From positions 929-64,928 of the forward strand of contig CAZGMQ010000009.1 of NCBI GenBank assembly GCA_964526745.1: a stretch of 64,000 bases of DNA. Direction: 5' to 3'. This stretch comes from an uncultured Verrucomicrobiota bacterium (GTDB taxonomy: Bacteria; Verrucomicrobiota; Kiritimatiellia; CAIQIC01; Lenti-01). The translations under genes and the position numbers were made by a program. This document shows, one piece after another, positions 1 through 64,000 of this stretch; within the stretch, counting starts at the first letter, position 1, and every line of letters starts with the position of its first letter. The notes under the pieces are model-generated. The model did not search any database, was not told where the DNA came from, and was given only the letters and a program-made list of their open reading frames with translations.

Positions 1-3000
1 ATATTGGGTCAATGCATTGGTGTTGACCTGAACATTGAAGTTGACGAAGGGCTCAATGATGTCATTGCCATCCGTATGGAAGATCCACGAGGTGGCATTG
101 GTGCTCATATTGGTGATGTAGATGCTGGAGCGGATGGTATAAGTGAAGACGAATGGCATGGCCTGGGCCTCGCTCAGGGTTTCAAACAGCTCAAAATCAT
201 TTGTTGTGTCCAGACCGATATAGGCTGTGGAAATGCCAGTTTCATTCGGGTTGGCCTGAATGACATATTCAATTGTGGTGCCGCGTGTGAAGGCCCGGAT
301 GGGGATAGTGGCGGCCACATAGGCATCGTTGTTTGAATCGATTGATCCCTGCCGGATGCTCATGGGTAGAGAGCTCCAGGAGGGATATCCGGATTGGCGA
401 TAGTAGAGGGTGCCGTTGGGGAAGTCATAGTTGGTGGTAGAATAGCCATAGTGGATCCCGAGAGAATCATGGTTCTGGGCTCCGAGAGGGTCCAGCATGG
501 TAAAGGGAGGGACGACATTGGTATTCAACGGGGTGATCAGGAGCGAAGGGATATGCCACACCATGGCCAGTTCAATGGAGCCTGTCGGAATCAGCGTCTG
601 ACCATAATTAATTTCGCCGATGGAGAAACCCTCCAGGCTCCAGCTTGTGAATTGCTCATAGATGGAGCCCTCAACGCCGAGGTTGACTGAGTTGGTGTCG
701 TAACTTAACTGCTTTGTGGGAATGCTTTCAGATCCAGAGGCAGAGCCGGCATAGGAAATGGAATAGACCAAATTGCCATATTCGTTCAGCAGGCGGATCA
801 CGCCGCGGTTGTCGGCAACATGGTTGAAGCCCCAATTTTCTGCAATCGGTGGGACGAGAACGGTCAGAACCTCATCAATGGGTTCGCCTGCATCCAGAAG
901 CTGCTGGTCTCCCAGAACATAGAAACTGAATCCGTTGGTCTGGTTGGTGAAGGTGTGGCTGGAGATGGGGTAGGTCGCATACACCGGCTGATTGGAATTG
1001 GCAGCGATGTCGGCATCGGCACCAAAGGCGAGTTCAATGCTCCATCCGGAGATGTCGGAACCCGCGACTCCGCATAACTCGATAAATTCATGGTCTTCTT
1101 CGAAGAATTCCACATTGTAGGCGAGATAGGCAATTTCATTGATCCATACATCCCCCTGCTGGACGCTGGAGATCTGGTAGGAGTTGGTTAAGGAGGGGGT
1201 CAGGTTGGTGGAGAATCCGGTGGAGGCCGGAGCCGCGCCGATGCCGGTATACTGGACCGTGACATAGTATTGGACCGTGACACTTGGAGGCAGGGCCGGA
1301 ATGGAAGAAATGGAGGCGTAGGATCCATAGGCCACCGGAGTCATGGCCACCGGAGTAAACGACAGACTCGATGCAATTTTGTAGTGCCCAGTGACGCTGA
1401 GGATGGAGGCCCCGTATCGGGTCACGATATCAGCGGTGATCTGGACCGTATCATTCGTGGAGGGTGTTGCCGGATCTGTGTTGGGAGATATAGAGACTTC
1501 AGGCCGGGGTTGTGGACTTCCGATCTGGATGTCATCAATGGGGACCGCGGCGCCGCCGGCACTGTGAACAAACCGGACAAAGTGGTTGGTGGTGTCTTCG
1601 CGGTAGAGCTGGAACTGAACAGAATCGGAGGAGGTGGCGGTGAAGGTATCAATTGTGTTCCAGCTGACACCCTTAGCGGATACTTGGACTTGCAGTGAAA
1701 TATTGGCACTCGAACTGTTTGTCAGTCTCATGCGAAAAGAGATAGAGCCGATACCATCGGGGAGATAAGGGCTCCCGATCCAGGCAGAGCCATCGGTGGT
1801 TTGGTTCAGAAGTGCGGCCATTCCGGAATAGGCGTACGGGGCATCTACTATGCAATTGCTGAGGCCCCAACCTTGATGAGAAGCAGTGCCGCTGCTGTAG
1901 TAGCGCTTTAAGGGCCATCCGTCGAAGTCCTGATCCCGATAAAGGGCCGGGACCCGGACTTCAATGCTGTCCAGCAGGGTATCGCCGGACTCCTTTGCAG
2001 GATCAAAAATAATACGGGCTTGAGAGGGGTTGTTCGTGAGATAAAGCCAGGTCGTATAGGTCGTGGCGTTACCGGCGGTGAAGGACCCCTGTGTGAACCA
2101 GTTCGTTCCGCCATCGATACTCGTTTGCAGCAACAGATAGGCGGGATCCTCTGGATCATATGATTTTGTCCAGAAAATCAATTCGCCCACCCCTAGTGCG
2201 TAAGCAGGGGAAAGCACTGATCCGTCGGGGGGGGTGATGAGGGCGGCTTGGGTTCCGTAGAGGCCGCTGGTAGGGGCAATTTTGCCTTGGAGAGACCAGC
2301 TATAACGCGAATAGTTTCCGAGGGTTTGGTAGGCGGGATCGGTCCAGCCGGAGAAATCTTCCAGTCGCTTCACATCCGAGAGTTCAGTGACGGTGATTTC
2401 ATCGATGCGGAAGCGGTTGGTTCCGGCGTCCGTCTGACGAAAGCGTACCCACATATGGTCACTCCGATTCACCGCAACAACATAATAGGTAAAGTCGCTG
2501 GTGGAATCTGTCAAGGTGACGACATTGCTCCACGGACCGGAATCCGAAATGGCGGTTTCCATTACCAGGGTCACAGCGGGGGTCATGGACTCAGTCCGGT
2601 ACCAGAAGCTGACATCGCCAATACCGCCGGAAAGTTCCCCGCTCATCAGCGTGGCACCGGTATCCATGATGAGGCTGTAGCCGCCAGGGTTATACACCTC
2701 ATAATGAATTTCATGGGACCCCAGATCCGTGAATGTGTCCTGATTGGAAATCTCCCATTCGTCCAGTAATGGAAATTCTTCAGTGGCAGAAGTGACGGTA
2801 CCGGTTTCGATGGTGGACTTGCGTGTGAGGGTGTGGTCCGTAGTGTTGCGGCTCCAGAGGGACCCGGTGGCTTTGGAGCTCACTTGTCCGACACGATCTT
2901 TGATCGTGCCATCTTGGCGTAGAACGATGACATCGTCGCCGTTAAACGTAAGATTTTTATTTGTAAAGAGGTTGTCCAGATCGCTGATGGCGGCATCTGG

Positions 3001-4905
3001 AGCATAGTTGGTGGGCGTGTCCTGGCGTCCAATTACAAGGCAGTCCCGGGATGCAATCGTTCCAGAAAGGGCGATGTCTACAGAAGCGGTGAGAGAGCTG
3101 TTGTTATATTGCTGGAGCACGTAGTTTTGTGCAGACAAGTCGAGATTGGAAAGGGTGCCGTTGAAGATTTCAATAGCCTTATTGTTTCCGGTGCCTTCGA
3201 TATATTGGGAGATGAATACACCGGCAGGGGGAAGGGGGGGGGGAGCGTTTGAAACGGTCTTTCCACTGGTGATGGACCAGTCCGGAGCAAACGTGGCAAA
3301 GTCGGTCAATTCCCCCCAGGTGTCAAAGTTCTGGGAGCGACTCGCGACTGAGCGCATCTCTGCGTCGTCCACCTGCATCGAACCGGTTGTTCCTGCGCCG
3401 GAGCACAGGAAGAGGACATGGGCTTGGGTTGCCTCTTCGGGGGCAATTCCTTCGGCGGCATATTGCACCCAGGCAGCGGAAAGGGATGGGATGTTCTCGA
3501 TGACGGTGCCGCCCAGCGGTCCATTCGTGGCATTCAGCCATTCGATTTTGATCTGCATGACGGAAGCCGTCCAGTCCGGCGTGGCTTTAAACCAGGCGGC
3601 AGCGCGATAGTTGAGGCCGGGTGTCACCGGCACATCCTGCGCAAAAGAACCATAGTCAGTGCGTTCTGGATACCACTGTCCCTCAATACTTCCGCACCAG
3701 TTGCCGGAATGCGGGAGATAGGTGTCGGCCACACTCTTGGGCCAGGCCTGCCAGGTGCCCCAGTCCACGGCATCGCCGCCATCGGGCAGTGTGGTTTCTT
3801 CAAAGCCGGGATTCGACAACAGGTTGATGCCTGAGGCTTCCGTATAGAGTTCCCGGAAGCTGAAGGCCCCGGTTTGATGATCGAATTGGATTCGATACCG
3901 TCCCGGCACCACGCCGGTCATTTCCACATAGGTCGTCAAACCAGTTTCCATTGTTCCCGAGACCGGCAAGGCAATGGACGTCCCGTTGGTGGCACCCCAG
4001 ATCCGGAGGGCATCGTTGGCGGCAAAGCGCAGGGTCACGGTGCCGCTGTTAGTCACGTAATGCTCCGACTGCCACAGGGTTTCCCCAATCTGCATCATGT
4101 TGGTCGGCGGGGTTTCGGTGGCCACAAAACTGCCCTGGGCGGTCATGGTGCTGATGGTGAATTCCTGCGTGGCGGTCTGGGTGATGCTGAAGGTAGCATT
4201 GCTGGTGTCCAGCTGGAACAGGAAGGTTCCGGGATTCGTAGAGATGTCGGCCAGAGTGAAATCGGACAGTCCGCAAGCATTGGCGTCGGTGACCGGGAGG
4301 CTGCTGTAAGTGGTCGGGGTGGAAGCACCCCATTGTGCATTCTCATCCTCATTAGGGCGAAATTGAAATGTGGTACCCGTTTGCAGATCAACAGATCCAC
4401 TCCATAGATTGGTGTTGTCGATGCTGTTGGTTAGAATGCTGTTTCCAGAGGGGGTTCCGCTGTTGAAGCCGCCTACCAGCGCCATGTTCGTGATGGACGG
4501 CAGCGGAAGCGGCGAAGCACCCGCCCAATCCATTTGGAATTCAAGCGTCTCATCATTGAAGGTGAACTGATAGAGGCCGGGCGTTAGACCGGAAAAGTTG
4601 AGATTAGCAAGTGTTTGAGGAGTAGTGGGTCCGCTGCCTGGCACGCGGGCGACCGTTACGCTGCCTCCCCAGCTGATTTCCCAGGTTCCGTTGGCGGCAA
4701 ATTTGAATTCGCCGCCGGCCGATGTGATTTCCTGAGTGCACTGCCAGGTGTTGTCTGCAATGAGGGTCATGTTGGGGGTCGTGTCCCATGAATTAGTGAA
4801 CGCCCCGCCCGCCACCGCCATAGAGGAATAGGGAGACGACTGGGCGTGGGCGTTTAACGCGCATCCCAGCAAGACCCATCCAATGATTCCAGCTCTACTC
4901 CTCAT
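1..4905 (-). CDS. Giant secreted surface protein, partial; at least 1635 aa within the window and open through position 1. Signal peptide, at least two lamin-tail-domain (LTD)-like segments and CBM4/9-like modules.
   Basis: Manual minus-strand translation from the ATG at 4905 (MRSRAGIIGWVLLGCALNAHAQ...) is open to position 1 in the frame with end mod 3 = 0. LTD-like motifs: ISQYIEGTGNNKAIEIFNGT...LSGTI and VWINEIAY...EFIELCG..DISGWSIEL. A CBM-like NLLSNPGFEE motif is present. The supplied ORF track has no minus ORF in this frame; it appears to drop ORFs that run off the window edge. Confidence 0.75.
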   Translation of the reverse strand, partial: MRSRAGIIGWVLLGCALNAHAQSSPYSSMAVAGGAFTNSWDTTPNMTLIADNTWQCTQEITSAGGEFKFAANGTWEISWGGSVTVARVPGSGPTTPQTLANLNFSGLTPGLYQFTFNDETLEFQMDWAGASPLPLPSITNMALVGGFNSGTPSGNSILTNSIDNTNLWSGSVDLQTGTTFQFRPNEDENAQWGASTPTTYSSLPVTDANACGLSDFTLADISTNPGTFLFQLDTSNATFSITQTATQEFTISTMTAQGSFVATETPPTNMMQIGETLWQSEHYVTNSGTVTLRFAANDALRIWGATNGTSIALPVSGTMETGLTTYVEMTGVVPGRYRIQFDHQTGAFSFRELYTEASGINLLSNPGFEETTLPDGGDAVDWGTWQAWPKSVADTYLPHSGNWCGSIEGQWYPERTDYGSFAQDVPVTPGLNYRAAAWFKATPDWTASVMQIKIEWLNATNGPLGGTVIENIPSLSAAWVQYAAEGIAPEEATQAHVLFLCSGAGTTGSMQVDDAEMRSVASRSQNFDTWGELTDFATFAPDWSITSGKTVSNAPPPLPPAGVFISQYIEGTGNNKAIEIFNGTLSNLDLSAQNYVLQQYNNSSLTASVDIALSGTIASRDCLVIGRQDTPTNYAPDAAISDLDNLFTNKNLTFNGDDVIVLRQDGTIKDRVGQVSSKATGSLWSRNTTDHTLTRKSTIETGTVTSATEEFPLLDEWEISNQDTFTDLGSHEIHYEVYNPGGYSLIMDTGATLMSGELSGGIGDVSFWYRTESMTPAVTLVMETAISDSGPWSNVVTLTDSTSDFTYYVVAVNRSDHMWVRFRQTDAGTNRFRIDEITVTELSDVKRLEDFSGWTDPAYQTLGNYSRYSWSLQGKIAPTSGLYGTQAALITPPDGSVLSPAYALGVGELIFWTKSYDPEDPAYLLLQTSIDGGTNWFTQGSFTAGNATTYTTWLYLTNNPSQARIIFDPAKESGDTLLDSIEVRVPALYRDQDFDGWPLKRYYSSGTASHQGWGLSNCIVDAPYAYSGMAALLNQTTDGSAWIGSPYLPDGIGSISFRMRLTNSSSANISLQVQVSAKGVSWNTIDTFTATSSDSVQFQLYREDTTNHFVRFVHSAGGAAVPIDDIQIGSPQPRPEVSISPNTDPATPSTNDTVQITADIVTRYGASILSVTGHYKIASSLSFTPVAMTPVAYGSYASISSIPALPPSVTVQYYVTVQYTGIGAAPASTGFSTNLTPSLTNSYQISSVQQGDVWINEIAYLAYNVEFFEEDHEFIELCGVAGSDISGWSIELAFGADADIAANSNQPVYATYPISSHTFTNQTNGFSFYVLGDQQLLDAGEPIDEVLTVLVPPIAENWGFNHVADNRGVIRLLNEYGNLVYSISYAGSASGSESIPTKQLSYDTNSVNLGVEGSIYEQFTSWSLEGFSIGEINYGQTLIPTGSIELAMVWHIPSLLITPLNTNVVPPFTMLDPLGAQNHDSLGIHYGYSTTNYDFPNGTLYYRQSGYPSWSSLPMSIRQGSIDSNNDAYVAATIPIRAFTRGTTIEYVIQANPNETGISTAYIGLDTTNDFELFETLSEAQAMPFVFTYTIRSSIYITNMSTNATSWIFHTDGNDIIEPFVNFNVQVNTNALTQY

Positions 4906-5399
4906 GGCCACCTCTATTGTTAGGGAGAAGTTTCGTTTCTTCCCATCTCAACCATACTTCTTTTGAATAGCGCTGGCAAGGGGTTGCAGGCTCTCAGTGG
5001 CCTCTTTTTCACCCTGAATCGGCGAAAGGAAAGGGAAAGTCCTTAACTATTAATATTTATACTTATCCATATTTACTGCAATGAATTATATGAATTTTAA
5101 TCCAAATGGCCTGAAATCATTAAAATCCGCATTTTAGTGCTGCAATGGCTTAAAATAGATCAAAAGAGGCCTGGAAAGCGTCGAAAATGCCAAAAATCAG
5201 ATCAAAACGCCTCTTTTTTGTTTTTTTGGCACTTTTGAGGGGGCTGACGCAGCAAAGGGCGCTCCAGGGGCGTTTTGGCAGGCGGAACTGCCTGCACCTC
5301 TTGTGGAAGTGAACGTTTCTTTATTCAACAATTCGACTGGTTTAGAGGAGGCAGGAAGTGTAGATTCATGGTGATGAATACCGCATTGGGAGCTACGTC

Positions 5400-6791
5400 A
5401 TGAAGAAATTGTTACTACTAAGTCTGATTTTCCTTTTTTGCGTAGGCACAATTGCTTTTGCACAGGCCACGCTGCCAACCAGTCATTCCGGACCGTGGAA
5501 GGTGGGGCCGTTACCGTCGGGATGGACCCAGAACGGCTTGGGGAATGATTATAGCTCGGACTATGACAAGAGTGGGGAGAATGCGGCAAAATTCGACGGG
5601 TCGGGCGATACCCTTCAAATCAATTTTAGCGGTGCGGCAAGCGCAGTGTCCTATTGGACTAAGGGGAATAGCTTATCGGGGGCTTATACCTATAAAATCC
5701 AGGAGTCGGTTGATGGTTCAACTTGGACGGATGTGGTCACCTATAATAGTGGGAACCCTATATCAGGAACGGCAACCCAGTACGAACAGGACTTGCTGTC
5801 ATCCTCTCGCTACCTCAAGTTTCTTTATGTGAACAAGGACAACGGTAACGTGGGCCTTGATGGGGTTACGATTGCAGGATCTGGAGTTTCGTTTATTCCA
5901 TCTGGCGCCCAAAGCATTCCGGTGAGTTATACGCTGTCGCTGGGGATTTCGATTACACCGGCAGGTAGCACGATGCAGAGCTGGACTTTCCTGCCTTCGA
6001 ACTATGCCGGGACGGTAAGCATGTCTGCTGATACCTTCAACTTCACGCCCGCCGAAGCCGATGATGGAAACGTTTATACGCTACAGGTCATTTCGATGAA
6101 CCCGGTCAGCACGGGATCGGTGGACGTTACGGTGACCTCCTATGTGCTGCCTGATCCATATATATGTACCTTTGAAGATGGTAGTAAATCAGGTTATGCC
6201 GCTGATATTGTGGAGTTAAACGACAAGTGGTGGAATCTGGACGGGATTTTGATTGGGACGACTGAAGATGACAAAAAAATTGGAAACAAGTCGGCTCGCT
6301 TAAAATACACGCCGGAGGATGGGGTAGACGCGATGACAGTCCAGTCGAAGGTCCTTGCTAACGGTATTGGAAATATTTCGATGTGGTATGGCCCCTATGG
6401 CGAGCACGGAAGCAATGCCCCCACCCTTGCCATCGAAATCAGCGAGAATTTGGTATCCGGCTGGATTGAAGTGGGTCAAGTGGACGCAGGGGCAGTGACG
6501 AATCTGACCGAATATTCGACGGATGTTGATGTGAATGTACCCGTTTATGTTCGAATTCGCGGAGTCGGTGGTACGGAGGATAATAGTGCCAACTTTGATA
6601 ATATCACCATCACCCCTTATCAGGCAGCAACGGGTTATGAGGCCTTCCTTCTGGAGTACAATGTGACGCCGGGGGATCCGGGAACGGCGACGGGCGATGA
6701 TCTGGATGACGACGGGTGGACGAACCAGCAGGAGTTCGATGATTATCCTACCAATTCCTACAATCCGTACGACAAAGCGATTCATCCGTAA
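5400..6791 (+). CDS. Secreted hypothetical protein with a signal peptide and an acidic Ca-binding-like C-terminus (DDLDDDGW...); low-GC gene.
   Basis: ORF track. N-terminus MKKLLLLSLIFLFCVGTIAFAQA. A GGGAG Shine-Dalgarno lies upstream. Coding GC is visibly lower than its neighbours. AT-rich repeat regions flank it on both sides. Confidence 0.6.
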   Translation: MKKLLLLSLIFLFCVGTIAFAQATLPTSHSGPWKVGPLPSGWTQNGLGNDYSSDYDKSGENAAKFDGSGDTLQINFSGAASAVSYWTKGNSLSGAYTYKIQESVDGSTWTDVVTYNSGNPISGTATQYEQDLLSSSRYLKFLYVNKDNGNVGLDGVTIAGSGVSFIPSGAQSIPVSYTLSLGISITPAGSTMQSWTFLPSNYAGTVSMSADTFNFTPAEADDGNVYTLQVISMNPVSTGSVDVTVTSYVLPDPYICTFEDGSKSGYAADIVELNDKWWNLDGILIGTTEDDKKIGNKSARLKYTPEDGVDAMTVQSKVLANGIGNISMWYGPYGEHGSNAPTLAIEISENLVSGWIEVGQVDAGAVTNLTEYSTDVDVNVPVYVRIRGVGGTEDNSANFDNITITPYQAATGYEAFLLEYNVTPGDPGTATGDDLDDDGWTNQQEFDDYPTNSYNPYDKAIHP

Positions 6792-7213
6792 TCGCCCCAA
6801 AATTTCCAAAAAATAGCCAAAAATAGGCAAAATGTGCCTTAAAATGGCCAAAAATAGCTGAAAATAGCCAAAATTGGCCCCCAAGCGCCTGAAAAGCATC
6901 CAATAGGATGGATTTTCACCACAGAGCGCAGAGAACACAAAAACAGAGATTAGCTCAACGGATTCATATGAGTGGGCCGCCAGTGCTTTTCTATGTGATT
7001 TTTGTGATTTTTGTGCCAATTTAAGGAATTGGGAGGCCAAAATGGTCATTTTGACGCCAAAAACAGCTAAATTTGAGGATTTCGGCCTGTTTTAGCTCAT
7101 GCAGCGAGAGTATGGACTGAAGTTTCGGAAGATGTGGCGGCGCAATAAGTCTGGTTTAGCTTAAACCCGGTCTACCGGTTGATTTTCCGTTAAACTTTGG
7201 TATCCTAAACAGG

Positions 7214-8491
7214 ATGTCAGCCGTAAACCCTCATTCGGAACCCACCGTTTCGCTGAAACCACAGCCTCCGGGCCAGGCCCACCGCTTCCATGCGATGATC
7301 AAGCCAATCGGGTCGGTCTGCAATCTGGACTGCACCTATTGCTATTATCTGCATAAAGAGGGGCTGTTGCATCAGCCCAAAGCTCCCCGCATGTCTGATG
7401 AGATGGTGGAGCGCCATATCCGGCAGTATATCGAGGCGCAGACTGGATCCGAGGTGGTCTTTTCCTGGCAGGGTGGGGAACCGACGCTGCTGGGCATCCC
7501 GTTTTTTGAGCGGGTGGTGGAGCTGCAGGCGAAATACAAGAAGCCGCACCAGCTGATTGAGAATGACCTGCAGACGAACGGGACCCTCCTGAATGAGGAC
7601 TGGGCCAAATTCCTCAAAAAGAACCATTTCCTCGTTGGGCTCAGCTGCGATGGTCCCAAGCGCTTGCATGACAAATATCGCGTGACCAAGGGCGGGGAAC
7701 CGACGCACAGCAAAGTGGTCGCGGCGGCACGGCTGCTGCAGAAGCACGGGATCCCGTATAATGCCCTCTGTGTGGTGAATCGCGACAACGCGACCCTTCC
7801 GCTGGATGTGTATCGTTTCCTGACCCGGGAGCTGGGGGCAAAACGCGTCCAGTTTATTGCCTGCGTGGAGCCGAAGGTTTTCGGCGATACGGCCCCGCAG
7901 CACTGGGATCCGGAATCCCTGCCCGTGGTTGGCACCCCGCAGGCCAAACCGGGCGCGCCGGATTCTATCGTGACCGATTGGTCCGTGGACCCGGATGACT
8001 GGGGCGCCTTCCTCTGCAAAATCTGGGATGAGTGGTACAAGCGCGACTACGGCAAAGTGCATATCGATCTGTTCGAGACCGCGGTCGCACAGTCGATGGG
8101 AATGCCGTCGCAGCGCTGCGTCACGGCGGAGTTCTGTGGCAAGGGCATGGTGGTGGAGCACAACGGCGATGTGTTCAGCTGTGATCATTATGTCTATCCC
8201 GAGTATCGTGTCGGCAATCTGACGGAAACCCATTGGGGCGACATGGCCTATTCCGAGGCGCAGAAGCATTTTGGCTTTGCCAAACGGAATTCCCTCCCTA
8301 TGACCTGCCAAGAGTGCTCATTCTTGAAGCTGTGCTGGGGTGAGTGTCCGAAGAACCGGTTAGTCCGCACCCCGGCGGGAGAGGTGGGGCTGAATTATCT
8401 CTGTGCCGGCATGAAAACATTTTATGCGCATATTCAACAGGACATGCCGGCGATTTTGAAAGATGTGGAGGGGCAGCGCCCCCGGATGTAG
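7214..8491 (+). CDS. Anaerobic sulfatase-maturating enzyme (radical SAM, SPASM).
   Basis: CNLDCTYCYY radical-SAM cysteine motif, C-terminal Cys-rich SPASM-like region, and an arylsulfatase immediately downstream. Confidence 0.8.
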   Translation: MSAVNPHSEPTVSLKPQPPGQAHRFHAMIKPIGSVCNLDCTYCYYLHKEGLLHQPKAPRMSDEMVERHIRQYIEAQTGSEVVFSWQGGEPTLLGIPFFERVVELQAKYKKPHQLIENDLQTNGTLLNEDWAKFLKKNHFLVGLSCDGPKRLHDKYRVTKGGEPTHSKVVAAARLLQKHGIPYNALCVVNRDNATLPLDVYRFLTRELGAKRVQFIACVEPKVFGDTAPQHWDPESLPVVGTPQAKPGAPDSIVTDWSVDPDDWGAFLCKIWDEWYKRDYGKVHIDLFETAVAQSMGMPSQRCVTAEFCGKGMVVEHNGDVFSCDHYVYPEYRVGNLTETHWGDMAYSEAQKHFGFAKRNSLPMTCQECSFLKLCWGECPKNRLVRTPAGEVGLNYLCAGMKTFYAHIQQDMPAILKDVEGQRPRM

Positions 8492-8523
8492 AAAAGAAAA
8501 ATGCAATCCTAAGGAGAAAACAG

Positions 8524-10176
8524 ATGAACGAGACACAAAAATCCCCGCTGCGTCTGATTAAGACGCTCGGTCTGGCCGGTGGTGTGGTCCTCGCGGCCCA
8601 ACTACTCCCGGCCTGGGCACAGGATGCCCCCCCCGCTGAGAATCCCGCCAAGCCCAATATCCTTGTGATCTGGGGCGATGATATCGGCACGTGGAACATC
8701 AGCCACAACAGCCGCGGCATGATGGGCTATCAAACGCCCAATATCGATCGCATTGCAGATGAAGGCGTGTCCTTCACCGACTATTATGCGCAGCAGAGCT
8801 GTACCGCTGGCCGCGCGGCATTTATCAGCGGTTCCGTGCCCGTCCGCAGCGGCATGACCAAGGTGGGTATTCCCGGCGCGATGGAAGGGTGGCAGAAGAC
8901 GGATGTGACCATGGCGACCGTGCTCAAGAGCGAAGGCTATGCCACCGGGCAGTTCGGCAAGAATCATGAAGGCGATCGGAATGAACATCTGCCGACCATT
9001 CACGGGTTCGATGAATTTTTTGGCAACCTCTACCATTTGAATGCCGAGGAGGAGCCGGAGAACGAGGATTATCCCCGGGATTTGGTGCTGAAAAACGGGA
9101 AGACCTTCCTGGAGACCTTTGGCCCGCGCGGCGTCATGAAGTGTCAGGCAACCGATGTGGATGATCCCACAGAGGATGCTCGTTTCGGTCGGGTTGGGAA
9201 GCAGATCATTGAAGATACAGGTCCGCTGACCAAGAAACGCATGGAGACCATCGATGATGAAACCGTGGCCGCGGCCAAGGATTTCATCAAACGCCAGGTA
9301 GAGGCCGGGACCCCGTTCTTCTGCTGGTGGAATGGCACGCGCATGCATTTCCGCACGCATGTGAAGGAGGAGAATCGGGGCATCTCCGGTCAGGATGAAT
9401 ACGGCGACGGCATGGTTGAGCACGACCTGCACGTCGGCGAACTGCTCGACCTTCTCGATGAACTGGGCATCGCTGACAACACCATTGTCCAGTACTCGAC
9501 CGACAACGGCCCGCACTTCAACACCTGGCCCGATGCCGCCACCACGCCCTTCCGCAGCGAAAAGAATTCAAACTGGGAAGGCGCCTATCGCGTGCCGGCT
9601 TTTGTCCGCTGGCCTGGACACTTCCCGGCGGGTGTTACGCTGAACGGGATTGTCGCCCACGAAGATTGGCTGCCGACCTTTGCGGCCGCAGCTGGAAATC
9701 TGGACGTCAAGGAAGAGCTCCTGGAAGGCCTTGAACTGAATGGCCGTTCCTATCGGAATCATATCGATGGTTACAACCAGCTCGATTATCTGACGGGGAA
9801 GGCCGAAGCCTCTCCCCGCCACGAATTCTGGTATGTGAACGATGACGGCCAGATTGTGGCGGCCCGCATTGATGATTGGAAGGTGGTCTTCCTGGAGAAT
9901 CGCGGTCAGGGCTTTGGTGTCTGGCGCGAGCCGTTCACTGAACTGCGCCTTCCGCTGCTGTTCAACCTGCGCCGCGATCCCTTCGAGAAGGCCCAGCACA
10001 ACTCGAACACCTATGACGACTGGTTCCTGGACCGGCCCTTTGTCATTGTCCCGGTTCAGGCTTTGGCCGCCGAATTCCTGAAGTCCATGAAGGACTACCC
10101 GCCGAGTCAGTCCCCGGGATCCTTCAATCTGACCAAGATTGAAGAACAGCTCAAAGAGAGCCTGGGCAGTCACTGA
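8524..10176 (+). CDS. Arylsulfatase (Cys-type sulfatase).
   Basis: Sulfatase signature SCTAGRAAFISG (C-x-x-x-R). N-terminal signal peptide. ATG at 8524 follows an AAGGAGAAAA Shine-Dalgarno. The ORF-track start at 8344 overlaps the maturase gene and is probably too long. Confidence 0.8.
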   Translation: MNETQKSPLRLIKTLGLAGGVVLAAQLLPAWAQDAPPAENPAKPNILVIWGDDIGTWNISHNSRGMMGYQTPNIDRIADEGVSFTDYYAQQSCTAGRAAFISGSVPVRSGMTKVGIPGAMEGWQKTDVTMATVLKSEGYATGQFGKNHEGDRNEHLPTIHGFDEFFGNLYHLNAEEEPENEDYPRDLVLKNGKTFLETFGPRGVMKCQATDVDDPTEDARFGRVGKQIIEDTGPLTKKRMETIDDETVAAAKDFIKRQVEAGTPFFCWWNGTRMHFRTHVKEENRGISGQDEYGDGMVEHDLHVGELLDLLDELGIADNTIVQYSTDNGPHFNTWPDAATTPFRSEKNSNWEGAYRVPAFVRWPGHFPAGVTLNGIVAHEDWLPTFAAAAGNLDVKEELLEGLELNGRSYRNHIDGYNQLDYLTGKAEASPRHEFWYVNDDGQIVAARIDDWKVVFLENRGQGFGVWREPFTELRLPLLFNLRRDPFEKAQHNSNTYDDWFLDRPFVIVPVQALAAEFLKSMKDYPPSQSPGSFNLTKIEEQLKESLGSH

Positions 10177-10200
10177 TCCGGTCTTTATCGTGAAGTGTGC

Positions 10201-10232
10201 GGGCCGCTCGAAAGAGCGGCCCGTGTCAAATT
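10201..10232 (+). terminator. Intrinsic terminator-like hairpin after the sulfatase gene.
   Basis: GGGCCGCTC-GAAA-GAGCGGCCC stem-loop followed by a T-containing tail (GTGTCAAATTTC). Confidence 0.45.
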
Positions 10233-10250
10233 TCAGTCAGGAGAATAATT

Positions 10251-10496
10251 ATGAAAGCAGCAGGATGGATTCGTTGGTTGGGTTGTTTCGTTGTGTTGGC
10301 TGCCCTGGCATGTGCCGCGGGATGCGCCACTCCCGTGAGATCGGCGGCCAAGGTGCCCATTAAAGCGGCGAAGGCCAGTGCGAAAGCCACCGTGGCAGGT
10401 GCCAAGGCAGCGGGTGGAGCCGTGGTCGGGGCGGCAGGCGCCGTGGTGGGCCGTGACGACGATGACAAGGATGAGAAAAAGATTCGAAAAGAGTAG
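10251..10496 (+). CDS. Small Ala/Lys-rich lipoprotein.
   Basis: Internal ATG after a GGAGAATAATT Shine-Dalgarno. Lipobox LAALACAAGC. Confidence 0.5.
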   Translation: MKAAGWIRWLGCFVVLAALACAAGCATPVRSAAKVPIKAAKASAKATVAGAKAAGGAVVGAAGAVVGRDDDDKDEKKIRKE

Positions 10497-10498
10497 GA

Positions 10499-11833
10499 GT
10501 GAATCAGACTATGAAAAAATTATGTATTCTCGCCGCCAGCATGATGTTGGCCAGCATGGCATGTGCCGCTGATCCGCTTCCGTCGTGGAACGATTCGGCA
10601 TCCAAACAGGCCATTCTTAATTTTGTAGATACCGTGACCCGTCCGGGGTCGCCAAACTATGTCCCGCCGGCGGAACGTATCGCGACCTTCGACAATGACG
10701 GCACCCTGTGGGCGGAGCAGCCCCTGTACTTTCAGTCCTTCTTCATTTTTGACCGCATCAAGACCTTGGCACCGCAGCATCCGGAGTGGGAAACCCAGGA
10801 GCCGTTTGCCTCGGTGCTGAAGGGGGACACAGAGGCCGCTTTGGCGGGTGGGGAGCATGCGGCGATGGAAATGGGCATGGCCACGCACGCGGGCATGACC
10901 ACCGAGGAGTTTGAACAGATTGTGTCGGACTGGCTTGTTACGGCGACCCATCCGGAGACCGGCCGGCCGCTGACGGAAATGATCTATCAGCCCATGCTCG
11001 AACTGCTGACCTATCTGCGGGCGAACGGTTTCAAAAACTTCATTGTCTCCGGCGGCGGTATCGAATTTATGCGGCCATGGACAGAAGAGGTCTACGGCAT
11101 TCCGCCGGAGCAGATCATTGGATCGAGCATTGTGACGGAGTTCCAGATGCAGGACGGGATCCCCGTGCTGGTTCGTCCGCCGAAAATAAACTTCAACAAT
11201 GACAAGAAAGACAAGCCGGTCGGGATTAACTCCCATATCGGACGCCGGCCGATTGCCGCGTTCGGGAATTCCGATGGAGACCTGCAGATGCTGCAGTGGA
11301 CGGATGCGGGCGAGGGCGCTCGTTTCTGCCTCTATGTGCATCATACGGATGCCGATCGCGAGTGGGCGTATGATCGCGGTTCGCATGTCGGCAGTCTGGA
11401 CAAAGGCCTGGACGAAGCCGCTGAAAAGGGCTGGACGGTTGTCGATATGAAAGAGGATTGGAAAACGATTTTTCCGCCACAACCAAACCCGCTCCTGAAA
11501 ACCGAATGGCTTGTGGAAGATATCGGCGGGGAGGGTGTGATCGATATCGCTCAGACAACAGTGGAATTCGGTGAAGAAAATCGCGTGTCCGGCAGCACGG
11601 CCTGCAATCGATATAACGCGTCCGTAGAAGTGGAGGGCGATCGTATTTCCTTTGGCCCCATGGCTTCCACGAAGATGGCCTGTTCATTGGCTGTGATAAA
11701 TCAGGAGGTGCGGTTCTTTAACGCCATGCCTTCTGTGCGTTCCTATGCGTTCGATCAGGACGGATCCATTCTGGTTTTCCTCGATGAGAACGGTGAAAAG
11801 ATTCTCCGGATGTCGAAAAAGAGTGAAGAATGA
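10499..11833 (+). CDS. Secreted HAD-like phosphatase fused to a C-terminal META/HslJ domain.
   Basis: FDNDGTLW HAD motif I. C-terminal DUF306/META-like segment (GSTACNRYNASVEVEGDRISFGPMASTKMAC). Confidence 0.55.
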   Translation: MNQTMKKLCILAASMMLASMACAADPLPSWNDSASKQAILNFVDTVTRPGSPNYVPPAERIATFDNDGTLWAEQPLYFQSFFIFDRIKTLAPQHPEWETQEPFASVLKGDTEAALAGGEHAAMEMGMATHAGMTTEEFEQIVSDWLVTATHPETGRPLTEMIYQPMLELLTYLRANGFKNFIVSGGGIEFMRPWTEEVYGIPPEQIIGSSIVTEFQMQDGIPVLVRPPKINFNNDKKDKPVGINSHIGRRPIAAFGNSDGDLQMLQWTDAGEGARFCLYVHHTDADREWAYDRGSHVGSLDKGLDEAAEKGWTVVDMKEDWKTIFPPQPNPLLKTEWLVEDIGGEGVIDIAQTTVEFGEENRVSGSTACNRYNASVEVEGDRISFGPMASTKMACSLAVINQEVRFFNAMPSVRSYAFDQDGSILVFLDENGEKILRMSKKSEE

Positions 11834-12258
11834 AAATAGGCAAACAGGTGTTGATGGGGGCGATGGGAGTAATCGTCCTGCTGTCATTTTGTTCTGCGGG
11901 GTTTGCTGAACCGGATGGGTCTGAGGCTTCGTCCCCAGCTGTGAATTCGCCTCCCTCCGTGCTGGAAGGGAAGTGGCTCCGTCCGGATGGGGGCTATGTG
12001 CTGCAGCTGAGTGCGGTCGGTGCGGCGGGAGAACTGACCGCTGCCTATTTCAACCCGCGCCCCATCCATGTGGAGCACGCGGAGTGGACTCAAAAGGGCG
12101 GGAAACTGCAGGTGTTTGTGAAGCTGCAGGCACCCAACTATCCCGGTTCGACCTATACCCTGACCTATGATTCGGACCAGGACCGATTGACCGGAATCTA
12201 TTTCCAGGCGGTCCTGCGGCAGTCCTTTGATGTAGAGTTTAAGCGCCAACTCCAATAG
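11830..12258 (+). CDS. Small secreted protein (DUF2147-like).
   Basis: ORF track with a signal peptide; start overlaps the upstream stop. Confidence 0.45.
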   Translation: MKIGKQVLMGAMGVIVLLSFCSAGFAEPDGSEASSPAVNSPPSVLEGKWLRPDGGYVLQLSAVGAAGELTAAYFNPRPIHVEHAEWTQKGGKLQVFVKLQAPNYPGSTYTLTYDSDQDRLTGIYFQAVLRQSFDVEFKRQLQ

Positions 12259-12367
12259 ATCGTATCTTTTTTCTGTTGTGTTGAGTTTTTGATGCGACAT
12301 TTATCTATGGGGACTCTATACTGCACAGATTGAGCGGTTCGGAATCTGAAAGGTTCACGCGAACGAT

Positions 12368-13501
12368 ATGGCAGAAGCAGAAACAGCCAGGATCAGCACG
12401 GCACAGCAGGGGGATGCCACGCTGGAAGTCTCCTTTTCGGGGGCTTTTGTTTTAGCCGCTTCAGCCCCTCAGCAGATTCAGGCATTACAGGAACTTCCGG
12501 CATCTATTCATAAGCTGGTTCTGAAGGATGAGGGCATCACCGAATGGGACAGCGCTCTGCTGATTCTGCTGATGGAAATCAAGCAGCGCTGCGAGAAGCA
12601 GGAGGTCGAGTTGGATTTCTCCGGTTTGCCTAAAGGCGCGCAGCAGATGATCCAGCTGGCGTCTGAAGTTCCCGAGCGCAAAGGCGCCGCCCATGACGGG
12701 AAGCGGGATTCCTTTCTGGTTCGCATCGGAAAAAAGAGTCAGAGCACCTGGGGGGAGGTCACGGGGTTTGTGACGTTTCTCGGGGCAGCGACCATCAGTG
12801 TGGGGCGGATGCTGACCGGTCGGGCGCAATACCGGCATTCTGAATTCTGGGCCATCATTCAGGAATGCGGCCCGAAGGCGTTGGGGATTGTGACCATCAT
12901 CAGCGTGCTGGTCGGGGCGATTCTGGCCTTTGTCGGCGCGATGCAGCTGCAGATGTTTGGGGCTCAGATTCTGGTGGCGAACCTCGTCGGGATGGGCATG
13001 GTGGTGGAAATGGGAGCCCTGATGACCGGCATTATCCTGGCCGGACGGACAGGGGCATCTTTTGCGGCCCAGATCGGCACCATGCAGGTCAATGAAGAGA
13101 TTGATGCGCTGCGAACCATGGGGATTCCTCCGATGGACTATCTGGTCCTTCCCCGACTGGTCGCCTTGGTGATCATGACGCCGCTTCTGGTGATCTATGC
13201 CGATGTGCTGGGCATTCTGGGTGGAGCCATCATCGGTATTTTCGCGCTGGATATCCCGCCGGTTCTCTTTTTCAACCAGACTTTTTCCTCGATTTCGCTC
13301 TGGCATTGCGCCCAGGGCCTGATTAAGGGCAGCACCTTCGGCCTGCTGGTGGCCATTATGGGATGCCTGCGGGGCATGCAGTGCGGACGCAGCGCTTCCG
13401 CAGTGGGAGAAGCCACCACATCGGCGGTGGTCTCCGGCATCGTGATGATCGTTGTGGCCGATGCCATCTGGACCTATATCTTTATGACGGTGGGTATGTG
13501 A
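12368..13501 (+). CDS. mlaE: Mla-type ABC permease (MlaE family) with an N-terminal STAS domain.
   Basis: An N-terminal roughly 100 aa STAS-like domain is followed by multi-TM MlaE-like permease sequence. It is first in a 4-gene operon. Confidence 0.7.
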   Translation: MAEAETARISTAQQGDATLEVSFSGAFVLAASAPQQIQALQELPASIHKLVLKDEGITEWDSALLILLMEIKQRCEKQEVELDFSGLPKGAQQMIQLASEVPERKGAAHDGKRDSFLVRIGKKSQSTWGEVTGFVTFLGAATISVGRMLTGRAQYRHSEFWAIIQECGPKALGIVTIISVLVGAILAFVGAMQLQMFGAQILVANLVGMGMVVEMGALMTGIILAGRTGASFAAQIGTMQVNEEIDALRTMGIPPMDYLVLPRLVALVIMTPLLVIYADVLGILGGAIIGIFALDIPPVLFFNQTFSSISLWHCAQGLIKGSTFGLLVAIMGCLRGMQCGRSASAVGEATTSAVVSGIVMIVVADAIWTYIFMTVGM

Positions 13502-14331
13502 TGACCGCGACACCCTCCAATCCTGCCTCGGAACCGATTCCGGATGCCGTACGCATGCATGTGGATGGGCTGGAGATGCGGTACGGAGACTTTCTGATTC
13601 AGAAAGACCTGACCTTTGATATTCGGAAAGGGGAGGTCTTTATCATCATGGGCGGCAGCGGTTGCGGAAAGAGCACGCTGCTGAAACATATGATCGGGCT
13701 GATTCGTCCCGCCGCCGGAGAAATTTATTATGGGGACACCCCGTTCTGGGCCCAGGAGGAGGATGTCCGCCAGCAGATGATGCAGAAGGTGGGCGTTTTG
13801 TATCAGCAGGGAGCCCTGTGGAGTTCCATGACACTCGCGGAGAATATTGCCGTTCCGCTCGAGGAATATTCCGATCTCTCGGCCAAAACTATCCGGGAGG
13901 TGGCCTCCCTGAAGCTGGCGCTGGTCGGTCTGGCCGGGTTTGAGGATTTCTATCCTTCCGAAATCAGCGGCGGGATGTGCAAGCGCGCGGGTTTGGCCCG
14001 CGCCATGGCTTTGGATCCGGATATCCTCTTTTTTGATGAGCCCTCGGCCGGGTTGGATCCCATCAGCTCCAAGCTGCTGGATGATCTGATTCTGGAACTG
14101 CGCGACAGCCTGGGCACGACGATTGTCATCGTCACTCATGAACTGGACAGTATTTTTTCGATTGGCGACAACTGTGTTTTCCTCGATGCGGAAACCAAAA
14201 CCATGATTGCCACGGGGAATCCCCGTGAGTTGCGAGACCACTCGCCCGATCCACGTGTCCGGCTTTTCCTGACGCGAGGTCAGACCGACGGCCATGAGGA
14301 TCAAAGAGAAAGTGAACAGGTGAAGAGATGA
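13502..14331 (+). CDS. mlaF: ABC transporter ATP-binding protein (MlaF-like).
   Basis: Walker A GGSGCGKST, LSGGM signature, Walker B ILFFDEP. Confidence 0.8.
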
Positions 14332-15332
14332 GCAAAAAAGCAAATCCGGCGGTCATCGGAGCCTTCGTGCTGGGAGCGGCCTTGCTGGGTGTGGTGGCGA
14401 TTCTGACTCTCGGGGCCGGCAAACTGTTCGAGAAAACCGAGACCTATGTGATGTTTTTTGAGGGAGATCTGGGCGGGCTCGATGTCGGGGCTCCTGTCCA
14501 ATATCGGGGGATGCGGATTGGTTCGGTGAAGAGCATGCAACTCGAACTCAATACGGACACCGGGGATTCCCAGATTCCGGTGTATATCCAGATTGAGAAC
14601 AGCCGCCTGACCTTGACCGGAAAAGTCCGCAAAGGGATGGGGATGGGGATGGCGTATCAGATCGATCAGAAAGGAATCCGAGGTCAGCTTCAGACGGACA
14701 GCCTGATTACCGGAAAGAAAAAAGTCTCCTTGATCGATGATCCGGGCAGTCCCAAACGGCTGGTGGGCGTAGATCTGTCCGTGTTGGAAATTCCGACGGT
14801 GCCGACCCTGCAGGAAACTCTTCTGAAGAAACTGGAAGACTTGCCTTTCCAAAATATTGTATCCAATTTGAACGCCACACTGTTGTCGGTCGCTTCCCTC
14901 GCTGGCTCCCCTGAAGTTAAAGAGGCTGTGGTATCCATCAGTCAGTCATCCGGTAAGTTGGAGTCGCTGTTGGCCAAACTGGAAGAAACCGTTCCTGCCC
15001 TGGTGAAGAGCACGACGGCGACCGCCGAGGAGACCCGAGGTCTGCTGCTGGGGATCAGACCGGCCATGACCAATCTGGAACCGTTGATGGTGACGGCTCA
15101 GGCCAACCTGGAAGCGCTCCATGAGGTGGAGAAGGAGCTGACGGCGACCCTGTCTGAAGCCAGGAAGATGATGAGCGAACAGTCTCCAATCCGATATGAT
15201 TTGAACGTGGCCCTGGAACGGGTCGGCGGAGCGGCGGATTCCATCCGTCAGTTCATGGATTATCTGCAGCGGCATCCCGAAGCTTTTCTGGCCGGAAAAG
15301 GAAAAATGAACAACGATCGGAGCAACCCATGA
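14328..15332 (+). CDS. mlaD: MCE-domain substrate-binding protein (MlaD-like).
   Basis: N-terminal TM then an MCE domain; coupled to mlaF through an ATGA overlap. Confidence 0.7.
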   Translation: MSKKANPAVIGAFVLGAALLGVVAILTLGAGKLFEKTETYVMFFEGDLGGLDVGAPVQYRGMRIGSVKSMQLELNTDTGDSQIPVYIQIENSRLTLTGKVRKGMGMGMAYQIDQKGIRGQLQTDSLITGKKKVSLIDDPGSPKRLVGVDLSVLEIPTVPTLQETLLKKLEDLPFQNIVSNLNATLLSVASLAGSPEVKEAVVSISQSSGKLESLLAKLEETVPALVKSTTATAEETRGLLLGIRPAMTNLEPLMVTAQANLEALHEVEKELTATLSEARKMMSEQSPIRYDLNVALERVGGAADSIRQFMDYLQRHPEAFLAGKGKMNNDRSNP

Positions 15333-15949
15333 ATAAATTGATACCCCTCTGTCTGTCCTGCACCCTGCTGATCGGCCTGATCGGCTGTATCACCCCGGCT
15401 CCGGGCCCCCGGTCTCAGTTCTACCAGCTTCAGCCCATTGTGAAAGAAGTGCCGGCCGGAGCCGAGTCCCTTGACGGGCCGGTGGTCCACATTGGCCCGG
15501 TGGAGGTGTCGGAATATCTGAACCGCCCGCAGATGGTGTCCCGGATTGGGAACCATCAGGTGGCCTATAATGAACTGAAGCGATGGGCGGAGCCCCTCCA
15601 GGCCAACATTCTTTGGGTCTTGACCAAAAACATTCATGATGAGCTTCCGGCGGTGCGTGTCGTTCCCTACACGGGGATGCCGAATCTGTACAATGTCACC
15701 ACCCTGTCAGTTCCGGTCCAGATCTCCCGGATGGAAACCCGGCCGGATGGAACCGTTCTGCTGCAGGCCGGCTGGATCGTGATTCCGCAGAAGACAGACG
15801 TCGGCGCCACTCCCGTCAGTATGACCTTTACCAAAGCCGTGGCATCCGACACGACGGAGGATCTCGTGGCGGCGCAGAGCGAACTGATTAAGGAACTGAG
15901 CGAAAAGATCGCAGGCGATATTCAGGCGGCACTGAAAGAGGCGCCTTAG
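15329..15949 (+). CDS. ABC-transport auxiliary lipoprotein (PqiC/YmbA-like).
   Basis: Lipobox LIGLIGC; sits after the MCE gene with an overlapping stop/start. Confidence 0.55.
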   Translation: MNKLIPLCLSCTLLIGLIGCITPAPGPRSQFYQLQPIVKEVPAGAESLDGPVVHIGPVEVSEYLNRPQMVSRIGNHQVAYNELKRWAEPLQANILWVLTKNIHDELPAVRVVPYTGMPNLYNVTTLSVPVQISRMETRPDGTVLLQAGWIVIPQKTDVGATPVSMTFTKAVASDTTEDLVAAQSELIKELSEKIAGDIQAALKEAP

Positions 15950-15979
15950 GGCTCTCTTAAGGGCTGAAGGACAGCGGGG

Positions 15980-16816
15980 ATGAATATCGGAGTGGCATTA
16001 GGCGGCGGCGGTGTCCGTGGGCTGGCGCACATTCTGGCGCTGGAGGTGATCGATGACCTCGGGATCAAGCCGGTTGCCCTCTCTGGAACCAGCATGGGGT
16101 CCATCATCGGTGCGTTGTATGCGTCCGGCCTGTCCGGAAAAGACATACGGGAGCTCCTCAATCAGCACATCATTACCTCGAACGACAATGCCTCCAGCAT
16201 CTATAAGAAAAAAGCAAATCTGTTCAAGTGGCTGAAGGCCGTTCGTCCGACGGTGACCGGATCCGGTCTATTCAAAGTGGATGGATTCATGCGTCTGTTG
16301 CTCGAATCGCTCCAGGCGGAAACCTTTGAAGACCTGGAAATTCCGCTGCAAGTCATCGCGACAGATTATCATCTGGGAGAAGCGGTGGTTTTCAGCAAGG
16401 GCCCGCTGCTGCCGGCCATCCGTGCCAGCATGTCCATTCCAGGCGTCTTTGTCCCTGTGGAGCATGAAGGTCGCATTTTGGTGGATGGGGGACTGACCGA
16501 TCAGGTGCCCTATGATGTTCTGCTGGAAACCTGTGAGGTCACCGTGGCGGTCGATGTCGGCCCCACTCGGGAAAGCGAGGAGGCCGGGTTGCCAAGTGTG
16601 CTGGATGCTACACTCGGTATGTTTGACATCCTGGTGGATCAGGTCGTGGCCGCCCAGCTGCGGGAAGGCCCACCTACCATTTATGTCCGCCCGACCCTGA
16701 CGGGAATCAAGGTGCTGGATTTTGACAAGATTGAATCCGTGTATGAGCAGGCCGCTCCTTCCATGGATGAGCTGAGAACCGCTCTGACAAAATTGCGGGA
16801 GAAGGAAGAAGGATGA
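15980..16816 (+). CDS. Patatin-like phospholipase.
   Basis: GGGVRG oxyanion motif, GTSMGS nucleophile elbow, DGG catalytic Asp motif. Confidence 0.8.
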   Translation: MNIGVALGGGGVRGLAHILALEVIDDLGIKPVALSGTSMGSIIGALYASGLSGKDIRELLNQHIITSNDNASSIYKKKANLFKWLKAVRPTVTGSGLFKVDGFMRLLLESLQAETFEDLEIPLQVIATDYHLGEAVVFSKGPLLPAIRASMSIPGVFVPVEHEGRILVDGGLTDQVPYDVLLETCEVTVAVDVGPTRESEEAGLPSVLDATLGMFDILVDQVVAAQLREGPPTIYVRPTLTGIKVLDFDKIESVYEQAAPSMDELRTALTKLREKEEG

Positions 16817-16817
16817 A

Positions 16818-18245
16818 ATGATAGAGATTGTTTTGGCAATTGGCATTCCACTTTTCCATCTCATGGGTCTGTTCTCGGCATTTCATGCCGTGATGAATGC
16901 GCGGACCTCTCAGGGATCAATTGCGTGGACCGTGTCCCTGCTCCTGATGCCCTACATCGCGGTACCGGCTTATTGGATTCTCGGACGCAGCCGATTTAAC
17001 GGGTATGTGACCGCTCGCCGGTCAGGGGATGTGACCATCCAGGAAAAGCTGGGCCAGGTGATGGAACAAGTCGCTCCGTACCGCATGCCGGACACGGAAA
17101 TTGGGGCTTCCGGAGATGCAGCACGTCGGCTGGCGGACCTCCCATATTTGATGGGGAACGATGTTCAGTTGCTGGTGGATGGCGATGCGACCTTTGACAG
17201 TATTCTGAAGGGCATCGATGCCGCCACTACCTATATTCTCTTCCAGTTTTTCATTGTGAAGGATGATGAGATTGGCCGGCTGGTGAAGGACCATTTGATC
17301 GCCAAGGCGGCAGCGGGGGTGAAGATCTACTTCCTGTACGATGAAGTCGGGAGCCATGATCTGCCGGACGCCTACAAAGAGGATCTTCGGGCCGCTGGAG
17401 TCAAAATCTATGACTTTCACACCCAGAAAGGGCCCCGCAACCGGTTCCAAATCAACTTCCGGAATCACCGGAAAGTCGTGGTGGTGGACGGCAAGGTGTC
17501 GTGGATCGGCGGCAGCAATGTAGGCGATGAGTATCTGGGCCGGGATCCGAAATTCGGCCACTGGCGCGATACGCACATCCGCATCGAAGGGCCGGCAACC
17601 CTGTCCGTTCAGATCTCTTTTGCGGAGGATTGGAACTGGGCGGCGGGAACACCCATCCCGGAGCTGGTCTGGACCCCAGTACCGAGTGCGGCCGGGAACC
17701 TCCCAGTGTTGATTGTTCCCTCCGGGCCTGCGGATAAACTCGAGACCGCAACCTTGATGTTTCTCCACGCGATCAATTCAGCGCAGAAGCGCCTGTGGAT
17801 CGCCAGCCCATACTTCGTGCCGGATGATTCGATTTTATCAGCTCTGCAACTGGCGGGACTGCGGGGGGTGGATGTCCGGATCCTTATCCCGGACATGGCG
17901 GACCATCTGCTGGTCTATATGGCGGCCTTTTCCTTCTTTGACGATGCCAGCCAGACCGGCGTCCGCTTCTTCCGGTATACCGATGGCTTCCTGCATCAGA
18001 AGGTCATGTTGATTGATGACCATACGGCCACCGTAGGGACCGCTAATTTCGACAACCGCTCCTTTCGCTTGAACTTTGAAATCACAGGCGTGATTGCGGA
18101 CGCAGCGTTTGCGAAGGAGGTCGAACAGATGCTGGAGCAGGATTTCTCCCGGTCGCGGGAAATGACGCGCGCCGATGTGGACAATCGCTCGTTTTGGTTT
18201 ACATTAGGGTCTCGGATGGCCCGGCTGACCTCGCCCATACAATAA
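16818..18245 (+). CDS. cls: Cardiolipin synthase (PLD superfamily).
   Basis: Two HKD motifs (HRKVVVVDG and HQKVMLIDD); N-terminal TM helices. Confidence 0.8.
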   Translation: MIEIVLAIGIPLFHLMGLFSAFHAVMNARTSQGSIAWTVSLLLMPYIAVPAYWILGRSRFNGYVTARRSGDVTIQEKLGQVMEQVAPYRMPDTEIGASGDAARRLADLPYLMGNDVQLLVDGDATFDSILKGIDAATTYILFQFFIVKDDEIGRLVKDHLIAKAAAGVKIYFLYDEVGSHDLPDAYKEDLRAAGVKIYDFHTQKGPRNRFQINFRNHRKVVVVDGKVSWIGGSNVGDEYLGRDPKFGHWRDTHIRIEGPATLSVQISFAEDWNWAAGTPIPELVWTPVPSAAGNLPVLIVPSGPADKLETATLMFLHAINSAQKRLWIASPYFVPDDSILSALQLAGLRGVDVRILIPDMADHLLVYMAAFSFFDDASQTGVRFFRYTDGFLHQKVMLIDDHTATVGTANFDNRSFRLNFEITGVIADAAFAKEVEQMLEQDFSRSREMTRADVDNRSFWFTLGSRMARLTSPIQ

Positions 18246-18279
18246 AGAATTTGAAAAGACAGAACCCTGAACCAAAGGA

Positions 18280-18837
18280 ATGAACATGAGTGAACAACAA
18301 GCAGTACAGAGCGGTCGCGGGTGCATGACGGCCCTGGGCATCTTGAGTATTTTCGCGGGAATGGCCGCCATCGGAAGCCCCTTTCTCATTAGCGCCTATG
18401 CCGCAATCATTATCGGTGTATCGCTGATCATGGGTGGCATCATGGAACTGATGATGGCTTTCACTGCCGGTGATGGGAAATCGAGGTCTTTCATCTTCTT
18501 GGCGGGTATTTTGGCCATCGCTCTGGGTGGCTATGTGGTGACCAATCCTGAGTTTGCTGTCGCTCTGTTTGGCTACATATTGATTGTCTTCTTTTTGTTG
18601 GATGGGTTTATCCGTAGTGCTCATGCCATCTCTTTTAGACCGATTAAAGGGTGGGGTTGGCAGCTGTTCTCAGGTCTCATCTCCATTGCCTTGGGTATTG
18701 GAGTCTGGGTGAAAATGCCACTGTCAGCCTGGTGGGTGATTGGCACGGTCATTGGTATCCGCCTCCTGTTCGCCGGATTCGGCATCCTGTTCCTGACCGG
18801 CGCCGTCGCCGCCGCGGAGAAATCCATCGAGGCATAG
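18280..18837 (+). CDS. HdeD/DUF308-family membrane protein.
   Basis: Multi-TM small protein with an HdeD-like repeat pattern. Confidence 0.5.
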   Translation: MNMSEQQAVQSGRGCMTALGILSIFAGMAAIGSPFLISAYAAIIIGVSLIMGGIMELMMAFTAGDGKSRSFIFLAGILAIALGGYVVTNPEFAVALFGYILIVFFLLDGFIRSAHAISFRPIKGWGWQLFSGLISIALGIGVWVKMPLSAWWVIGTVIGIRLLFAGFGILFLTGAVAAAEKSIEA

Positions 18838-18930
18838 CCTCACCGGATTTAGGGCGCTCATCCCCGCGGTCGCCGGTCCGGCAGCCGCGGGGGACTTGAG
18901 AGAGAGATTGTTCATCATGCGAGGGCGGAG

Positions 18931-20652
18931 ATGAAATACACCGGTGTAAAAAGTGAAATATGGTTGTTGTGGATAACTCTGGGGGTGGCCAGCATGGCGA
19001 TGGACGCCTCTGCCCGCGCTACAGAGTCCGCGGTTCCGGCGGAAGAAATCATCGAAACGGCAGCGACCTTCCCTTTGGCCGATGAAACCGCTTCCGCACC
19101 GGTCAGGTCCGGAAGTTTTGAAGAGAAGATTTCCCCGTCCATTCCCGAAACATCAGCATCAAGAAAAAGGCCTCCCCAAAGAAGAGCTCCAAAAAAGATT
19201 CAGACGATTCCGATGCCGGAAGGCCGGATGCCCCAGCCTTTGCCGCCGCCAAAACCTTCCTGGGGGAAGCGGATCCTTTGGTATGTGCCGAACCGGGTCA
19301 TGGATCTGCTGGATATCTTTCGCTTGCGGGTCCGGGCCGGCCCCGGCCTTTCGGCCAACTTCCGGATGACCGATTACGGCGCGTTCTATTGGGGAAAATA
19401 CAACACGGTCTATCTCGGTCTTCCCGGCCCCCGTTATCCATATATCCTTCGCTCTCCGGTGGGGTTTGAATCTCTGAACGGTATGATTTTGGCCGGGGTG
19501 GATGCCACAGACGACACGCGACATGGCCCTCAGTATGGGCCCTCTGAGGTGGATATTGGCTTCAATCTGCTCGTCGTGGGCGCGGAGGCAGGCATCGATC
19601 CCGTTGAAATCGGCGATTTTGTCGGTGGGCTGTTCTTCTTTGATTTCCGCGGAGATGACTATCCGCGCAAGGCCCCCGACCTGCCTGTTATGACCAGCGG
19701 ACTGGCGCTCGGGGAAGGCTCCGGCATGTTCCAGGTGGGGGATAAGCCCGAACGATTTGACTCCCTCAGCGCCCGTCTGGACTATCTGCATACGAACGTC
19801 CAACGCCGGGTGTCGGAACCCCTGCGTGCCACCGATATGTATTTCGCGGAAGACAAAGAGACGCTGATTGTGCCGCCTCAAACCCAGATGCGCCTCGGCC
19901 TCTATACGGTCTTTACAGAGGATCGGGGCCTGAACTTCGAGTTTTCTCCCGACATTCAGCTGGATGTGGAACTGCCCAATCTGGAGCAGCGCATGCGCAT
20001 TTTTGTGGAAACCGCCCGGGACAATGCCTTGCCGGGAACTTATACGACTGATCAGGAGGATCAGGGGATCAACGTGGGTGCGCGCAAACGGTTCGATAAC
20101 CTTCATCTGTCTCTCGATGCGGGTGTGCGTTCCACCTGGCTGCCCGAGGCCTTTGTCCGGCTGATCTGGTCCTACGAATGGATCGTGGGAAAATGGAGCA
20201 TCCGTCCGGATGAGCGGATCTTTTATCAGGGCGGCGATGGGCTGGGCGCGATGTCTTCGCTGTACATCAACCGATGGCTCGGTGAATCCAACATTGGCCT
20301 ACTGAATCCGACCGCCTCGGCCAAGTATACCAGTGATTCCGATACGCTTTCCTGGTCCTTGAACTTGGATGCCGTCCGCGTGCCGGAACTGCTGGATGAA
20401 AGCCGCCGCGGTAAGAGCTTTGCCTGGAAGGATGCCGCTTGGGCACAGGGCTTGCGCTACAGCGCCTTCGGCTCCCACGGCGTGGTCGACAAGCAGCGAA
20501 TCTCCCTGGGCTTTCGAGGACCGCTCTATAAGAAGTGGATCTATTGGGAACTCGATCCGGGTCTGGAGTGGAATCGGGACAGCGACTATGAAACAGGGTA
20601 TGTCATTCGGATGGGGATCGATCTTCTTTTTTGGGGAAAGGCTCACGGGTAA
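18931..20652 (+). CDS. Secreted hypothetical protein, probably outer-membrane (C-terminal aromatic residue).
   Basis: ORF track; N-terminal hydrophobic segment. Confidence 0.4.
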   Translation: MKYTGVKSEIWLLWITLGVASMAMDASARATESAVPAEEIIETAATFPLADETASAPVRSGSFEEKISPSIPETSASRKRPPQRRAPKKIQTIPMPEGRMPQPLPPPKPSWGKRILWYVPNRVMDLLDIFRLRVRAGPGLSANFRMTDYGAFYWGKYNTVYLGLPGPRYPYILRSPVGFESLNGMILAGVDATDDTRHGPQYGPSEVDIGFNLLVVGAEAGIDPVEIGDFVGGLFFFDFRGDDYPRKAPDLPVMTSGLALGEGSGMFQVGDKPERFDSLSARLDYLHTNVQRRVSEPLRATDMYFAEDKETLIVPPQTQMRLGLYTVFTEDRGLNFEFSPDIQLDVELPNLEQRMRIFVETARDNALPGTYTTDQEDQGINVGARKRFDNLHLSLDAGVRSTWLPEAFVRLIWSYEWIVGKWSIRPDERIFYQGGDGLGAMSSLYINRWLGESNIGLLNPTASAKYTSDSDTLSWSLNLDAVRVPELLDESRRGKSFAWKDAAWAQGLRYSAFGSHGVVDKQRISLGFRGPLYKKWIYWELDPGLEWNRDSDYETGYVIRMGIDLLFWGKAHG

Positions 20653-20700
20653 AGACTCTTACCGCGTTGGCTGAAATACAGGAATTACAGGAGTAGGAAT

Positions 20701-22923
20701 ATGATGAAAATGCTGCGTACGGGTTGGCTGGTTGGATTGGTGTTGCTGTTGGCTTTCCCCATGGGAGCACAGGCAAAAAAGAAGAAAGCCTCTGGCCCGA
20801 GCCGTCCAAAGATCGGTCTGGCACTGGGTGGCGGTGGAGCCCTTGGCCTGTCGCACGTGGGCGTGTTACGCGAGCTGGAGAAGATGCGCATTCCCATCGA
20901 CTATATCGCCGGTGCCAGCATGGGGGCCATTGTGGGTGGGGTATATGCTTCAGGAGTGAGCACCCGCCAGATGGACAGTACGTTTTCTGATATGGACTGG
21001 TGGGATGTCCTGAATGACAGCACCGCTCGTGAAGATATGCAGTTCCGTCGCAAGCGGGATGATGGGCGATACCTGATGGATTTGGAAATGGGGTTGCAGG
21101 GGCTGGGACTGATTTTCCCCTATGGCCTGTCGTCGGGGCAAAAGCTCAATAATGTGATTCAAACCTGGACCGTGAATGCAGCGGGAGCAGCCGATTTCGA
21201 CCAGTTGAATATTCCATTCCGTGCAACATCAACCGATATCCGATCCGGCGAACTGGTCCTCCTGAAAGATGGAAATCTGGCCACGGCATTGCGTGCAAGC
21301 ATGGCGGTCCCCGGGGCCTTCACCCCGGTGCTGATGGGGGATCACCTGCTGATTGATGGAGGAATCGTGAACAACCTGCCGGTGGATATCGTCCGCGCGA
21401 TGGGCGCGGACGTTGTGATCGCGGTGGATGTCACCAAGATGGATGCGGTGGGTACGGCTCAATCCTCTTTTGATTCGCTGGGGGCCATTCTGGGCCGAAC
21501 CTATGACATCATGCGCCGTCCGGATCAAGATCGTCTGGGTCGGGAAGCCGATGTGTTGATTGCTCCGGACACCCGTGGATTCAGTGCCTCCGATTTTCAG
21601 ATGGCCGCCGAGATCATCCCCCTCGGCGATCCGGCGGTCCAGGCGGTGGCGGATCAGTTAAAAACGTATTCTGTCGATGAGGAAACCTATCGGGCCTTCA
21701 CCGAGCGGCAGAAGAAGCAGCATCATCAAAAGGCCAATCTGACCCAGATTGATGTGGTGGATAATGAACGCGTGGCCACACGGGTCATTCAGGCTCAGAT
21801 GCGGAGCCAGGTGGATGAGCCGGTAGACCTGGAACAGATTGAGGGCGATGTGGCCCGTATTTACGGAATGGGGAACTTCCAGTCTGTCAGCTATCAATTG
21901 AAGCCGGAGGAAGAGGGCGTGCACCTGGAGGTCAGTGCCCAGGAGAAATACTGGGGACCCGCCTTTGTTCATCTGGGGATGCGTCTGGAAAGCGATATGG
22001 ACCACAGTGCCAACTGGAGCGTGCTGCTGAACTACTCCCGCCGGAGTCTGAATCAACTGGGGGGAGAGATTGATCTGGATCTAGAGGGCGGATCTAATCA
22101 GGGCATCGCATTGGAATGGTTTCAGCCGCTCAACTACTCCAGTACGCTCTTTCTGGCACCGTCTGTCTGGTATCGCTCTGAAAACATAAATTTCTTTTCG
22201 AATGAGACGCAGGTGGCTCGATACGAACGCACCGAGCAGGCCATGGCCATGGACATCGGGTCCCAGCTTTTCGATTGGGGGGAAATCCGGGCGGGGATTG
22301 TGTATGGGAAATTGGAGGGGAGCCGCAAGACCGGCTCGGAAGACCTGCCCAGCGTAGACGAGACGCTGGCCGGCTGGAGGGCAAGCGCCACCATCGATCG
22401 CCTGGACGACAGTTTTTTCTTCACGAAAGGATTTCGCCTGAATGTGTCCGGCTGGTTCCCTAATGAAAACCTGGGAGGGGATCAAACCTATGAAAAGCTG
22501 GAAGGCGATGCCCTATTTGTGAAGAGTTTCGGCAAGCACACGTTTTCTCTCGCCGGGAGCATGGGGCACAGTCTGGGCAGCGAAGTGCCGACCTATGACC
22601 AGTTCACGCTGGGTGGCTTCGGGACGCTGCCCGGATTGGCGCCAAACCAGCTGCGTGGTCCCTATTACATCTTTTCGGAAGTGGGATACCGCTATCAGCT
22701 GGGTCGCCTGTCTCCCTCCATGGGCAATGGCATCTATTGGATTGTGAAGGGGGCGAGGGGCAATGTCTTCCAGACCGAGGACGACATCGATTGGGAGAGC
22801 CAAATCGGCAGTTTCGCAACGGGACTGGGAATCGACACCATTTTCGGCCCAGTCGTTCTGGCGGCGGGTATCGCGGAACGCGAACAGGTCAGCTATTACT
22901 TCTCCGTCGGCAATTTTTTCTAG
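20701..22923 (+). CDS. PlpD-like type Vd autotransporter: patatin-like phospholipase passenger + POTRA + Omp85-type beta-barrel.
   Basis: Signal peptide; GGGALG, GASMGA and DGG patatin motifs. The C-terminal roughly 350 aa has alternating beta-strand patterning and ends YYFSVGNFF. Confidence 0.7.
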   Translation: MMKMLRTGWLVGLVLLLAFPMGAQAKKKKASGPSRPKIGLALGGGGALGLSHVGVLRELEKMRIPIDYIAGASMGAIVGGVYASGVSTRQMDSTFSDMDWWDVLNDSTAREDMQFRRKRDDGRYLMDLEMGLQGLGLIFPYGLSSGQKLNNVIQTWTVNAAGAADFDQLNIPFRATSTDIRSGELVLLKDGNLATALRASMAVPGAFTPVLMGDHLLIDGGIVNNLPVDIVRAMGADVVIAVDVTKMDAVGTAQSSFDSLGAILGRTYDIMRRPDQDRLGREADVLIAPDTRGFSASDFQMAAEIIPLGDPAVQAVADQLKTYSVDEETYRAFTERQKKQHHQKANLTQIDVVDNERVATRVIQAQMRSQVDEPVDLEQIEGDVARIYGMGNFQSVSYQLKPEEEGVHLEVSAQEKYWGPAFVHLGMRLESDMDHSANWSVLLNYSRRSLNQLGGEIDLDLEGGSNQGIALEWFQPLNYSSTLFLAPSVWYRSENINFFSNETQVARYERTEQAMAMDIGSQLFDWGEIRAGIVYGKLEGSRKTGSEDLPSVDETLAGWRASATIDRLDDSFFFTKGFRLNVSGWFPNENLGGDQTYEKLEGDALFVKSFGKHTFSLAGSMGHSLGSEVPTYDQFTLGGFGTLPGLAPNQLRGPYYIFSEVGYRYQLGRLSPSMGNGIYWIVKGARGNVFQTEDDIDWESQIGSFATGLGIDTIFGPVVLAAGIAEREQVSYYFSVGNFF

Positions 22924-22950
22924 AACCCCAGCAACAGGAAGGCGCAGCAG

Positions 22951-23646
22951 ATGAAAAATCGACATCGATCCAGCCATGGAGGCCTGCGTCTATGGGCCTG
23001 CCTGTTGGCGGCCCTGTGCGGATGGGCCTCCACAGGCGTTGCCGAGGACTTCGCCACGATTGAACCCGCGAGCTCAACCTCCGGCTATCTGGCCCGACTC
23101 TTGATCAATGAGGTTCCATTCCCCGGTGAGCATGGCTACGAAAGTGTAGCGGATACCGAGGCGGCGATGCTGTCCATCCTCTGGGTGCTGCACGGCCGCA
23201 TGAAGCATGTTCCCGCCGGGTATACTCAGATGCAGATTGCCTCCACCCGCTCTCAGAACATCATTGATCTCATCACGGCCAAAAACCAGTGTGAAGGCTT
23301 TTCCATGGGGGCAGACGGCAAGCCGACCTTTGCCTCCCGAGTAGAGGAACGCCTGACGTATCTGACAAAGATCGCCAACAGCGGTGGAGCGCCCGGTAAA
23401 TTTGCCGGTCTGCTGAACTATGGTCAGGGTCTTGCCAGCGCCTATATGAAAGATGGAATTCAAGGAGCCGATAAATTTGCAGGTCTGGAGACAGTGAACC
23501 GGGTTGCGGTGACGGGACGTGCGTATTCCTGGATGACCGACCGCGACATCTATAATCCCGGCGGCAACTTTGTAACGATTCCCGACTCCCAGAACGGTTC
23601 AGTCGGCGGCAACCGTTTCTTTACCCTACGAAAGGATCCCAAATGA
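22951..23646 (+). CDS. Secreted hypothetical protein.
   Basis: ORF track; signal-peptide-like N-terminus. Confidence 0.4.
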   Translation: MKNRHRSSHGGLRLWACLLAALCGWASTGVAEDFATIEPASSTSGYLARLLINEVPFPGEHGYESVADTEAAMLSILWVLHGRMKHVPAGYTQMQIASTRSQNIIDLITAKNQCEGFSMGADGKPTFASRVEERLTYLTKIANSGGAPGKFAGLLNYGQGLASAYMKDGIQGADKFAGLETVNRVAVTGRAYSWMTDRDIYNPGGNFVTIPDSQNGSVGGNRFFTLRKDPK

Positions 23647-24572
23647 AAAAAATCATCACACTCGCATTATTGTGTTCCGTCATCGGTGTCTACGCTCAAG
23701 AAGCCGCACCGCCACCGGCCACGCTCGCCCCTGAGGCTCCCTCGGAAGTGATTATAGAAGATGCTGCTGCTCCGGCGCCGAATCCGGAAGTGTTGGATCC
23801 GGCCTACTTGTCTGAAGTGGTCCGCCACCTGTACCGCTGGTATATGGACGAGGCTGATGTGGAACAGAGCGAAGGAGTCGAAGACTTTCCTTTCTGGGTC
23901 CGGATGCTGGATAAGGAACTGGATGAAGGCGACAGCAGCCAGTTTGCTGAAATCGTTCTTCCCCTGGTCGGTATCAGCGCTAAGGTGAAGAAGACAGATT
24001 ACATTATTGAGGAATTAGGAACAGAGGCGAAAAGCGATACGTTCCGTATTCTCAGTGTCGGCCGCATTTCCATTCCGGAAGAGATGCCGGAGGACTTCAC
24101 AGTGGTGGATCTGAACTACAAAAAGATGAAAAAATATCTTTTTGAGACGCGATCCCAAGCTCGGTTCCCGGATCAGGCCATGATCGATTACTTGCGTCCG
24201 GCGCTCCGTGCCCATATGGGCGTCAATCCCAATGGGCGTGAAGCTGGCGAACAGATTATATTTATGGCCCCGCTTTCCCCGGTTGCGAACGAACTGTATG
24301 TCTTCTGGGAGACCCAGAAGATGCTCTTCCGTTTTGCTTCCGATATGGATTTGGAAAATCCCGACATGTGGGAGAATCAAACCCTGCGGATCAGGACCTT
24401 TGACATCGAAAAGCAGACGGTGGTTTCGACCCACGAAGCTCCTGGAAGCAATGAATTCCTAACACGGGATCAGGTCGGCCGTGCGCTCTTTAACTGCATT
24501 ATTTTGGGGCAGAAAATGAGTGTCAATAATCCGCCTGCCGCCGCGGCTCCAGCGCCCGCAGTCGTAGAATAA
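23643..24572 (+). CDS. Secreted hypothetical protein.
   Basis: ORF track; signal peptide MKKIITLALLCSVIGVYAQ; overlapping stop/start with the upstream gene. Confidence 0.45.
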   Translation: MKKIITLALLCSVIGVYAQEAAPPPATLAPEAPSEVIIEDAAAPAPNPEVLDPAYLSEVVRHLYRWYMDEADVEQSEGVEDFPFWVRMLDKELDEGDSSQFAEIVLPLVGISAKVKKTDYIIEELGTEAKSDTFRILSVGRISIPEEMPEDFTVVDLNYKKMKKYLFETRSQARFPDQAMIDYLRPALRAHMGVNPNGREAGEQIIFMAPLSPVANELYVFWETQKMLFRFASDMDLENPDMWENQTLRIRTFDIEKQTVVSTHEAPGSNEFLTRDQVGRALFNCIILGQKMSVNNPPAAAAPAPAVVE

Positions 24573-24603
24573 CTCTCAAGTCGCTAAGTGGCGGCTTGCA
24601 GAC

Positions 24604-24640
24604 CGGCCCGTGCTCTCCCGAGTGTGGGCCTGTTTTTTCC
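24604..24640 (+). terminator. Rho-independent terminator-like hairpin.
   Basis: GGCCCGUGCUC-UCCC-GAGUGUGGGCC stem (with G-U pairs) followed by UGUUUUUU. Confidence 0.5.
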
Positions 24641-24708
24641 ATAGTGTGGAAACATTTTTTCCATACCATGGAAAAACTGCGAAAATAGTTTCCATACCAT
24701 GGAAACTT
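24634..24708. repeat. Three-box palindromic repeat element, copy A (about 75 bp).
   Basis: Three boxes: TTTTCCATAGTGTGGAAA, TTTTCCATACCATGGAAAA and TTTCCATACCATGGAAA, separated by an ACATTTTT-like spacer and a CTGCGAAAATAG-like spacer. Inverted copy at 41229-41303; direct copy at 61326-61400. Confidence 0.85.
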
Positions 24709-24904
24709 TTGGGCTCGGGCTTATGCCGCCACTGGGCCTCGAGCAGTTTGTGTTATTCTGTAGCCGTTGTGGGTTGTAGGCCGTCCCGACCTCTTGGAGA
24801 GTCGGGATGCGTCCGGCGGAATTCGCGCCCGCTACAGAGGGCGGGCCTGCAATCGGACTGTCCTTGCATCCGAAAAATGCGGCTGCAGAATATCAAGATC
24901 CACT

Positions 24905-26260
24905 TTAGGTCAGCTTGCGGGTGACAAACAGCAGGACGCCCCAGATCAGAAGGGCAACGCAGGCGATGATGAAGATGGGAAGCCCGCCCCAGACGGCAAT
25001 CAGGGGGATGGCCATGCCGGTCCACAATCCGCCGCCCATGAAGGGTTCATGCATCAGCTGCTTGCAGGCGAAGGCTTCGGCGGCGGGTGTCTTGTAATCA
25101 GGATCGACCACGCGCAGGAGTAGGAGTCCGGTGGCCGTCACGCCCATGGACTGGCCCATCTCGGCGATGGCCCGTTCAAACCAGGCGCTGTTCTGGAAGG
25201 CGCGCCGCGCCAGAAATAGAACGCAGAACACATTCCAGACGATGCCAGCGGCAATCAGGATGACAAGTGGAATCCAGCTCTGTGCAATCACATCGATGCG
25301 AATCGTGGCAATGGCGGCGACGACCAGAAAATCGAGCGCGGTATTTTGAATGCGCATGGTGAGGCCATGGTCGATATGGTCGTTGGGGTCGAAGCGATCG
25401 GCAAACAGCTGCACCAGTAGACCGCCCAGCATGCACAGAGGAAAGAGGGGAAAGCTGCTCAGTAGCCTGTGTTTTGCCAGGACGGGGATATGCCCCTCCA
25501 GCAAAACCAGAAGTTCTTTGAAACCATAGCCAATCAGGATAGCGACCGCTACAATGACCAGATGCAGGCTCAGGGATTCGATGACATCGCTGGAGACCGT
25601 CAGCCGTCCGCATGCCTGCCGCTGATCCACCGGGATGCTGCCGGTCCAGTCTTCTTCTTCAATATTTTCATGCGGTGGCTTTTTCTCGACCACATAGCCT
25701 TTTCGGACCGCCCAGTTGATGAGGGCCATGCCGACCAGGATGGCGCTGATGATGCCTCCTGTCGCGCTGGCGAGCGCAAAGTCTTTTCCTTCGGACCAGT
25801 TTAGCTGTTCAAAGACCGGCCCCAGCCCGCCGGCGGTTCCGTGCCCTCCTTCAAAACCGACCGGGAGAATGGCACCAAAGAGGTCATTCAGATGAAAAAT
25901 CGGCCCGAGGAGGAAAATCACTAGGCCAATGCCAACGACATACTGCCCCCAGGCCACCATCTGCCCATAGGCAAGCTGTCGCCCCGCACTTTTGAAGATT
26001 TTGGAGAAACCCGGAATGGCCACGCCGAGAAACAGGCAGGCGAAAACCACATTGATCAGGATGCCCGGCAGCTTGCTCCAGCCCAGCGTCCATTCGGCGG
26101 GGAGGGGCGCGCCAAAGCCCTTAAAGGATTGAAGGAGGGCCAGCCCCAAGAGTCCGGCAATGATGGAAGCGGGAAGATAGAGGTGCTGAAGAAAGACGAG
26201 TTTCCGGCGGAGCCAATACCCCAGACCCAGTAATACCGCGAGACAGACAAATGAAAGCAT
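24905..26260 (-). CDS. gltS: Sodium/glutamate symporter (GltS family).
   Basis: 451 aa multi-TM protein whose N-terminus (LGLGYWLRRKLVFLQHLYLPASIIAGLLGL) matches the GltS family. Confidence 0.65.
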   Translation of the reverse strand: MLSFVCLAVLLGLGYWLRRKLVFLQHLYLPASIIAGLLGLALLQSFKGFGAPLPAEWTLGWSKLPGILINVVFACLFLGVAIPGFSKIFKSAGRQLAYGQMVAWGQYVVGIGLVIFLLGPIFHLNDLFGAILPVGFEGGHGTAGGLGPVFEQLNWSEGKDFALASATGGIISAILVGMALINWAVRKGYVVEKKPPHENIEEEDWTGSIPVDQRQACGRLTVSSDVIESLSLHLVIVAVAILIGYGFKELLVLLEGHIPVLAKHRLLSSFPLFPLCMLGGLLVQLFADRFDPNDHIDHGLTMRIQNTALDFLVVAAIATIRIDVIAQSWIPLVILIAAGIVWNVFCVLFLARRAFQNSAWFERAIAEMGQSMGVTATGLLLLRVVDPDYKTPAAEAFACKQLMHEPFMGGGLWTGMAIPLIAVWGGLPIFIIACVALLIWGVLLFVTRKLT

Positions 26261-26272
26261 GCGTTCTCCTCC

Positions 26273-26479
26273 TTATTCGACGGTGATCTGTTCCCCATGA
26301 TAGGCGATGTGCTGGCCGCGTACAATCTTGCAGCGCTTCCGGGTCTCCATTTTTCCATCCACGGTCACGAGCCCTTCGGCGATGACAATCTTGGCTTCGC
26401 CACCGGACGAACAGAGGTTCGTTAGCTGAAGCAGGTTGCACAGCGGGATAAATTCGCTGGAGAGGGTGAAGGTCAGCAT
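26273..26479 (-). CDS. S4-domain RNA-binding protein (YbcJ-like).
   Basis: Internal ATG gives a roughly 68 aa protein (MLTFTLSSEFIPLCNLLQLT...IAEGLVTVDG) typical of S4-like YbcJ. Confidence 0.5.
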   Translation of the reverse strand: MLTFTLSSEFIPLCNLLQLTNLCSSGGEAKIVIAEGLVTVDGKMETRKRCKIVRGQHIAYHGEQITVE

Positions 26480-26480
26480 C

Positions 26481-28205
26481 CTAGATCCGGTCCGGAGTAT
26501 CGATGCCCAGCAGGGAAAGCCCGTTGCGCAGGACTTTCGCGGTGAGATCGCATAGGCGGACCCGGCTTTCACGGATGCCGGCTTCGGCTTTCAGGAAAGG
26601 CACATTCTGATAGAAGGAGGAGTACACCTGAGACAGTTCATAGAGCGCATCAGCGAGGAGGGAGGGCTTTTCCTGCGTGGCGGCATCGAGGACAGCATCC
26701 GGGAACCGCGCCAGGCGGATCCCCAGGCGTCGGGCAAAAGGATTATCGAGGGCAATCGATTCGCTCATGAAATCGAAGTCGGGGAAGCGTTCGGCGTGTT
26801 TGTCGCGGACCGAGGCGATGCGGGCGTGGGCATATTGGAGATAGGGGGCGGAGTTGCCATCCATCGCCAGGGCCTTTTCCCAGGTGAAGCTAACCGCCGA
26901 TTGTGGATTTTGTGACAGGTCGGCATATTTGACAGCGCCGATTCCGATGGCCCGGGCTACAGCCTGCTGCTGCTCTTCGGGCATGTCGCCGGAGGTTTTC
27001 TGAACCAGTTCCAAGGCATGTTTCTCCGCTTCATCCAACAGCAGGTCGAGTTTGATGGCCGTACCTTTTCGGCTGGAGAGCAACCCCTCGGGCAGGCGCA
27101 TCAGGCCGAACCAGATATGACGCAGCGGGGTGGTGGCGCCGGCTTGCTTCGCCAAGGTAAAGAACTGGCGGAAGTGGAGCTGCTGGCGCTCGTCGGTGAC
27201 ATAGATGATGGCGTCCGGGTTGAATTCTTTTTCGCGGGAGAATACCGTCGCGATATCGGTTGTGGCGTAGTTGAACCCGCCGTCCGACTTGCGGATAATA
27301 CAAGGCGGGAGCTTTTCTTCCTCATCCAGGAAGGCGACGAGGGCACCTTCGCTTTCCCGAATGAGCCCCAGAGATTGGAGTTTATCGACGACGCCGGGCA
27401 GCGCGTCGTTATAGAAGGACTCACCGCGAACGAGCTCAAAGGAAACGCCCAGCCGGCCATAGACGCGGTTGAACTCCGTCATGGAAAGATCGATGAAGGT
27501 CTGCCAGAGGGCGCGGTTTTCCGGGTCGCCAGCCTGCAGTTTGACCAGTTCAGCGCGGGCCTGATCCTTCCATTCCGGGTCTTCTTCGCATTTTTGGTGC
27601 GACAGGACATAGATGCGTTGCAGTTCATCAACCGGGGAGGCTTCCAACAGGGCTGGGTCCATGAAGTTGCGGTAGCCCATGATCAGGATGCCGAACTGGG
27701 TGCCCCAGTCCCCGAGATGGTTATCGCCCAGCACGGTATAGCCGAGGGCGGCATGGATGCGTTTAAGGGCATCGCCGATCACGGTGGAGCGGATGTGGGC
27801 GATATGCATCGGTTTCGCGACATTGGGAGAAGAGTAATCGACCAGCAGGGTTTTTCCGGTGCCGACTTGTGGGATGCCCAGATGGGCATCCGCCTGCTCG
27901 GCTTCCAGCTGGCGGGCCAGGGCCTCTTCGGAAAGGGTCAGGTTGATGAATCCGGGACCGGCAATCTCCACCTTGCTCAGCAGCCCGCCGGTCGACAGCT
28001 GTGCGACTACTTTTTCAGCGATGGTCCGCGGTGCACTGCGGAGCGCTTTGGCGGCGGCCATGGCCGCGTTGCACTGATAGTCACCGAAGGATTCATCCAC
28101 GGAAGGGGTCACCGTCAGATTCAATGTCGACAGGTCGGCTTCTGGAAAGGCCGCAGCAAAAGCGGTGTGAATCTGGGCGGATAGGATTTCTTTAATCGTT
28201 TGCAT
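26481..28205 (-). CDS. argS: Arginine--tRNA ligase.
   Basis: 574 aa class I synthetase with an HIGH-type motif (PNVAKPMHIAHIRS) and an ArgS-like N-terminal additional domain and C-terminal DALR-like domain. Confidence 0.85.
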   Translation of the reverse strand: MQTIKEILSAQIHTAFAAAFPEADLSTLNLTVTPSVDESFGDYQCNAAMAAAKALRSAPRTIAEKVVAQLSTGGLLSKVEIAGPGFINLTLSEEALARQLEAEQADAHLGIPQVGTGKTLLVDYSSPNVAKPMHIAHIRSTVIGDALKRIHAALGYTVLGDNHLGDWGTQFGILIMGYRNFMDPALLEASPVDELQRIYVLSHQKCEEDPEWKDQARAELVKLQAGDPENRALWQTFIDLSMTEFNRVYGRLGVSFELVRGESFYNDALPGVVDKLQSLGLIRESEGALVAFLDEEEKLPPCIIRKSDGGFNYATTDIATVFSREKEFNPDAIIYVTDERQQLHFRQFFTLAKQAGATTPLRHIWFGLMRLPEGLLSSRKGTAIKLDLLLDEAEKHALELVQKTSGDMPEEQQQAVARAIGIGAVKYADLSQNPQSAVSFTWEKALAMDGNSAPYLQYAHARIASVRDKHAERFPDFDFMSESIALDNPFARRLGIRLARFPDAVLDAATQEKPSLLADALYELSQVYSSFYQNVPFLKAEAGIRESRVRLCDLTAKVLRNGLSLLGIDTPDRI

Positions 28206-28216
28206 AGCAACCTTAA

Positions 28217-28627
28217 CTACGAATCACGCGAATGACACGAATCGGGATCATTTACGAAGCGTTCGTATTCGAGTTTTTTATTATGTCCAAAGTTAACCAA
28301 AAGGGCGAGTTTTCGGTCAGTGGCCTTCAGGTAATTGATGGTTTGGGCGCGGTGTTCATCTGCCAAATTCCTTACTGCTTTGATCTCAATAATAATATTA
28401 TCAAAGCATAGAAAATCAGGAACGTAACCTTGTTTTAAAGACTTTCCTTTATAGATCAGATGAACAGGTGGCTGTTCTCTAAAGGGAATATTCTGCTCGG
28501 AGAACTCCATGGAAAGGCATTCTTGATAAACGGCTTCAAGAAAACCACAGCCCATCTGATTATAGACTTCAAAACAGGCCCCGATAATCTTATAGCTTTC
28601 GTCTTTGAAAATGAGATTAGATTTCAT
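28217..28627 (-). CDS. GxxExxY-family protein.
   Basis: GACFEVYNQMGCGFLEAVYQECL motif. Its last 9 codons lie inside the left flanking inverted repeat. Confidence 0.7.
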   Translation of the reverse strand: MKSNLIFKDESYKIIGACFEVYNQMGCGFLEAVYQECLSMEFSEQNIPFREQPPVHLIYKGKSLKQGYVPDFLCFDNIIIEIKAVRNLADEHRAQTINYLKATDRKLALLVNFGHNKKLEYERFVNDPDSCHSRDS

Positions 28628-28652
28628 TTCGTGTTATTCGCATTATTCGTAG
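28218..28652. mobile_element. Possible mini-element: the GxxExxY ORF bounded by imperfect 25-27 bp terminal inverted repeats.
   Basis: Left repeat CTACGAATCACGCGAATGACACGAATC (28218-28244). Reverse complement of the right repeat: CTACGAATAATGCGAATAACACGAA (28628-28652). Confidence 0.45.
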
Positions 28653-28658
28653 TTTTTT

Positions 28659-29450
28659 TCAGCAGTCGGCGAATTCGCTGACGCGGTCCGGATGGGTCGC
28701 CAGAATGCGAATATGGTCCAGTCCGACAGAGGCCAAGTGGCTGCGAACTGTGTGGAGGGCAAGGTCGATCCGGTTGCAGTCCTTGCTGAGATGAGCCAGG
28801 AAGACCTGTTGGAGGGAGTCGCCGGCAATCTCCGCAAGGAGTGCGGCCGCCGTTTCATTGGACAAATGACCCTGCCGGCCGGTAATCCGCTGCTTGAGCG
28901 ACCAGGGGCGCGGTGAATTCTGCACCATGTCCTCATCATGGTTGGCTTCCAGGACAATCAGCTGACAGCCCCGGAGTCGTTCCCGGATCAGCTGAGTGGG
29001 CATGCCGAGATCGGTGGCAATGCCCAAACGGGCTGGACCGCAGGATAGAATGAATCCAACGGGATCATAGGCATCATGCGGCAGCGGAAAGGGAAGCAGT
29101 TCAATATCGCCGATTTGAAATGGAGAGCCATTGCTAAAGAGATTCCATTCCAGGGCTTCAGTGCCGCGTACCGCTCGTGCCGTATCGCCGTTGGCATAGA
29201 GTTTCAGTTTTAGATTTTTGCACAACACCCGAATCCCGGCGGTGTGGTCGCTGTGCTCGTGGGACACACAGATGGCGCTGAGTTTGGCTGGATCGAGACC
29301 GGCTTCTGTCATTCGGCGCAGCGTCTCCTTGGCGGAGATGCCGGCATCAATCAGGAGGGCGGTATCGGCACTCTCGATATGGATGCAGTTTCCGCTGCTG
29401 CCGGAGGCAAGCACGCAGATGCGCAATGGACTGGCAAGAGAATCGGGCAC
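28659..29450 (-). CDS. MBL-fold metallo-hydrolase.
   Basis: ICVLASGSSGNC...HEHSDHTAG beta-lactamase-fold motifs. Start uncertain (a GTG near 29450); the ORF-track 5' extension overlaps parA. Confidence 0.6.
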   Translation of the reverse strand: MPDSLASPLRICVLASGSSGNCIHIESADTALLIDAGISAKETLRRMTEAGLDPAKLSAICVSHEHSDHTAGIRVLCKNLKLKLYANGDTARAVRGTEALEWNLFSNGSPFQIGDIELLPFPLPHDAYDPVGFILSCGPARLGIATDLGMPTQLIRERLRGCQLIVLEANHDEDMVQNSPRPWSLKQRITGRQGHLSNETAAALLAEIAGDSLQQVFLAHLSKDCNRIDLALHTVRSHLASVGLDHIRILATHPDRVSEFADC

Positions 29451-29457
29451 GAAAGGC

Positions 29458-30378
<921 letters not shown>

Positions 30379-30494
30379 GGTCTAATCCTTTACACAGGGG
30401 TTGGAGGCATTATAGCGGTTGAAGGCGTCGCGAAAACCTTTTTCGGCAGCCGGGGTGCATGTTGGTCCAGCCCAGCCCGATGCGGTCAGGCCGT

Positions 30495-31334
30495 TCAGCG
30501 GACCAGCAGGACAGCGGTGGCTCCGCTGGAGACCACATGGGCGGCCGCGCTTCCGATCAGGTGGTCATAGATCCACCCATGTCCATGAGACCCCAAGGCG
30601 ATCAGGTCACAGTCCTTGTCACGGGCGGTTTTCAGGATCTGGACGGCTGGCGCCCCCACGGCGGTGATGCCGGCCGCGGCGCAATCGTGCGCCCGCGCCA
30701 GCGTGTGGGCCTCCATGTTGGCTTTTTCAGCCAGAGGCAGGTCGCTTTCGCGTTCAGCCACCGTCAAGATTAGGAGGGGGGTGTCGATGGCGTTAGCCAG
30801 TTCGATGGCCTCTTTCAGCGCCCGGGCGGAGGAAGGGGATCCGTCTGCTCCGACCAGAATCTTGCGTATGGGGCGGGTTTCAGAGGAGGTGATCAGGCAG
30901 GGACGGTTGGCCCGGCGGATGAACCGTTCCATGGTCGATCCTGTCAGGTCCGGTGCCATTTTTGAGTTTTCGCCCTGCCGACCCAGCACCACCAGTTCGG
31001 TGCGGGATTGCACATCGACGAAGACCTGGGCGGGATGACCAAACTCCAGCGTGGTCACAATGGGAATGCCGGCTTCTTCTCCGCGGGCGGCCGTTTGCCG
31101 GAGCAGCTCTTCTCCGCGTGTGCGCAGGGCTTCTTGCAGACCATTGACGGTCCCTGGATTCCAGGTGATGCAGCCCGTCTGCGGGGCCATAATCGGTATT
31201 TCCAGCATTCGGGAATCGACGACATGGATGGCTTCGAGGCGGGCATCGAGCCGCCGGGCCAGATTGATGGCGCTGTCACGGGCTACCTCGCTGCCGGGGG
31301 AACCATCAACACCAAAAAGTATGTTTTTGATCAT
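30495..31334 (-). CDS. Tandem universal stress protein (UspA) domains.
   Basis: Two Usp-like halves, each with a G-x2-G-x9-G-S ATP-binding-type motif (ALGSHGHG, VGADGSP). Confidence 0.65.
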   Translation of the reverse strand: MIKNILFGVDGSPGSEVARDSAINLARRLDARLEAIHVVDSRMLEIPIMAPQTGCITWNPGTVNGLQEALRTRGEELLRQTAARGEEAGIPIVTTLEFGHPAQVFVDVQSRTELVVLGRQGENSKMAPDLTGSTMERFIRRANRPCLITSSETRPIRKILVGADGSPSSARALKEAIELANAIDTPLLILTVAERESDLPLAEKANMEAHTLARAHDCAAAGITAVGAPAVQILKTARDKDCDLIALGSHGHGWIYDHLIGSAAAHVVSSGATAVLLVR

Positions 31335-31419
31335 GGGCGCTTCCTCTCAAATCCTGATCGACGGTTCTTATGATGACGCGCTGGCGCGCACTTGGCAAGG
31401 CTGGAGCCCTAGACAAGGA

Positions 31420-33798
31420 CTAGAGTTGATGAAGCAGAACCTGCTGGAGAATCTTCGGATGCCAGGAGCGGATCAGAAAGTCCAGACGGGGCAGGACGGG
31501 GAGTCCGGCCGGAACGGGCAGGATTTGTGGCTTGTCCAGCAGCGTGAAAATGCGGCAGTTGCGGTTGACGGTCCGGACGGCTTCTCCGGCCTTGGAGGTG
31601 TAGGCCTGTTCGGTGAAATCACAGGTTTTGGGTCCGGGGCAGTGTCCCAGTCGTGCCGCATGAGGGCAGGATTCGGAGATGAACAGCGGGGGATCGCGAT
31701 GGACCGGCCAGACCATCTGATAGGGGTGGCGGGTCGCGAGTTCCGTGAGGTTGTGTGTGGTGTCTTCGGGGGACAGGGTGAATCGCGAGATCCCCTTCTC
31801 CTTCAGCGCGGCGATGGCTTCCGAGTTGAGCGTATAGAGCGCCCAGTCCGCCGAGAGGTCGAGATCATCCGCCTGTGGAATAAATTCCAGCGCAGACAGA
31901 TTGGCGGCTTCCCAGGAGCGGATACCGGCATCGAAGAAATGGCGGATCTGTTCGCCGAGGGGCTCGCGGTCCCAGGCGCGGGTGATGATCGGCAGCGCCA
32001 GGCGCAGGGCGATGTGCGGCGGCAGCGCGGCACGGAAGGCTTCCACCTGTTCGATGGACTCGCGCCCCAGCTCCACGATGACTTCGCTGATGTTGGGCAG
32101 CTCGGCGTTGGGGAAGGCGGCCAGCAGCGCGGAGGGTTGATCGGTTTTAAGCAGGCGGGTGATCGACTCGGGAGCGGGTGCGGGTTCCGCCGGCGCTTCA
32201 GACAGGGACAGGATAATCTCGTCGAGTGCCTGGTCCCGCGCGGTGCGGTGGAGGACTTCGAGGGCCTGGGTCAGTTCACGCCGGAGGGAATTCAGCTGGG
32301 AAACCGGAATGAACAGGGCCGGGCCGTTATACTCGAAGGTATTCAGCTCAAAGGGGGTGTCGCCCAGTTTGGCAAAGGCCTTTTTCGCACCGGCTTGCAT
32401 GGCCTCGGCCTGACGTGCGGCCTCGAATGGGCCTTCGAGCACGGAGGAAGCCGTCAGGGGACCGGCCTCTCCGTCTAGAATGGCCGTCGCTTCCACGCGG
32501 GTGTCGGACAGGGTTAGTGTCACATTAATCGGGAGTCGGATGCGCAGGTCGCGCGGATTGGGAATTTCAAAGCGGTAGCGCTGTTTGACCGCTTGCGAGG
32601 AGGAGAGGAAGAGGCGGGTACCTTTTGGGATTTCACGCGGGGCTTGAGCAGGAAGCGGTACTTCAATGATTTGGTCGGCGGGCACCTCGAAGGCGCGCCG
32701 TCCATTGATCAGACGGATTTCTTCGACTGCGAAACCAAAGGGGCGTGTTTCCCCTTCCAGTTCAAACTGAAGGCCATCATGGACTTGCAGCGGTAGCGTA
32801 TTTTTAAACTGGATAAAGTCCGGTCCGGTCTCATACACACGTCCGATTGGAGCGCCGCGATGGCCTGTGGTTTCGGGATCGATGACCCGGTGGTTGGTTC
32901 GATTACGCAGATAGAGCGGTGTCCAGGGGCGGGAGAAAATCGAGCGAAGATCGTTGGCGCAGGCTTCCTGCTCCCCGGTCTGAAAGGAGCGGTCCAGCAG
33001 TTTGCGGTGATAGTGGACGGCGGCCGCGACATACAGCGGCGTTTTTTTCCGGCCTTCGATCTTAAGGGAGGCCACTCCCGCCTTTGCCAGGTCTTGAATG
33101 GCATTTCCTCCGGCCAGATCCTTCATGGAAAAGACCAGTCCGCTGCCGCCGGGCGCCGCTCCGGCCGAATGCGAGGGACAGAAGGAATCCCGGCAGGGAT
33201 AGGCGCAGGCACCCCGGTTGCCGGATCGGCCTCGCAGCAGCGCGGAATAGAGGCAGAGGCCCGAATACGAGTAGCACAGGGCGCCATGCAGGAAGGCTTC
33301 CACCTGAACCGGGGACTGCTTGGCGATGGACTTGATTTCGTCCAGCGTCAATTCGCGGGCCAGCGTGACGCGTCGGAATCCCAGGCGTGCGGCCGCGCGT
33401 ACCCCTTCCAGATTATGGATGGCCAGCTGGGTGGAGGCGTGCAGGCGCAGAGAGGGGAAATGTTTCCGGGCCAGTCTCGCCACACCCAGATCCTGCACGA
33501 TGACGGCATCGACGCCGCATTCTGCGCAGAGCCCCAGTGAGCGGATCAGGTCCGGCAGCTCGGGTTCGCGGAGCAGCGTGTTCAGCGTGACATAGACGCT
33601 GCGCGCCCTCGGCAGGCTGTGCGCATAGGTGACGATCTCCTCCAGTTCACCTGGAGACAGGTTGACGGCTCCAGCCCGTGCGGAAAATCGAGACAGGCCG
33701 GTGTAGATGGCATCGGCGCCAAACGCAAAGGCCGCATAGGCGGAGGCCCGTTCCCCGGCGGGGGCGAGCAGTTCAGTGGCGCGGGAATTTCGCTTCAT
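31420..33798 (-). CDS. Large peptidase-U32-family protein with a DUF3656-like C-terminus.
   Basis: 792 aa; conserved U32 N-terminal region (GADAIYTG..., Cys-rich CAYPCR segment). Confidence 0.6.
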   Translation of the reverse strand: MKRNSRATELLAPAGERASAYAAFAFGADAIYTGLSRFSARAGAVNLSPGELEEIVTYAHSLPRARSVYVTLNTLLREPELPDLIRSLGLCAECGVDAVIVQDLGVARLARKHFPSLRLHASTQLAIHNLEGVRAAARLGFRRVTLARELTLDEIKSIAKQSPVQVEAFLHGALCYSYSGLCLYSALLRGRSGNRGACAYPCRDSFCPSHSAGAAPGGSGLVFSMKDLAGGNAIQDLAKAGVASLKIEGRKKTPLYVAAAVHYHRKLLDRSFQTGEQEACANDLRSIFSRPWTPLYLRNRTNHRVIDPETTGHRGAPIGRVYETGPDFIQFKNTLPLQVHDGLQFELEGETRPFGFAVEEIRLINGRRAFEVPADQIIEVPLPAQAPREIPKGTRLFLSSSQAVKQRYRFEIPNPRDLRIRLPINVTLTLSDTRVEATAILDGEAGPLTASSVLEGPFEAARQAEAMQAGAKKAFAKLGDTPFELNTFEYNGPALFIPVSQLNSLRRELTQALEVLHRTARDQALDEIILSLSEAPAEPAPAPESITRLLKTDQPSALLAAFPNAELPNISEVIVELGRESIEQVEAFRAALPPHIALRLALPIITRAWDREPLGEQIRHFFDAGIRSWEAANLSALEFIPQADDLDLSADWALYTLNSEAIAALKEKGISRFTLSPEDTTHNLTELATRHPYQMVWPVHRDPPLFISESCPHAARLGHCPGPKTCDFTEQAYTSKAGEAVRTVNRNCRIFTLLDKPQILPVPAGLPVLPRLDFLIRSWHPKILQQVLLHQL

Positions 33799-34739
33799 CC
33801 GTTGGATCTTTCGTTGGCCTTCAAGGCTTCTGCGGTATCGAGGGCGATTTGGGCAGCGGCGGCTTCGGGCGTGGGGAAGGGCATATGCCCTCGCAGGCGG
33901 AGGGTGAAGGAAATCTCCACCTCCTGATGATAGAGATCTCGATCCAGGCCCGGGATATGGATTTCAACCACGGAGCCGAAGTGGGTCTGGGCGGAATCGG
34001 CTGGATTCGGCACAAAGGCTGCGCCCGGATGGATTCCGTCTTCGAGGTGCAGCCGTGCGGCATACACGCCGGGGGCCGGCCGGATCGGCAGGTCTGGCTG
34101 GATGTTGGCGGTGGGGAATCCGAGGGTGCGGCCGACGGCGCGCCCGCGGACAACGGGTCCGGTCAGAGAGAAGAGGCGGCCCAGCATGGCGGCGGCCATC
34201 GGCATGTCCCCGGCCTGGACAGCGGTCCGGGTCCGGGTGCTGGAAATGGTTTGGCCTTCCCATTCAATATGAGGGACGATCCGGGCACGGAGCCCCAGCG
34301 ACCGGGCCAGAGTGGGCAGGGTCTTCTGGTTTCCTGCGCGGTCTTTGCCGAAGGTGAAGTTTTCGCCCACGACCACTTCGACCAGCGTCGGAAATTCGAG
34401 TTTCAAGAGAGAGAGAAAATCCTCAGGGCCCATTGCGGCCAGCTCGTGCGTGAAGGGGAGGGCATGGATCTGCTGGATGCCGCTGGAGAGAATCAGCCCG
34501 CGGTTCTGGTTGGGCGTGGCCAGCAGCAGGGGGGCATGACCCGGATTGAGCAGTTCTGCCACATGCGGCGTGAACGTGAGACAGCCGGCAATGCCGTCGG
34601 GGGCGGCGGCCTCTGCCGCGGCCTGGAAGACCGCCTGATGTCCGCGGTGCACACCATCGAACTGGCCGATCGCCAGCACGAGCGGGGCGGCGGAAACAGA
34701 ATGGGGGGTGGGTTCTTGCATATCGGGAAAATATAGCAC
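33795..34739 (-). CDS. ribF: Bifunctional riboflavin kinase / FMN adenylyltransferase.
   Basis: 314 aa with a GQFDGVHRGHQ nucleotidyltransferase motif; operon with truB. Confidence 0.8.
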   Translation of the reverse strand: MLYFPDMQEPTPHSVSAAPLVLAIGQFDGVHRGHQAVFQAAAEAAAPDGIAGCLTFTPHVAELLNPGHAPLLLATPNQNRGLILSSGIQQIHALPFTHELAAMGPEDFLSLLKLEFPTLVEVVVGENFTFGKDRAGNQKTLPTLARSLGLRARIVPHIEWEGQTISSTRTRTAVQAGDMPMAAAMLGRLFSLTGPVVRGRAVGRTLGFPTANIQPDLPIRPAPGVYAARLHLEDGIHPGAAFVPNPADSAQTHFGSVVEIHIPGLDRDLYHQEVEISFTLRLRGHMPFPTPEAAAAQIALDTAEALKANERSNG

Positions 34740-34778
34740 GCTCTCCGTGCGGGGGAAAGGGGCGCAGATGAATTTGGA

Positions 34779-35507
34779 CTAGGCCAGCAGCGGGAGGGCG
34801 GCGGCCAAGGGGATGATGTTGTTTTCGAGCGATGGAAGAGCCATCAGTTCCTCCAGCGTGAAGGAATTGGCCACATCGAATTTGCCGATCTTCGTCCTCC
34901 GCAGCTGCGACAGGTGGGCTCCGACCCCCAGCGACTGGCCGATGTCATGCGCCAGCGTCCGCACGTAGGTCCCCTTGGTGCATTCGACAACAAACCGGGC
35001 CTCGGGCGGAGTGAAGTCGAGTAGATCAAATCGGTAGATGTGGACCAGTTTCGGAGGGCGCTCGATCGTCTGGCCTTGGCGGGCCAGCTTATAGAGGGGA
35101 ACCCCCTTGATTTTGATCGCCGAGACCATCGGGGGGATCTGCATCTGATCGCCGATCCGCTTCGTCATCTGCTCCATCACCTGTTCACGGGTGATGGCGG
35201 ATGGATCCGCTTCTGCCACTGGTTTCCCCTGGGCATCCTGCGAATCGGTTTCCAGGCCCAGGCGAAGCGTTCCTGTATAGGTCTTATCATGTCCCATCAC
35301 GCGTTCGGAAATCTTGGTTCCCTTGCCCAGCATCAAAATGAGAAGTCCTGTCGCCATGGGGTCCAGGGTGCCGCCGTGTCCCACTTTCTTGATCCGGAAC
35401 TGCCGCCGGATGGCAGCCACAATATCGTGAGAGGTGGGGCCGGAGGGCTTGTCCACCAGAAGGAGGCCGTCATTCGGCCCGAGAGAGGGAAGGGAGGGCG
35501 TGTTCAT
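34779..35507 (-). CDS. truB: tRNA pseudouridine(55) synthase.
   Basis: LLVDKPSGPTSHD catalytic-Asp motif. Confidence 0.85.
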   Translation of the reverse strand: MNTPSLPSLGPNDGLLLVDKPSGPTSHDIVAAIRRQFRIKKVGHGGTLDPMATGLLILMLGKGTKISERVMGHDKTYTGTLRLGLETDSQDAQGKPVAEADPSAITREQVMEQMTKRIGDQMQIPPMVSAIKIKGVPLYKLARQGQTIERPPKLVHIYRFDLLDFTPPEARFVVECTKGTYVRTLAHDIGQSLGVGAHLSQLRRTKIGKFDVANSFTLEELMALPSLENNIIPLAAALPLLA

Positions 35508-35517
35508 AGAAAAACCG

Positions 35518-35925
35518 TTATTCGGTGGGTGGGGTGCCGTCTTCGACCTGGAAATCTTCAGCGGAATTCACTTCTCCGGTGGCTTCCATCTGCTGCAGAA
35601 GCTGAAGAACCTGATCTCCCTCTTCAATGGAGTGGTCGATCACAAAACGGAGCTGCGGGGTATAGCGGAGAACGATGTTTTTATTGAGGGTGGCCTGGAA
35701 CTCGGTCCGGTGCCGCTTCAGAATGGAAAGCACACGCTCCTGCTCGGTCTCATCGCCGCGGATGGAGACCAGCACGCGGCAGCTGCGCAGATCCACCGAC
35801 GTCTGCGGATGCGTGATGGTGACGGCGGCCGGATCAAAATCGGGCTGATTGATCACATGGTAGAGCTGGGTCCCCAGCTCGCGCTTGATCAGTTCGTTGA
35901 CGCGGGTGATTCGATTGGCTTTCAT
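35518..35925 (-). CDS. rbfA: Ribosome-binding factor A.
   Basis: 135 aa; conserved position after infB. Confidence 0.8.
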   Translation of the reverse strand: MKANRITRVNELIKRELGTQLYHVINQPDFDPAAVTITHPQTSVDLRSCRVLVSIRGDETEQERVLSILKRHRTEFQATLNKNIVLRYTPQLRFVIDHSIEEGDQVLQLLQQMEATGEVNSAEDFQVEDGTPPTE

Positions 35926-35957
35926 GGTTCGGCCTGTCCAGACCGCCCGGGAGCAGC

Positions 35958-38105
35958 TTACAGCTGCTGGGCGACCTTCTCGATTTCGTAGGATTCGATG
36001 ATATCGCCTTCAACAAAATTCGTGAAGTGGTCGAGAACAATGCCGCACTCCTGGCCTTCGCGAACGTCATTGGCTTCATTCTGGAAGCGACGGAGAGTGG
36101 CAATCTTGCCTTCGTAGATGATTTCGTCCTTACGGCGTACGCGGGCACGGCCCTTGAGCGTGACTTTGCCTTTCTGGCACATTCCACCGGCGACCTTGCC
36201 CCGTTTACCCATATCGAAGATCTGACGAATGACCACGTTGCCGTTGATGTGTTCCTTGATGATCGGTTCTAATAGACCGGTCAACAGGGCCCGCACTTCA
36301 TCCAGCATTTCATAGATGATGGAGTAGAGGCGAATTTCAACGCCCTTGCGTTTCGCTTCGGCTCCACTGCCAGTGTCCTTGGCCACATGGAAGCCCAGAA
36401 TGACGGCCTTGGAGGCGGAGGCCAGCAGCACATCGTTTACGGTCACACTGCCTGCTCCGGTGCCGATGATCGCGAGATCGACCTTGTCGCTCTCGATGCC
36501 TTCCAGCGAGCTGCGGATGGCTTCGAGAGAGCCCAGCACATCGGTTTTCAGGATGATGTTCAGGGTGCGCTTGTCGCTGCCCGATTTTTCCTGCAGCAGT
36601 TCATCCAGCGTCAGCGGCACTTTGGTCTCCGGATCCCCTGCGAGGGTTTGGATGCGTGCTTCGGCGGCGCGTTCATCTGCGACTTGTCGTGCTTCGCGGT
36701 CATTCTTGTAAATATGGAAGTCATTTCCAGGGTCCGGCACACTGGTCATCCCCAGAATCTTGACAGCCGAGGAGGGCCCGGCCGTGCGGATTTTTTTGCC
36801 CTGATCGTTGATCATCGCTTTGACACGGCCCCAAGAGGCCCCTGAGACGATGGCATCGTTCAATTGAAGCGTTCCGTTTGTTACCAAGAGATTGGCGGTG
36901 GGTCCCATGCCGGCTTCGAGGCGCGACTCGATCACAAAGCCCTGCGCCTTGCGGTGCGGGTTCGCTTTCAGTTCCAGCACTTCCGACTGCAGCAGGATCA
37001 TCTCAAGCAGATGGTCCATGCCATCGCCGGTGGTGGCGCTGACCTGGCAGCAGATGAGCTCTCCGCCCCAGTCTTCCGGTGCCAGCCCCATTTGCTGGAG
37101 TTGACGTTTCACCCGGTCCGGATTGGCCGAGCGCAGGTCGCACTTATTGATGGCAATGATCATGGCCACTTCAGCCGCCTGTGCGTGCTGAATGGCTTCT
37201 TTGGTTTGCGGCATGAGACCGTCTTCGGCAGCGATCACGATGACGGCGATATCCGTTAGATTCGCTCCGCGGGCCCGCATGGCCGTGAAGGCTTCATGGC
37301 CGGGGGTATCCAGGAAGGTGATGGCCCGTCCCTCATGCTCGACCTGATAGGCGCCGATATGCTGCGTGATGCCTCCATCTTCTCCGGCCGCGACCTTCGC
37401 CTTGCGGATGTAGTCCAGCAGGGAGGTTTTGCCATGATCGACATGGCCCATAAAGGTGACGACAGGCGGACGGGGCAGCAGATCGTCCTTCGTGTCCTCG
37501 ACGCCTTCCTGAACCGGCTCCGGCATGGGCTGTGGGGGAGGGGTCGTGGCTTTCTTCTCATGTTCGAGCACAAAGCCGAGTTCCCTGGCGATCGGTTCCG
37601 CCGTCTTGAAATCGATTTTCATGCTAATGGAGGCGAAGATGCCCTGTTTCATCAGTTTGGCAATCAGCACATTGGGTTTGATGCCGAGCATGTCGGCATA
37701 ATCCTTGACCGCCACATGGCCTTTGATGGCAACGGTCTTGGGCGGTTCCGGTTCTTCCGCTTCTTCCGGTGCCGCTTCGCCTTCTGCGGCCGGGGCGGCT
37801 TCAGTTTCAGCCTGCGGCGCCTCTACGGCTTCCGGCGTGGCGGTGGCGGCGGGGGCCTCGACGGCAGGAACGTCAGCTCCGGCCGCAGGGACTTCAGCTG
37901 CAGGGGCTTCGGCGGCGGTCTCTTCGGTCTGAACCGGCTCGGCGGGGGTGTAATAGATGCGCTGAATCTCGTCACGCAGGAACTGCTCCAGTTCAGGAGT
38001 TAGTTTGGCCTGTGTGCTTCGTACGCTACAGCCACGGGTCTGCAGAAGCCCGAGGAGCTCCTTCCCCGTGGTCATCAATTCTTTGGCTAGATCACAGATT
38101 CTCAT
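35958..38105 (-). CDS. infB: Translation initiation factor IF-2.
   Basis: GTPase motifs [12 protein letters not shown] and DTPGH; Ala/Glu/Pro-rich N-terminal linker. Confidence 0.9.
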
Positions 38106-39379
38106 GCTTCTTCAGCTGCCTTTCCGTTTTCGCTCTCGAACGCAGCTTCCGCCGCTACCCGCACCTTATCGGCAATCTCGGCATCGAAGCCTTCGATATC
38201 TACCAGATCCTGGCTTTCCGCCGCCAGAATACCCTCCAGAGTGAGGAATCCGGCACCCACCAGCGCTGCGGCATATTCTGCCCCAATGCCGTCGAAGGCT
38301 GCCAACTGGTCGGTCGCACGCGAAATTCGTTCTTCGAAGGTGATGTCGTTCTCATCCTTCTGCACATCAATCTTCCAACCCGTCAGTTTGGCGGTCAGAC
38401 GCGCATTCTGGCCCTTTTTGCCAATCGCCAGCGAGAGCTGATCCGCTTCCACGATGACCGTCACGGCGTTCTCCAGCTCATTGATTTCGAGACGAAGCAG
38501 CTTGGCCGGGGCCAGCGAGTTGGTCACGAACGTCTTGGTGTCCAGGCTCCACTTGACGATGTCGACCTTTTCGCCTGACAGTTCACGGACGATATTCTTG
38601 ACGCGCTGGCCGCGCAGACCGACACAGGCACCGACCGGATCGACCTTTTCGTCGTTGGAGTGCACCGCAATCTTGGTGCGGAAGCCCGCCTCGCGGGCGA
38701 TTCCCTTGATTTCGACGGTGCCGTCGGCAATTTCGGATACTTCGAGCTCGAAGAGCTTCTTGATAAAGTCGGGATTGCTGCGCGACAGGGTCAGCTGGGT
38801 GCCCTGGGTCATGGAATCGAGATTGACCAGAAGGAACCGAATCCGGTCGCCCATCTGGTATTCTTCGTTTGAGACGCGTTCCTTGCTGGGCATGACGCCT
38901 TCGGCATCGCCCAGGTCCACAATCACGTCGCTCCGGTCGAAATGCCGGACGGAGCCGGTGACGATATCGCCCACATGATCCTTATAGGCGGCAAAGACCT
39001 TGTCCTTCTCCGCCATCCGCAGCTTCTGGATAATGGCCTGTTTGGCCGTCTGGGCCGCGATCCGCCCGAAATTGCGGGGGGTGACTTCGATTTCAATCAG
39101 ATCGCCGAGTTGGTAGTTCTTGCTGGGATATTGGGCCGCGGCTTCGCCCACCGAGATCTCTTCGGAACGATTTCGGACAAAATCCACAACCTCGATACTC
39201 GCAAAAGCCTTGATTTCCAGTGTTTTACGATCAACTTCGACGCGCAGATCCCGGACGCGGCCGATGCTCTTTCGGCCCGCCACCTGCAGGGAAGATTCCA
39301 CCAGTTCCACGAGGGTCTCGCGGTCCAGCTTGCGCTCACGCTCCATATACTCAAATACAGCTAATAATTCGTTGTTCAT
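38102..39379 (-). CDS. nusA: Transcription termination/antitermination factor NusA.
   Basis: S1 + KH domain pattern. Real start probably MNNELLAVFEYMERE... (ATG near 39379), not the ORF-track start. No rimP upstream. Confidence 0.85.
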   Translation of the reverse strand: MNNELLAVFEYMERERKLDRETLVELVESSLQVAGRKSIGRVRDLRVEVDRKTLEIKAFASIEVVDFVRNRSEEISVGEAAAQYPSKNYQLGDLIEIEVTPRNFGRIAAQTAKQAIIQKLRMAEKDKVFAAYKDHVGDIVTGSVRHFDRSDVIVDLGDAEGVMPSKERVSNEEYQMGDRIRFLLVNLDSMTQGTQLTLSRSNPDFIKKLFELEVSEIADGTVEIKGIAREAGFRTKIAVHSNDEKVDPVGACVGLRGQRVKNIVRELSGEKVDIVKWSLDTKTFVTNSLAPAKLLRLEINELENAVTVIVEADQLSLAIGKKGQNARLTAKLTGWKIDVQKDENDITFEERISRATDQLAAFDGIGAEYAAALVGAGFLTLEGILAAESQDLVDIEGFDAEIADKVRVAAEAAFESENGKAAEEA

Positions 39380-39630
39380 ATTCCAACCCTCCTCCCCACA
39401 CGGGGAAAAAGCACAGTACACCGCAACTCCCGATACGCAAAAGAGTGGGAAGAACCCACTCTCACGACCAGCCAGAGTTGTATTGACGGGGCAGAGACTA
39501 CTCTAGAGCCTCCTGTGCCGTCAACCCCCAAGTCCGGCTGTTTCCCAGCTCGCTTTCCGGGGGGGGGCAGATGGCGGAAGGGGGCATTTATCTTGTATTT
39601 TGGCAGGGGCTTGGCATCGTTTGAGTCCCG

Positions 39631-40452
39631 ATGAGCACACAGGACATCCAACCGGTCACCATCCTGATCCCGCACTACCAGACGCTGGACTCGATCCGCC
39701 TGTGTCTGCGGTCGATCCGCAAGTATACCCAGCAGCCCGTGACCGTCCGGGTGCTGGACAACGGCTCCACAGATGAATCTCTGGCCTATCTCCAGTCGCT
39801 TTCCTGGATCGAGCTGGTCCACACAGGGTGTGCCAATCACATCTGGAAAGCCCATTATAGGGCCCTGAATCAGGCTGTTTTGGATGTCACCACGCCCACG
39901 TTCCTGCTGCTGCACTCCGATACCTATGTGCATCACCCCGATTGGCTGGGCTATCTGTTCCGCCAGATGCAGGGCGGCATGGCCGCTGTGGGCCCCCGTC
40001 ACCAGCGGATTCCCGTCCGGACCCCGCTCTGGGGCGTCTCGGCGGCTGTACAGAGCCTGCGCTCGCGCGAGTTGAAGTCCGGATTGCCTACCTTACGCTC
40101 CTTCTGTGCGCTCTATGACACGGAACTCTTCCGGAAACTGGATTGCGGGTTTGTGACCCATGAGGGCGAAGACATCACCTTGGTCGCCAACGAAAAGCTG
40201 GTGGAGAACGGCTATCCTATCAAGGGGCTCTCCGCCTTCCACCTCTCGAAGGTTCTATTTCATGCTAGTGCCATTACGCTGATTGAGCAAGGGGTCGAGC
40301 CGGTCAAGCGGCAGAATATGGCCGAGGCCTGCCAGACCGGGGAAAGCTATGTCGACCGCCGCACCTATCGCCGCACCCGCCGGATGCTGGACCGGTTTGT
40401 GGCACTCCCGGCCACGCAGGCCATCCTCTCCGACAGCTCGCTCGACGCCTAA
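39631..40452 (+). CDS. Family-2 glycosyltransferase.
   Basis: ILIPHYQ...VRVLDNGSTDESL GT-A N-terminal motif. Confidence 0.6.
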   Translation: MSTQDIQPVTILIPHYQTLDSIRLCLRSIRKYTQQPVTVRVLDNGSTDESLAYLQSLSWIELVHTGCANHIWKAHYRALNQAVLDVTTPTFLLLHSDTYVHHPDWLGYLFRQMQGGMAAVGPRHQRIPVRTPLWGVSAAVQSLRSRELKSGLPTLRSFCALYDTELFRKLDCGFVTHEGEDITLVANEKLVENGYPIKGLSAFHLSKVLFHASAITLIEQGVEPVKRQNMAEACQTGESYVDRRTYRRTRRMLDRFVALPATQAILSDSSLDA

Positions 40453-41225
40453 AACGGGTCAAACAGCTCATTATCGTCCGGCCCGAACCATCCAATGGCG
40501 TGGCTTTCCGACCGCGCGTCGGAGCGTTCGATGCTCTCTGCCGTGACATGCCCGTCGCACCAGGCCACATTCGCTTTGCCCCGGTGCCGGAAATGGATGG
40601 ACGGCCACGGTGTGCCCCCGCTGGCAAACCGCGGCGGTTCAGCGAACGAATACTCAATCAGCCGGGCCTTTTTGCCGCTTCCCGTCAAAAATGCCGCATC
40701 GGCGAACATCACCGTGGTCGCGGGGGAGGCAATCGCCTGCGGACGCATCCCGACGCGGGTCCCGTCGCCGCCGTTCGGCAGACACACCTCCGAGCCCACG
40801 CCCAGCGCATTATAGCCATAGCCGCCGCAGGAGGCCTCAAATCCATCGGCATCGGGGCGGAATCCCGGGCACCGGCGCACCCATTCGCTGGCCCCGCCGC
40901 CGCCCAGATACTCCGCCAGCGGGCCTTTGGAACCATCGAACGCGTTGCCGTCGCGCACGCCGTGCCAGCGGATGGTGTTGGCGCCCTCGATATCGCTCGC
41001 CGCCGCCACGAATCGCCCGTGGTCCACCGCATACGCCAGGTTCGCCGCCACCAGCTGCCGCAGATTCGAGCGGCAGGTTGCGCCGCCCGCCGCCGCCAGC
41101 GCCGCCGTCATCGCCCCGGCCAGAATCGCCGCCAGCAAGCCGATCACCGTCATCACCACTATCAGCTCAATCAGCGTGAAGCCGGCGCCTCCAGCGCGTT
41201 TGCTCGCAACATGCCGTTTCCCCAT
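40449..41225 (-). CDS. Prepilin-type N-terminal cleavage/methylation domain protein of the H-X9-DG (DUF1559) family.
   Basis: MGKRHVASKRAGGAGFTLIELIVVMTVIGLLAAIL pseudopilin leader + helix. C-terminal HFRHRGKANVAWCDGHV = H-x9-DG. Start at 41225 sits directly beside repeat copy B. Confidence 0.8.
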   Translation of the reverse strand: MGKRHVASKRAGGAGFTLIELIVVMTVIGLLAAILAGAMTAALAAAGGATCRSNLRQLVAANLAYAVDHGRFVAAASDIEGANTIRWHGVRDGNAFDGSKGPLAEYLGGGGASEWVRRCPGFRPDADGFEASCGGYGYNALGVGSEVCLPNGGDGTRVGMRPQAIASPATTVMFADAAFLTGSGKKARLIEYSFAEPPRFASGGTPWPSIHFRHRGKANVAWCDGHVTAESIERSDARSESHAIGWFGPDDNELFDPF

Positions 41226-41228
41226 CCG

Positions 41229-41303
41229 TTTTTCCACACTATGGAAAAAGTTTTCGCCGATTTTCCATGGTATGGAAAAAATGTTTCCATAGTGTGGAAA
41301 AAT
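41229..41303. repeat. Three-box palindromic repeat element, copy B (inverted relative to copy A).
   Basis: TTTTTCCACACTATGGAAAAA / TTTTCCATGGTATGGAAAAA / TTTCCATAGTGTGGAAAAA. Lies immediately 5' of the H-X9-DG gene start. Confidence 0.85.
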
Positions 41304-41319
41304 ATTGGAATGGAGGTAG

Positions 41320-41377
41320 GGACGGCACACCGTGCCGTCCGAAAACCAACAGCCCGGACGCCTCGGCGAGGCGTCCC
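41320..41377 (-). terminator. Two perfect 9-bp hairpins downstream of the DUF4465-like gene (terminator-like).
   Basis: GGACGGCAC-ACC-GTGCCGTCC and GGACGCCTC-GGC-GAGGCGTCC. The minus-strand tail after the second is TTGGTTTTC. Confidence 0.4.
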
Positions 41378-41560
41378 TACCTGAAGGAGAAGGCTGGAAT
41401 AGAATGGGGGTCAGTCTTTTCATTCTTCTGACTTCTGAATTGGCACTCTGTTCGCTTCGCTCTCTCGTTCGCCACGCTTCGCATGGCGCTATAGAATTCG
41501 CGTTCACCCTGCGCCTTCCGGCTTGGGTTCTGCACTCATCTATTCTGACTCCTGTTGTTT

Positions 41561-43015
41561 TCATCTGTTCAGTTTGTAGCGGAAGAATCCGGCCGTGCCC
41601 TGTACCGGCGCATTCGGGGTCCATGCCACTGGAAACAGATTCGGCGTGTATTCCTTCACGGTCGTGAAGCCGGGCAGAGCGGGGGAGGGGGAGGCTGGGT
41701 CGGTCGAAATCTCAATGAGCGGATGCAGGACACCCACCGCATCCAGATCGAAGCCGCCGGAGCCCCAGGTCGGGGTCGGATCATAGATCGGATTGCTATA
41801 GCTGTCCGTCACCGAACCGTCGCCGAACACATCGGCCAGCCGCACGTGAGTCACACGAAGCGTGTCCAGTCCGGGGGTCCCGGCCAGTTCCCGCAGATCG
41901 AACGGCGTGCCATTCCCCTGCAGATGTTTGCCGGCGAATCCACCATAGGAGGTTGGATCGGAAGTATTCATCGCGCCATAGGTGTCGATGGGGTCGGGCT
42001 CCAAGCTGTGGTTCGCAAAACGGATAAAGTTCGTGCCGTCGGAGGAAACTTCGACAAAGGCCAGCTCCAGAAAATCCTCCGTGAAGGAATTCTCGAACAC
42101 GGCGAAGTCCGGTCCCGGTCCGTCCGTGATGGGCAGAGGGAAGGTCAGCGTGATCGTGCCGCTGTCGCCAAGACTGACCACATTGGTCGAGCCGTTAAAT
42201 CTATCGCCGAGTTCCGCCGCGCCCAGCGCGTTGCTGGCATGCATGAACGGATTGGTCACATTCAGGCCCGGCACATAGGCGGCTACGCCGCTTGCCCAGC
42301 ACAGAATGGCAGGATTCGTCGACGCGATCCCGTCGGAGCTGTCCGCATAGGCATAGGTCAGGTCTGCCGCCGCAAAATACATTGGCGTGTTGGCACCCCA
42401 TTCACCCATATCGGTGGTCACCAGTGTCCCGACGATCGAGACCACCTCCGGCGGCATCCAGGAGAGGTCCAGCGTGGACCAGTTCGTCTGGATGAACGAT
42501 TTTCCATCGCGGAAGTCGGCGAGATAATGATTGGTGACCGCCATGACAGAACCTTCGATATCGCTGGCGGCTAGTGTCAGCACAAAGAAATCGCCGTTGG
42601 TGAAGGCGCGGGCCGGGAAGGAGCCGTTCCGGACCGCTTCGGCTGCCCAGGCCGTATTGTTGATGCGAACCGATTTCGGCGCAGCGGGCAGGTCGAAGCT
42701 GATTTCCGGGGCGGGGTCCCAACTGCTGTGATAGGCTACCGCATAGGCATTCGATAGCGATTCCGCCGCCCCGTATTGATTTGCATAGGTACCGTTGGTC
42801 GTGTTGTTCACTGTGGAGAAGGCAAACCCCGCCCACGAATCATACAGAGCGGAATGGAAATAGGTATTGAGAAAGGTGACCGCTTCATCCGTGGACGGCT
42901 GACTGTTCACAACGCTGTCCGGTGTGGGCACCAGCGCATCGAACGACACGACGGTTTGCGCCGCCCACAAAGGTGGAGAGAAAACGAGCATCAACAGGAT
43001 TAAAAAACGCCGCAT
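41561..43015 (-). CDS. Secreted DUF4465-like protein; candidate cobalamin-binding/acquisition protein.
   Basis: Signal peptide [21 protein letters not shown]-terminal [21 protein letters not shown]...NAYAVAY pattern recalled for DUF4465. Preceded by a cobalamin riboswitch. Confidence 0.55.
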
Positions 43016-43039
43016 GGCGGCTGCCTTTCTACCCTTTCT

Positions 43040-43250
43040 GCGAGGGCATTCAGTTACAGTTTCTCCGACGTCTCGTCTTCTGGCTTACGGCAATCTACTC
43101 TTCCACCTTCTCCCGCCCGCGAGGGGGCGAAATGGCTTTGCTGGAATTTCGGAACCGATTACAGCGGCGCGACCGCGCGGGATTCTCACCCGCTTCCGTT
43201 AGTCGCCGGAGGGGTCTCCAACAAGGAGACACTTCCGCACCCTAGCACCC
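43040..43250 (-). promoter_or_regulatory. Cobalamin (B12) riboswitch in the 5' leader of the 41561-43015 gene.
   Basis: Minus-strand RNA contains GGAAGCGGGUGAGAAUCCCGCGCGGUCGCGCCGCUGUAAUCGGUUCC (matches the conserved GGUGxxAAUCC...GCCxCUGUAA core). A B12-box-like UAAGCCAGAAGACGAGAC lies about 60 nt before the AUG. A CCCU..AGGG hairpin overlaps the ribosome-binding site. Confidence 0.72.
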
Positions 43251-43516
43251 CGCTTTGCCCTCCTTCAAGCCGCGATTCTTTTGGTCGGCATTTTGGATCC
43301 AAAACAGCCCAAAATCCCTCCATAAATAGTTCCACACCCCTCCGCCGGTTTTGCCGCGAAAAATCGAAAAAACGGCCGAAAAAAGTCCTTGTTGATCAAA
43401 AAAGCAACGGAGGGAAATGATTGAAGGACGTGGAATCAGGTTGAATTAGGTTGAATGTGCCTTTAAACAGGGGCTTTTCCTAGCGTGGCGCCTCGATTGT
43501 CATCGATCAGAATGAA

Positions 43517-43574
43517 AAGGGTCTGAATGGGATATTCGTAAGGGTCTGGATACTGGCGTCTAAGGGTCAGAAAT
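43517..43574. repeat. Three direct AAGGGTC(T/A)G(A/G)AT repeats spaced 22-23 bp, at the left border of the phage-derived block. More copies lie inside the next 1.6 kb.
   Basis: aagggtctgaat (43517), aagggtctggat (43540), aagggtcagaaat (43562, overlapping the dam stop). Further AAGGGTC copies near 43661, 44051, 44195, 44527 (doubled), 45085. Confidence 0.6.
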
Positions 43575-44331
43575 TCTGGATGATCAGCTCTGATCTCTGG
43601 ACCTTTCGGCTTGCTGCTGATGACCCGACGGAATACCCCAGCTTGACCTCTGTCTGCTGGAAGGGTCTAAAAATTGACCGCACCTCTTTGCAGTTCCCCA
43701 GGGACAGAAGGAACCTTCCCTTGATGCCGGCCAGCAAATCCGCCAGGGCCTGGAACCGATCGAATGAGACCGCGTAGTCATCTGTTGAGTGAAAGTATGG
43801 CGGATCGATGAAGAACAGCGTGTGAGGCCGATCGTAGCGCGTCAGGCAGTCAAAGGCATCCAGATGCTCGATGTTGACCTTCTCCAAACGCCAGTGAACA
43901 GCCAGAAGGGTTTCTGCAATAGAACTCAGGTTCAGGGCCGGTGACCCGAGCGTTTTCATCCCATAGACCCGGCCTTTCGGTTTTCCACCAAAGCAGAGGC
44001 GTTGTAGATAGAAATACCGAACAGCTCTCTGAATATCCGTAAGGGTCTCCGGCCGCTTCATTTTCTCGATTTCGAATATCTCTCGGGACACTACGGCCCA
44101 CTTGTAATACTCTATGAAGGGTTCCAGATGATTCTGAATGACTCTCCAGAATGTGACCAGCTCGGAGTCTGCGTCATTGATCACTTCTGCCTTGGAAGGG
44201 TCCTTTTGGAATAGGACCCAGGCGGCTCCACAGAAGGGTTCGCAGTAGCAGACGTGATCCTCGGGGATCCGGGCAATGATTCTTTTGGCGAGGCGGCTCT
44301 TCCCGCCGAGGTAGGCAAAGGGACTATTCAT
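43567..44331 (-). CDS. dam: DNA adenine methyltransferase (Dam / D12 class).
   Basis: FAYLGGKSRL, CEPFCGAAWV (motif I) and FIDPPY (motif IV). Confidence 0.8.
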   Translation of the reverse strand: MNSPFAYLGGKSRLAKRIIARIPEDHVCYCEPFCGAAWVLFQKDPSKAEVINDADSELVTFWRVIQNHLEPFIEYYKWAVVSREIFEIEKMKRPETLTDIQRAVRYFYLQRLCFGGKPKGRVYGMKTLGSPALNLSSIAETLLAVHWRLEKVNIEHLDAFDCLTRYDRPHTLFFIDPPYFHSTDDYAVSFDRFQALADLLAGIKGRFLLSLGNCKEVRSIFRPFQQTEVKLGYSVGSSAASRKVQRSELIIQNF

Positions 44332-44487
44332 CAGAACGAACTTCCTATACCGTGCTTCCTGACTTCGGGCCAGTCTGGAGGGACCGTCATTGGCACGGAC
44401 TGCCGGGAATTAATCTTCCGGTGGATTGAGTGGTTGCACCCACTGAATCGGTTCCCCGGACACTCTCACACGAGAGGCCGGAAATGG

Positions 44488-46003
44488 TTATATCAGGCCG
44501 TTGATGGCATTGGCTAAAAGGGTCTGTTCGATTGGGTCTGTGTCCGGAGGCTGGAGCAGCTGGTCCTGGATGGCGGATAGTGCTGCTTCTGGATTTGTGC
44601 TTTCGCGGAGGATCCGCGGGATGTTGGCGTAGCGTTCGCGGAAGTGCCGCGCGACGGCCGCGGTGCCGGCGTCTGCAATGGCATCGGCCTGGTCAGCATT
44701 ATCGGTGTTCGCGGCGAAAATAGGGGCTGCCGCCGACCTCCCGGTCGGCGGCGAGGACTGTCTGCGGGAGATGCTGTATGCGCTGGACGGGGATGCCGAG
44801 GCGTTCGGAGGCCGTTGAAAGACCATCATCGGTTGGTTCAAGGCCTGCCTCATACAGATTGGAGAGGAGTTCGGAGGTGCGCTTCACCTCTTCGGTCGTG
44901 TCGCCGGCGAAGCTGATTGTGGGAGCCCGGCCAGGATAGCCATTGAGTTGCAGCCAGGGTGCCACCACCTGATGTCGGAGCGTATTTCCAAGGTTGCGAG
45001 AATCAAACTTCCGAATGTCATCCCGGACATCCCCCTGGAGATCCGCAGTCCCGGACCCCATTCCGGTCGGTGATGTTTCGGATGAAAGGGTCTGCCCCAG
45101 GATCAGCCTGGAGATCTCCCGCCGGCAACTGGTCTTAAACTTCTCGAAACCCTCCCCTGAGTCGCGGGCCGCTTCTTTCAGCTCGATCGAAGAGTCACCC
45201 GAAAGGACCAGGCCGCCCAGCTGCGTGGCATATGAAATGGCCGACTCAAGGATCCGGCGATCATGGTTGTCATTTGAATCCGTTTTCCCGACCATGAACG
45301 GCGAGCCGTAGCGGCCGAGGAATCGTGCCCACCAGGTCGTGGCCATGGCGGAGAGCAGCCAGAGGAAGAAGATTGCCCGCATGGGTCCACCGAACCGGTC
45401 CGGGGATGTCAGGGTATGGCCTCGATGCAGGATGTATCGTGTGGAGTCCAGAGGCTCCGCATCGATGAATCCACAAGTTTCTTTCTCTGTGACAATGGCC
45501 TGTCCATTCTTATCCCATCCGATGAGGCGATACGGAACCGGAACCAGTTCGGAGATCATATAGCGCCGGCCCAGCTCCGGACATGCCGGATCCGCAGGGG
45601 CAAACACCTTTTCGGCGATTGAAAGCGGGAAAATCACGGCATCCAGAAGATGATTGCAGCACAGATCTAGAGTATCGGATTGACGAAGCATCAGTTCTGC
45701 CGCATCGGCAGCCTCGACATCCTTCGGGTTGTCTTTGTCCCATGGCGCTACCATGATGGCATCGCCAATGACGGCATTCTTTCGCTGGAAAAGGGTTGCC
45801 TGAATATGGGTATCTTGCAGGACTACATCCCGGCAGAGTTGCCACAGCTGGCTGGAATTGCCCTGTTCCGACATCCGGATGATAGCCGCGACGCGATCGA
45901 CATCCAAATTGGTGGTGCGGAGCGACTGTTCATCGCGGGTTGAAACCGGGGTCAGACGACCCTGGCTGGGTGCTTTGGTTTTCTTTTTCGGTTTTTTAGA
46001 CAT
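44488..46003 (-). pseudogene. Mu-gp29-like portal protein (DUF935), apparently split by a frameshift near 44700-44760.
   Basis: 434 aa ORF 44699-46003. A roughly 70 aa continuation in another frame (ORF 44488-44853) overlaps the same DNA. Together they give about 505 aa, the expected portal length. Confidence 0.5.
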
Positions 46004-46012
46004 GCCGTTCTC

Positions 46013-47524
46013 CTATGACAAAAGGTTTCCGCTGAATGGGGTGCCGATGTTCACGGCCTTTGCTTCGATCTTCCCGCCCCGCTTGTTCAGGGCGTAGAGG
46101 GCGAGCTTCCCGCCATCGAATGTGTCCGCGTGATTGCCGGCGTTATCCAATTCGTTATCAAATCCGCCCTTTACCTTTTTAGCCAGGCGCCGATCCTCTT
46201 TGACCCACCTATCCGGTGGCATGGCGATTTGAGAATCTTCGTAGACCTCGACATACCGCTGGCCGGTATATGTTTTCATATTCATCGATTGACCTTGATA
46301 GTCGATCGTTTCGGATGAAGAGCACAGCATCACACGGGTGTATTTCCGGAACTCTTTCCGCACATTTGCGGCATAGTATTTTTCATTCGATGAATCCACA
46401 GCCAGACCGGAAGCCCGTCGTCCCGTCGCATCTTGACATGATTCAAGGATTTCACGCAGAAGGGCTTTTGCCTCATCCGGGTTTGCCTCTTTGAAGCGGA
46501 ATACCAGCCGTTCCACATATAGGTACTGCGACACCTTCTGCGTCACGACGATGCTGGAAGGGTTAGACATCTTGTTGGTGGTGGTTGCGACATCATACCC
46601 GATGGCATATGGATCGCTGGTCATCGATATGGCCCAATCCGCCGGCAGATCATTTTCGGCTGCCACGCAGCTCATGCGGTAACCGAGTTCCTGTGCCGCT
46701 CCGATAGCGGACAGCGGAATGGCTGCGGTGCCGCCGACGATGAATTTGAGCGCATAGGAGCGGTCCCAGGTGTCCCTGTTGAAATAGTTCTTGCGATGTT
46801 CATCCGGAGAAATTTGAGCACCGGATTTCATATCGTACAGGTGAATGCCAGCCAGATCGGCATCCCAAGCATCGACGCGATGGACAGGGATACCTAGCTG
46901 GGATGTGTAGGTGTTCCCGCTTGGATTATTTTCAAACTCTGTTCCGGGTTCTGGGGCGGCCAGCTCGTAGGAGAAGTGGGCGTCATCTGACGGTGGCGTG
47001 GTAGCCATGATGAGATGGAATGTTGGATCCCTAGAGATGATAGGTTCCATTTCACCGAAGAGAGCGCGGAAATCCTTGATGAATCCGATTTCATCCATGA
47101 AAACCCAGCCAGAGTATCCGCGCGCCGTCGCGATATTTGGTGCGATGACCTTCATTCGAGAAACAACGTGTTCAGAATGGCGGAAGGTGACTTCGAGGCG
47201 GCCCTGATCGAACAGATCCATTAGATCACTATCTTCGAGTCCTTCCCCATTCGATTCAATGATGACCCCATTGTCTATCGAGACATCACGGAGCGTTTGT
47301 AACAGTTCGCCAAAGATCTGCGTGGCTTTGAACGGAAGTTCAGATCCGACAGATAACGATGCCGATACGAATGTACAAAGGATGCCAGGATTCTCCAGCA
47401 TGACCTGAAGGATCTTGAAAGCAAAAAGGGTGGATTTTCCGGCCTGGCGCCGCCAGAGAAGCAGGCACACGCGCAGGGGTTTCATCCAGCGCGAAGCAAA
47501 CTTCTGATAGCGGGTGAGTTCCAT
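46013..47524 (-). CDS. Terminase large subunit.
   Basis: Walker A WRRQAGKST, Walker B VFMDEIGF, C-terminal nuclease-like acidic motifs; 503 aa. Confidence 0.75.
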   Translation of the reverse strand: MELTRYQKFASRWMKPLRVCLLLWRRQAGKSTLFAFKILQVMLENPGILCTFVSASLSVGSELPFKATQIFGELLQTLRDVSIDNGVIIESNGEGLEDSDLMDLFDQGRLEVTFRHSEHVVSRMKVIAPNIATARGYSGWVFMDEIGFIKDFRALFGEMEPIISRDPTFHLIMATTPPSDDAHFSYELAAPEPGTEFENNPSGNTYTSQLGIPVHRVDAWDADLAGIHLYDMKSGAQISPDEHRKNYFNRDTWDRSYALKFIVGGTAAIPLSAIGAAQELGYRMSCVAAENDLPADWAISMTSDPYAIGYDVATTTNKMSNPSSIVVTQKVSQYLYVERLVFRFKEANPDEAKALLREILESCQDATGRRASGLAVDSSNEKYYAANVRKEFRKYTRVMLCSSSETIDYQGQSMNMKTYTGQRYVEVYEDSQIAMPPDRWVKEDRRLAKKVKGGFDNELDNAGNHADTFDGGKLALYALNKRGGKIEAKAVNIGTPFSGNLLS

Positions 47525-48087
47525 TAATCCTTTTCCATGTCAGCCATGAGGTCGATGAGCTGCTGAACCTGGATTGACCTCTCAGCGCCGGAAGTGGCGA
47601 TCTTCTGAGCGCGTTCATCCTTAAACCAGGAGAGGAATTGGTTTGCGACCTGGAAGCGGAACTTGTCGCGATCCAGCTCTGCTGCATCCTGGGCGAGTTC
47701 GAGGCGCTGCTTGTCGAGCTCCAGGCTTTTGGAGCGGGTGACGGCCTGTTTGACGGAAGCCAGAACCTTGGCGGCCTTGATGGGATCCAGATCTGGATCC
47801 GAAAGGCTGTCGACCAGGTCGAGCATCGTGCGGTCGACCATATCGAACCCATCGGCCTCGATCTCCCGGCGGATGGATTCCGCGCGGGTCCGACGCTCTT
47901 CCAAATTCCGCTGCTGTTTCAGCCAGGCTTGATAATGACGGGGAGACTTCTTGAATGAAGAGTAGTTCTGAGGCTTGTAGGGTCCATAGCCGTGACCCTT
48001 CAGCCAGGCATTGAGCTGCTTCCAGTTCTTACGGTCCCGGATCATGAAACAGAGTTCTTCCCGGACTTCGTACGGGAGGCGCGTCAT
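47524..48087 (-). CDS. Mu-gp27-like DUF3486 protein (small terminase-like).
   Basis: Internal start MTRLPYEVREELCFMIRDRKNWKQLNAWLKGHGY... resembles Mu gp27 (ITRLPQELRDEL...). The ORF-track 5' extension is out of character. Confidence 0.6.
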   Translation of the reverse strand: MTRLPYEVREELCFMIRDRKNWKQLNAWLKGHGYGPYKPQNYSSFKKSPRHYQAWLKQQRNLEERRTRAESIRREIEADGFDMVDRTMLDLVDSLSDPDLDPIKAAKVLASVKQAVTRSKSLELDKQRLELAQDAAELDRDKFRFQVANQFLSWFKDERAQKIATSGAERSIQVQQLIDLMADMEKD

Positions 48088-48100
48088 CGGGATATAAGGG

Positions 48101-48382
48101 TTAAGGGTACTGGCGCTCACGGAACGTGACTCCTTCTGAGGTGGCCTTATAGTCGACCAGGCCGGACAAGGGACGATTGACGCGCTTGACCAGGCCGAAG
48201 CCTTCCAGGACCGCAAGGGCGTCGGCCACATGCGATTCATCAAACTCGCCATCCACGGCACCCGCGCGCCGGATCCGGTTGGTCAATGTTTCAATGGAGA
48301 ACTTATGCGCTGCCCGATCGGCCAGATGGCAGATCAGCGCTTCGCGGAGCTGTTCTTTTCGCTGTGTGTCTTGATCCTTCAT
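48101..48382 (-). CDS. Hypothetical small protein.
   Basis: ORF track; probable start MKDQDTQRKEQL. Confidence 0.35.
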   Translation of the reverse strand: MKDQDTQRKEQLREALICHLADRAAHKFSIETLTNRIRRAGAVDGEFDESHVADALAVLEGFGLVKRVNRPLSGLVDYKATSEGVTFRERQYP

Positions 48383-48386
48383 TGAA

Positions 48387-48731
48387 TCAGCCTTTCGTGT
48401 CCTTGGAGATATGAGTCTCAAGCATGCCTTCGATTCGTCCCAGTCGATTAGCCGTGTCGATCCCGTTTCGGTTACTTGTTGTAATAAGGGTGTCGATTTT
48501 CCCCTTCAGATCTCTTGTTTCCTGGCGCATAGGAGCGAATTCGCGATCGATGCGGGCGTGTACCCCATTGATCTCCGAAGTCAGCTCCGTTTTGCGCACA
48601 TATTTCTTCGCCATTTCTTCCGGGACCGGCGGGGATCGCTTTTTGAATCCGAGGGCTGCTGCGATCGATGCCAACGATGCGCAGAGCACGGTGATGGGCC
48701 AAATGACATCTCCTGGTGTGATATCGCTCAT
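48387..48731 (-). CDS. i-spanin (Rz)-like protein: N-terminal TM helix plus periplasmic coiled coil.
   Basis: Internal ATG at 48731 gives MSDITPGDVIWPITVLCASLASIAAALGFKK... followed by heptad-rich sequence. It starts 2 nt after the upstream gene's stop. Confidence 0.5.
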   Translation of the reverse strand: MSDITPGDVIWPITVLCASLASIAAALGFKKRSPPVPEEMAKKYVRKTELTSEINGVHARIDREFAPMRQETRDLKGKIDTLITTSNRNGIDTANRLGRIEGMLETHISKDTKG

Positions 48732-48733
48732 TT

Positions 48734-49972
48734 CTATTCCTCTGAAAAAGATGCCGACGCTGGCCGGCCGCTGGGCATGGCAGCAGCCGGGGCGACGGCA
48801 AGATTGGTTGATGTGTTTCGAGTGGAAATGGGCGGGACGGCCGAGCCGATGGCTTGGATGGTGGCGACATCGGACGGCCCGGCCCATTTGAAGTGATAGA
48901 AGATCCTGGCGACTTCGCCGCGGTCGGCTCCCTCTTTGATCCAGGCATAGGCCACATCCGGCTTTCCGGGACCTTCCAGGCCGGAACACAGCTGCTGAAT
49001 GATCATTCCTGTGTCACTGACATTCAGGCGGTTGACCGGGAAGGTGTCGGTAATCTTGAAAGGATGGACGGCCGCCCAGTCAAATGGTGCCGGGCAGGAG
49101 GACGGGCGGGATCCGTGATTGTAGATCAGTTTGAACCCGAGCGCATCGAATTCGGAAGCCATTTGCTTTTCGAGCTGAGTCCCGTAGCTGGTGCGGCCGG
49201 ATTCGGCCACGGGCTGCAGCAAGACGTTGGCCGGCCCACCGGCTTTGACTACACCAATGGCCCAGCTGACCATCTCCGGGGAGTGCTGCAGATCCACGCC
49301 GGCATCGCCATACTTCCGCGGTCCGCCACGGCTTCCCTGGTTGTCGTTGAAGACGCTGTTGAAAACCCACATGCCATTTGCACGGCAATGGCGCAGCAGC
49401 AGAGCATAGGCCGCCTCGGTCCATGCTCGGAATTCTGTTTTGTTGGCGGCGTAACGGCCCCAGGATGAAAACTCAATGTCATAGATTCGGACGCCCCATA
49501 ATGTGCAGGCGTCGAGATCCGCCTGGAGAATAGCCAGGGACTCTTCCAGAGTGGCGCCGCCATTGGCCCAGCGGTTTGCCCTCCCATAGCCAGCGAGGGT
49601 CCGGCCGACCTGCAGCGGAGGCAGCGCGGCGGATGGCGCCGGCGGGTCAACATTCGGGTCTATGACTGGATCTGGGTCCGCTTCATCCTGGTTGACCACC
49701 TCGGCAAAATTCGCGGCGATCCCGTTCAGTTGCTCCATCAGGGCATCGTTCGACATGACGGCCTCCGCGAGGGCCACGACATTCGGGTTTCCGGCGATGG
49801 CGGAAGCGATGGCAACAGCATCAGCCGGATCGATGGAGGCCGCAACGGACCCGATCTGGCCGACCAGGGCATTCGGATTGAGATCCAGCTGGTTTGTCGA
49901 TGTGCAGCCAACGCCGCTCCACCCGATCAGAGCAAGCAGCAACGCGATGACTATAAATTTCATGTCCTTCAT
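48734..49972 (-). CDS. Secreted lipoprotein, glycoside-hydrolase-like (possible cell-wall hydrolase).
   Basis: Lipobox LIGWSGVGC; 412 aa; start overlaps the caspase-like gene's stop. Confidence 0.4.
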   Translation of the reverse strand: MKDMKFIVIALLLALIGWSGVGCTSTNQLDLNPNALVGQIGSVAASIDPADAVAIASAIAGNPNVVALAEAVMSNDALMEQLNGIAANFAEVVNQDEADPDPVIDPNVDPPAPSAALPPLQVGRTLAGYGRANRWANGGATLEESLAILQADLDACTLWGVRIYDIEFSSWGRYAANKTEFRAWTEAAYALLLRHCRANGMWVFNSVFNDNQGSRGGPRKYGDAGVDLQHSPEMVSWAIGVVKAGGPANVLLQPVAESGRTSYGTQLEKQMASEFDALGFKLIYNHGSRPSSCPAPFDWAAVHPFKITDTFPVNRLNVSDTGMIIQQLCSGLEGPGKPDVAYAWIKEGADRGEVARIFYHFKWAGPSDVATIQAIGSAVPPISTRNTSTNLAVAPAAAMPSGRPASASFSEE

Positions 49973-50691
49973 TCTTGATCCTCTTTGGGTTGGAGCTTCA
50001 TTGCCGGGAGATCCCGGAAAGTGGTGGCGCCGTATTCCTCATAGTGCGGAACCTGGTTGCGCGGCATGATGGCCGCAGCGGCATCGAACCATTCCTTATA
50101 AGAGAGCTTTCCGTCGAAAGTGTTGAGCAGCGCTTGAGTGAAGACGCCGCCCGAGTCATCGCCATAGGAGGATTCACCATCTCCGGATCCGCCGAAGTGG
50201 ATCAGAGAGGCCCGGAAGCTGCGAGGCATGGATCCGGAAATAGATCGGGCCCGAAAATTGGTGCCGGAATTGCAGGTGTCAGAAATGAACAGGATCCGGA
50301 TGCCGGCCGGCGCCTCTTTCCAGAGCTTCCGGAGGATGTCATCCGAGAGCTGGCCATCCCATAGGCAAAGGGTCTCATCGAGGCCGTCTTCCTCATCGCC
50401 GTCGGTGTCCGGGATCTGTCCGCCGTGTCCGCTTATATATAGGATAAAGAGATCGCCAGCCTTCATCTGCTTCCAGGCCTTCCGCGTGGCGCGGATCAGA
50501 GCCTCTGATGTGGCCTCCCTATTGTGGAAGAGATCCGTCTGGATTCCCCCCCCCGAGCAGAGCAGTCCGAACATCTGGGCATCCACATCGCATCCGGGGC
50601 AGTTGCCATTCCATCCATCATAGGCATTTGGATCCACATTGGTGAGGCCGGCCACAACGGCATGGGCATTCTTCGGAAGGTTTTTACGCAT
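49969..50691 (-). CDS. Standalone caspase-like peptidase C14 domain protein.
   Basis: LFILYISGHGGQ (catalytic His) and ILFISDTCNSG (catalytic Cys, D-x-C-x-SG). N-terminal HAVVAGLTNVDPNAYDGWNGNCPGCDVDAQMF caspase-fold start. 240 aa with no signal peptide. Confidence 0.7.
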   Translation of the reverse strand: MRKNLPKNAHAVVAGLTNVDPNAYDGWNGNCPGCDVDAQMFGLLCSGGGIQTDLFHNREATSEALIRATRKAWKQMKAGDLFILYISGHGGQIPDTDGDEEDGLDETLCLWDGQLSDDILRKLWKEAPAGIRILFISDTCNSGTNFRARSISGSMPRSFRASLIHFGGSGDGESSYGDDSGGVFTQALLNTFDGKLSYKEWFDAAAAIMPRNQVPHYEEYGATTFRDLPAMKLQPKEDQE

Positions 50692-51295
50692 GATATGGGC
50701 CTTTCAGATCGAGACGGTATTGAAGGCCCTCAGCGGTCAACGCCAGCGCGGAGATGTCATGAAGGCGCCCAGACTCCACCCGCTTCTCCGTGGTTCGGGG
50801 CGTGGGGTTATTTTTGTTCCAGGCATCATGATTGGCGCTCATGCCCGGTTTGCTCCAGGCGCCGCGGACGGCCTCGGTGCAATACCAGGCCCATTCCGCT
50901 CCGGCCTGGCTCTTGAACCAATCGCCCAGGAGGGCCTTTGCGATGAGGCGCGGATAGGCGTACCAATCATAGGGCATTCCTTTGGCGTGCTCCAGGAACC
51001 ATTCGTTGGCCATCTTCCGGTCCAGATCCGTAGCGCCCGGCATGCGAAGGACGGCGATCTTGACGCCGCGATCGCGCATGTGGTTTTCGTAGGTTTCGAT
51101 CGGCGTGAGAACGCCGCCCTTCAACATGAGTGCTTCGCCAATGAACAGCTCGCCGCGATAGCGGCAGACCATGGCGTCGTGGCTTCCGCGGGATCCGATG
51201 GCGCGCTGGATGAACCAGCTCGTGACGCCGGGGGAATAGCGATGGATGATGTCGCCCGGAAGAAGTGCCTCCCTATTAATCAGAGGAATCGTCAC
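50684..51295 (-). CDS. Permuted-papain-fold NlpC/P60 (YiiX/DUF830-like) peptidase; candidate endolysin.
   Basis: N-terminal GDIIHRYS...GSHDAMVC and C-terminal WYCTEAV Cys motif. GTG start after a GGAGAT Shine-Dalgarno. No signal peptide. Confidence 0.5.
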   Translation of the reverse strand: MTIPLINREALLPGDIIHRYSPGVTSWFIQRAIGSRGSHDAMVCRYRGELFIGEALMLKGGVLTPIETYENHMRDRGVKIAVLRMPGATDLDRKMANEWFLEHAKGMPYDWYAYPRLIAKALLGDWFKSQAGAEWAWYCTEAVRGAWSKPGMSANHDAWNKNNPTPRTTEKRVESGRLHDISALALTAEGLQYRLDLKGPYHA

Positions 51296-51504
51296 GCGGG
51301 ATCTCCAAATGAAATGACGCCGGGCCTATCTAAGGAGGAAGGTTGACCCGGCGTCTGGTGTATATATGATCCGCGAAGAGATTTACCGCATGGCATGCCT
51401 CCTGTTCCTGGAACTGAAATGTGACTGTGCACAATCATTACAGGCCTCACGATGCACGGGATTGCTCATCACGGAAACGAGCAGTGGGACTCGTGGGGAA
51501 GGCA

Positions 51505-51540
51505 TAAAAAAGGCCGCCGGCGAGTGCCGGCGGCGTGTAT
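51505..51540 (-). terminator. Rho-independent terminator (minus strand) after the 51556-52515 gene.
   Basis: On the minus strand: GCCGCCGGCACUCGCCGGCGGC hairpin followed by CUUUUUUAU. Confidence 0.6.
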
Positions 51541-51555
51541 TAGCGGTTGTTTGAA

Positions 51556-52515
51556 CTATCTTGCTGTGTGTAGAACCTTAAGAGAAACCATAAAGGGCTT
51601 CTTTCGATTGGCTGATGGATCAAATCGATCCGTGATATCCACATCGCCGCGCAGGTATGTTTTGCCGGCCAGAGCATCTGGAGAGATTGACGGATCCAGT
51701 ACCATCTTGATTCGATTCTGCGCATTCGCAAGGATTACGCTCCAGCCCTTGCTGCCGTCATCATAGTCGGCTGCCCGGATATCCATCGCCTGATTGTCGA
51801 CGGAGCGAACGGTTTCCTGCCTGTCCACTGGCGGCATATCAAGAGGAACTTCTGATATGGATTCTTTGGGGATTGTGGCAGATTCACCACCCGTCATGCC
51901 AATTTGGATATTGTCGCCACCTGAACGCTGAGCAGGATGAAGCAGCTTGACCGTGTCCTCTGCCATTCTACGTTCATCAAACCGAGCGGCCTCAATGATG
52001 CTGACTACATCCCCGGCTTTGATTGCTGCAGAATCTCCGATGTTGATGATCGTATTATTGTTAAAACCCATCGGAGCACTTTTGGCGGTAAACTGATCTC
52101 GAAGACAGCCTCCGAAATAGCCGCTGCCCACAATGATTCCTCCAATCACAACCCATGGAACAATAGGATGAATATCCGCAAGCGATTTCACATGGAGCCT
52201 CTTTCTAATCTCCGCAATATTTCTGTCCATGGCCTTTTTGGATCCAAAAAACAGTTTGACCAGGATGTCTTCCGTAAATGGGCTTTGGTGGGTGATTTCA
52301 TTGAGAACCGGAACTGCGTATGCTTTTCTCATACCCGTTGAAAGCGAGTCAAGGACAATTGGAACTCTGTTAATAAAGCGCTCCAAGGCAACAAGCGAAT
52401 CCGCTGCATCTTGTAAAGAGAGCAGCGGAACATCATATCGGATTGAAATTGGCCACTCCGTTGCAATCACGCCACGACCACCGGACAGAAGGGCTTTTCT
52501 TGTCGATTTTCTCAT
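51556..52515 (-). CDS. Hypothetical single-TM protein.
   Basis: ORF track; TM segment IHPIVPWVVIGGIIVGSGYFGG. Confidence 0.4.
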   Translation of the reverse strand: MRKSTRKALLSGGRGVIATEWPISIRYDVPLLSLQDAADSLVALERFINRVPIVLDSLSTGMRKAYAVPVLNEITHQSPFTEDILVKLFFGSKKAMDRNIAEIRKRLHVKSLADIHPIVPWVVIGGIIVGSGYFGGCLRDQFTAKSAPMGFNNNTIINIGDSAAIKAGDVVSIIEAARFDERRMAEDTVKLLHPAQRSGGDNIQIGMTGGESATIPKESISEVPLDMPPVDRQETVRSVDNQAMDIRAADYDDGSKGWSVILANAQNRIKMVLDPSISPDALAGKTYLRGDVDITDRFDPSANRKKPFMVSLKVLHTAR

Positions 52516-52691
52516 CTATTTCCTTTCGCTAATCTACTGGCCATCGCTCTATACTCCGGCACTGCTGGCCTTTTGGCCGGGTGGGTCCTTCCATCCCGCT
52601 ATTCAACCTTCGACGTTGAAGATGCCATTGCAATAGGGGCAGATGTTTTCGCCGCTGTGGAGAATGGTTCTCCTGATAGGTTTCGATTCCG

Positions 52692-53345
52692 TTATCGGTG
52701 CCATGTGACCGGATAGGCCTTCTCTTTGCCATTAACGATTACAAACACTTCCGGATATTCTTCATCTCCTGAAATTTCTTCCTTTTCTTTTCTCCCGCCA
52801 GAAGCGAGGTAAATTTCCTTTTGGAAATCCCCGAATCGAACAATGGCGCGCAAATTTGATGCGGTTTTGTTTTTGATGCTAAATGAAATTCTATATACTC
52901 CGCCGGCAACCCGCCGAAGGTTCGAAAACCCCTGGCCTGTGATGCTGGAGTCGGTGAGGTATGCGCTAACCCCACTGATATTCTTCACGGACCTGTCTTT
53001 TACGCCGAGGATGTTAAATACATAAACCGGGAATTCCTGTTTGGATTGTGCCGCCCGTCGGGACGAAATAGATTTATTGTACCGCGATCGCGCCTGTTGC
53101 ACAGAGGCCCGATATTGGGTTGCTTTTGCAGGATCGTATCCGAAACGTTGTTGCATATCCGATGGGAGTTCCTGGAAAAATAGTTTGGCTATGCCGCCAG
53201 AGTGCATGACGGTTATTCCGTCTGGCTCTGCCCTGGTTATTTTAACGTTTTTGTAAACCGTGCCGAGCATGTTGGTTATATTGTCGGCCATCGCCAATGA
53301 CAGGCAAATGACGATAGCGAATATGGTGCAAAGCATGAGTTTCAT
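52692..53345 (-). CDS. Secreted hypothetical protein.
   Basis: Signal peptide MKLMLCTIFAIVICLSLAMA. Confidence 0.45.
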   Translation of the reverse strand: MKLMLCTIFAIVICLSLAMADNITNMLGTVYKNVKITRAEPDGITVMHSGGIAKLFFQELPSDMQQRFGYDPAKATQYRASVQQARSRYNKSISSRRAAQSKQEFPVYVFNILGVKDRSVKNISGVSAYLTDSSITGQGFSNLRRVAGGVYRISFSIKNKTASNLRAIVRFGDFQKEIYLASGGRKEKEEISGDEEYPEVFVIVNGKEKAYPVTWHR

Positions 53346-53384
53346 TGTGTTTCTCCTTTTATCAAAAAGTTCCTATCAGGTCCC

Positions 53385-53726
53385 CTATTTCCTCAGTTTC
53401 TTCTCCACCGCAGCCACGCGCAACAGGATTTCATCCAGCTTGGCCATTATGGCGCTGGCACCAGGCAAATAGTCCGCCGGATACTCGCGGGTGACCAGCG
53501 GAGGCGTGTCGATTAACTGTTGAACCTTGGGCTTCTCGGGCGGTGCAATCCCGGATTCTCTCTCAGCTTCATCAATTTTAATGAGCATACGGCGGCTAGG
53601 AGATGTCTTGCCAGACTTCCATTGGGACATAGCTGGCGTAGAACAGCCGAGCCGTGTCGCTGTCTTTTGCCAAGTCCAGCCATTGGTATCCATTAACCGG
53701 ACGATTCTGTCCCATGAAAAGGCCAT
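53385..53726 (-). CDS. Phage repressor-like HTH (XRE-type) DNA-binding protein.
   Basis: HTH WTWQKTATRLGCSTPAMSQWKSG. Transcribed divergently from the Ner-like gene. Confidence 0.6.
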   Translation of the reverse strand: MAFSWDRIVRLMDTNGWTWQKTATRLGCSTPAMSQWKSGKTSPSRRMLIKIDEAERESGIAPPEKPKVQQLIDTPPLVTREYPADYLPGASAIMAKLDEILLRVAAVEKKLRK

Positions 53727-53786
53727 GTAAGTATATGTAAGTTTTCCTTGACTGTTTTCTTATACGTTCTTATATTGCCTTACATG
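53724..53786. promoter_or_regulatory. Divergent promoter/operator region between the repressor and the Ner-like gene.
   Basis: Inverted repeat CATGTAAG (53724-31) ... CTTACATG (53779-86); each arm overlaps one of the two start codons. Direct repeat ATGTAAG at 53735. TTGACT (-35) at 53748 and TATATT (-10) at 53771. Confidence 0.55.
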
Positions 53787-54002
53787 ATGCGGCAACCTAT
53801 AGAGAAAAACAAGGGCAAACGCCCATTCGTCATAAGCGGCATCTGCGCGGCTGCTGTCGAACTCGGAGTAACACGTACACACCTTTACCGCGTCCTTCAG
53901 GGAGAGCGGAAAAGCCCGAGAATTGAATCCAGTGAGTTTTATAGGCAGTCCATGGCCGCAAAGCGCCAGTTTGAAAACCAACCGAAAGGGCACGAACAAT
54001 GA
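53784..54002 (+). CDS. Ner-like small HTH DNA-binding protein.
   Basis: HTH AAAVELGVTRTHLYRVLQGERKS. The ORF-track start at 53748 is the TTG of the -35 hexamer; the true start is probably the ATG at 53784. Confidence 0.55.
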   Translation: MMRQPIEKNKGKRPFVISGICAAAVELGVTRTHLYRVLQGERKSPRIESSEFYRQSMAAKRQFENQPKGHEQ

Positions 54003-54892
54003 GTCGAAAATACAAGATCATCGGGTTCGAGTGGATTGAAAAGACCAGCCTGAAGCCGCATCCGGATGCGCAGTTGCCGATGGCGCCGACGGACCAGGCA
54101 TTCCTGAAGAACAGCATCCAGAGCGGAGGTCTGATCCAGCCGCTGCTGGTGCTGGAGAAGGCCGACAAGCTGGATGGGATGTTTCAGGTGGTGGATGGCT
54201 GCAACCGATTCGACAGCGATCCAATCGACGGAAAATTCCCCTGCGTCCTGATCCAGTGCGACAATGTGCGCGAAGTGGCCCTGGAATGCCTTGGCACCGG
54301 TCGCCAGCGGTCGGCCGGGAACCGGATTCTGTCCTACATGGAATTGCATCGGGCAGAGGTGGTCAAGGCGGCTGAATTTGGGGCGATTGCGGCGGCCGGA
54401 AATTCGTTTGGGGTGTCACGTGACACCCCAAAAATACAGGGGAATTTGTCCAATTTTACCTCCGAAGCTATCGCAGCGACCCTTTCAGTCAGCAAAAAAG
54501 ACGTTCTCCTTGCCATCGATTTGCTGATGTGTTTGGAGCGGAAATGCACGGCGCCGGTGAAGGCCGGGGCGCTGATGACACCACCGCGGAAACTGGACCT
54601 GAAAAAGAAGGAAGACCAGGTCTATTTCGAGCTGCTGAAGCAGACACATGCGGGCGTGATGGGCGGGGGCTCGCCAATCCGTCGCTGGAAGGCCGGCCTG
54701 GCGGGCAAGCATTCGCAGGCCGAAGGGCGGACGGCCATCGATTACGCGATGCTGTTCAAGGAAGGGCTGCACCATCTGCGGTCGGCAGCGAAGCACTGGG
54801 AGGACATCACGTTCGAGGACCGCGCAACGCTGGTGGAACTGGCATCGCAAGTCGGCGTGCTGCTGCCGTCTGACATCAAGCGGGTGCTGTGA
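53999..54892 (+). CDS. ParB-like nuclease-domain protein.
   Basis: N-terminal ParB/Srx fold pattern (PLLVLEKADKLDGMFQVVDGCNRF); high GC3. Confidence 0.55.
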   Translation: MSRKYKIIGFEWIEKTSLKPHPDAQLPMAPTDQAFLKNSIQSGGLIQPLLVLEKADKLDGMFQVVDGCNRFDSDPIDGKFPCVLIQCDNVREVALECLGTGRQRSAGNRILSYMELHRAEVVKAAEFGAIAAAGNSFGVSRDTPKIQGNLSNFTSEAIAATLSVSKKDVLLAIDLLMCLERKCTAPVKAGALMTPPRKLDLKKKEDQVYFELLKQTHAGVMGGGSPIRRWKAGLAGKHSQAEGRTAIDYAMLFKEGLHHLRSAAKHWEDITFEDRATLVELASQVGVLLPSDIKRVL

Positions 54893-55428
54893 TGAAGCGG
54901 GCAACCAAGGTTATTTCTTCCAGAGGAAAGGGAAAAGAGGAATTGGCTTCCACCCGCGCGGATAGGGCTCTCCAAACGGCCAGCGGACCAAAGCGCGGCC
55001 AATTTCCCAATAAGCCAAACAGGCGCGGCCAATCTCTTCGGAAAGGCCCGTCAGCGAATCTGGTTTCGGCTGAAGGCTCGAAAAAGCCTCGTGTACGGGC
55101 TTTGCGGAAGTCAAAAGCTGAAGGGCAAGGAAGCGAATACGAAACACTTTGCTTGGCGGCCAAATCTGTTGCCAGCGGTCTCTCATTTCTTGAGTTCCTG
55201 CGATGTAGTCAAGGGCGGCATCCATGTGTTTCTCGGACCATTCGCACCAGGAAGGAAGCCCAATTCTTTGCAGGATTAGTCGAAGACGCTTTATATCTTC
55301 TTCCCGAAACGTGCGGCGCAGTTCTGCTTCGGATCGCTCGGCAAATGAAGACGGAATTTCGGGGATTGAAGTTACCACGGGACAAAATCTATCAAACCGC
55401 GCGGCGCGGTGGAAGCCGAAAGGGTTAA
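54889..55428 (+). CDS. Highly basic hypothetical protein (uncertain; low GC3).
   Basis: ATGA overlap with the ParB-like stop; its stop lies 2 nt before the downstream ATG after an AAGGG Shine-Dalgarno. GC3 is about 50%, against about 75% in the neighbouring genes. An alternative antisense ORF exists at 54911-55483. Confidence 0.35.
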   Translation: MMKRATKVISSRGKGKEELASTRADRALQTASGPKRGQFPNKPNRRGQSLRKGPSANLVSAEGSKKPRVRALRKSKAEGQGSEYETLCLAAKSVASGLSFLEFLRCSQGRHPCVSRTIRTRKEAQFFAGLVEDALYLLPETCGAVLLRIARQMKTEFRGLKLPRDKIYQTARRGGSRKG

Positions 55429-55430
55429 GA

Positions 55431-57302
55431 ATGTCCACCCGCCCGTACAACGACCGCGAACAGGCCCGGATTGCCGTATGCAAGAAGGCGCAGGCGCTGA
55501 TTGCCGACGGGGCGACAATGAAACGGGCGGCAAAGGCGGCGGGAACCTCCCAGGGCTCGCTGGAGCGGTGGATGCGGGCATGGCGTAGTGAAGGGCCGGA
55601 CGGCCTGCGGGACGACTACGGTGCGGTGGGGCGGCCGGCGGTGGCGGATTGCCTGGACCAAACATCCATCGATTTCATCCGTCGCAAAGCGGCGAAGTGC
55701 GGCAGCATGGCGCTAACCTATCAGTTCTTCGTTGACGATCCGGCCTGTCCCCAGGAACTCCGGGATTATCTGATTCCCAGGCTAACCAGTGGCAAACCCC
55801 TTTCCCTTCCTCTTTCCCTGCGCCGCGCGGCGAATGTGATTCCCGATCTGGCCGCGCGGCATCGAAGCGATGTCGCCTTCGGGCACATCGGCTTCAAGAC
55901 ACGTCACAGCGATATGGTGATTGATCCGCGCACGGGCCAGGAGCGCCGTCTGATGGCCGGCGACATTTACCTTTCTGACGATATGTCCACCAATCATCCC
56001 TTCTGGTTCGAGCTGCCCGATGGCGAGATCAAGACGCGGGCCGATCGGGGGAGCAAGCTTGCGGAGCGCTTTGGCGTGGCCGTGGGCCGCCAAGGTCTCT
56101 ATACCATTGATGCTCGCGGCAAGTGGCTCGGGTGCGAACTGATCGCCCGCCCGACGGATGCCTATACCTCCGCGGATGTCCTGCGGCACTTCCGCCGGAT
56201 CCTGGCGGAGTTCGGCTTGCCGCGCATTGCCTGGATCCTCGAAAAGGGCGTCTGGATGGCCCGGACGGTCGATGGCCGCATGAAGGTGCTCATTGACGAC
56301 GATGCTCGTGAAGAGACCGTCGCCGGTCTTTCCACGCTTGGATTCAGCGTCAATCATGTCCACACCTCCGAGGGCAAGGCCCTGATTGAGGGGGCGTTCC
56401 ACCACTTCCAGGATATCTGCGACCTGATGGAGCTTCCGAACGTGGGCCGCAAGCGTGGCGAGATGGAGCGGGTTGAAAAGGTGATGACCCGCATCCGCAG
56501 CGGCGTGATCCATCCGCGCGATGCCGGGATCCCGCATGTCACCGCCCAGGTCCTGAATCTGAACAAGGCCCAGGTGTTCTTCAATGGCAAGCACAAGAAT
56601 GGCCGCATCCAGCACGGCGTTCCCGACGAGGTCTGGCTGCGCGACACCACCACTCATCCGCTCCGAAAACTTGAACCTGGCCACATGGGAGTCTTCATGC
56701 CCGCAAAATACGCAACGATGATTCGCCAGGGGCATGCTGACAAGACACTGGAGGGAACGACCTATCGCTTCCACAACGAGGTGTTCGGACGGCTGGGCGC
56801 GGGATACCGCCTCGCAATAGCATTCGATCCAGGCGAACCGCAGGCCGGCGCCGAGGTCTACAATCTGGAGACCGGCAGCCGGAACATCGACCGCCATTCC
56901 CCCAACGCGTGGATCTGCCACGCGGAACTGGAGATCGACTCGCCACTATATGGCTACTCGCCGGAAGTGGCCGAGGCCACCCGCCGGAAGAAGAAGCACA
57001 CCCGCGCCTTCCAGAGCGCGTATGCGGGCACCGGCCTCTTCGGCAAGGGCGCGGGCCGAGCCATCGAGCGGCGCGAGGCCGACGGCCGCCTGATCCGCAT
57101 GGAAACCAATATCGGGGATGCTGGAGGAACGGATCGACCCGGTTCGTGTCGTGCCCTACCGGTCGGAACAGAATCCAGCATCCCCACCAATCGAACGGTC
57201 CGCAGGAAAGAACTCACAGCTAAGCAAGTCATCAATGCAGAGGCCAAGGCCGATGCCCTGGAGGCTCGCCTGCGAGATCGAGGAATGTTGCTGCCGCAAT
57301 GA
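55431..57302 (+). CDS. Mu A-like protein (putative transposase) with an N-terminal HTH. The DDE core is not confidently recognised.
   Basis: 623 aa. N-terminal HTH (GATMKRAAKAAGTSQGSLERWMRAW). Lies upstream of a MuB-like ATPase. The ORF-track start at 55224 is an out-of-character extension. Confidence 0.5.
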   Translation: MSTRPYNDREQARIAVCKKAQALIADGATMKRAAKAAGTSQGSLERWMRAWRSEGPDGLRDDYGAVGRPAVADCLDQTSIDFIRRKAAKCGSMALTYQFFVDDPACPQELRDYLIPRLTSGKPLSLPLSLRRAANVIPDLAARHRSDVAFGHIGFKTRHSDMVIDPRTGQERRLMAGDIYLSDDMSTNHPFWFELPDGEIKTRADRGSKLAERFGVAVGRQGLYTIDARGKWLGCELIARPTDAYTSADVLRHFRRILAEFGLPRIAWILEKGVWMARTVDGRMKVLIDDDAREETVAGLSTLGFSVNHVHTSEGKALIEGAFHHFQDICDLMELPNVGRKRGEMERVEKVMTRIRSGVIHPRDAGIPHVTAQVLNLNKAQVFFNGKHKNGRIQHGVPDEVWLRDTTTHPLRKLEPGHMGVFMPAKYATMIRQGHADKTLEGTTYRFHNEVFGRLGAGYRLAIAFDPGEPQAGAEVYNLETGSRNIDRHSPNAWICHAELEIDSPLYGYSPEVAEATRRKKKHTRAFQSAYAGTGLFGKGAGRAIERREADGRLIRMETNIGDAGGTDRPGSCRALPVGTESSIPTNRTVRRKELTAKQVINAEAKADALEARLRDRGMLLPQ

Positions 57303-57334
57303 CGCGGCAGCCAAATAAATAGGAGAGCACCGGC

Positions 57335-58330
57335 ATGGCAACGCTCAAAAATAAAGACAAGAAAAAGACCCCAGCGGAAGAGCTGGTGGCACTCGCCCAG
57401 GTCATTCGCGAATGGCAGATAGGCAAAGGGTATTCCATCGCAGCGCTGCTGCGGAAATACGCAGGCCTCGGCTCCGACCGGACCTATAACCGGCTCGTGA
57501 CCGGCGATACGTCCGACCTGAATGTCGAGAAACAGCTGCTAAACTATCAGACCGTCTGGTCACTCATTGAAGCCGTCGGCGACAAAGATCGCGATCGGGA
57601 AGAGTTCTATGATGATTTCTCCTCTGCCGTTCAGTTGCGCCGGGCCGCCATGGAAGTTTTTGTTGAAACTGGGATCAACCGGTTTCTCCTGGTCCAGGGC
57701 GACACCGGATCCGGCAAAACCACCGCTGCCCTGCTGCTCCAGAAGCGCTATGGCGCCCATCGTGTGCGGAGGATTGAGCTCTCGCCGTGGCTGAATGACA
57801 GCCCGCTGGCCTTTCTGGTTATGATTATTGAAGCCTTCGGCCAGGAAGCCCCTCACGGCAGTCAACAATGCTGGAAAAAGGCTGTTGAACTGCTTGGCGC
57901 CGGCCGCTGCTGCCTTGTCTTTGATGAGCTGCACCACGCCGGACCACGGGTCCTCAACACCATCAAGAGCCTGATCAACGCCACACCAGGCGAATTCATC
58001 GGCCTCACGATGAAAACCCTGTGGTATCGCCTCGAAAAGAAGAGTTATGAAGAAGTCCGGCAGCTGACCGGCAACCGCCTCGCCGAGCGGATCCAGCTCG
58101 ATCGGATGAATCAATCCGACCTGGTCAAGTATTTGAGCCGGCGCCTTCCGAAGCTGGAAAAGGGAGCCGACTTCGGCGCCGCCACCATGCTCGCGGAAAA
58201 CTCCAGAGGCAAAGGAAACATGGCCTTTGCTCGAGCCGTCTGCCGCGCCGCTGTCGAGCGATACGAAGACAAACCCATCACCATTCAGGATTTCGCGGCC
58301 GTCGTGGCCTCGGAACGCCAGCGCAGATAG
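57335..58330 (+). CDS. MuB-like AAA+ ATPase (transposition helper).
   Basis: N-terminal HTH-like segment, Walker A GDTGSGKTT, Walker B CLVFDELHH. C-terminal AENSRGKGNMAFARAVCRAA resembles the MuB C-terminal region. Confidence 0.6.
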   Translation: MATLKNKDKKKTPAEELVALAQVIREWQIGKGYSIAALLRKYAGLGSDRTYNRLVTGDTSDLNVEKQLLNYQTVWSLIEAVGDKDRDREEFYDDFSSAVQLRRAAMEVFVETGINRFLLVQGDTGSGKTTAALLLQKRYGAHRVRRIELSPWLNDSPLAFLVMIIEAFGQEAPHGSQQCWKKAVELLGAGRCCLVFDELHHAGPRVLNTIKSLINATPGEFIGLTMKTLWYRLEKKSYEEVRQLTGNRLAERIQLDRMNQSDLVKYLSRRLPKLEKGADFGAATMLAENSRGKGNMAFARAVCRAAVERYEDKPITIQDFAAVVASERQRR

Positions 58331-58341
58331 AGGAAAACATC

Positions 58342-58968
58342 ATGGCAAAGAAAATATATATCGATCCCGAAGGCAGAGCGATTCCCCCCAAATACGTGTC
58401 GCCCTATGACAAGGCCCGCGACCGCATTGCGCGCCAGATCCACGCGGACTGGGAGAAAGAGGAAGATCGCCTGCGCAAATTGAAGGCCCGGACCCAAGCC
58501 AGGATTCAAGCGCTGCGGGAGCTGGCGGCAAACGACAGCGACGTCAAGCTCGGCGGATCCGCCGGTTATCTCCAGTTCCGGAGCTTCGATGGCAAGACCA
58601 TCATCCGCCTGGAGAACGTCAAACAGTACGAATTCGACGAAAAGATGGAGATGGCCCTGCAGCTGATCAACGAGGCCATCGACGATATGTCCGGCAAGGC
58701 CAAGCGGTCCAGGAGCGTCAATGTGGCCCAGCTGCGGAAGATTGCAACGGCCGCCTTCCAGCCGCGCGGGAAGAACGGGAAGCTCGATCGTCAGCGCGTG
58801 CTCGATATTACCCGCCTCGACATCGACCACCCCAAGTGGCGCCGCGCCTGCGAGCTGATCCGCGAAGCCGAGCGCGTCACCGGCCATCGGCAATACATCC
58901 GCGTGGCCACCATGGAAGGACTGCCCCCGAAGCAGCTTCCCATCATTCTCGACATCTCGAAAGTTTAG
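58342..58968 (+). CDS. DUF3164-like Mu-type early protein.
   Basis: 208 aa in the position and size typical of DUF3164 in Mu-like early regions. Confidence 0.4.
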   Translation: MAKKIYIDPEGRAIPPKYVSPYDKARDRIARQIHADWEKEEDRLRKLKARTQARIQALRELAANDSDVKLGGSAGYLQFRSFDGKTIIRLENVKQYEFDEKMEMALQLINEAIDDMSGKAKRSRSVNVAQLRKIATAAFQPRGKNGKLDRQRVLDITRLDIDHPKWRRACELIREAERVTGHRQYIRVATMEGLPPKQLPIILDISKV

Positions 58969-58982
58969 GAAAGGAGCCAGGC

Positions 58983-59210
58983 ATGGAAGTCAAAGAAGTC
59001 ACACTGAACGGGAAGACATACCGCGGACCGCAGCTGAATTCGGCCAAGGGCCGTCCATACAAAATCAACGTGTATAGGGAAAGCTCCAGAATTGGAACCA
59101 GTGGAGGTCCGGTCGGGATGTCGTGGCAGACGTGGATGACCTACACCTCCGCCCCGGCCGCCGTGGCGGCCATGGAAGAACTCATTGAGCAGGCAGAAAG
59201 GGAAGGATAA
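58983..59210 (+). CDS. Small hypothetical protein.
   Basis: ATG after an AAGGAG Shine-Dalgarno; 75 aa. Confidence 0.4.
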   Translation: MEVKEVTLNGKTYRGPQLNSAKGRPYKINVYRESSRIGTSGGPVGMSWQTWMTYTSAPAAVAAMEELIEQAEREG

Positions 59211-59463
59211 CGGCATGGAAACAGCAGCAAGAACGATTGAAGCGCCTCGAATTGAACTGCGGAAGAAGCGGATGCCGCGGACGCGGGCGGACTTCCGCCT
59301 GGCCGCGATCTGGCTGGCCCAGCACGCCGCCAAGGCCGGCAACGCCCTGTCGGCCTGCCTGGCCGGCCCCTGCGCCGACGACGAAGACAACGGAATCTGC
59401 CTGGGCTATCGCGATGGTCGCGACCAGCCCTGGCCGAAAAAGAAAGAAGAGGAACGGGCATGA
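59185..59463 (+). CDS. Small hypothetical protein.
   Basis: ORF track (TTG start; an internal ATG near 59215 is preferable). Confidence 0.3.
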   Translation: MSRQKGKDNGMETAARTIEAPRIELRKKRMPRTRADFRLAAIWLAQHAAKAGNALSACLAGPCADDEDNGICLGYRDGRDQPWPKKKEEERA

Positions 59464-59654
59464 TTATGATTATTGCAGCGATCGCGATTCTGGTGTGGGC
59501 AGGCATCTGCCGAAACATCCACCTCGATCTTGTCACCGAGATCAACAAGCGGACGGGAGATCTGTTGATTCCCCGTTCATTCACCATGCGTTTCTTCACC
59601 TGGGGCTGCGCGGGGATCCTCGCTGTGGCCCTGGCGTCCATCGCGCGGCTCTAG
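59460..59654 (+). CDS. Small two-TM membrane protein.
   Basis: ATGA overlap with the upstream gene; hydrophobic MIMIIAAIAILVWAG. Confidence 0.4.
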   Translation: MIMIIAAIAILVWAGICRNIHLDLVTEINKRTGDLLIPRSFTMRFFTWGCAGILAVALASIARL

Positions 59655-59839
59655 GAGAACACCATGGGCGATGGAACATACAAACGGACGCGACGGGACA
59701 ATCGGAAGACAGTCTATCGCCCCGGCAAGCTAGGGAAAGGGCTGATCGTGCAGGCGGACAAAACCGTCTATCGCAAGATGCCGAACGGGTCTCTTGTCCG
59801 CATGGGCAAGCTGGAAGAGCGCACCGGAGAAGTGATGTA

Positions 59840-60388
59840 ATGAGCGACACCCGTCAACAGAAAGCCATGGCCGGCGCCGCTTGCGCCCCCCTCAGCCGGA
59901 TCCAGAAGCGGAACATCTGCATGCTGGCTGCCGAGGCGTGGGAGCGCGCCGGCCGTCCCTTCTTCGATCCGAACATGGATCCGGCCTTTGCCCTGTGCAA
60001 AACCTCAGCCCTCGAGCTGTGGCGGCATGAGCAGCAGGAACGCCTGACCGGCCGCAAGCATCTGACCCGCTGCGGACAGGCCGACTATCTTCTGTTGAAG
60101 TCCCACTTTGAACGCCTTGCCGGCAAGGCCCGCCAGGCAGAGGCAGACGAACGGCGCATGCCCGGCGATGACAACCGCCAGGCTCAAGCCGTGCTGCGCC
60201 GGGAGATATCGGTGGCACGCCGGCAGATCGCGGATCCGCGACGCTATGCTGCGACTATTGCCCAGGCCAAATACAAAACCGGCCTCGACAACCTCTCTTC
60301 GAAACAGACATGGACCATCATTTTTGACCTGCGCCGCGCGGCGTCGGGTCGCAAGAAAAAAGCCAATCAACCCAACACCCCATTTTGA
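59840..60388 (+). CDS. Hypothetical early protein.
   Basis: ATG at 59840 overlaps the upstream stop (TAATGA); it is the C-terminal part of ORF-track 59237-60388. Confidence 0.35.
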   Translation: MSDTRQQKAMAGAACAPLSRIQKRNICMLAAEAWERAGRPFFDPNMDPAFALCKTSALELWRHEQQERLTGRKHLTRCGQADYLLLKSHFERLAGKARQAEADERRMPGDDNRQAQAVLRREISVARRQIADPRRYAATIAQAKYKTGLDNLSSKQTWTIIFDLRRAASGRKKKANQPNTPF

Positions 60389-60401
60389 GAGGAGACCAGG
60401 C

Positions 60402-60623
60402 ATGGAACTCAAATTGAATAATGGATCGACAATTCGCCCCGCTGAAGGGGATGTAATCTGCCACCGCGGCAGCAGCATCACCGCCCAGCTTCTAGCCCGC
60501 AGTTGCGCCGGTAAGCCGCTAGACGGCTCCCGCGCCCATGGACAGGCACAATTCCCTCTCTCCAGTTCGCGGGCCTTCGCGGGGGGTATAAAGCGCTATT
60601 TAATCGGACGGGGGACAAAATGA
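60402..60623 (+). CDS. Small hypothetical protein.
   Basis: ATG after a GAGGAGACC Shine-Dalgarno. Confidence 0.35.
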   Translation: MELKLNNGSTIRPAEGDVICHRGSSITAQLLARSCAGKPLDGSRAHGQAQFPLSSSRAFAGGIKRYLIGRGTK

Positions 60624-60898
60624 GCCAGCCCAAACGAATCGTTGCCATTCTCTTCGAAGAAAACGCAGACGAACGCGGCAACATCACCCTCAAAAAGTTG
60701 ACGACTGCTCAATGGGTCACCGTCGCCTATATTGCCAATGCCATGACCGTCTCCGAGCAGACCATGTATCGCCTGATTGTGGATGGCCAGGTCATGCCCT
60801 ACCACCGCGTCGGCATCCAGATCCGCGTGGATGTCGCTGATTTCTATGAATACTACAAGAAATGCGAGCACGTTGAATACGAAAGGCCAGGTGCGTGA
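60620..60898 (+). CDS. HTH DNA-binding protein (excisionase/Mor-like).
   Basis: VAYIANAMTVSEQTMYRLIVDGQVMPYHRVG helix-turn-helix. Confidence 0.45.
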   Translation: MSQPKRIVAILFEENADERGNITLKKLTTAQWVTVAYIANAMTVSEQTMYRLIVDGQVMPYHRVGIQIRVDVADFYEYYKKCEHVEYERPGA

Positions 60899-61233
60899 TG
60901 ATGGAACAAATGACACTGGTCCCTCGCAAAGAGACTTCCGCCGAGGCCGATGCCCCGGTCCTGTCCCGGCATCTGTATCTGGCAATGGAATGGCGCAAGC
61001 GCAAGGAGCTGATGGAGGCTCTCGGCTGGCCTGACTGGCGGATCCGCCATGCGGCCGAAGCCGCCGGGGGCGATATCATTTTTGGGCAGCGTGGAATGAA
61101 GCACATCCGCCATGCCACCCAGGAGGAATACTGCGCCTTCTGCAACACATTCAAGAGCCAGATCGCGGCCAACAGTCTCCGCCTGGTAACCACGCAGCAG
61201 AAATGGCACAAATTCAACGCAGGCCCGGCATGA
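60895..61233 (+). CDS. Hypothetical protein.
   Basis: ORF track; ATGA-type overlap with the upstream gene. Confidence 0.35.
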   Translation: MMMEQMTLVPRKETSAEADAPVLSRHLYLAMEWRKRKELMEALGWPDWRIRHAAEAAGGDIIFGQRGMKHIRHATQEEYCAFCNTFKSQIAANSLRLVTTQQKWHKFNAGPA

Positions 61234-61541
61234 ATGAATCCAAAGCCGATCAAGAAGTCGAAGAGGCCATCCGGATGATTGGCGCGGCGCCAGGTGTTCA
61301 ACCAAAACTGTATTTCCGGACAAGAAATCTTCCATGGTATGGAAAAATGTTTCGCGGATTTTCCACAGTATGGAAGAAATGTTTCCATAGTGTGGAAAGT
61401 GATCAGCCGCGGGAACACTGCGCAGATATAATGAAACGCGCCTTTGCAGCGTATGGCTATGCCGACGCTTCGCCTTGGAACCCGACACCGCGCGCCACTC
61501 TCCGCAAACTCCGCTCCGGATCCATGGAGGAAGTGTCATGA
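61203..61541 (+). CDS. Hypothetical protein carrying an in-frame 78-bp insertion of the palindromic repeat (copy C).
   Basis: The ORF reads through 61326-61400 as ...NLPWYGKMFRGFSTVWKKCFHSVES... Confidence 0.3.
   Translation: MAQIQRRPGMNESKADQEVEEAIRMIGAAPGVQPKLYFRTRNLPWYGKMFRGFSTVWKKCFHSVESDQPREHCADIMKRAFAAYGYADASPWNPTPRATLRKLRSGSMEEVS
61326..61400. repeat. Three-box palindromic repeat element, copy C.
   Basis: TCTTCCATGGTATGGAAAAA / TTTTCCACAGTATGGAAGAAA / TTTCCATAGTGTGGAAAG; same orientation as copy B. Confidence 0.85.
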
Positions 61542-62112
61542 AAGACCGGTGCAGGAAATCCAGGATCGATAGGCGTCAGTTCATTCGGATGCGGAATGGG
61601 AGCTTAATTGTTGTATTGGGCACCGTGAGGTGTGAAATCGCACGTGGATTCACCCCGCCGGGCCTGACGGAATATATCCGAATGCTTGATCTGGATCTGC
61701 CTGTGAACTCCTTATTTGATTTCATGGCTCCGAAGGTGTCGGCATCCAACCCGTGGATTGGGAGAACGTCATGCTGAAGGTACTAGGGACATTGTTATTT
61801 ATTGGAATCGTCGTCGGCTTGATGGCGTGGTGGCCGTCGCGTGAGAAAACGCTGGGTGAGTTGAAAGATGAGCTGGAGGCCAGGGATGAGGCATGAGCGT
61901 CCAACAGCAGGCGGATGCGATGCAATGTCGTGGTCATACGGTGAGCCAGAACCATGCAGTCGAAAGGCACTATGGAGAATTGACGGCCACGATCTTTGTC
62001 TGCGTCACGCTCAAATTGTAGCGATGGGTCAGGCGGTTAAAAGCAATTCGGCTGTTCCAATAAACAGGCCGTGTAAAAGCGATGGAATTCTATTCATTCA
62101 GAAGAAAAGAGG

Positions 62113-62508
62113 TTGAGGATGTTCTACGAGGAAAGAATTATCGAAGGTCAGTTGTGCTATCGCACATCTCCGAAGCACGGATTTCAACCCTGTACGCTGG
62201 AGCAGCTCACAAAAAAGCTGACCAAATCCCGCGAAGAAATCGAAAAGCTGAAATCCGATGTGGAATTCCACGCATGGGAAGTACCAGGCTTCTGGCAGGG
62301 CGAACTCGACAAGGCAAACGGGAGGGCCGCCAAATATCGAACAAAGTGGGCAGAGGTGAGTCGGATTCTCATGGGGCTACAGGCTGAGCTTGTGGCTTCT
62401 TCCAACCCCGCCGTCAGGGGCGGCGCACCTTGTGTGCCGTACTCTGGACGTGCTTGTGTACGCCCAGCATGGGCGCGAACTAATGGGGTTAAAGTCCCCT
62501 GTATGTGA
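62113..62508 (+). CDS. Hypothetical protein whose 3' part is probably interrupted by the group II intron.
   Basis: The ORF continues into intron-like sequence after about 62432-62456. Confidence 0.3.
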   Translation: MRMFYEERIIEGQLCYRTSPKHGFQPCTLEQLTKKLTKSREEIEKLKSDVEFHAWEVPGFWQGELDKANGRAAKYRTKWAEVSRILMGLQAELVASSNPAVRGGAPCVPYSGRACVRPAWARTNGVKVPCM

Positions 62509-64000
62509 ACCACTCATCGCTATAGAGCGTAGAGAAAATACTAGATGAAGGCAACTGCGGAAGGGTAACCGACCGTGGAGAGGAAGCCGGAGTTCAACAT
62601 TGTGAGCCTACGAACAGAAACAGCATATCAGGCCGACGAGCCGGGCAAGGTGGCACAACACACCGACGCCCATGGTTCAGGCTCGCAGGTAAATGCTGAG
62701 GTTGCACAGTTGCAGTTCGCGTTCTTATCTGGGGAGGTCCCGATGCCGCAAGGCGGTCGGGAAGTCAGCCGAAGGCATAGTACCCCACAGGCCCGTGGGG
62801 GAAGGCCCGAACCGGACAGGTGCATCTCGACCACCGACCCGCAGCCGACCGCGCAGAGTCCGAAGGGGCTAGCGATCGTGCTGGAGGAGTCGAATGGGAA
62901 GCATGGAGGGGCACAGGTCAACCAACTGGAACAGATCCTATCTCGGGAGAACATGCAGATGGCATGGAAACGGGTAAAGGCCAACAAAGGGGCGGCAGGT
63001 ATGGACGGCATGTCCATTGATGCCTTTCCCACGTTTGCCCGTCAACACTGGGAGCGGATCCGTTCAGCGCTTGAAAGGGGCGCCTATCGCCCGGCAGCGG
63101 TGCTGCGGGTGATGATTCCAAAAGCCACCGGAGGGCAGCGCCCTCTGGGAATCCCCACCGTGTTGGATCGAGTGATTCAACAAGCCATCGCCCAGGTCAT
63201 CGGACCTCTCTTCGACCCGCACTTCAGCACTCACAGCTACGGCTTTCGGCCGAAGCGGAGCGCGAGAATGGCACTGGAGGAGATGGAACGAGCCCATGGC
63301 GAGGGTCTACGCTTTGCCGTAGACTGCGACTTGAAGAGCTTCTTCGACACGGTGAACCATGGCTTGCTGATGAACAGGCTGGGGAGGAAGATACACGACA
63401 AGCGGGTGCTACGGCTGATCAGTCGCTACCTCAATGCCGGTGTCATCCTGCCAGATGGAGAGAGAGAGCCTACGCCATGCGGCGTGCCTCAGGGCGGCCC
63501 GCTCTCTCCGCTGCTGGCCAACGTCATGCTCGACGATCTGGATAAGGAGTTGGAAAAGCGAGAACTGCGGTTTACGCGCTATGCCGACGACTTTCTGATC
63601 TTCGTGCGCAGCCGGTCTGCCGCACAGCGTGTGCTGCGGTCGGTTGGACGGTTCATTGAAGGCAAGCTGGACCTGGTCATCAATCAGACAAAGAGCAAGG
63701 CGGCGCGCTTAGGCGAATGCACCTTCCTTGGGTTCACGATGAGCAGGGGGAAGCTGAAATGGACCGATGCCGCCGTGCAGCGGTTCAAGGAGCGCGTCAG
63801 AGAAATCACCAACCGAAGCAACGGGAAGAGTATGCGCCAGCGCATTCCCATCCTGCGCAGATATGTGATTGGCTGGTTGAACTACTACGGCCACAGCCAC
63901 AGCTATACGCAACTGCTCAAACTCGACCAATGGCTGCGCCGCCGTGTGCGGCTTTGCTATTGGAAACAGTGGAAGCGACCGCGAACCCGAAGGCGGCATC
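62432..64000 (+). mobile_element. Group II intron, 5' portion: domains I-III and the start of domain IV with its reverse-transcriptase ORF.
   Basis: GUGUG at 62432 or GUGUA at 62456, followed by CGCCCAGCAUGGGCG (like the Ll.LtrB 5' end GUGCGCCCAGAUAGGGUG). Structured RNA with GGUUAAAGUCCCCUG-type motifs, then the RT ORF. Confidence 0.75.
62878..64000 (+). CDS. Group II intron reverse transcriptase/maturase (partial, runs off the window).
   Basis: Open frame from 62524 to the window end. LEQILSRENMQMAWKRVKANKGAAGMDGMS (RT0/1), RPLGIPTVLDRVIQQA (RT2), GFRPKRSA (RT3), YADDFLIFV (RT5). Start is ambiguous: GTG at 62878 or ATG at 62743. Absent from the ORF track because it has no stop in the window. 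Confidence 0.85.
   Translation, partial: MLEESNGKHGGAQVNQLEQILSRENMQMAWKRVKANKGAAGMDGMSIDAFPTFARQHWERIRSALERGAYRPAAVLRVMIPKATGGQRPLGIPTVLDRVIQQAIAQVIGPLFDPHFSTHSYGFRPKRSARMALEEMERAHGEGLRFAVDCDLKSFFDTVNHGLLMNRLGRKIHDKRVLRLISRYLNAGVILPDGEREPTPCGVPQGGPLSPLLANVMLDDLDKELEKRELRFTRYADDFLIFVRSRSAAQRVLRSVGRFIEGKLDLVINQTKSKAARLGECTFLGFTMSRGKLKWTDAAVQRFKERVREITNRSNGKSMRQRIPILRRYVIGWLNYYGHSHSYTQLLKLDQWLRRRVRLCYWKQWKRPRTRRRH

Follow-up and report, generated by a model that had tools for sequence, protein, structure and literature searches.

The window, by which we mean the whole 64,000-nt stretch of DNA analysed here, combines 43.4 kb of host DNA with a block of phage genes that begins with a DNA methyltransferase gene and continues beyond its right edge. 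The following genes of this block are relevant here:

43567..44331, minus strand: D12-class N6-adenine DNA methyltransferase (dam-like; Pfam PF02086, E = 1e-21; phrog_56), the last gene before the element end
44488-44853: small conserved ORF between portal and dam, carrying the motif copy at 44518
44699..46003, minus strand: Mu-type portal protein (Pfam Portal_Mu, E = 8e-61)
46013..47524, minus strand: terminase large subunit, TerL (phrog_2, E = 1e-14), syntenic in all relatives
47524-48261: possible TerS, adjacent to TerL
53385-53726: HTH repressor
53748-54002: Ner-like protein
55224..57302, plus strand: A-like DDE transposase (HTH_23/28, phrog_310)
57335..58330, plus strand: MuB-like AAA+ ATPase (AAA_22, E = 7e-13; phrog_296 'DNA transposition protein', E = 4e-12)

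The portal protein shares at most 29% identity with the portals of Mu-like phages. The true start of the A protein is probably near position 55449, in a family of about 617 amino acids. Neither single-sequence nor profile searches of this protein against the PDB gave anything significant, nor did a comparison with the INPHARED phages (50,697 phage records), and its identification came from structure prediction and Foldseek alone. Its AlphaFold model (pLDDT 74) has the MuA transpososome 4FCY as best Foldseek match (E = 2e-14 over 566 columns), ahead of TnsB and IstA, which points to a predicted MuA/TnsB fold. The gene of the MuB-like ATPase adjoins that of the A protein. No Rep or partition gene was found in the element, nor were TnsA, TniQ or CRISPR components, and PADLOC analysis of the cargo genes returned only a faint caspase match. 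The best explanation of the region from 43404 to beyond 64000 is a Mu-like transposable prophage, of which the window covers one arm, from a PVC-group lineage with hosts among Verrucomicrobiota, Lentisphaerae and Kiritimatiellaeota MAGs.

The initial annotation had pointed out a dense cluster of AAGGGTC motifs next to dam, and this cluster is real. Eight copies, all on the plus strand, start at 43517, 43540, 43562, 43661, 44041, 44196, 44518 and 45086; in a first-order Markov model, 0.106 copies are expected per 1580 bp, so that eight or more within 43517-45092 have a probability of 3e-13 (9e-8 for the five internal copies taken alone). The entire window contains 13 copies on both strands, with only two in the 43.4 kb of host DNA; the motif is thus not frequent on the genome side, a point on which the annotation had made its proposal depend. 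Likewise, the 6-mer AAGGGT occurs at 0.25 per kb in host DNA versus 6.5 per kb at the dam-side end. A host Chi-like or genome-wide polar motif was rejected because the host DNA shows no such enrichment (two 7-mers in 43.4 kb).

The first three cores are spaced by 23 and then 22 bp and, together with the copy at 43661, lie within 260 bp of the inferred terminus of the element. They had been described as three 12-mers 22-23 bp apart; the spacing is correct, and the third repeat reads AAGGGTCAGAAAT, the last base of which does not fit. This third repeat does overlap the stop codon of dam (43567-43569), as reported. At least five further copies had been announced, one of them doubled: five were found (43661 to 45086), with the doubled site AAAGGGTCTGTTCGATTGGGTCTGTG at 44517-44542. 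The copy at 45086 is located in the portal gene, as claimed for the copies outside dam, but the one at 44518 belongs to the small ORF between portal and dam. A clustering of GATC sites beside dam did not hold up, since the window shows no GATC enrichment (420 sites versus 432 expected); of the sites at 43505, 43582 and 43592, two fall within conserved Dam C-terminal codons.

The repeats had also been placed at the left border of the phage block. Homology with the related elements, however, extends further left and stops at about 43403/43404, which puts the true end 113 bp outside the first repeat. The terminus was fixed 13 nt before AATGATTGAAGG by the presence of the same phage in two insertion contexts with different flanks (contig L070 versus L020/L055; L numbers designate the related elements). 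The dam-side end is organised as follows, all features being given on the plus strand:

43403..43436: inferred terminus and degenerate terminal site, (a)GCAACGGAGGGAAATGATTGAAGGACGTGGAAT; the homology of four elements stops here
43421..43470: conserved TTGAA block, near-invariant in alignment A1 and in 10 dam-side ends
43512..43528 (core 43517-43523): site 1, ATGAAAAGGGTCTGAAT, with a core invariant in all dam-side ends
43535..43551 (core 43540-43546): site 2, an extra 22-23 bp unit of the window and L079 only
43557..43573 (core 43562-43568): site 3, the homologue of the relatives' second site
43661..43667: fourth copy, within codons 221-223 of dam (R-P-F)

The terminal site forms an imperfect inverted repeat with the far-end termini of the relatives, TGTAACCAAGCGAAATGTTTGAAAAGGGTC (22/33 matches, aligned by eye). 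The inferred dam-side terminus begins with TG in L003, L004, L020, L058 and L079 and with AG in the window, L002 and L022. Three copies of TTGAA, at 43421, 43441 and 43451, are phased by about 10-20 bp in a block found at the dam-side end only. Many motif matches are located at contig ends, viral and metagenome contigs breaking at the termini. The flank of L038 looks like coding sequence with what we take, from reading by eye, to be a helicase-like QMVGRGTR stretch. In L004, the sole relative with both flanks, delimiting the element as TG...CA leaves a 4-bp direct repeat, GACT; a clean repeat of 5 bp, the length of the target-site duplication in Mu, is absent.

Two cores arranged as TGAAAAGGGTC-N16-AAGGGTC, 23 bp apart, are present at the dam-side end of at least 10 related elements drawn from MAGs of PVC bacteria, metagenomes and viral contigs. 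In the non-coding DNA 3′ of dam, the window, L002, L003 and L004 agree fully in the two 7-nt cores and differ in the 16-nt spacers, and the same pattern is seen in L020, L022, L058, L079, L050, L080 and L087. Site 2 corresponds to a 22-bp gap in the alignment of all relatives but L079. The copy at 43661 has an exact positional counterpart in L004, L022 and L079, and one with a single mismatch in L002 and L003.

The far end of the window prophage lies outside the window, an estimated 10-15 kb beyond it judging from the relatives, and the evidence for inverted copies at the opposite end, which the annotation had suggested looking for, therefore comes from relatives (L004 and about eight far ends). 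L004, the only relative with both ends on one contig, has the pair in inverted orientation at 5956/5979, some 6.5 kb away from the one on its dam side. The genes lying between the two pairs are homologous to distal late genes of a 29.5-kb viral relative; L004 is a deletion derivative. A terminus with an inverted pair was recognised at further far ends in L029, L038, L043, L051, L065, L071, L086 and L092, the first four of which carry homologous late genes transcribed toward the end. At these far ends, two contiguous sites 23 bp apart stand directly beside a (T)GTAAMC terminus, inverted relative to the dam side, and six of eight have a terminal TG. By extension, the far end of the window prophage would carry the inverted pair GACCCTTTTCA, with copies 23 bp apart.

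Other searches for far ends were negative. The 16-kb contig L007, found by TerL, has the same sequence and ends within the element, without the far end; the 29.5-kb viral relative, when followed to the opposite end of its contig, breaks off within coding DNA roughly 1 kb before the far end; and no second match to the strict pattern was found in the 33-kb contig L022. Viral contigs scanned with CCTTCAATCATTT-N7-TTGC gave 11 matches, attributable to chance only. The motif pair, present in L092, was absent from the DNA retrieved for the distant relatives L093-L097 (about 30% tail-protein identity), and the end DNA of the window had no blastn match among the 50,697 phage records. Some metagenome matches to the two-copy pattern adjoin host genes for SecA, PEP-CTERM or glycosyltransferase proteins, or genes without Pfam match; we treated such matches in non-phage contexts as due to chance or unrelated.

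The packaging and regulatory functions that the initial annotation offered as alternatives fit poorly, because the motif is present at both ends in inverted orientation. For a pac signal read by the small terminase one can invoke the adjacency of TerL, the possible TerS and the portal on the same arm, as well as the dense internal copies specific to the dam-side arm; in Mu, pac lies in the left end (attL). Headful packaging, however, does not call for a motif pair that is also present, inverted, beside the tail-gene terminus, and the TTGAA-phased block (43421-43470), being confined to the dam-side end, is a better candidate. We regard a pac function of the repeats as very unlikely. By analogy with Mu attL, the TTGAA block itself may serve as pac or bind a host factor within the spacer. 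The repeats could also be operators or centromere-like sites for a repressor, Ner-like or ParB-like protein, acting in dam/late transcription or in partition: the element encodes an HTH repressor and a Ner-like protein, and direct repeats at two-turn spacing also fit dimeric regulators or iterons. Yet the sites are located 3′ of the last gene at both ends rather than at promoters, the repressor/ner divergent region contains no cluster of copies, the element yielded neither a Rep nor a partition gene, and inverted placement at two termini is a hallmark of transposon ends, which makes this explanation highly improbable.

We consider instead that the AAGGGTC repeats are, with good confidence, candidate transposase-binding sites at a Mu-type element end, in agreement with the leading proposal of the initial annotation. 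This reading draws on the motif statistics, the inverted pairs conserved at both ends, the fold of the A protein with its neighbouring MuB-like ATPase, and the insertion contexts; the A protein as binder and the roles of individual sites are inferred. What counts against it is the terminal dinucleotide of the window, AG instead of TG, and the dissimilarity of the motif to the Mu att consensus. The core TGAAAAGGGTC(TG), repeated at 22-23 bp (two helical turns), would be the end-recognition site of a transposase of MuA/TnsB fold. The dam-side end has the geometry of Mu attL, with a degenerate terminal site (43404-43436), a TTGAA spacer of about 90 bp, the full sites at 43517, 43540 and 43562 and the copy at 43661, and the tail-gene end has, in the relatives, that of attR, with a contiguous site pair beside the terminus. 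If the element behaves like Mu, monomers of the transposase would bind these sites and bring both ends together in a transpososome cutting at the termini. Since the full sites of the window are 113 bp away from the terminus, the weakly matching terminal site would have to do the cleavage-proximal job, and the subterminal array would play the accessory role of L2/L3.

Each end of Mu has three sites, with different spacings (PMC3145075). The Mu cores are at 20, 125 and 165 in attL and at 20 and 42 in attR. The element described here resembles Mu in having several transposase sites of about 22 bp per end, inverted between ends; a terminal site separated from clustered sites by a spacer of about 100 bp in attL (about 90 bp here); contiguous sites 22 bp apart (23 here) next to the terminus in attR; a transposase of MuA fold with a B-type ATPase; and a DNA-modification gene last before one end (mom in Mu, dam here). 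It differs from Mu in its unrelated recognition sequence (TGAAAAGGGTC versus ...RCGAAAR in Mu), in an A protein without detectable sequence similarity to MuA, in its terminase and portal genes, which share an arm with the repressor, point toward the end and are separated from the head and tail genes, in extra motif copies reaching about 1.7 kb into coding DNA, and in the terminal TG, which is not conserved in the window. By this comparison, the ends appear to work like Mu ends without belonging to the Mu site family by sequence.

Similarities also exist with Tn7 and CAST elements, whose TnsB, a MuA-related DDE transposase, acts on asymmetric ends with three to four spaced or contiguous sites of about 22 bp, and the best structural matches of the A protein include TnsB. 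Unlike these elements, the present one encodes a portal, a terminase and head and tail proteins of a phage and inserts at varying sites. Among isolated phages, the nearest in portal sequence are Mu-like phages of Pseudomonas and Haemophilus (B3/D3112 group, SuMu; 24-29% identity), but neither the A protein nor the end DNA has a match in the 50,697 phage records, and host phyla and gene order differ. We take the prophage to be previously undescribed; its end repeats are most likely of a known type, with a new recognition sequence.

Beyond the terminal array, motif copies are embedded in coding DNA (all on the plus strand):

44041..44047: copy in dam (E-T-L), with synonymous codon choice
44196..44202: copy in dam (D-P-S), in another reading phase
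44517..44542: AAAGGGTCTG followed by GGGTCTG (Q-T-L, small ORF 44488-44853), common to L003 and L020
45086..45092: copy in portal (Q-T-L, codons 304-306 of 434), common to L003 and L004

Codon or amino-acid bias behind these copies was rejected on the basis of synonymous shuffles, which keep the protein and the codon usage, and of host codon-pair usage (ACC-CTT 4/81). GACCCTT was observed five times versus 0.43 in the shuffles, none of 3000 reaching five, which argues against a codon artefact, and ACCCTT nine times versus 1.43. The same motif excess exists on the dam-side arm of L003, L004 and L002, and there is none on the right arm of the same phage. AAGGGT reaches about 5-6 copies per kb over the first ~1.7 kb of this arm and thins out within ~7 kb, partly into the terminase; a drop with distance from the dam-side terminus is seen in five lineages. 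On the left arm, the orientation of the motif cannot be separated from that of the genes. The copies further inside, in dam, the small ORF and portal, are kept via synonymous codon choice and so show constraint at synonymous sites; they are probably auxiliary, weaker sites for the same protein.

It is nevertheless possible, if rather unlikely, that only the terminal array is functional and that the five deeper copies reflect shared ancestry, conserved (E/Q)-T-L peptides and an ACC-CTT codon-pair habit of the phage. Three of the five copies encode x-T-L in the same phase, and over the whole prophage 9 of 23 T-L pairs are written ACC-CTT, also in genes distant from the end. The copies at 44041 and 44196 are common only to the closest relative, L003; in L004 and L022, the PETLT peptide encoded at 44041 is present without the motif, and a synonymous CAG>CAA change breaks the 45086 motif in L002 and L022. 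These observations have to be set against the shuffles, the right arm without excess and the density gradient, as well as the host, in which T-L is ACC-CTT in just 4 of 81 cases, and L003, which keeps all four deep copies yet conserves only 7.2% of 7-mers there.

A bolder proposal, which we hold to be unlikely, is that the graded, orientation-locked array of cores, which runs through dam, the small ORF and portal and partly through terminase, constitutes a functional internal landing pad for the transposase. To our knowledge, no comparable internal array has been described for Mu. In the eukaryotic elements Ac/Ds and En/Spm, a short transposase-binding motif is present in many copies over hundreds of bp inside the ends; their transposases belong to a different superfamily and the sites are not embedded in coding sequence, so that they provide an analogy for the internal copies only. 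A landing pad, if real, could for example stand in for an enhancer, protect the element from integrating into itself (cis-immunity) or act as a signal that links the transposition ends with packaging. The internal copies offer a testable case of a transposase-site array inside coding DNA.

Both ends and the recognition motif are now defined for an uncultured lineage of transposable phages of PVC bacteria, whose transposase is invisible to sequence searches and was revealed by its fold alone. The pattern TGAAAAGGGTC-N16-AAGGGTC is a practical probe, a single scan having retrieved about 18 phage ends from metagenomes, and it draws prophage boundaries where integrase- or att-based tools fail. The attL/attR asymmetry is retained at about 14% transposase identity, which suggests that the architecture of the transpososome may be ancient.

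The eight AAGGGTC copies of the dam-side arm start at 43517, 43540, 43562, 43661, 44041, 44196, 44518 and 45086, all on the plus strand (13 copies on both strands together in the full 64-kb window), and the doubled site AAAGGGTCTGTTCGATTGGGTCTGTG corresponds to 44517–44542. A first-order Markov model predicts 0.106 copies in 1580 bp (P = 3e-13 for eight or more; P = 9e-8 for the five internal copies taken alone), which confirms the cluster reported in the initial annotation as far above expectation and excludes a chance origin. GATC sites are indeed present near dam (43505, 43582 and 43592), two of the three within conserved Dam C-terminal codons, but they do not form the cluster proposed, GATC being at expectation in the window (420 vs 432).

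Host DNA extends up to ~43400 and the prophage lies to its right, with the following features.

Features of the prophage and adjoining host DNA (window positions)
43075–43197, minus strand, cobalamin riboswitch (69.7 bits), upstream of the DUF4465 gene (41561–43015)
43567–44331, minus strand, D12-class adenine methyltransferase (dam)
44488–44853, minus strand, small conserved ORF
44699–46003, minus strand, Mu-type portal
46013–47524, minus strand, TerL
between TerL and the repressor, minus strand, several genes of unknown function, among them the peptidase of the next row
49969–50691, minus strand, caspase-like Peptidase_C14 gene (E 3.5e-17)
53385–53726, minus strand, HTH repressor
right of the repressor and before 55224, plus strand, Ner-like gene, then a 297-aa gene
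55224–57302, plus strand, large HTH protein (A)
after A, plus strand, AAA_22 ATPase (B), matching the PHROG family 'DNA transposition protein'
after the AAA_22 ATPase, plus strand, DUF3164 gene
62559–62807, plus strand, group II intron domains D1–D4 (104.6 and 43.8 bits), within the prophage right arm

The riboswitch is located ~200 bp downstream of the prophage end, which falls in a host intergenic or promoter region, and the group II intron ORF would extend past the window edge. In the cargo region, the Peptidase_C14 gene overlaps a 412-aa unknown gene (48734–49972, minus strand), a pair kept in the relative L003; PADLOC gave only a faint caspase match, and the pair is possibly defence or abortive-infection cargo.

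Searches with the portal and TerL led to syntenic elements in MAGs of Verrucomicrobiota, Lentisphaerae and Kiritimatiellaeota (L001–L006) and among viral contigs (L020–L026), with the conserved order end, dam, small ORF, portal, TerL ... repressor, then divergent ner, A, B and DUF3164. In a 29.5-kb viral relative, genes for a Mu F-like head protein, a protease and the major head protein come next on the plus arm; the window therefore covers the early region and a single arm of a complete Mu-like phage, with the opposite end located past 64000. This gene order is unusual among Mu-like phages: the arm on the repressor side carries TerL, portal, dam and a possible TerS, all reading toward the end, and the other arm carries, after A/B, the genes for the Mu F-like protein, the protease, the major head protein and the tail. 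The split is conserved in all relatives (window 43404–64000; viral contigs L026/L027), and this PVC-phage lineage, with its morphogenesis genes divided between two arms, is undescribed.

Downstream of dam, an alignment of four elements revealed, at a distance of 23 bp, two GACCCTT cores that are invariant while the spacers differ; outward of them lies a variable stretch of ~45 bp followed by a near-invariant block of ~60 bp (...TTCAACC..TTCAACC..ATTCCACCTCCTTCAATCATTT...TTGC), where homology ends. This block corresponds to 43404–43470, so that the prophage ends at 43403/43404, and the first repeat (43517) starts 113 bp further right. One phage present in two insertion contexts (L070 vs L020/L055) places the terminus 13 nt ahead of AATGATTGAAGG, at TGCGGCGCGGCAAAATGATTGAAGG; the equivalent first base at the window terminus is A, not T. 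Three cores are present in the window and in locus L079, with one extra unit of 22–23 bp (43535–43556 in the window), against two in seven other elements; site copy number therefore evolves by tandem unit duplication. Phased TTGAA copies (GATTGAAGG, GGTTGAAT, GGTTGAAT) occur in the conserved block (43421–43470) at the dam-side end only, and locus L050 has five TTGAA-type copies in phase; this block of the spacer may serve as a pac site or bind a host factor.

A metagenome scan with TGAAAAGGGTC-N16-AAGGGTC recovered 58 loci, about 18 of them representing ends that belong to this phage group. Ends of the dam-side type, with the AATGATTGAAGG/TTGAAT block, were found in L032/44, L050, L055/66/70, L058, L079 and L080. 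In the far-end type (L029, L038, L041 (= L004), L043, L051/85, L065, L071 and L086), the pair directly follows the terminus (T)GTAAMC.AGCGAAA.G.., and homologous late genes of L029, L038, L043 and L051 are transcribed toward it. Many loci of these types are located at contig ends. The end of a more distant viral relative, L092, reads GTACCCGCGCATAATGATTGAAAAGGGTC-N16-AAAGGGTG. Far-end and dam-side termini are imperfect inverted repeats (GTAACCAAGCGAAATGTTTGAAAAGGGTCAAAT vs GCAACGGAGGGAAATGATTGAAGGACGTGGAAT, 22/33 matches by eye), which makes the terminal site of the dam side a degenerate one. In locus L004, AAGGGTC at 5956 and 5979 (portal taken as plus strand) forms an inverted pair ~6.5 kb from the dam-side pair (12441, 12464); between them are a truncated TerL (residues 358–494), portal and dam on one side and, on the other, homologues of late genes located distally in the 29.5-kb viral contig (L027 17416–18385). 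L004 is thus a defective deletion derivative of ~6.6 kb retaining both phage ends (5837–5960; 12470–12580), flanked by a 4-bp GACT repeat if the termini are TG...CA. The motif being present at both ends, the earlier suggestion of a pac signal is quite unlikely.

Marine metagenome contigs (L030, L031, L036, L053, L056, L057, L077) form a separate group with three TGAAAAGGGTCGACGCTGCACG copies in a stretch of ~90 bp, in most cases at the very end of the contig; the genes next to them gave no Pfam match, and another transposable element sharing the core may end at these loci.

The A protein has no Pfam rve match, no PDB match by sequence search and no tblastn match in 50,697 phage records. The best structural match of its AlphaFold model (20 homologues as input; pLDDT 74) is the MuA transpososome 4FCY (E 2e-14; 566 aligned columns), followed by TnsB of CAST and Tn7, then IstA; these matches identify A as a MuA/TnsB-fold transposase. 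Its homologues are ~617 aa long vs 692 aa for the listed ORF, whose first 70 residues have a pLDDT around 30; the listed start (55224) is probably ~75 codons too early, putting 55224–55448 in question.

Such a protein and the inverted pair at the relatives' opposite ends agree with the transposase-site reading of the initial annotation, and the repeats are probably end sites of a Mu-type transposase whose recognition sequence is new. Mu has three MuA sites per end, with different spacings, and L1, R1 and R2 alone suffice for a stable synaptic complex in vitro (PMC3145075). Read from the Mu end sequence, cores lie at 20, 125 and 165 in attL, and at 20 and 42, then inverted R3, in attR. The far end resembles attR in having two contiguous sites beside the terminus; the dam-side end resembles attL in that a ~90-bp spacer separates its terminal site from two or three clustered sites. 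By this analogy, 43517–43568 most likely comprises putative accessory (L2/L3-like) sites that the A protein would bind during synapsis. Sites for a ParB-like or Ner-like regulator, or iterons, are very unlikely: the repeats are downstream of the last genes, early promoters show no motif cluster and no Rep gene was found.

The five internal copies occur in three reading phases (R-P-F, E-T-L, D-P-S, Q-T-L, Q-T-L). The copy at 43661 is conserved in L004, L022 and L079, that at 44518 in L003 and L020, and that at 45086 in L003 and L004; those at 44041 and 44196 are common to the window and L003 only, and other relatives encode the same peptides without the motif. L003 shares only 7.2% of 7-mers with the window, but 4/4 of the copies deeper than 43661. 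When the codons of dam, the small ORF and portal were shuffled synonymously, GACCCTT (5 observed) averaged 0.43 +/- 0.65 and ACCCTT (9 observed) 1.43 +/- 1.1, with 0/3000 reaching either count. The excess is weaker in TerL and genes beyond (5 vs 1.0, P = 0.003) and absent from the right arm; it is repeated in L003, L004 and L002, weak in L022 and absent from the distant L005 and L087. Thr-Leu is encoded as ACC-CTT in 9/23 cases (39%) in prophage genes vs 4/81 (5%) in host genes of the window. Shuffles, conservation and codon pairs therefore dismiss a codon or peptide artefact; the motif is not enriched in the host DNA of the window (2 copies in 43 kb), so it is neither equally common there nor a host Chi-like motif. 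The 6-mer AAGGGT occurs 18 times on the plus strand and once on the minus strand of 43404–53726 (1.7 expected), with density peaking in the first 1.7 kb and a like pattern in five lineages; its excess at far ends is weak. On this arm, however, the orientation of the motif cannot be separated from that of the genes, nor are the lineages independent of one another. Only the internal array, encoded through synonymous codons, could prove new.

Follow-up and report, generated by a model that had tools for sequence, protein, structure and literature searches.

What does a stand-alone protease of the caspase family do among the late genes of a Mu-like transposable prophage? We will examine here the four genes (g1 to g4) in which such a protease lies, within a stretch of 64,000 nucleotides that we call the window. 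Our preferred answer, to which we give about an even chance, is that they form a late-expressed module of the lysis type for the demolition of the cell envelope, in which a protease, a lipase and a glycosidase would act together with a membrane protein. A preliminary description had remarked that a caspase-like protease in a phage lysis cassette is unusual, and it is: neither cultured phages nor PHROGs contain this family, and in the literature found, phage-related metacaspase operons are mentioned only in passing (PMC3501461).

The locus and its likeness to the lysis region of Mu

The features of the locus are listed in Table 1 in minus-strand order. The tight packing of g1 to g4 that was described earlier is found again when the junctions are read from the sequence: g1 and g2 overlap by 8 nt (ATGCGTAA), g2 and g3 overlap by 4 nt (ATGA), and a 2-nt gap separates g3 from g4. 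A further 4 nt lead from g4 to g5, which itself overlaps TerS. The terminator is the top-scoring site of the terminator scan and, by analogy with Mu, it would mark where a new transcription unit begins, with g1 as its first gene. The leader that follows is the sole sizeable intergenic gap from the terminator to the portal gene, and the promoter scan found no sigma-70-like site on its minus strand. We infer that g1-g4 open the late operon of the prophage. The portal gene is the last structural gene on this prophage arm, and more than ten related viral contigs end inside it or at most about 1.5 kb downstream. The same six-gene order is present in a diverged relative, L150, at 61-88% amino acid identity, and between the window and L150 the dN/dS of every gene of this order lies between 0.12 and 0.19 (0.19 for g1, 0.15 for g2), which indicates purifying selection. 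Chance ORFs can thus be dismissed: g1-g4 are genuine genes under selection.

Table 1. Positions of the features of the locus in the window
Feature	Positions	Strand	Remarks
Intrinsic terminator	51513-51534	minus	ends upstream 319-aa gene; 9-bp all-GC stem and T-run
Leader, putative late-promoter region	51296-51512	minus	217 nt, 5' of g1; proposed from the Mu layout
g1	50684-51295	minus	203 aa, GTG start
g2	49969-50691	minus	240 aa
g3	48734-49972	minus	412 aa
g4	48387-48731	minus	114 aa; starts at internal ATG within a longer mechanical ORF
g5	48101-48382	minus	93 aa; gp26-like; backbone gene separating the cassette from TerS
TerS, Mu gp27 position	47524-48120	minus	gene call of 198 aa in L001; synteny with Mu
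TerL	46013-47524	minus	phrog_2, E=1e-14
Mu-type portal	44699-46003	minus	PF06074, E=8e-61

In Mu, the order is terminator, late promoter Plys, gp22-gp25, gp26, and then TerS (gp27), TerL and portal (gp27-29), the lysis region consisting of the SAR endolysin gp22, the spanins gp23/23.1, gp24 and the releasin gp25. The position upstream of the terminase that had been noticed before is therefore that of the Mu lysis genes, directly between the terminator on one side and a gp26-like gene with the terminase on the other. The content of this slot is different, however: a SAR endolysin, an i-/o-spanin pair and a sequence signal of DUF2730 are all missing, and the enzymes in their place are a Cys hydrolase of the YiiX type, a protease of family C14 and a lipoprotein that is GH-A-like.

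The caspase-family protease

Judged from its sequence, g2 is a true C14 peptidase, stand-alone and metacaspase- or orthocaspase-like, as first assigned. It matches Pfam Peptidase_C14 (PF00656) over model positions 10-224 of 233 with 63.3 bits (cut-off 21.4; E=3.5e-17). Its closest solved relative is PDB 3bij (GSU0716, E=4e-36), and yeast Yca1 is matched at E=2.5e-11. The dyad formed by SGHGG (H89) and DTCNSG (C140) aligns with that of metacaspases and is invariant in an alignment of 36 sequences, as are D37 and D138. The former aligns with the Asp of 'GCinDA' in Yca1 (the GCxND motif), and the latter with the Asp of 'DsCHSG' (the DxCHSG motif), two residues before the catalytic Cys. These Asp residues of the S1 pocket are reportedly specificity determinants, according to the structure papers on MCA2 and Yca1, and they predict for g2 a cleavage after Arg or Lys of the metacaspase type, as opposed to the specificity of caspases for Asp.

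GSU0716 and the bacterial orthocaspases and metacaspases (C14B) share both the His/Cys dyad and the acidic S1-pocket motifs with g2, but the g2 clade is mostly made of lipoproteins. The clade is phage-borne, with proteins of about 230 aa that carry no extra domains and an invariant C-P-G-C motif. In the window, g2 has no signal peptide. Its metagenomic homologs, of which there are more than 170, are for the most part lipoproteins: among the best 120, the signal was scored in 80 and recognised by eye in about 8 more, and about 30 are signal-less. The same dichotomy is known among endolysins.

A permuted NlpC/P60 enzyme and a barrel lipoprotein

The preliminary description took g1 for a peptidoglycan peptidase of the permuted NlpC/P60 type, of which the fold is borne out and the substrate is not. 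Profile, fold and NCBIfam agree on a predicted Cys/His enzyme of the YaeF/YiiX type (permuted NlpC/P60, C92-like). The family profile matches PDB 2if6 (YiiX, E=1.9e-6) and 3kw0 (BCE_A0238, E=5.5e-4), which are also the top Foldseek hits (probability 1.0, E ~1e-5) of the AF2 model (pLDDT 88). The NCBIfam YaeF/YiiX models are matched at E=1e-4 with 21 bits, below their cut-offs of 216-279, and PF05708 has no match in g1 and one in 3 of 30 relatives; g1 thus belongs to a divergent sister clade and is no equivalog of YiiX or YaeF. All 30 homologs keep H39 and C139, with the His before the Cys, which is the mark of a circular permutation. A canonical NlpC/P60 endolysin (peptidoglycan endopeptidase or amidase) was considered for g1 and rejected, since the canonical Cys-then-His order is permuted here. 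The protein has no signal peptide and is predicted to be cytoplasmic.

In the permuted YaeF/YiiX branch the S1 pocket is hydrophobic, and those relatives that have been characterised act on lipids (PMC3142127, PMC12994826, PMC7387801), in line with the lipid substrates described for permuted NlpC/P60 members (PMC3142127, PMC12994826). In close relatives of the prophage, moreover, the slot of g1 is taken by alpha/beta-hydrolase or GDSL lipases. Since the permuted branch is lipid-directed and lipases stand in this slot, we predict by analogy that g1 is an acyl (lipid) hydrolase or transferase rather than a murein peptidase. The same His-then-Cys permuted core is found in the T6SS toxins Tox-Act1 and TseH, which have phospholipase activity in the periplasm (PMC12994826). 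These belong to clades other than the YiiX-like one and are T6SS-delivered and accompanied by immunity proteins, whereas g1 has neither a signal peptide nor an evident immunity gene.

The product of g3 had been described as a secreted lipoprotein, which its signal peptide ending in the conserved Cys23 bears out. A small lipoprotein of the spanin type it is not: its 412 residues comprise a helical N-domain (~33-94), a Pro-rich linker and an enzyme-like (beta/alpha)8 barrel (~120-380). It is probably a lipoprotein with a glycoside-hydrolase-like barrel of an undescribed family. In the model, the barrel is of the (beta/alpha)8 type that characterises clan GH-A, and its nearest folds are GH5 and GH140 enzymes of the plant or glycan type, not lysozymes. 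No Pfam or PDB sequence match places g3 in a described GH family; two of 60 relatives weakly touch Cellulase or GH1 (E=5e-4 to 3e-3). The catalytic Glu residues of clan GH-A follow strand 4 (acid/base, usually N-E) and strand 7 (nucleophile). By our own strand count on the model, an invariant E257 follows strand 4 and a near-invariant E167 follows strand 2; the invariant residue after strand 7 is D320, an Asp where the clan expects Glu. Members of the g3 family often stand alone, at about 280 aa and with no caspase nearby (e.g., L144). A terminator-like hairpin (48753-48768) lies at the 3' end of the gene.

A caspase cleavage site in the lipoprotein had been proposed as something to look for. 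A candidate is G-(R/K)-T at the junction of linker and barrel, present in 7 of 10 sequences, in which the bond R124|T125 would be the one cut in the window, and it fits the predicted Arg/Lys specificity of g2.

The membrane protein and the gp26-like gene

The g4 protein has a single N-terminal TM segment (residues ~10-28) followed by a helical region. The segment is flanked by D3 and D8 on its N side and by K30-K31-R32 on its C side, where homologs have NRR or RRR, so the positive-inside rule predicts an N-out/C-in topology, the reverse of that of an i-spanin. The Rz-like spanin of the preliminary description is thus not supported, 'Rz-like' having been a label and not an observation. No small lipobox ORF was found in or next to g4, nor any small lipoprotein of the o-spanin type within the window, the sole lipoprotein of the cassette being g3. 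In L031, L032, L119 and L121, a lipoprotein of 88-103 aa is encoded just 5' of g4.

The releasin gp25 of Mu is a type I protein of 99 aa in which a twin basic motif marks the junction of membrane and cytoplasm, and it pairs with varied endolysin classes (PMC9239132). With its 114 aa, its predicted N-out/C-in topology, its KKR motif and its position 5' of a gp26-like gene and TerS, g4 fits this description. At the sequence level, g4 has no Pfam match to DUF2730 (PF10805) even at E<=10 and no detectable homology to gp25 (BLASTP E=0.31, hhalign probability 1.5%). We therefore regard g4 as a putative positional and topological analogue of the releasin. It is kept in all close relatives, directly 5' of g5-TerS. 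The next gene, g5, is 55-88% identical in relatives and occupies the position of the Mu gp26 wHTH protein; its full-length EarA-like matches are weak (E=0.003-0.05), phrog_436 is matched at E=0.002, and it is probably a gp26-like small protein with a winged helix.

A fixed backbone with swapped enzymes

The series g4-g5-TerS-TerL-portal is conserved in L031, L032, L116, L119-L122 and L150, with TerS 69-71% identical in L031 and L032 and TerL 78% identical in L031, L032 and L119. What precedes g4 is not conserved: g1 alone in L116; an alpha/beta-hydrolase and a small lipoprotein in L121; an alpha/beta-hydrolase with or without GDSL, caspase, g3 and a small lipoprotein in L031 and L032; and g1, caspase and g3 in the window and L150. 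The backbone is thus fixed and the enzymes are swapped, the g1-g4 slot holding variable enzyme cargo.

The search for homologous cassettes that had been suggested shows that two pairs recur in other phages. The caspase adjoins g3 in the window, L150, L031, L032 and L078, and the two are fused into one protein in P0157 (47% identity to g2, E=4e-73) and P0185 (38%), two unrelated phages whose backbone is a different one. In these fusions, the caspase takes the place of the helical N-domain of g3. The fusions agree with the earlier idea that the caspase processes a neighbour, as far as g3 is concerned; the 'spanin' of that idea falls away. The other pair, caspase and g1, is adjacent in the window, L150 and L149, and L114 has a g1-like gene (39% identity, E=8e-37) three genes from the caspase. 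Small TM and lipoprotein genes flank the caspase-g3 fusions and L149, and in L113 a DUF1353 gene follows the fusion.

Over a wider range, we counted 148 neighbours within two genes of a caspase at 70 non-redundant loci. Their most frequent Pfam family is DUF1353 (8), followed by trypsin-like (3), Lipase_3 (2) and GDSL (2); a patatin gene lies three genes 5' of the caspase in L030. In total, caspase homologs recur beside five unrelated lipase folds. A Phage_lysozyme gene lies two genes 5' of the caspase in L017, and a canonical lysozyme occurs within two genes at only 1 of the 70 loci. As for g3, it is present at only 3 of the 58 caspase loci whose downstream sequence is long enough, and some 95% have no g3-like gene. 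The position of the caspase varies as well: it lies after the major capsid gene at the 7 loci of L013-type phages, and in L030 between the genes for portal and prohead protease. Genes like g1 lie between portal and protease in L117 and L118, and this interval is a site of MuF-type toxin cargo. Homologs unrelated to lysis modules had been named beforehand as an observation that would speak against a lysis cassette, and they are found in part, given these mobile positions and the single lysozyme.

Lysis module or accessory cargo

If g1-g4 form a lysis-type module, g3 would be exported, lipid-anchored and, as a GH-A-like glycosidase, directed at murein or another envelope glycan. Its partner g2, a protease of the Arg/Lys type, would cut envelope proteins such as the tethers between outer membrane and wall, or may instead free g3 from its anchor at the conserved G-(R/K)-T. 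As a YiiX-type acyl hydrolase, g1 would attack membrane lipid or lipoprotein acyl chains and thus replace spanins in the manner of LysB or a PLA2, and g4, a releasin- or holin-like protein, would set access or timing. Since g1 and g2 have no signal peptides here, they would reach the periplasm only once the inner membrane is breached, like canonical cytoplasmic endolysins; in most relatives, the protease would be on the spot as a lipoprotein.

In favour of this lysis module are the position, which mirrors the Mu lysis slot, the fixed backbone with its swapped enzymes, the links of caspase with g3 and with g1, the recurring lipases, the lipoprotein signals on homologs, the lysis-type surroundings of the caspase in L017, of the fusions and of L149, the fit of g4 to the releasin and the purifying selection on all genes. 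The sequenced part of the prophage shows no further recognisable candidate for lysis. Against it stand the folds of g3, which are not those of lysozymes, the mobility of the caspase, the rarity of g3 at caspase loci, the lack of detectable homology between g4 and gp25, and the fact that g1-g4 match no known endolysin, holin or spanin family and, in Pfam, PHROGs and NCBIfam, no lysozyme, amidase or transglycosylase family. The structural arm lies beyond the window, so a conventional endolysin/holin/spanin set may be encoded elsewhere.

As the caspase family occurs at other genome positions, an accessory role has to be considered, and we hold it to be less probable, though a serious contender. 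The genes would then be 'moron'-type cargo for envelope remodelling or conflict, independent of progeny release, serving superinfection exclusion, receptor or capsule removal, OMV formation, or harm to competitors after release. The caspase and g1 families do sit at several positions in phage genomes, and close relatives have gained and lost the enzyme set 5' of g4; an inserted module would also fit with the hairpin at the 3' end of g3. Relatives with the permuted NlpC/P60 fold and PLA2s are known as antibacterial toxins (PMC12994826), and most caspase homologs are lipoproteins exported by Sec/Lol, for which no holin is needed. Yet no promoter-sized gap isolates the cassette, whose overlaps or spacings of at most 4 nt run through g5 and suggest co-transcription with the packaging genes, and no immunity-like partner stands out. 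Positional mobility is itself compatible with lysis, since lysis genes lie at varied places in the late operons of other phages, such as P2. Moreover, in L116 and L121 one enzyme and g4 alone fill the Mu lysis slot.

The association of caspase and g3 could also be that of a dedicated zymogen pair, in which the caspase only processes g3, the real endolysin, for instance by freeing the barrel from a lipid-anchored helical pro-domain, and g1 is unrelated cargo. Their adjacency and fusions, the replacement of the helical N-domain in the latter, the G-(R/K)-T motif and the S1-pocket Asp residues are all as such a pair would have them; that nearly all caspase loci with enough flank lack a g3-like gene, and that many g3-family proteins stand alone, makes it improbable. 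Far less probable still is a trigger of abortive infection or regulated cell death, like the proteases of gasdermin- or CHAT-type defence. The C14 fold invites this comparison, as do a weak match to the generic 'caspase' model of PADLOC (E=4e-4, 17.7 bits) and one to NCBIfam caspase_w_EACC1 (E=1e-4) that is far below cut-off. However, PADLOC has no match for any neighbour, in agreement with the gasdermin partner already reported missing, and the locus also lacks a sensor, an NTPase and any other defence partner. The gene lies within a phage late operon, to which it is translationally coupled, and most homologs are periplasmic lipoproteins, whereas the known defence proteases are cytoplasmic.

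Other routes through the outer membrane

About 15% of the phages of diderm hosts have no spanins and need another route through the outer membrane (bioRxiv 10.1101/515445). The mycobacteriophage enzyme LysB is lipolytic and detaches the mycolate outer membrane (PMC5707550). As in the LysA/LysB pair, the module proposed here would add a lipid-ester-cleaving enzyme to a lysis cassette against an outer membrane, and caspase cassettes recurrently hold an enzyme of lipolytic type (YiiX, alpha/beta-hydrolase, GDSL, patatin or DUF1353). It differs in its folds, in the envelope concerned (that of an ordinary diderm, presumably a member of the PVC group) and in the added protease. In the typhoid-toxin islet, the prophage-derived muramidase TtsA and the DUF1353 protein TtaP, shown to be a phospholipase A2 (PMC11525133), likewise join a glycan hydrolase and a small phospholipase with prophage ancestry, and the pair has been proposed to breach both wall and outer membrane. 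The window has no DUF1353 protein, g1 standing in the place of the lipase, and the islet has no protease. The 'disruptin' gp28 of phiKT solves the same problem without spanins by means of a cationic peptide (bioRxiv 10.1101/515445), whereas the putative solution of the window would be enzymatic, through a protease and a lipase.

The trio of protease, putative lipase and putative glycosidase recurs in other uncultured phages, with protease and glycosidase parts even fused. If the lysis module proposed here is real, it may represent an enzymatic route by which viruses pass through the double-membraned envelope of bacteria.

Organization of the locus

The cassette examined here is borne by a Mu-like prophage and comprises four minus-strand genes, which encode a permuted NlpC/P60 enzyme (g1), a C14 caspase-like protease (g2), a barrel lipoprotein (g3) and a protein with a single transmembrane (TM) segment (g4). 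It is followed by g5, the last gene before TerS. The junctions are tight, with overlaps of 8 nt (g1/g2) and 4 nt (g2/g3) and gaps of 2 nt (g3/g4) and 4 nt (g4/g5). On the 5' side of g1, a gap of 217 nt leads to the strongest terminator of the region, and a divergent, plus-strand early operon of Mu type carries a ParB-like gene, the transposase, a MuB-like ATPase and DUF3164.

Features of the prophage region and its borders
Feature	Position	Strand	Size	Remarks
DUF4465 gene	41561-43015			host gene
Cobalamin riboswitch	43075-43197	-		69.7 bits; upstream of the DUF4465 gene
D12 methylase	43567-44331			beyond the portal
Mu-type portal	44699-46003			downstream of TerL; PF06074, E=8e-61
TerL	46013-47524			downstream of TerS; phrog_2
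TerS	47524-48120			downstream of g5
g5	48101-48382	-	93 aa
g4	48387-48731	-	114 aa
g3	48734-49972	-	412 aa
Terminator-like hairpin	48753-48768	-		within the last g3 codons, before g4; 6 bp (5 GC) and a T-run
g2	49969-50691	-	240 aa
g1	50684-51295	-	203 aa
Strongest terminator	51513-51534			5' of g1
319-aa protein gene	51556-52515	-	319 aa	phrog_4506, E=3e-36; function unknown
217-aa secreted protein gene	52692-53345	-	217 aa
Group II intron, 5' end	62559-62807	+		Rfam RF02001, 104.6 bits; RF01998, 43.8 bits

The hairpin that precedes g4 could be a transcription attenuator or the border of an inserted g1-g3 module, and weak terminator-like sites of this kind are expected by chance (17 found vs 11 expected). 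Between a repressor-like HTH gene and g1 lie the genes of a 319-aa and a 217-aa protein, the former with a central hydrophobic segment and a weak LAPAL match to a "putative phage structural protein". Neither was found in the close relatives (loci L031, L032, L116 and L119-L122); in the more distant L135 and L142, the 217-aa protein has weak matches and the 319-aa protein none. Past the D12 methylase gene, the genes are those of the host (a cobalamin riboswitch, DUF4465, NusA, IF-2, TruB), and, from the position of the riboswitch, the prophage has its left end somewhere between 43197 and the methylase gene. On the other side, a group II intron starts just past the last small ORFs of the early region and probably continues to the end of the window. 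There are no long ORFs after it up to 64000, so the gene of the intron-encoded protein probably lies off the window end.

A mosaic slot ahead of a constant backbone

The related locus L150 has the identical order g1-g2-g3-g4-g5-TerS, with 61-88% amino-acid identity to the window and dN/dS values of 0.12-0.19 for every gene. The genes of the cassette are therefore real and under selection. Across the relatives, the backbone g4-g5-TerS-TerL-portal is constant, and it is the enzymes 5' of g4 that differ. In the window and L150, this slot holds g1, the caspase and g3; in L116, it holds g1 alone. L121 carries an alpha/beta-hydrolase (GHSxG-type) and a 95-aa lipoprotein, and L119 and L120 an alpha/beta-hydrolase, two secreted proteins and a 94-aa lipoprotein. 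In L032, the slot contains an alpha/beta-hydrolase, a caspase lipoprotein, a g3-like lipoprotein and an 88-aa lipoprotein, to which L031 adds a GDSL lipase. The pattern is thus one of mosaic enzymes ahead of an unchanging membrane protein, and the first position is taken in every relative by an acyl-hydrolase-type enzyme, be it g1 or the alpha/beta-hydrolase.

A truncated prophage or a phage satellite was considered, as host genes follow the portal and D12 methylase in the window, L031 and L032; it was rejected because more than 10 related viral contigs (IMG/VR) stop inside the portal gene or no more than ~1.5 kb beyond it. The layout of this Mu-like group (window 43567-62500; L119-L143, L146-L148) is unusual in that the lysis slot, TerS, TerL and the portal constitute one genome-ending arm. 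In L147, ORFs that resemble, by eye and from their N-terminal sequences, the Mu F and G head-morphogenesis genes come after the early transposition operon, on the other, divergent arm. In many more distant relatives (L133-L135, L137-L143; TerL region at ~9.8-12.3 kb of each locus), the TerL match is in two pieces. These lie ~0.2-1.2 kb apart in several loci, such as L133, L134, L137 and L140, which suggests an insertion in the terminase gene (an intein, an intron or a homing-endonuclease gene), and they abut or overlap in others, such as L138, L139 and L143. A DUF3164 search of the viral contigs gave no matches. Our own greedy ORF caller gave spurious antisense ORFs in GC-rich loci; the conclusions are based on HMM or BLAST matches and on the databases' own gene calls.

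The proteins of the cassette

The preliminary description of the locus had seen g2 as a C14 peptidase, and this is confirmed by the Pfam score (63 bits for a cut-off of 21) and by matches to PDB 3bij (E=4e-36) and to the yeast metacaspase Yca1 (E=2.5e-11). In the alignment of homologs, H89 and C140 are invariant, and so are D37 and D138, which correspond in the alignment to the Asp residues of the metacaspase motifs GCxND and DxCHSG. From the structures of MCA2 and Yca1, D37 and D138 presumably predict cleavage after Arg or Lys and not after Asp. A C-P-G-C/S motif (g2 residues 31-34; window ~50590-50601) is also invariant in the family and overlaps the S1-pocket Cys. The caspase gene is directly followed, in six loci, by the gene of a glutaredoxin/thioredoxin-like protein of ~100 aa with a CPHC motif (e.g., L012:10762-11082); together, these two motifs hint that the protease may be under redox control.

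The enzyme encoded by g1 is a circularly permuted NlpC/P60 protein of the YaeF/YiiX type. Its family profile finds YiiX (2if6, E=1.9e-6) and 3kw0 (E=5.5e-4), which are also the two best Foldseek matches (probability 1.0) of its AF2 model (pLDDT 88), and H39 and C139 are invariant among homologs. The match to the NCBIfam YaeF/YiiX family (E=1e-4) is below the curated family thresholds, so g1 is regarded as a sister clade. In permuted members the S1 pocket is hydrophobic, and the YiiX crystals contained a fatty acid (PMC3142127); Tox-Act1 and TseH act as phospholipases (PMC12994826), and LnsA takes part in lipoprotein N-acylation (PMC7387801). Because these permuted relatives are linked to lipids, the peptidoglycan peptidase initially proposed for g1 is the less likely activity.

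No sequence match to g3 was found in Pfam, PHROG or PDB; a search of 1.8 billion representative proteins gave 178 relatives (E<=0.001). Its model combines a helical N-domain with a confident (beta/alpha)8 barrel whose closest folds are non-lysozymes. N209, N211, E257, N285, H303 and D320 are invariant in the family, and among signal-bearing relatives the Cys at the end of the signal peptide is conserved. A G-(R/K)-T motif is kept at the linker/barrel junction in 7 of 10 sequences, which, from sequence, makes R124|T125 a candidate cleavage site in g3.

The g4 protein has one N-terminal TM segment, with acidic residues before it and K-K-R after it, from which an N-out/C-in topology is predicted. 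It had been taken for an Rz-like spanin, a view that we abandoned given this topology, the absence of a small lipoprotein (o-spanin) partner ORF and the better match to the position of Mu gp25. The Mu record reads: terminator, late promoter, gp22 SAR endolysin, gp23 and gp23.1 spanins, gp24, gp25, gp26, TerS, TerL, portal; g4 and g5 thus occupy the positions of the releasin gp25 (99 aa, N-out/C-in) and of gp26 (a wHTH protein of 96 aa). As predicted, g4 also fits the description of releasins, with type I topology and twin basic residues where the membrane ends; the releasin family has very divergent branches that are paired with differing endolysin classes (PMC9239132). Homology of g4 to gp25 and of g5 to gp26 was rejected, as BLASTP, hhalign and Pfam gave nothing significant (g4 vs gp25: BLASTP E=0.31, hhalign probability 1.5%, no DUF2730 match). 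We retain the analogy only: g4 may work like a gp25-position protein, and we do not place it in the gp25 family.

The caspase family and its partners

The caspase homologs form 174 clusters, and all 120 of those listed carry PF00656. Our own lipobox scoring finds a lipoprotein signal in 80 of these 120, ~8 more being lipoprotein-like by eye, while ~30, including g2, have no signal; this division resembles the one between cytoplasmic and exported endolysins. The family is widespread and exclusively uncultured: none was found in cultured phage genomes or PHROGs, with one weak match in an uncultured jumbo phage, and the only named homolog is from a Kiritimatiellae MAG. A contig search with a single caspase sequence returned only 4 loci, distant and non-phage; alignment A4 was too diverse to yield search patterns, and alignment A7 led to only 2 viral loci.

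The caspase is terminase-proximal in the window, L031, L032, L106 and L108. In L030, its place is between the portal and Mu prohead protease genes, with a patatin gene near; in L017, a Phage_lysozyme gene stands two genes before it. In seven loci, it follows the major capsid gene and bears a 225-aa N-terminal extension. These proteins (L013, L015, L081, L082, L084, L091, L095) are of 458-459 aa with a lipoprotein signal and an extension of unknown fold, their gene being directly 3' of the Mu-like major head gene gpT and before the tail genes (ORF ~9326-10705 in L013). A Pfam census of the 148 neighbours within two genes of 70 non-redundant caspase loci gave DUF1353 (8), Trypsin-like (3), Lipase_3 (2), GDSL (2) and Phage_lysozyme (1). 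DUF1353 has recently been shown, for TtaP, to be a phospholipase A2; in the typhoid-toxin islet, it adjoins a muramidase of prophage origin (PMC11525133). With DUF1353, GDSL, Lipase_3 or alpha/beta-hydrolase, patatin and YiiX-type proteins nearby, the caspase is recurrently paired with at least five unrelated lipolytic folds.

The three enzymes are also linked on a different backbone. Two proteins from SU10-adaptor-type phages fuse a g2-type caspase, which stands in place of the g3 helical N-domain, to a g3-type barrel: P0157 (C14 at residues 15-214, barrel at 282-535; 47% identity to g2, E=4e-73) and P0185 (38% identity to g2). In L114, the fusion precedes, in this order, a lipoprotein of 99 aa that is a homolog of the small L031 lipoprotein (E=2e-19), a TM protein with its anchor at the C-terminus and a g1-like protein (39% identity, E=8e-37). 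The L149 locus has a tail-fibre-like gene and two genes for small TM proteins, after which come a caspase lipoprotein gene and a g1-like gene with a 4-nt overlap. This tail-fibre-like protein (L149:50-1852, 600 aa), just 5' of the small TM proteins and the caspase/g1-like pair, has YadA_head repeats and a GDSL lipase domain; it is another lipase nearby and is possibly virion-borne. An obligatory partnership of g3 with the caspase was discarded, as only 3 of the 58 caspase loci with enough downstream sequence carry g3.

Possible functions

It is well supported that the cell envelope is the target of the cassette's proteins and that their genes belong to phage late operons. Our preferred reading, to which we give an even chance, is that they form a lysis-type envelope-demolition module. 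The g3 glycosidase would attack a glycan layer, the g2 protease would cut envelope proteins or activate g3, the lipase-type g1 would attack membrane lipid, and g4 would govern access or timing. The role of g1 would be analogous to that of LysB (PMC5707550), or g1 would do by enzymatic means what spanins and disruptin (10.1101/515445) do elsewhere. A broader proposal, tentative and rather unlikely, is that of an unrecognised enzymatic lysis-finishing route in diderm phages, whose hosts here are probably of the PVC group: a periplasm-acting caspase-family protease, an enzyme of phospholipase type and a glycosidase of a new family would dismantle outer-membrane tethers, lipid and wall, replacing spanins and perhaps the classical endolysin, with the C14 protease as a viral 'executioner' that also activates the fused or adjacent glycosidase.

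No match links g1-g4 to the established families of endolysins, holins or spanins. Within the part of the prophage that the window covers, no conventional lysis gene was recognised; such genes may lie on the structural arm, which is situated past the group II intron (62559) and outside the window. Genes of the caspase and g1 families occupy varying positions, and only a few lineages have g3 together with the caspase. The main rival, an accessory effector role, is possible, if on the unlikely side; that the cassette is purely a zymogen pair seems improbable. An abortive-infection role is very improbable and has no PADLOC support. PADLOC likewise gives no support for a gasdermin or defence context, which we set aside, in agreement with the early remark that no gasdermin partner is adjacent.

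Significance

Lysis cassettes, C14 peptidases and permuted NlpC/P60 enzymes were already known. What is new is a phage-borne, mostly lipoprotein C14 clade that sits in the Mu lysis slot, is elsewhere fused to an undescribed GH-like family and is recurrently paired with lipases. In the literature searched, the sole mention is that some metacaspase operons of C. botulinum look phage-related (PMC3501461). Diderm phage lysis, as it is understood, relies on a holin, an endolysin and a spanin or a disruptin peptide, and ~15% of these phages are without a known outer-membrane step (bioRxiv 10.1101/515445). If these are lysis genes, they would represent an enzymatic solution to this missing step and a first concrete role for bacterial and phage C14 peptidases beyond defence and cell-death ideas, and they would bring new envelope-active enzymes to hand. 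If they are accessory cargo, they would still constitute a new mobile effector module of phages.
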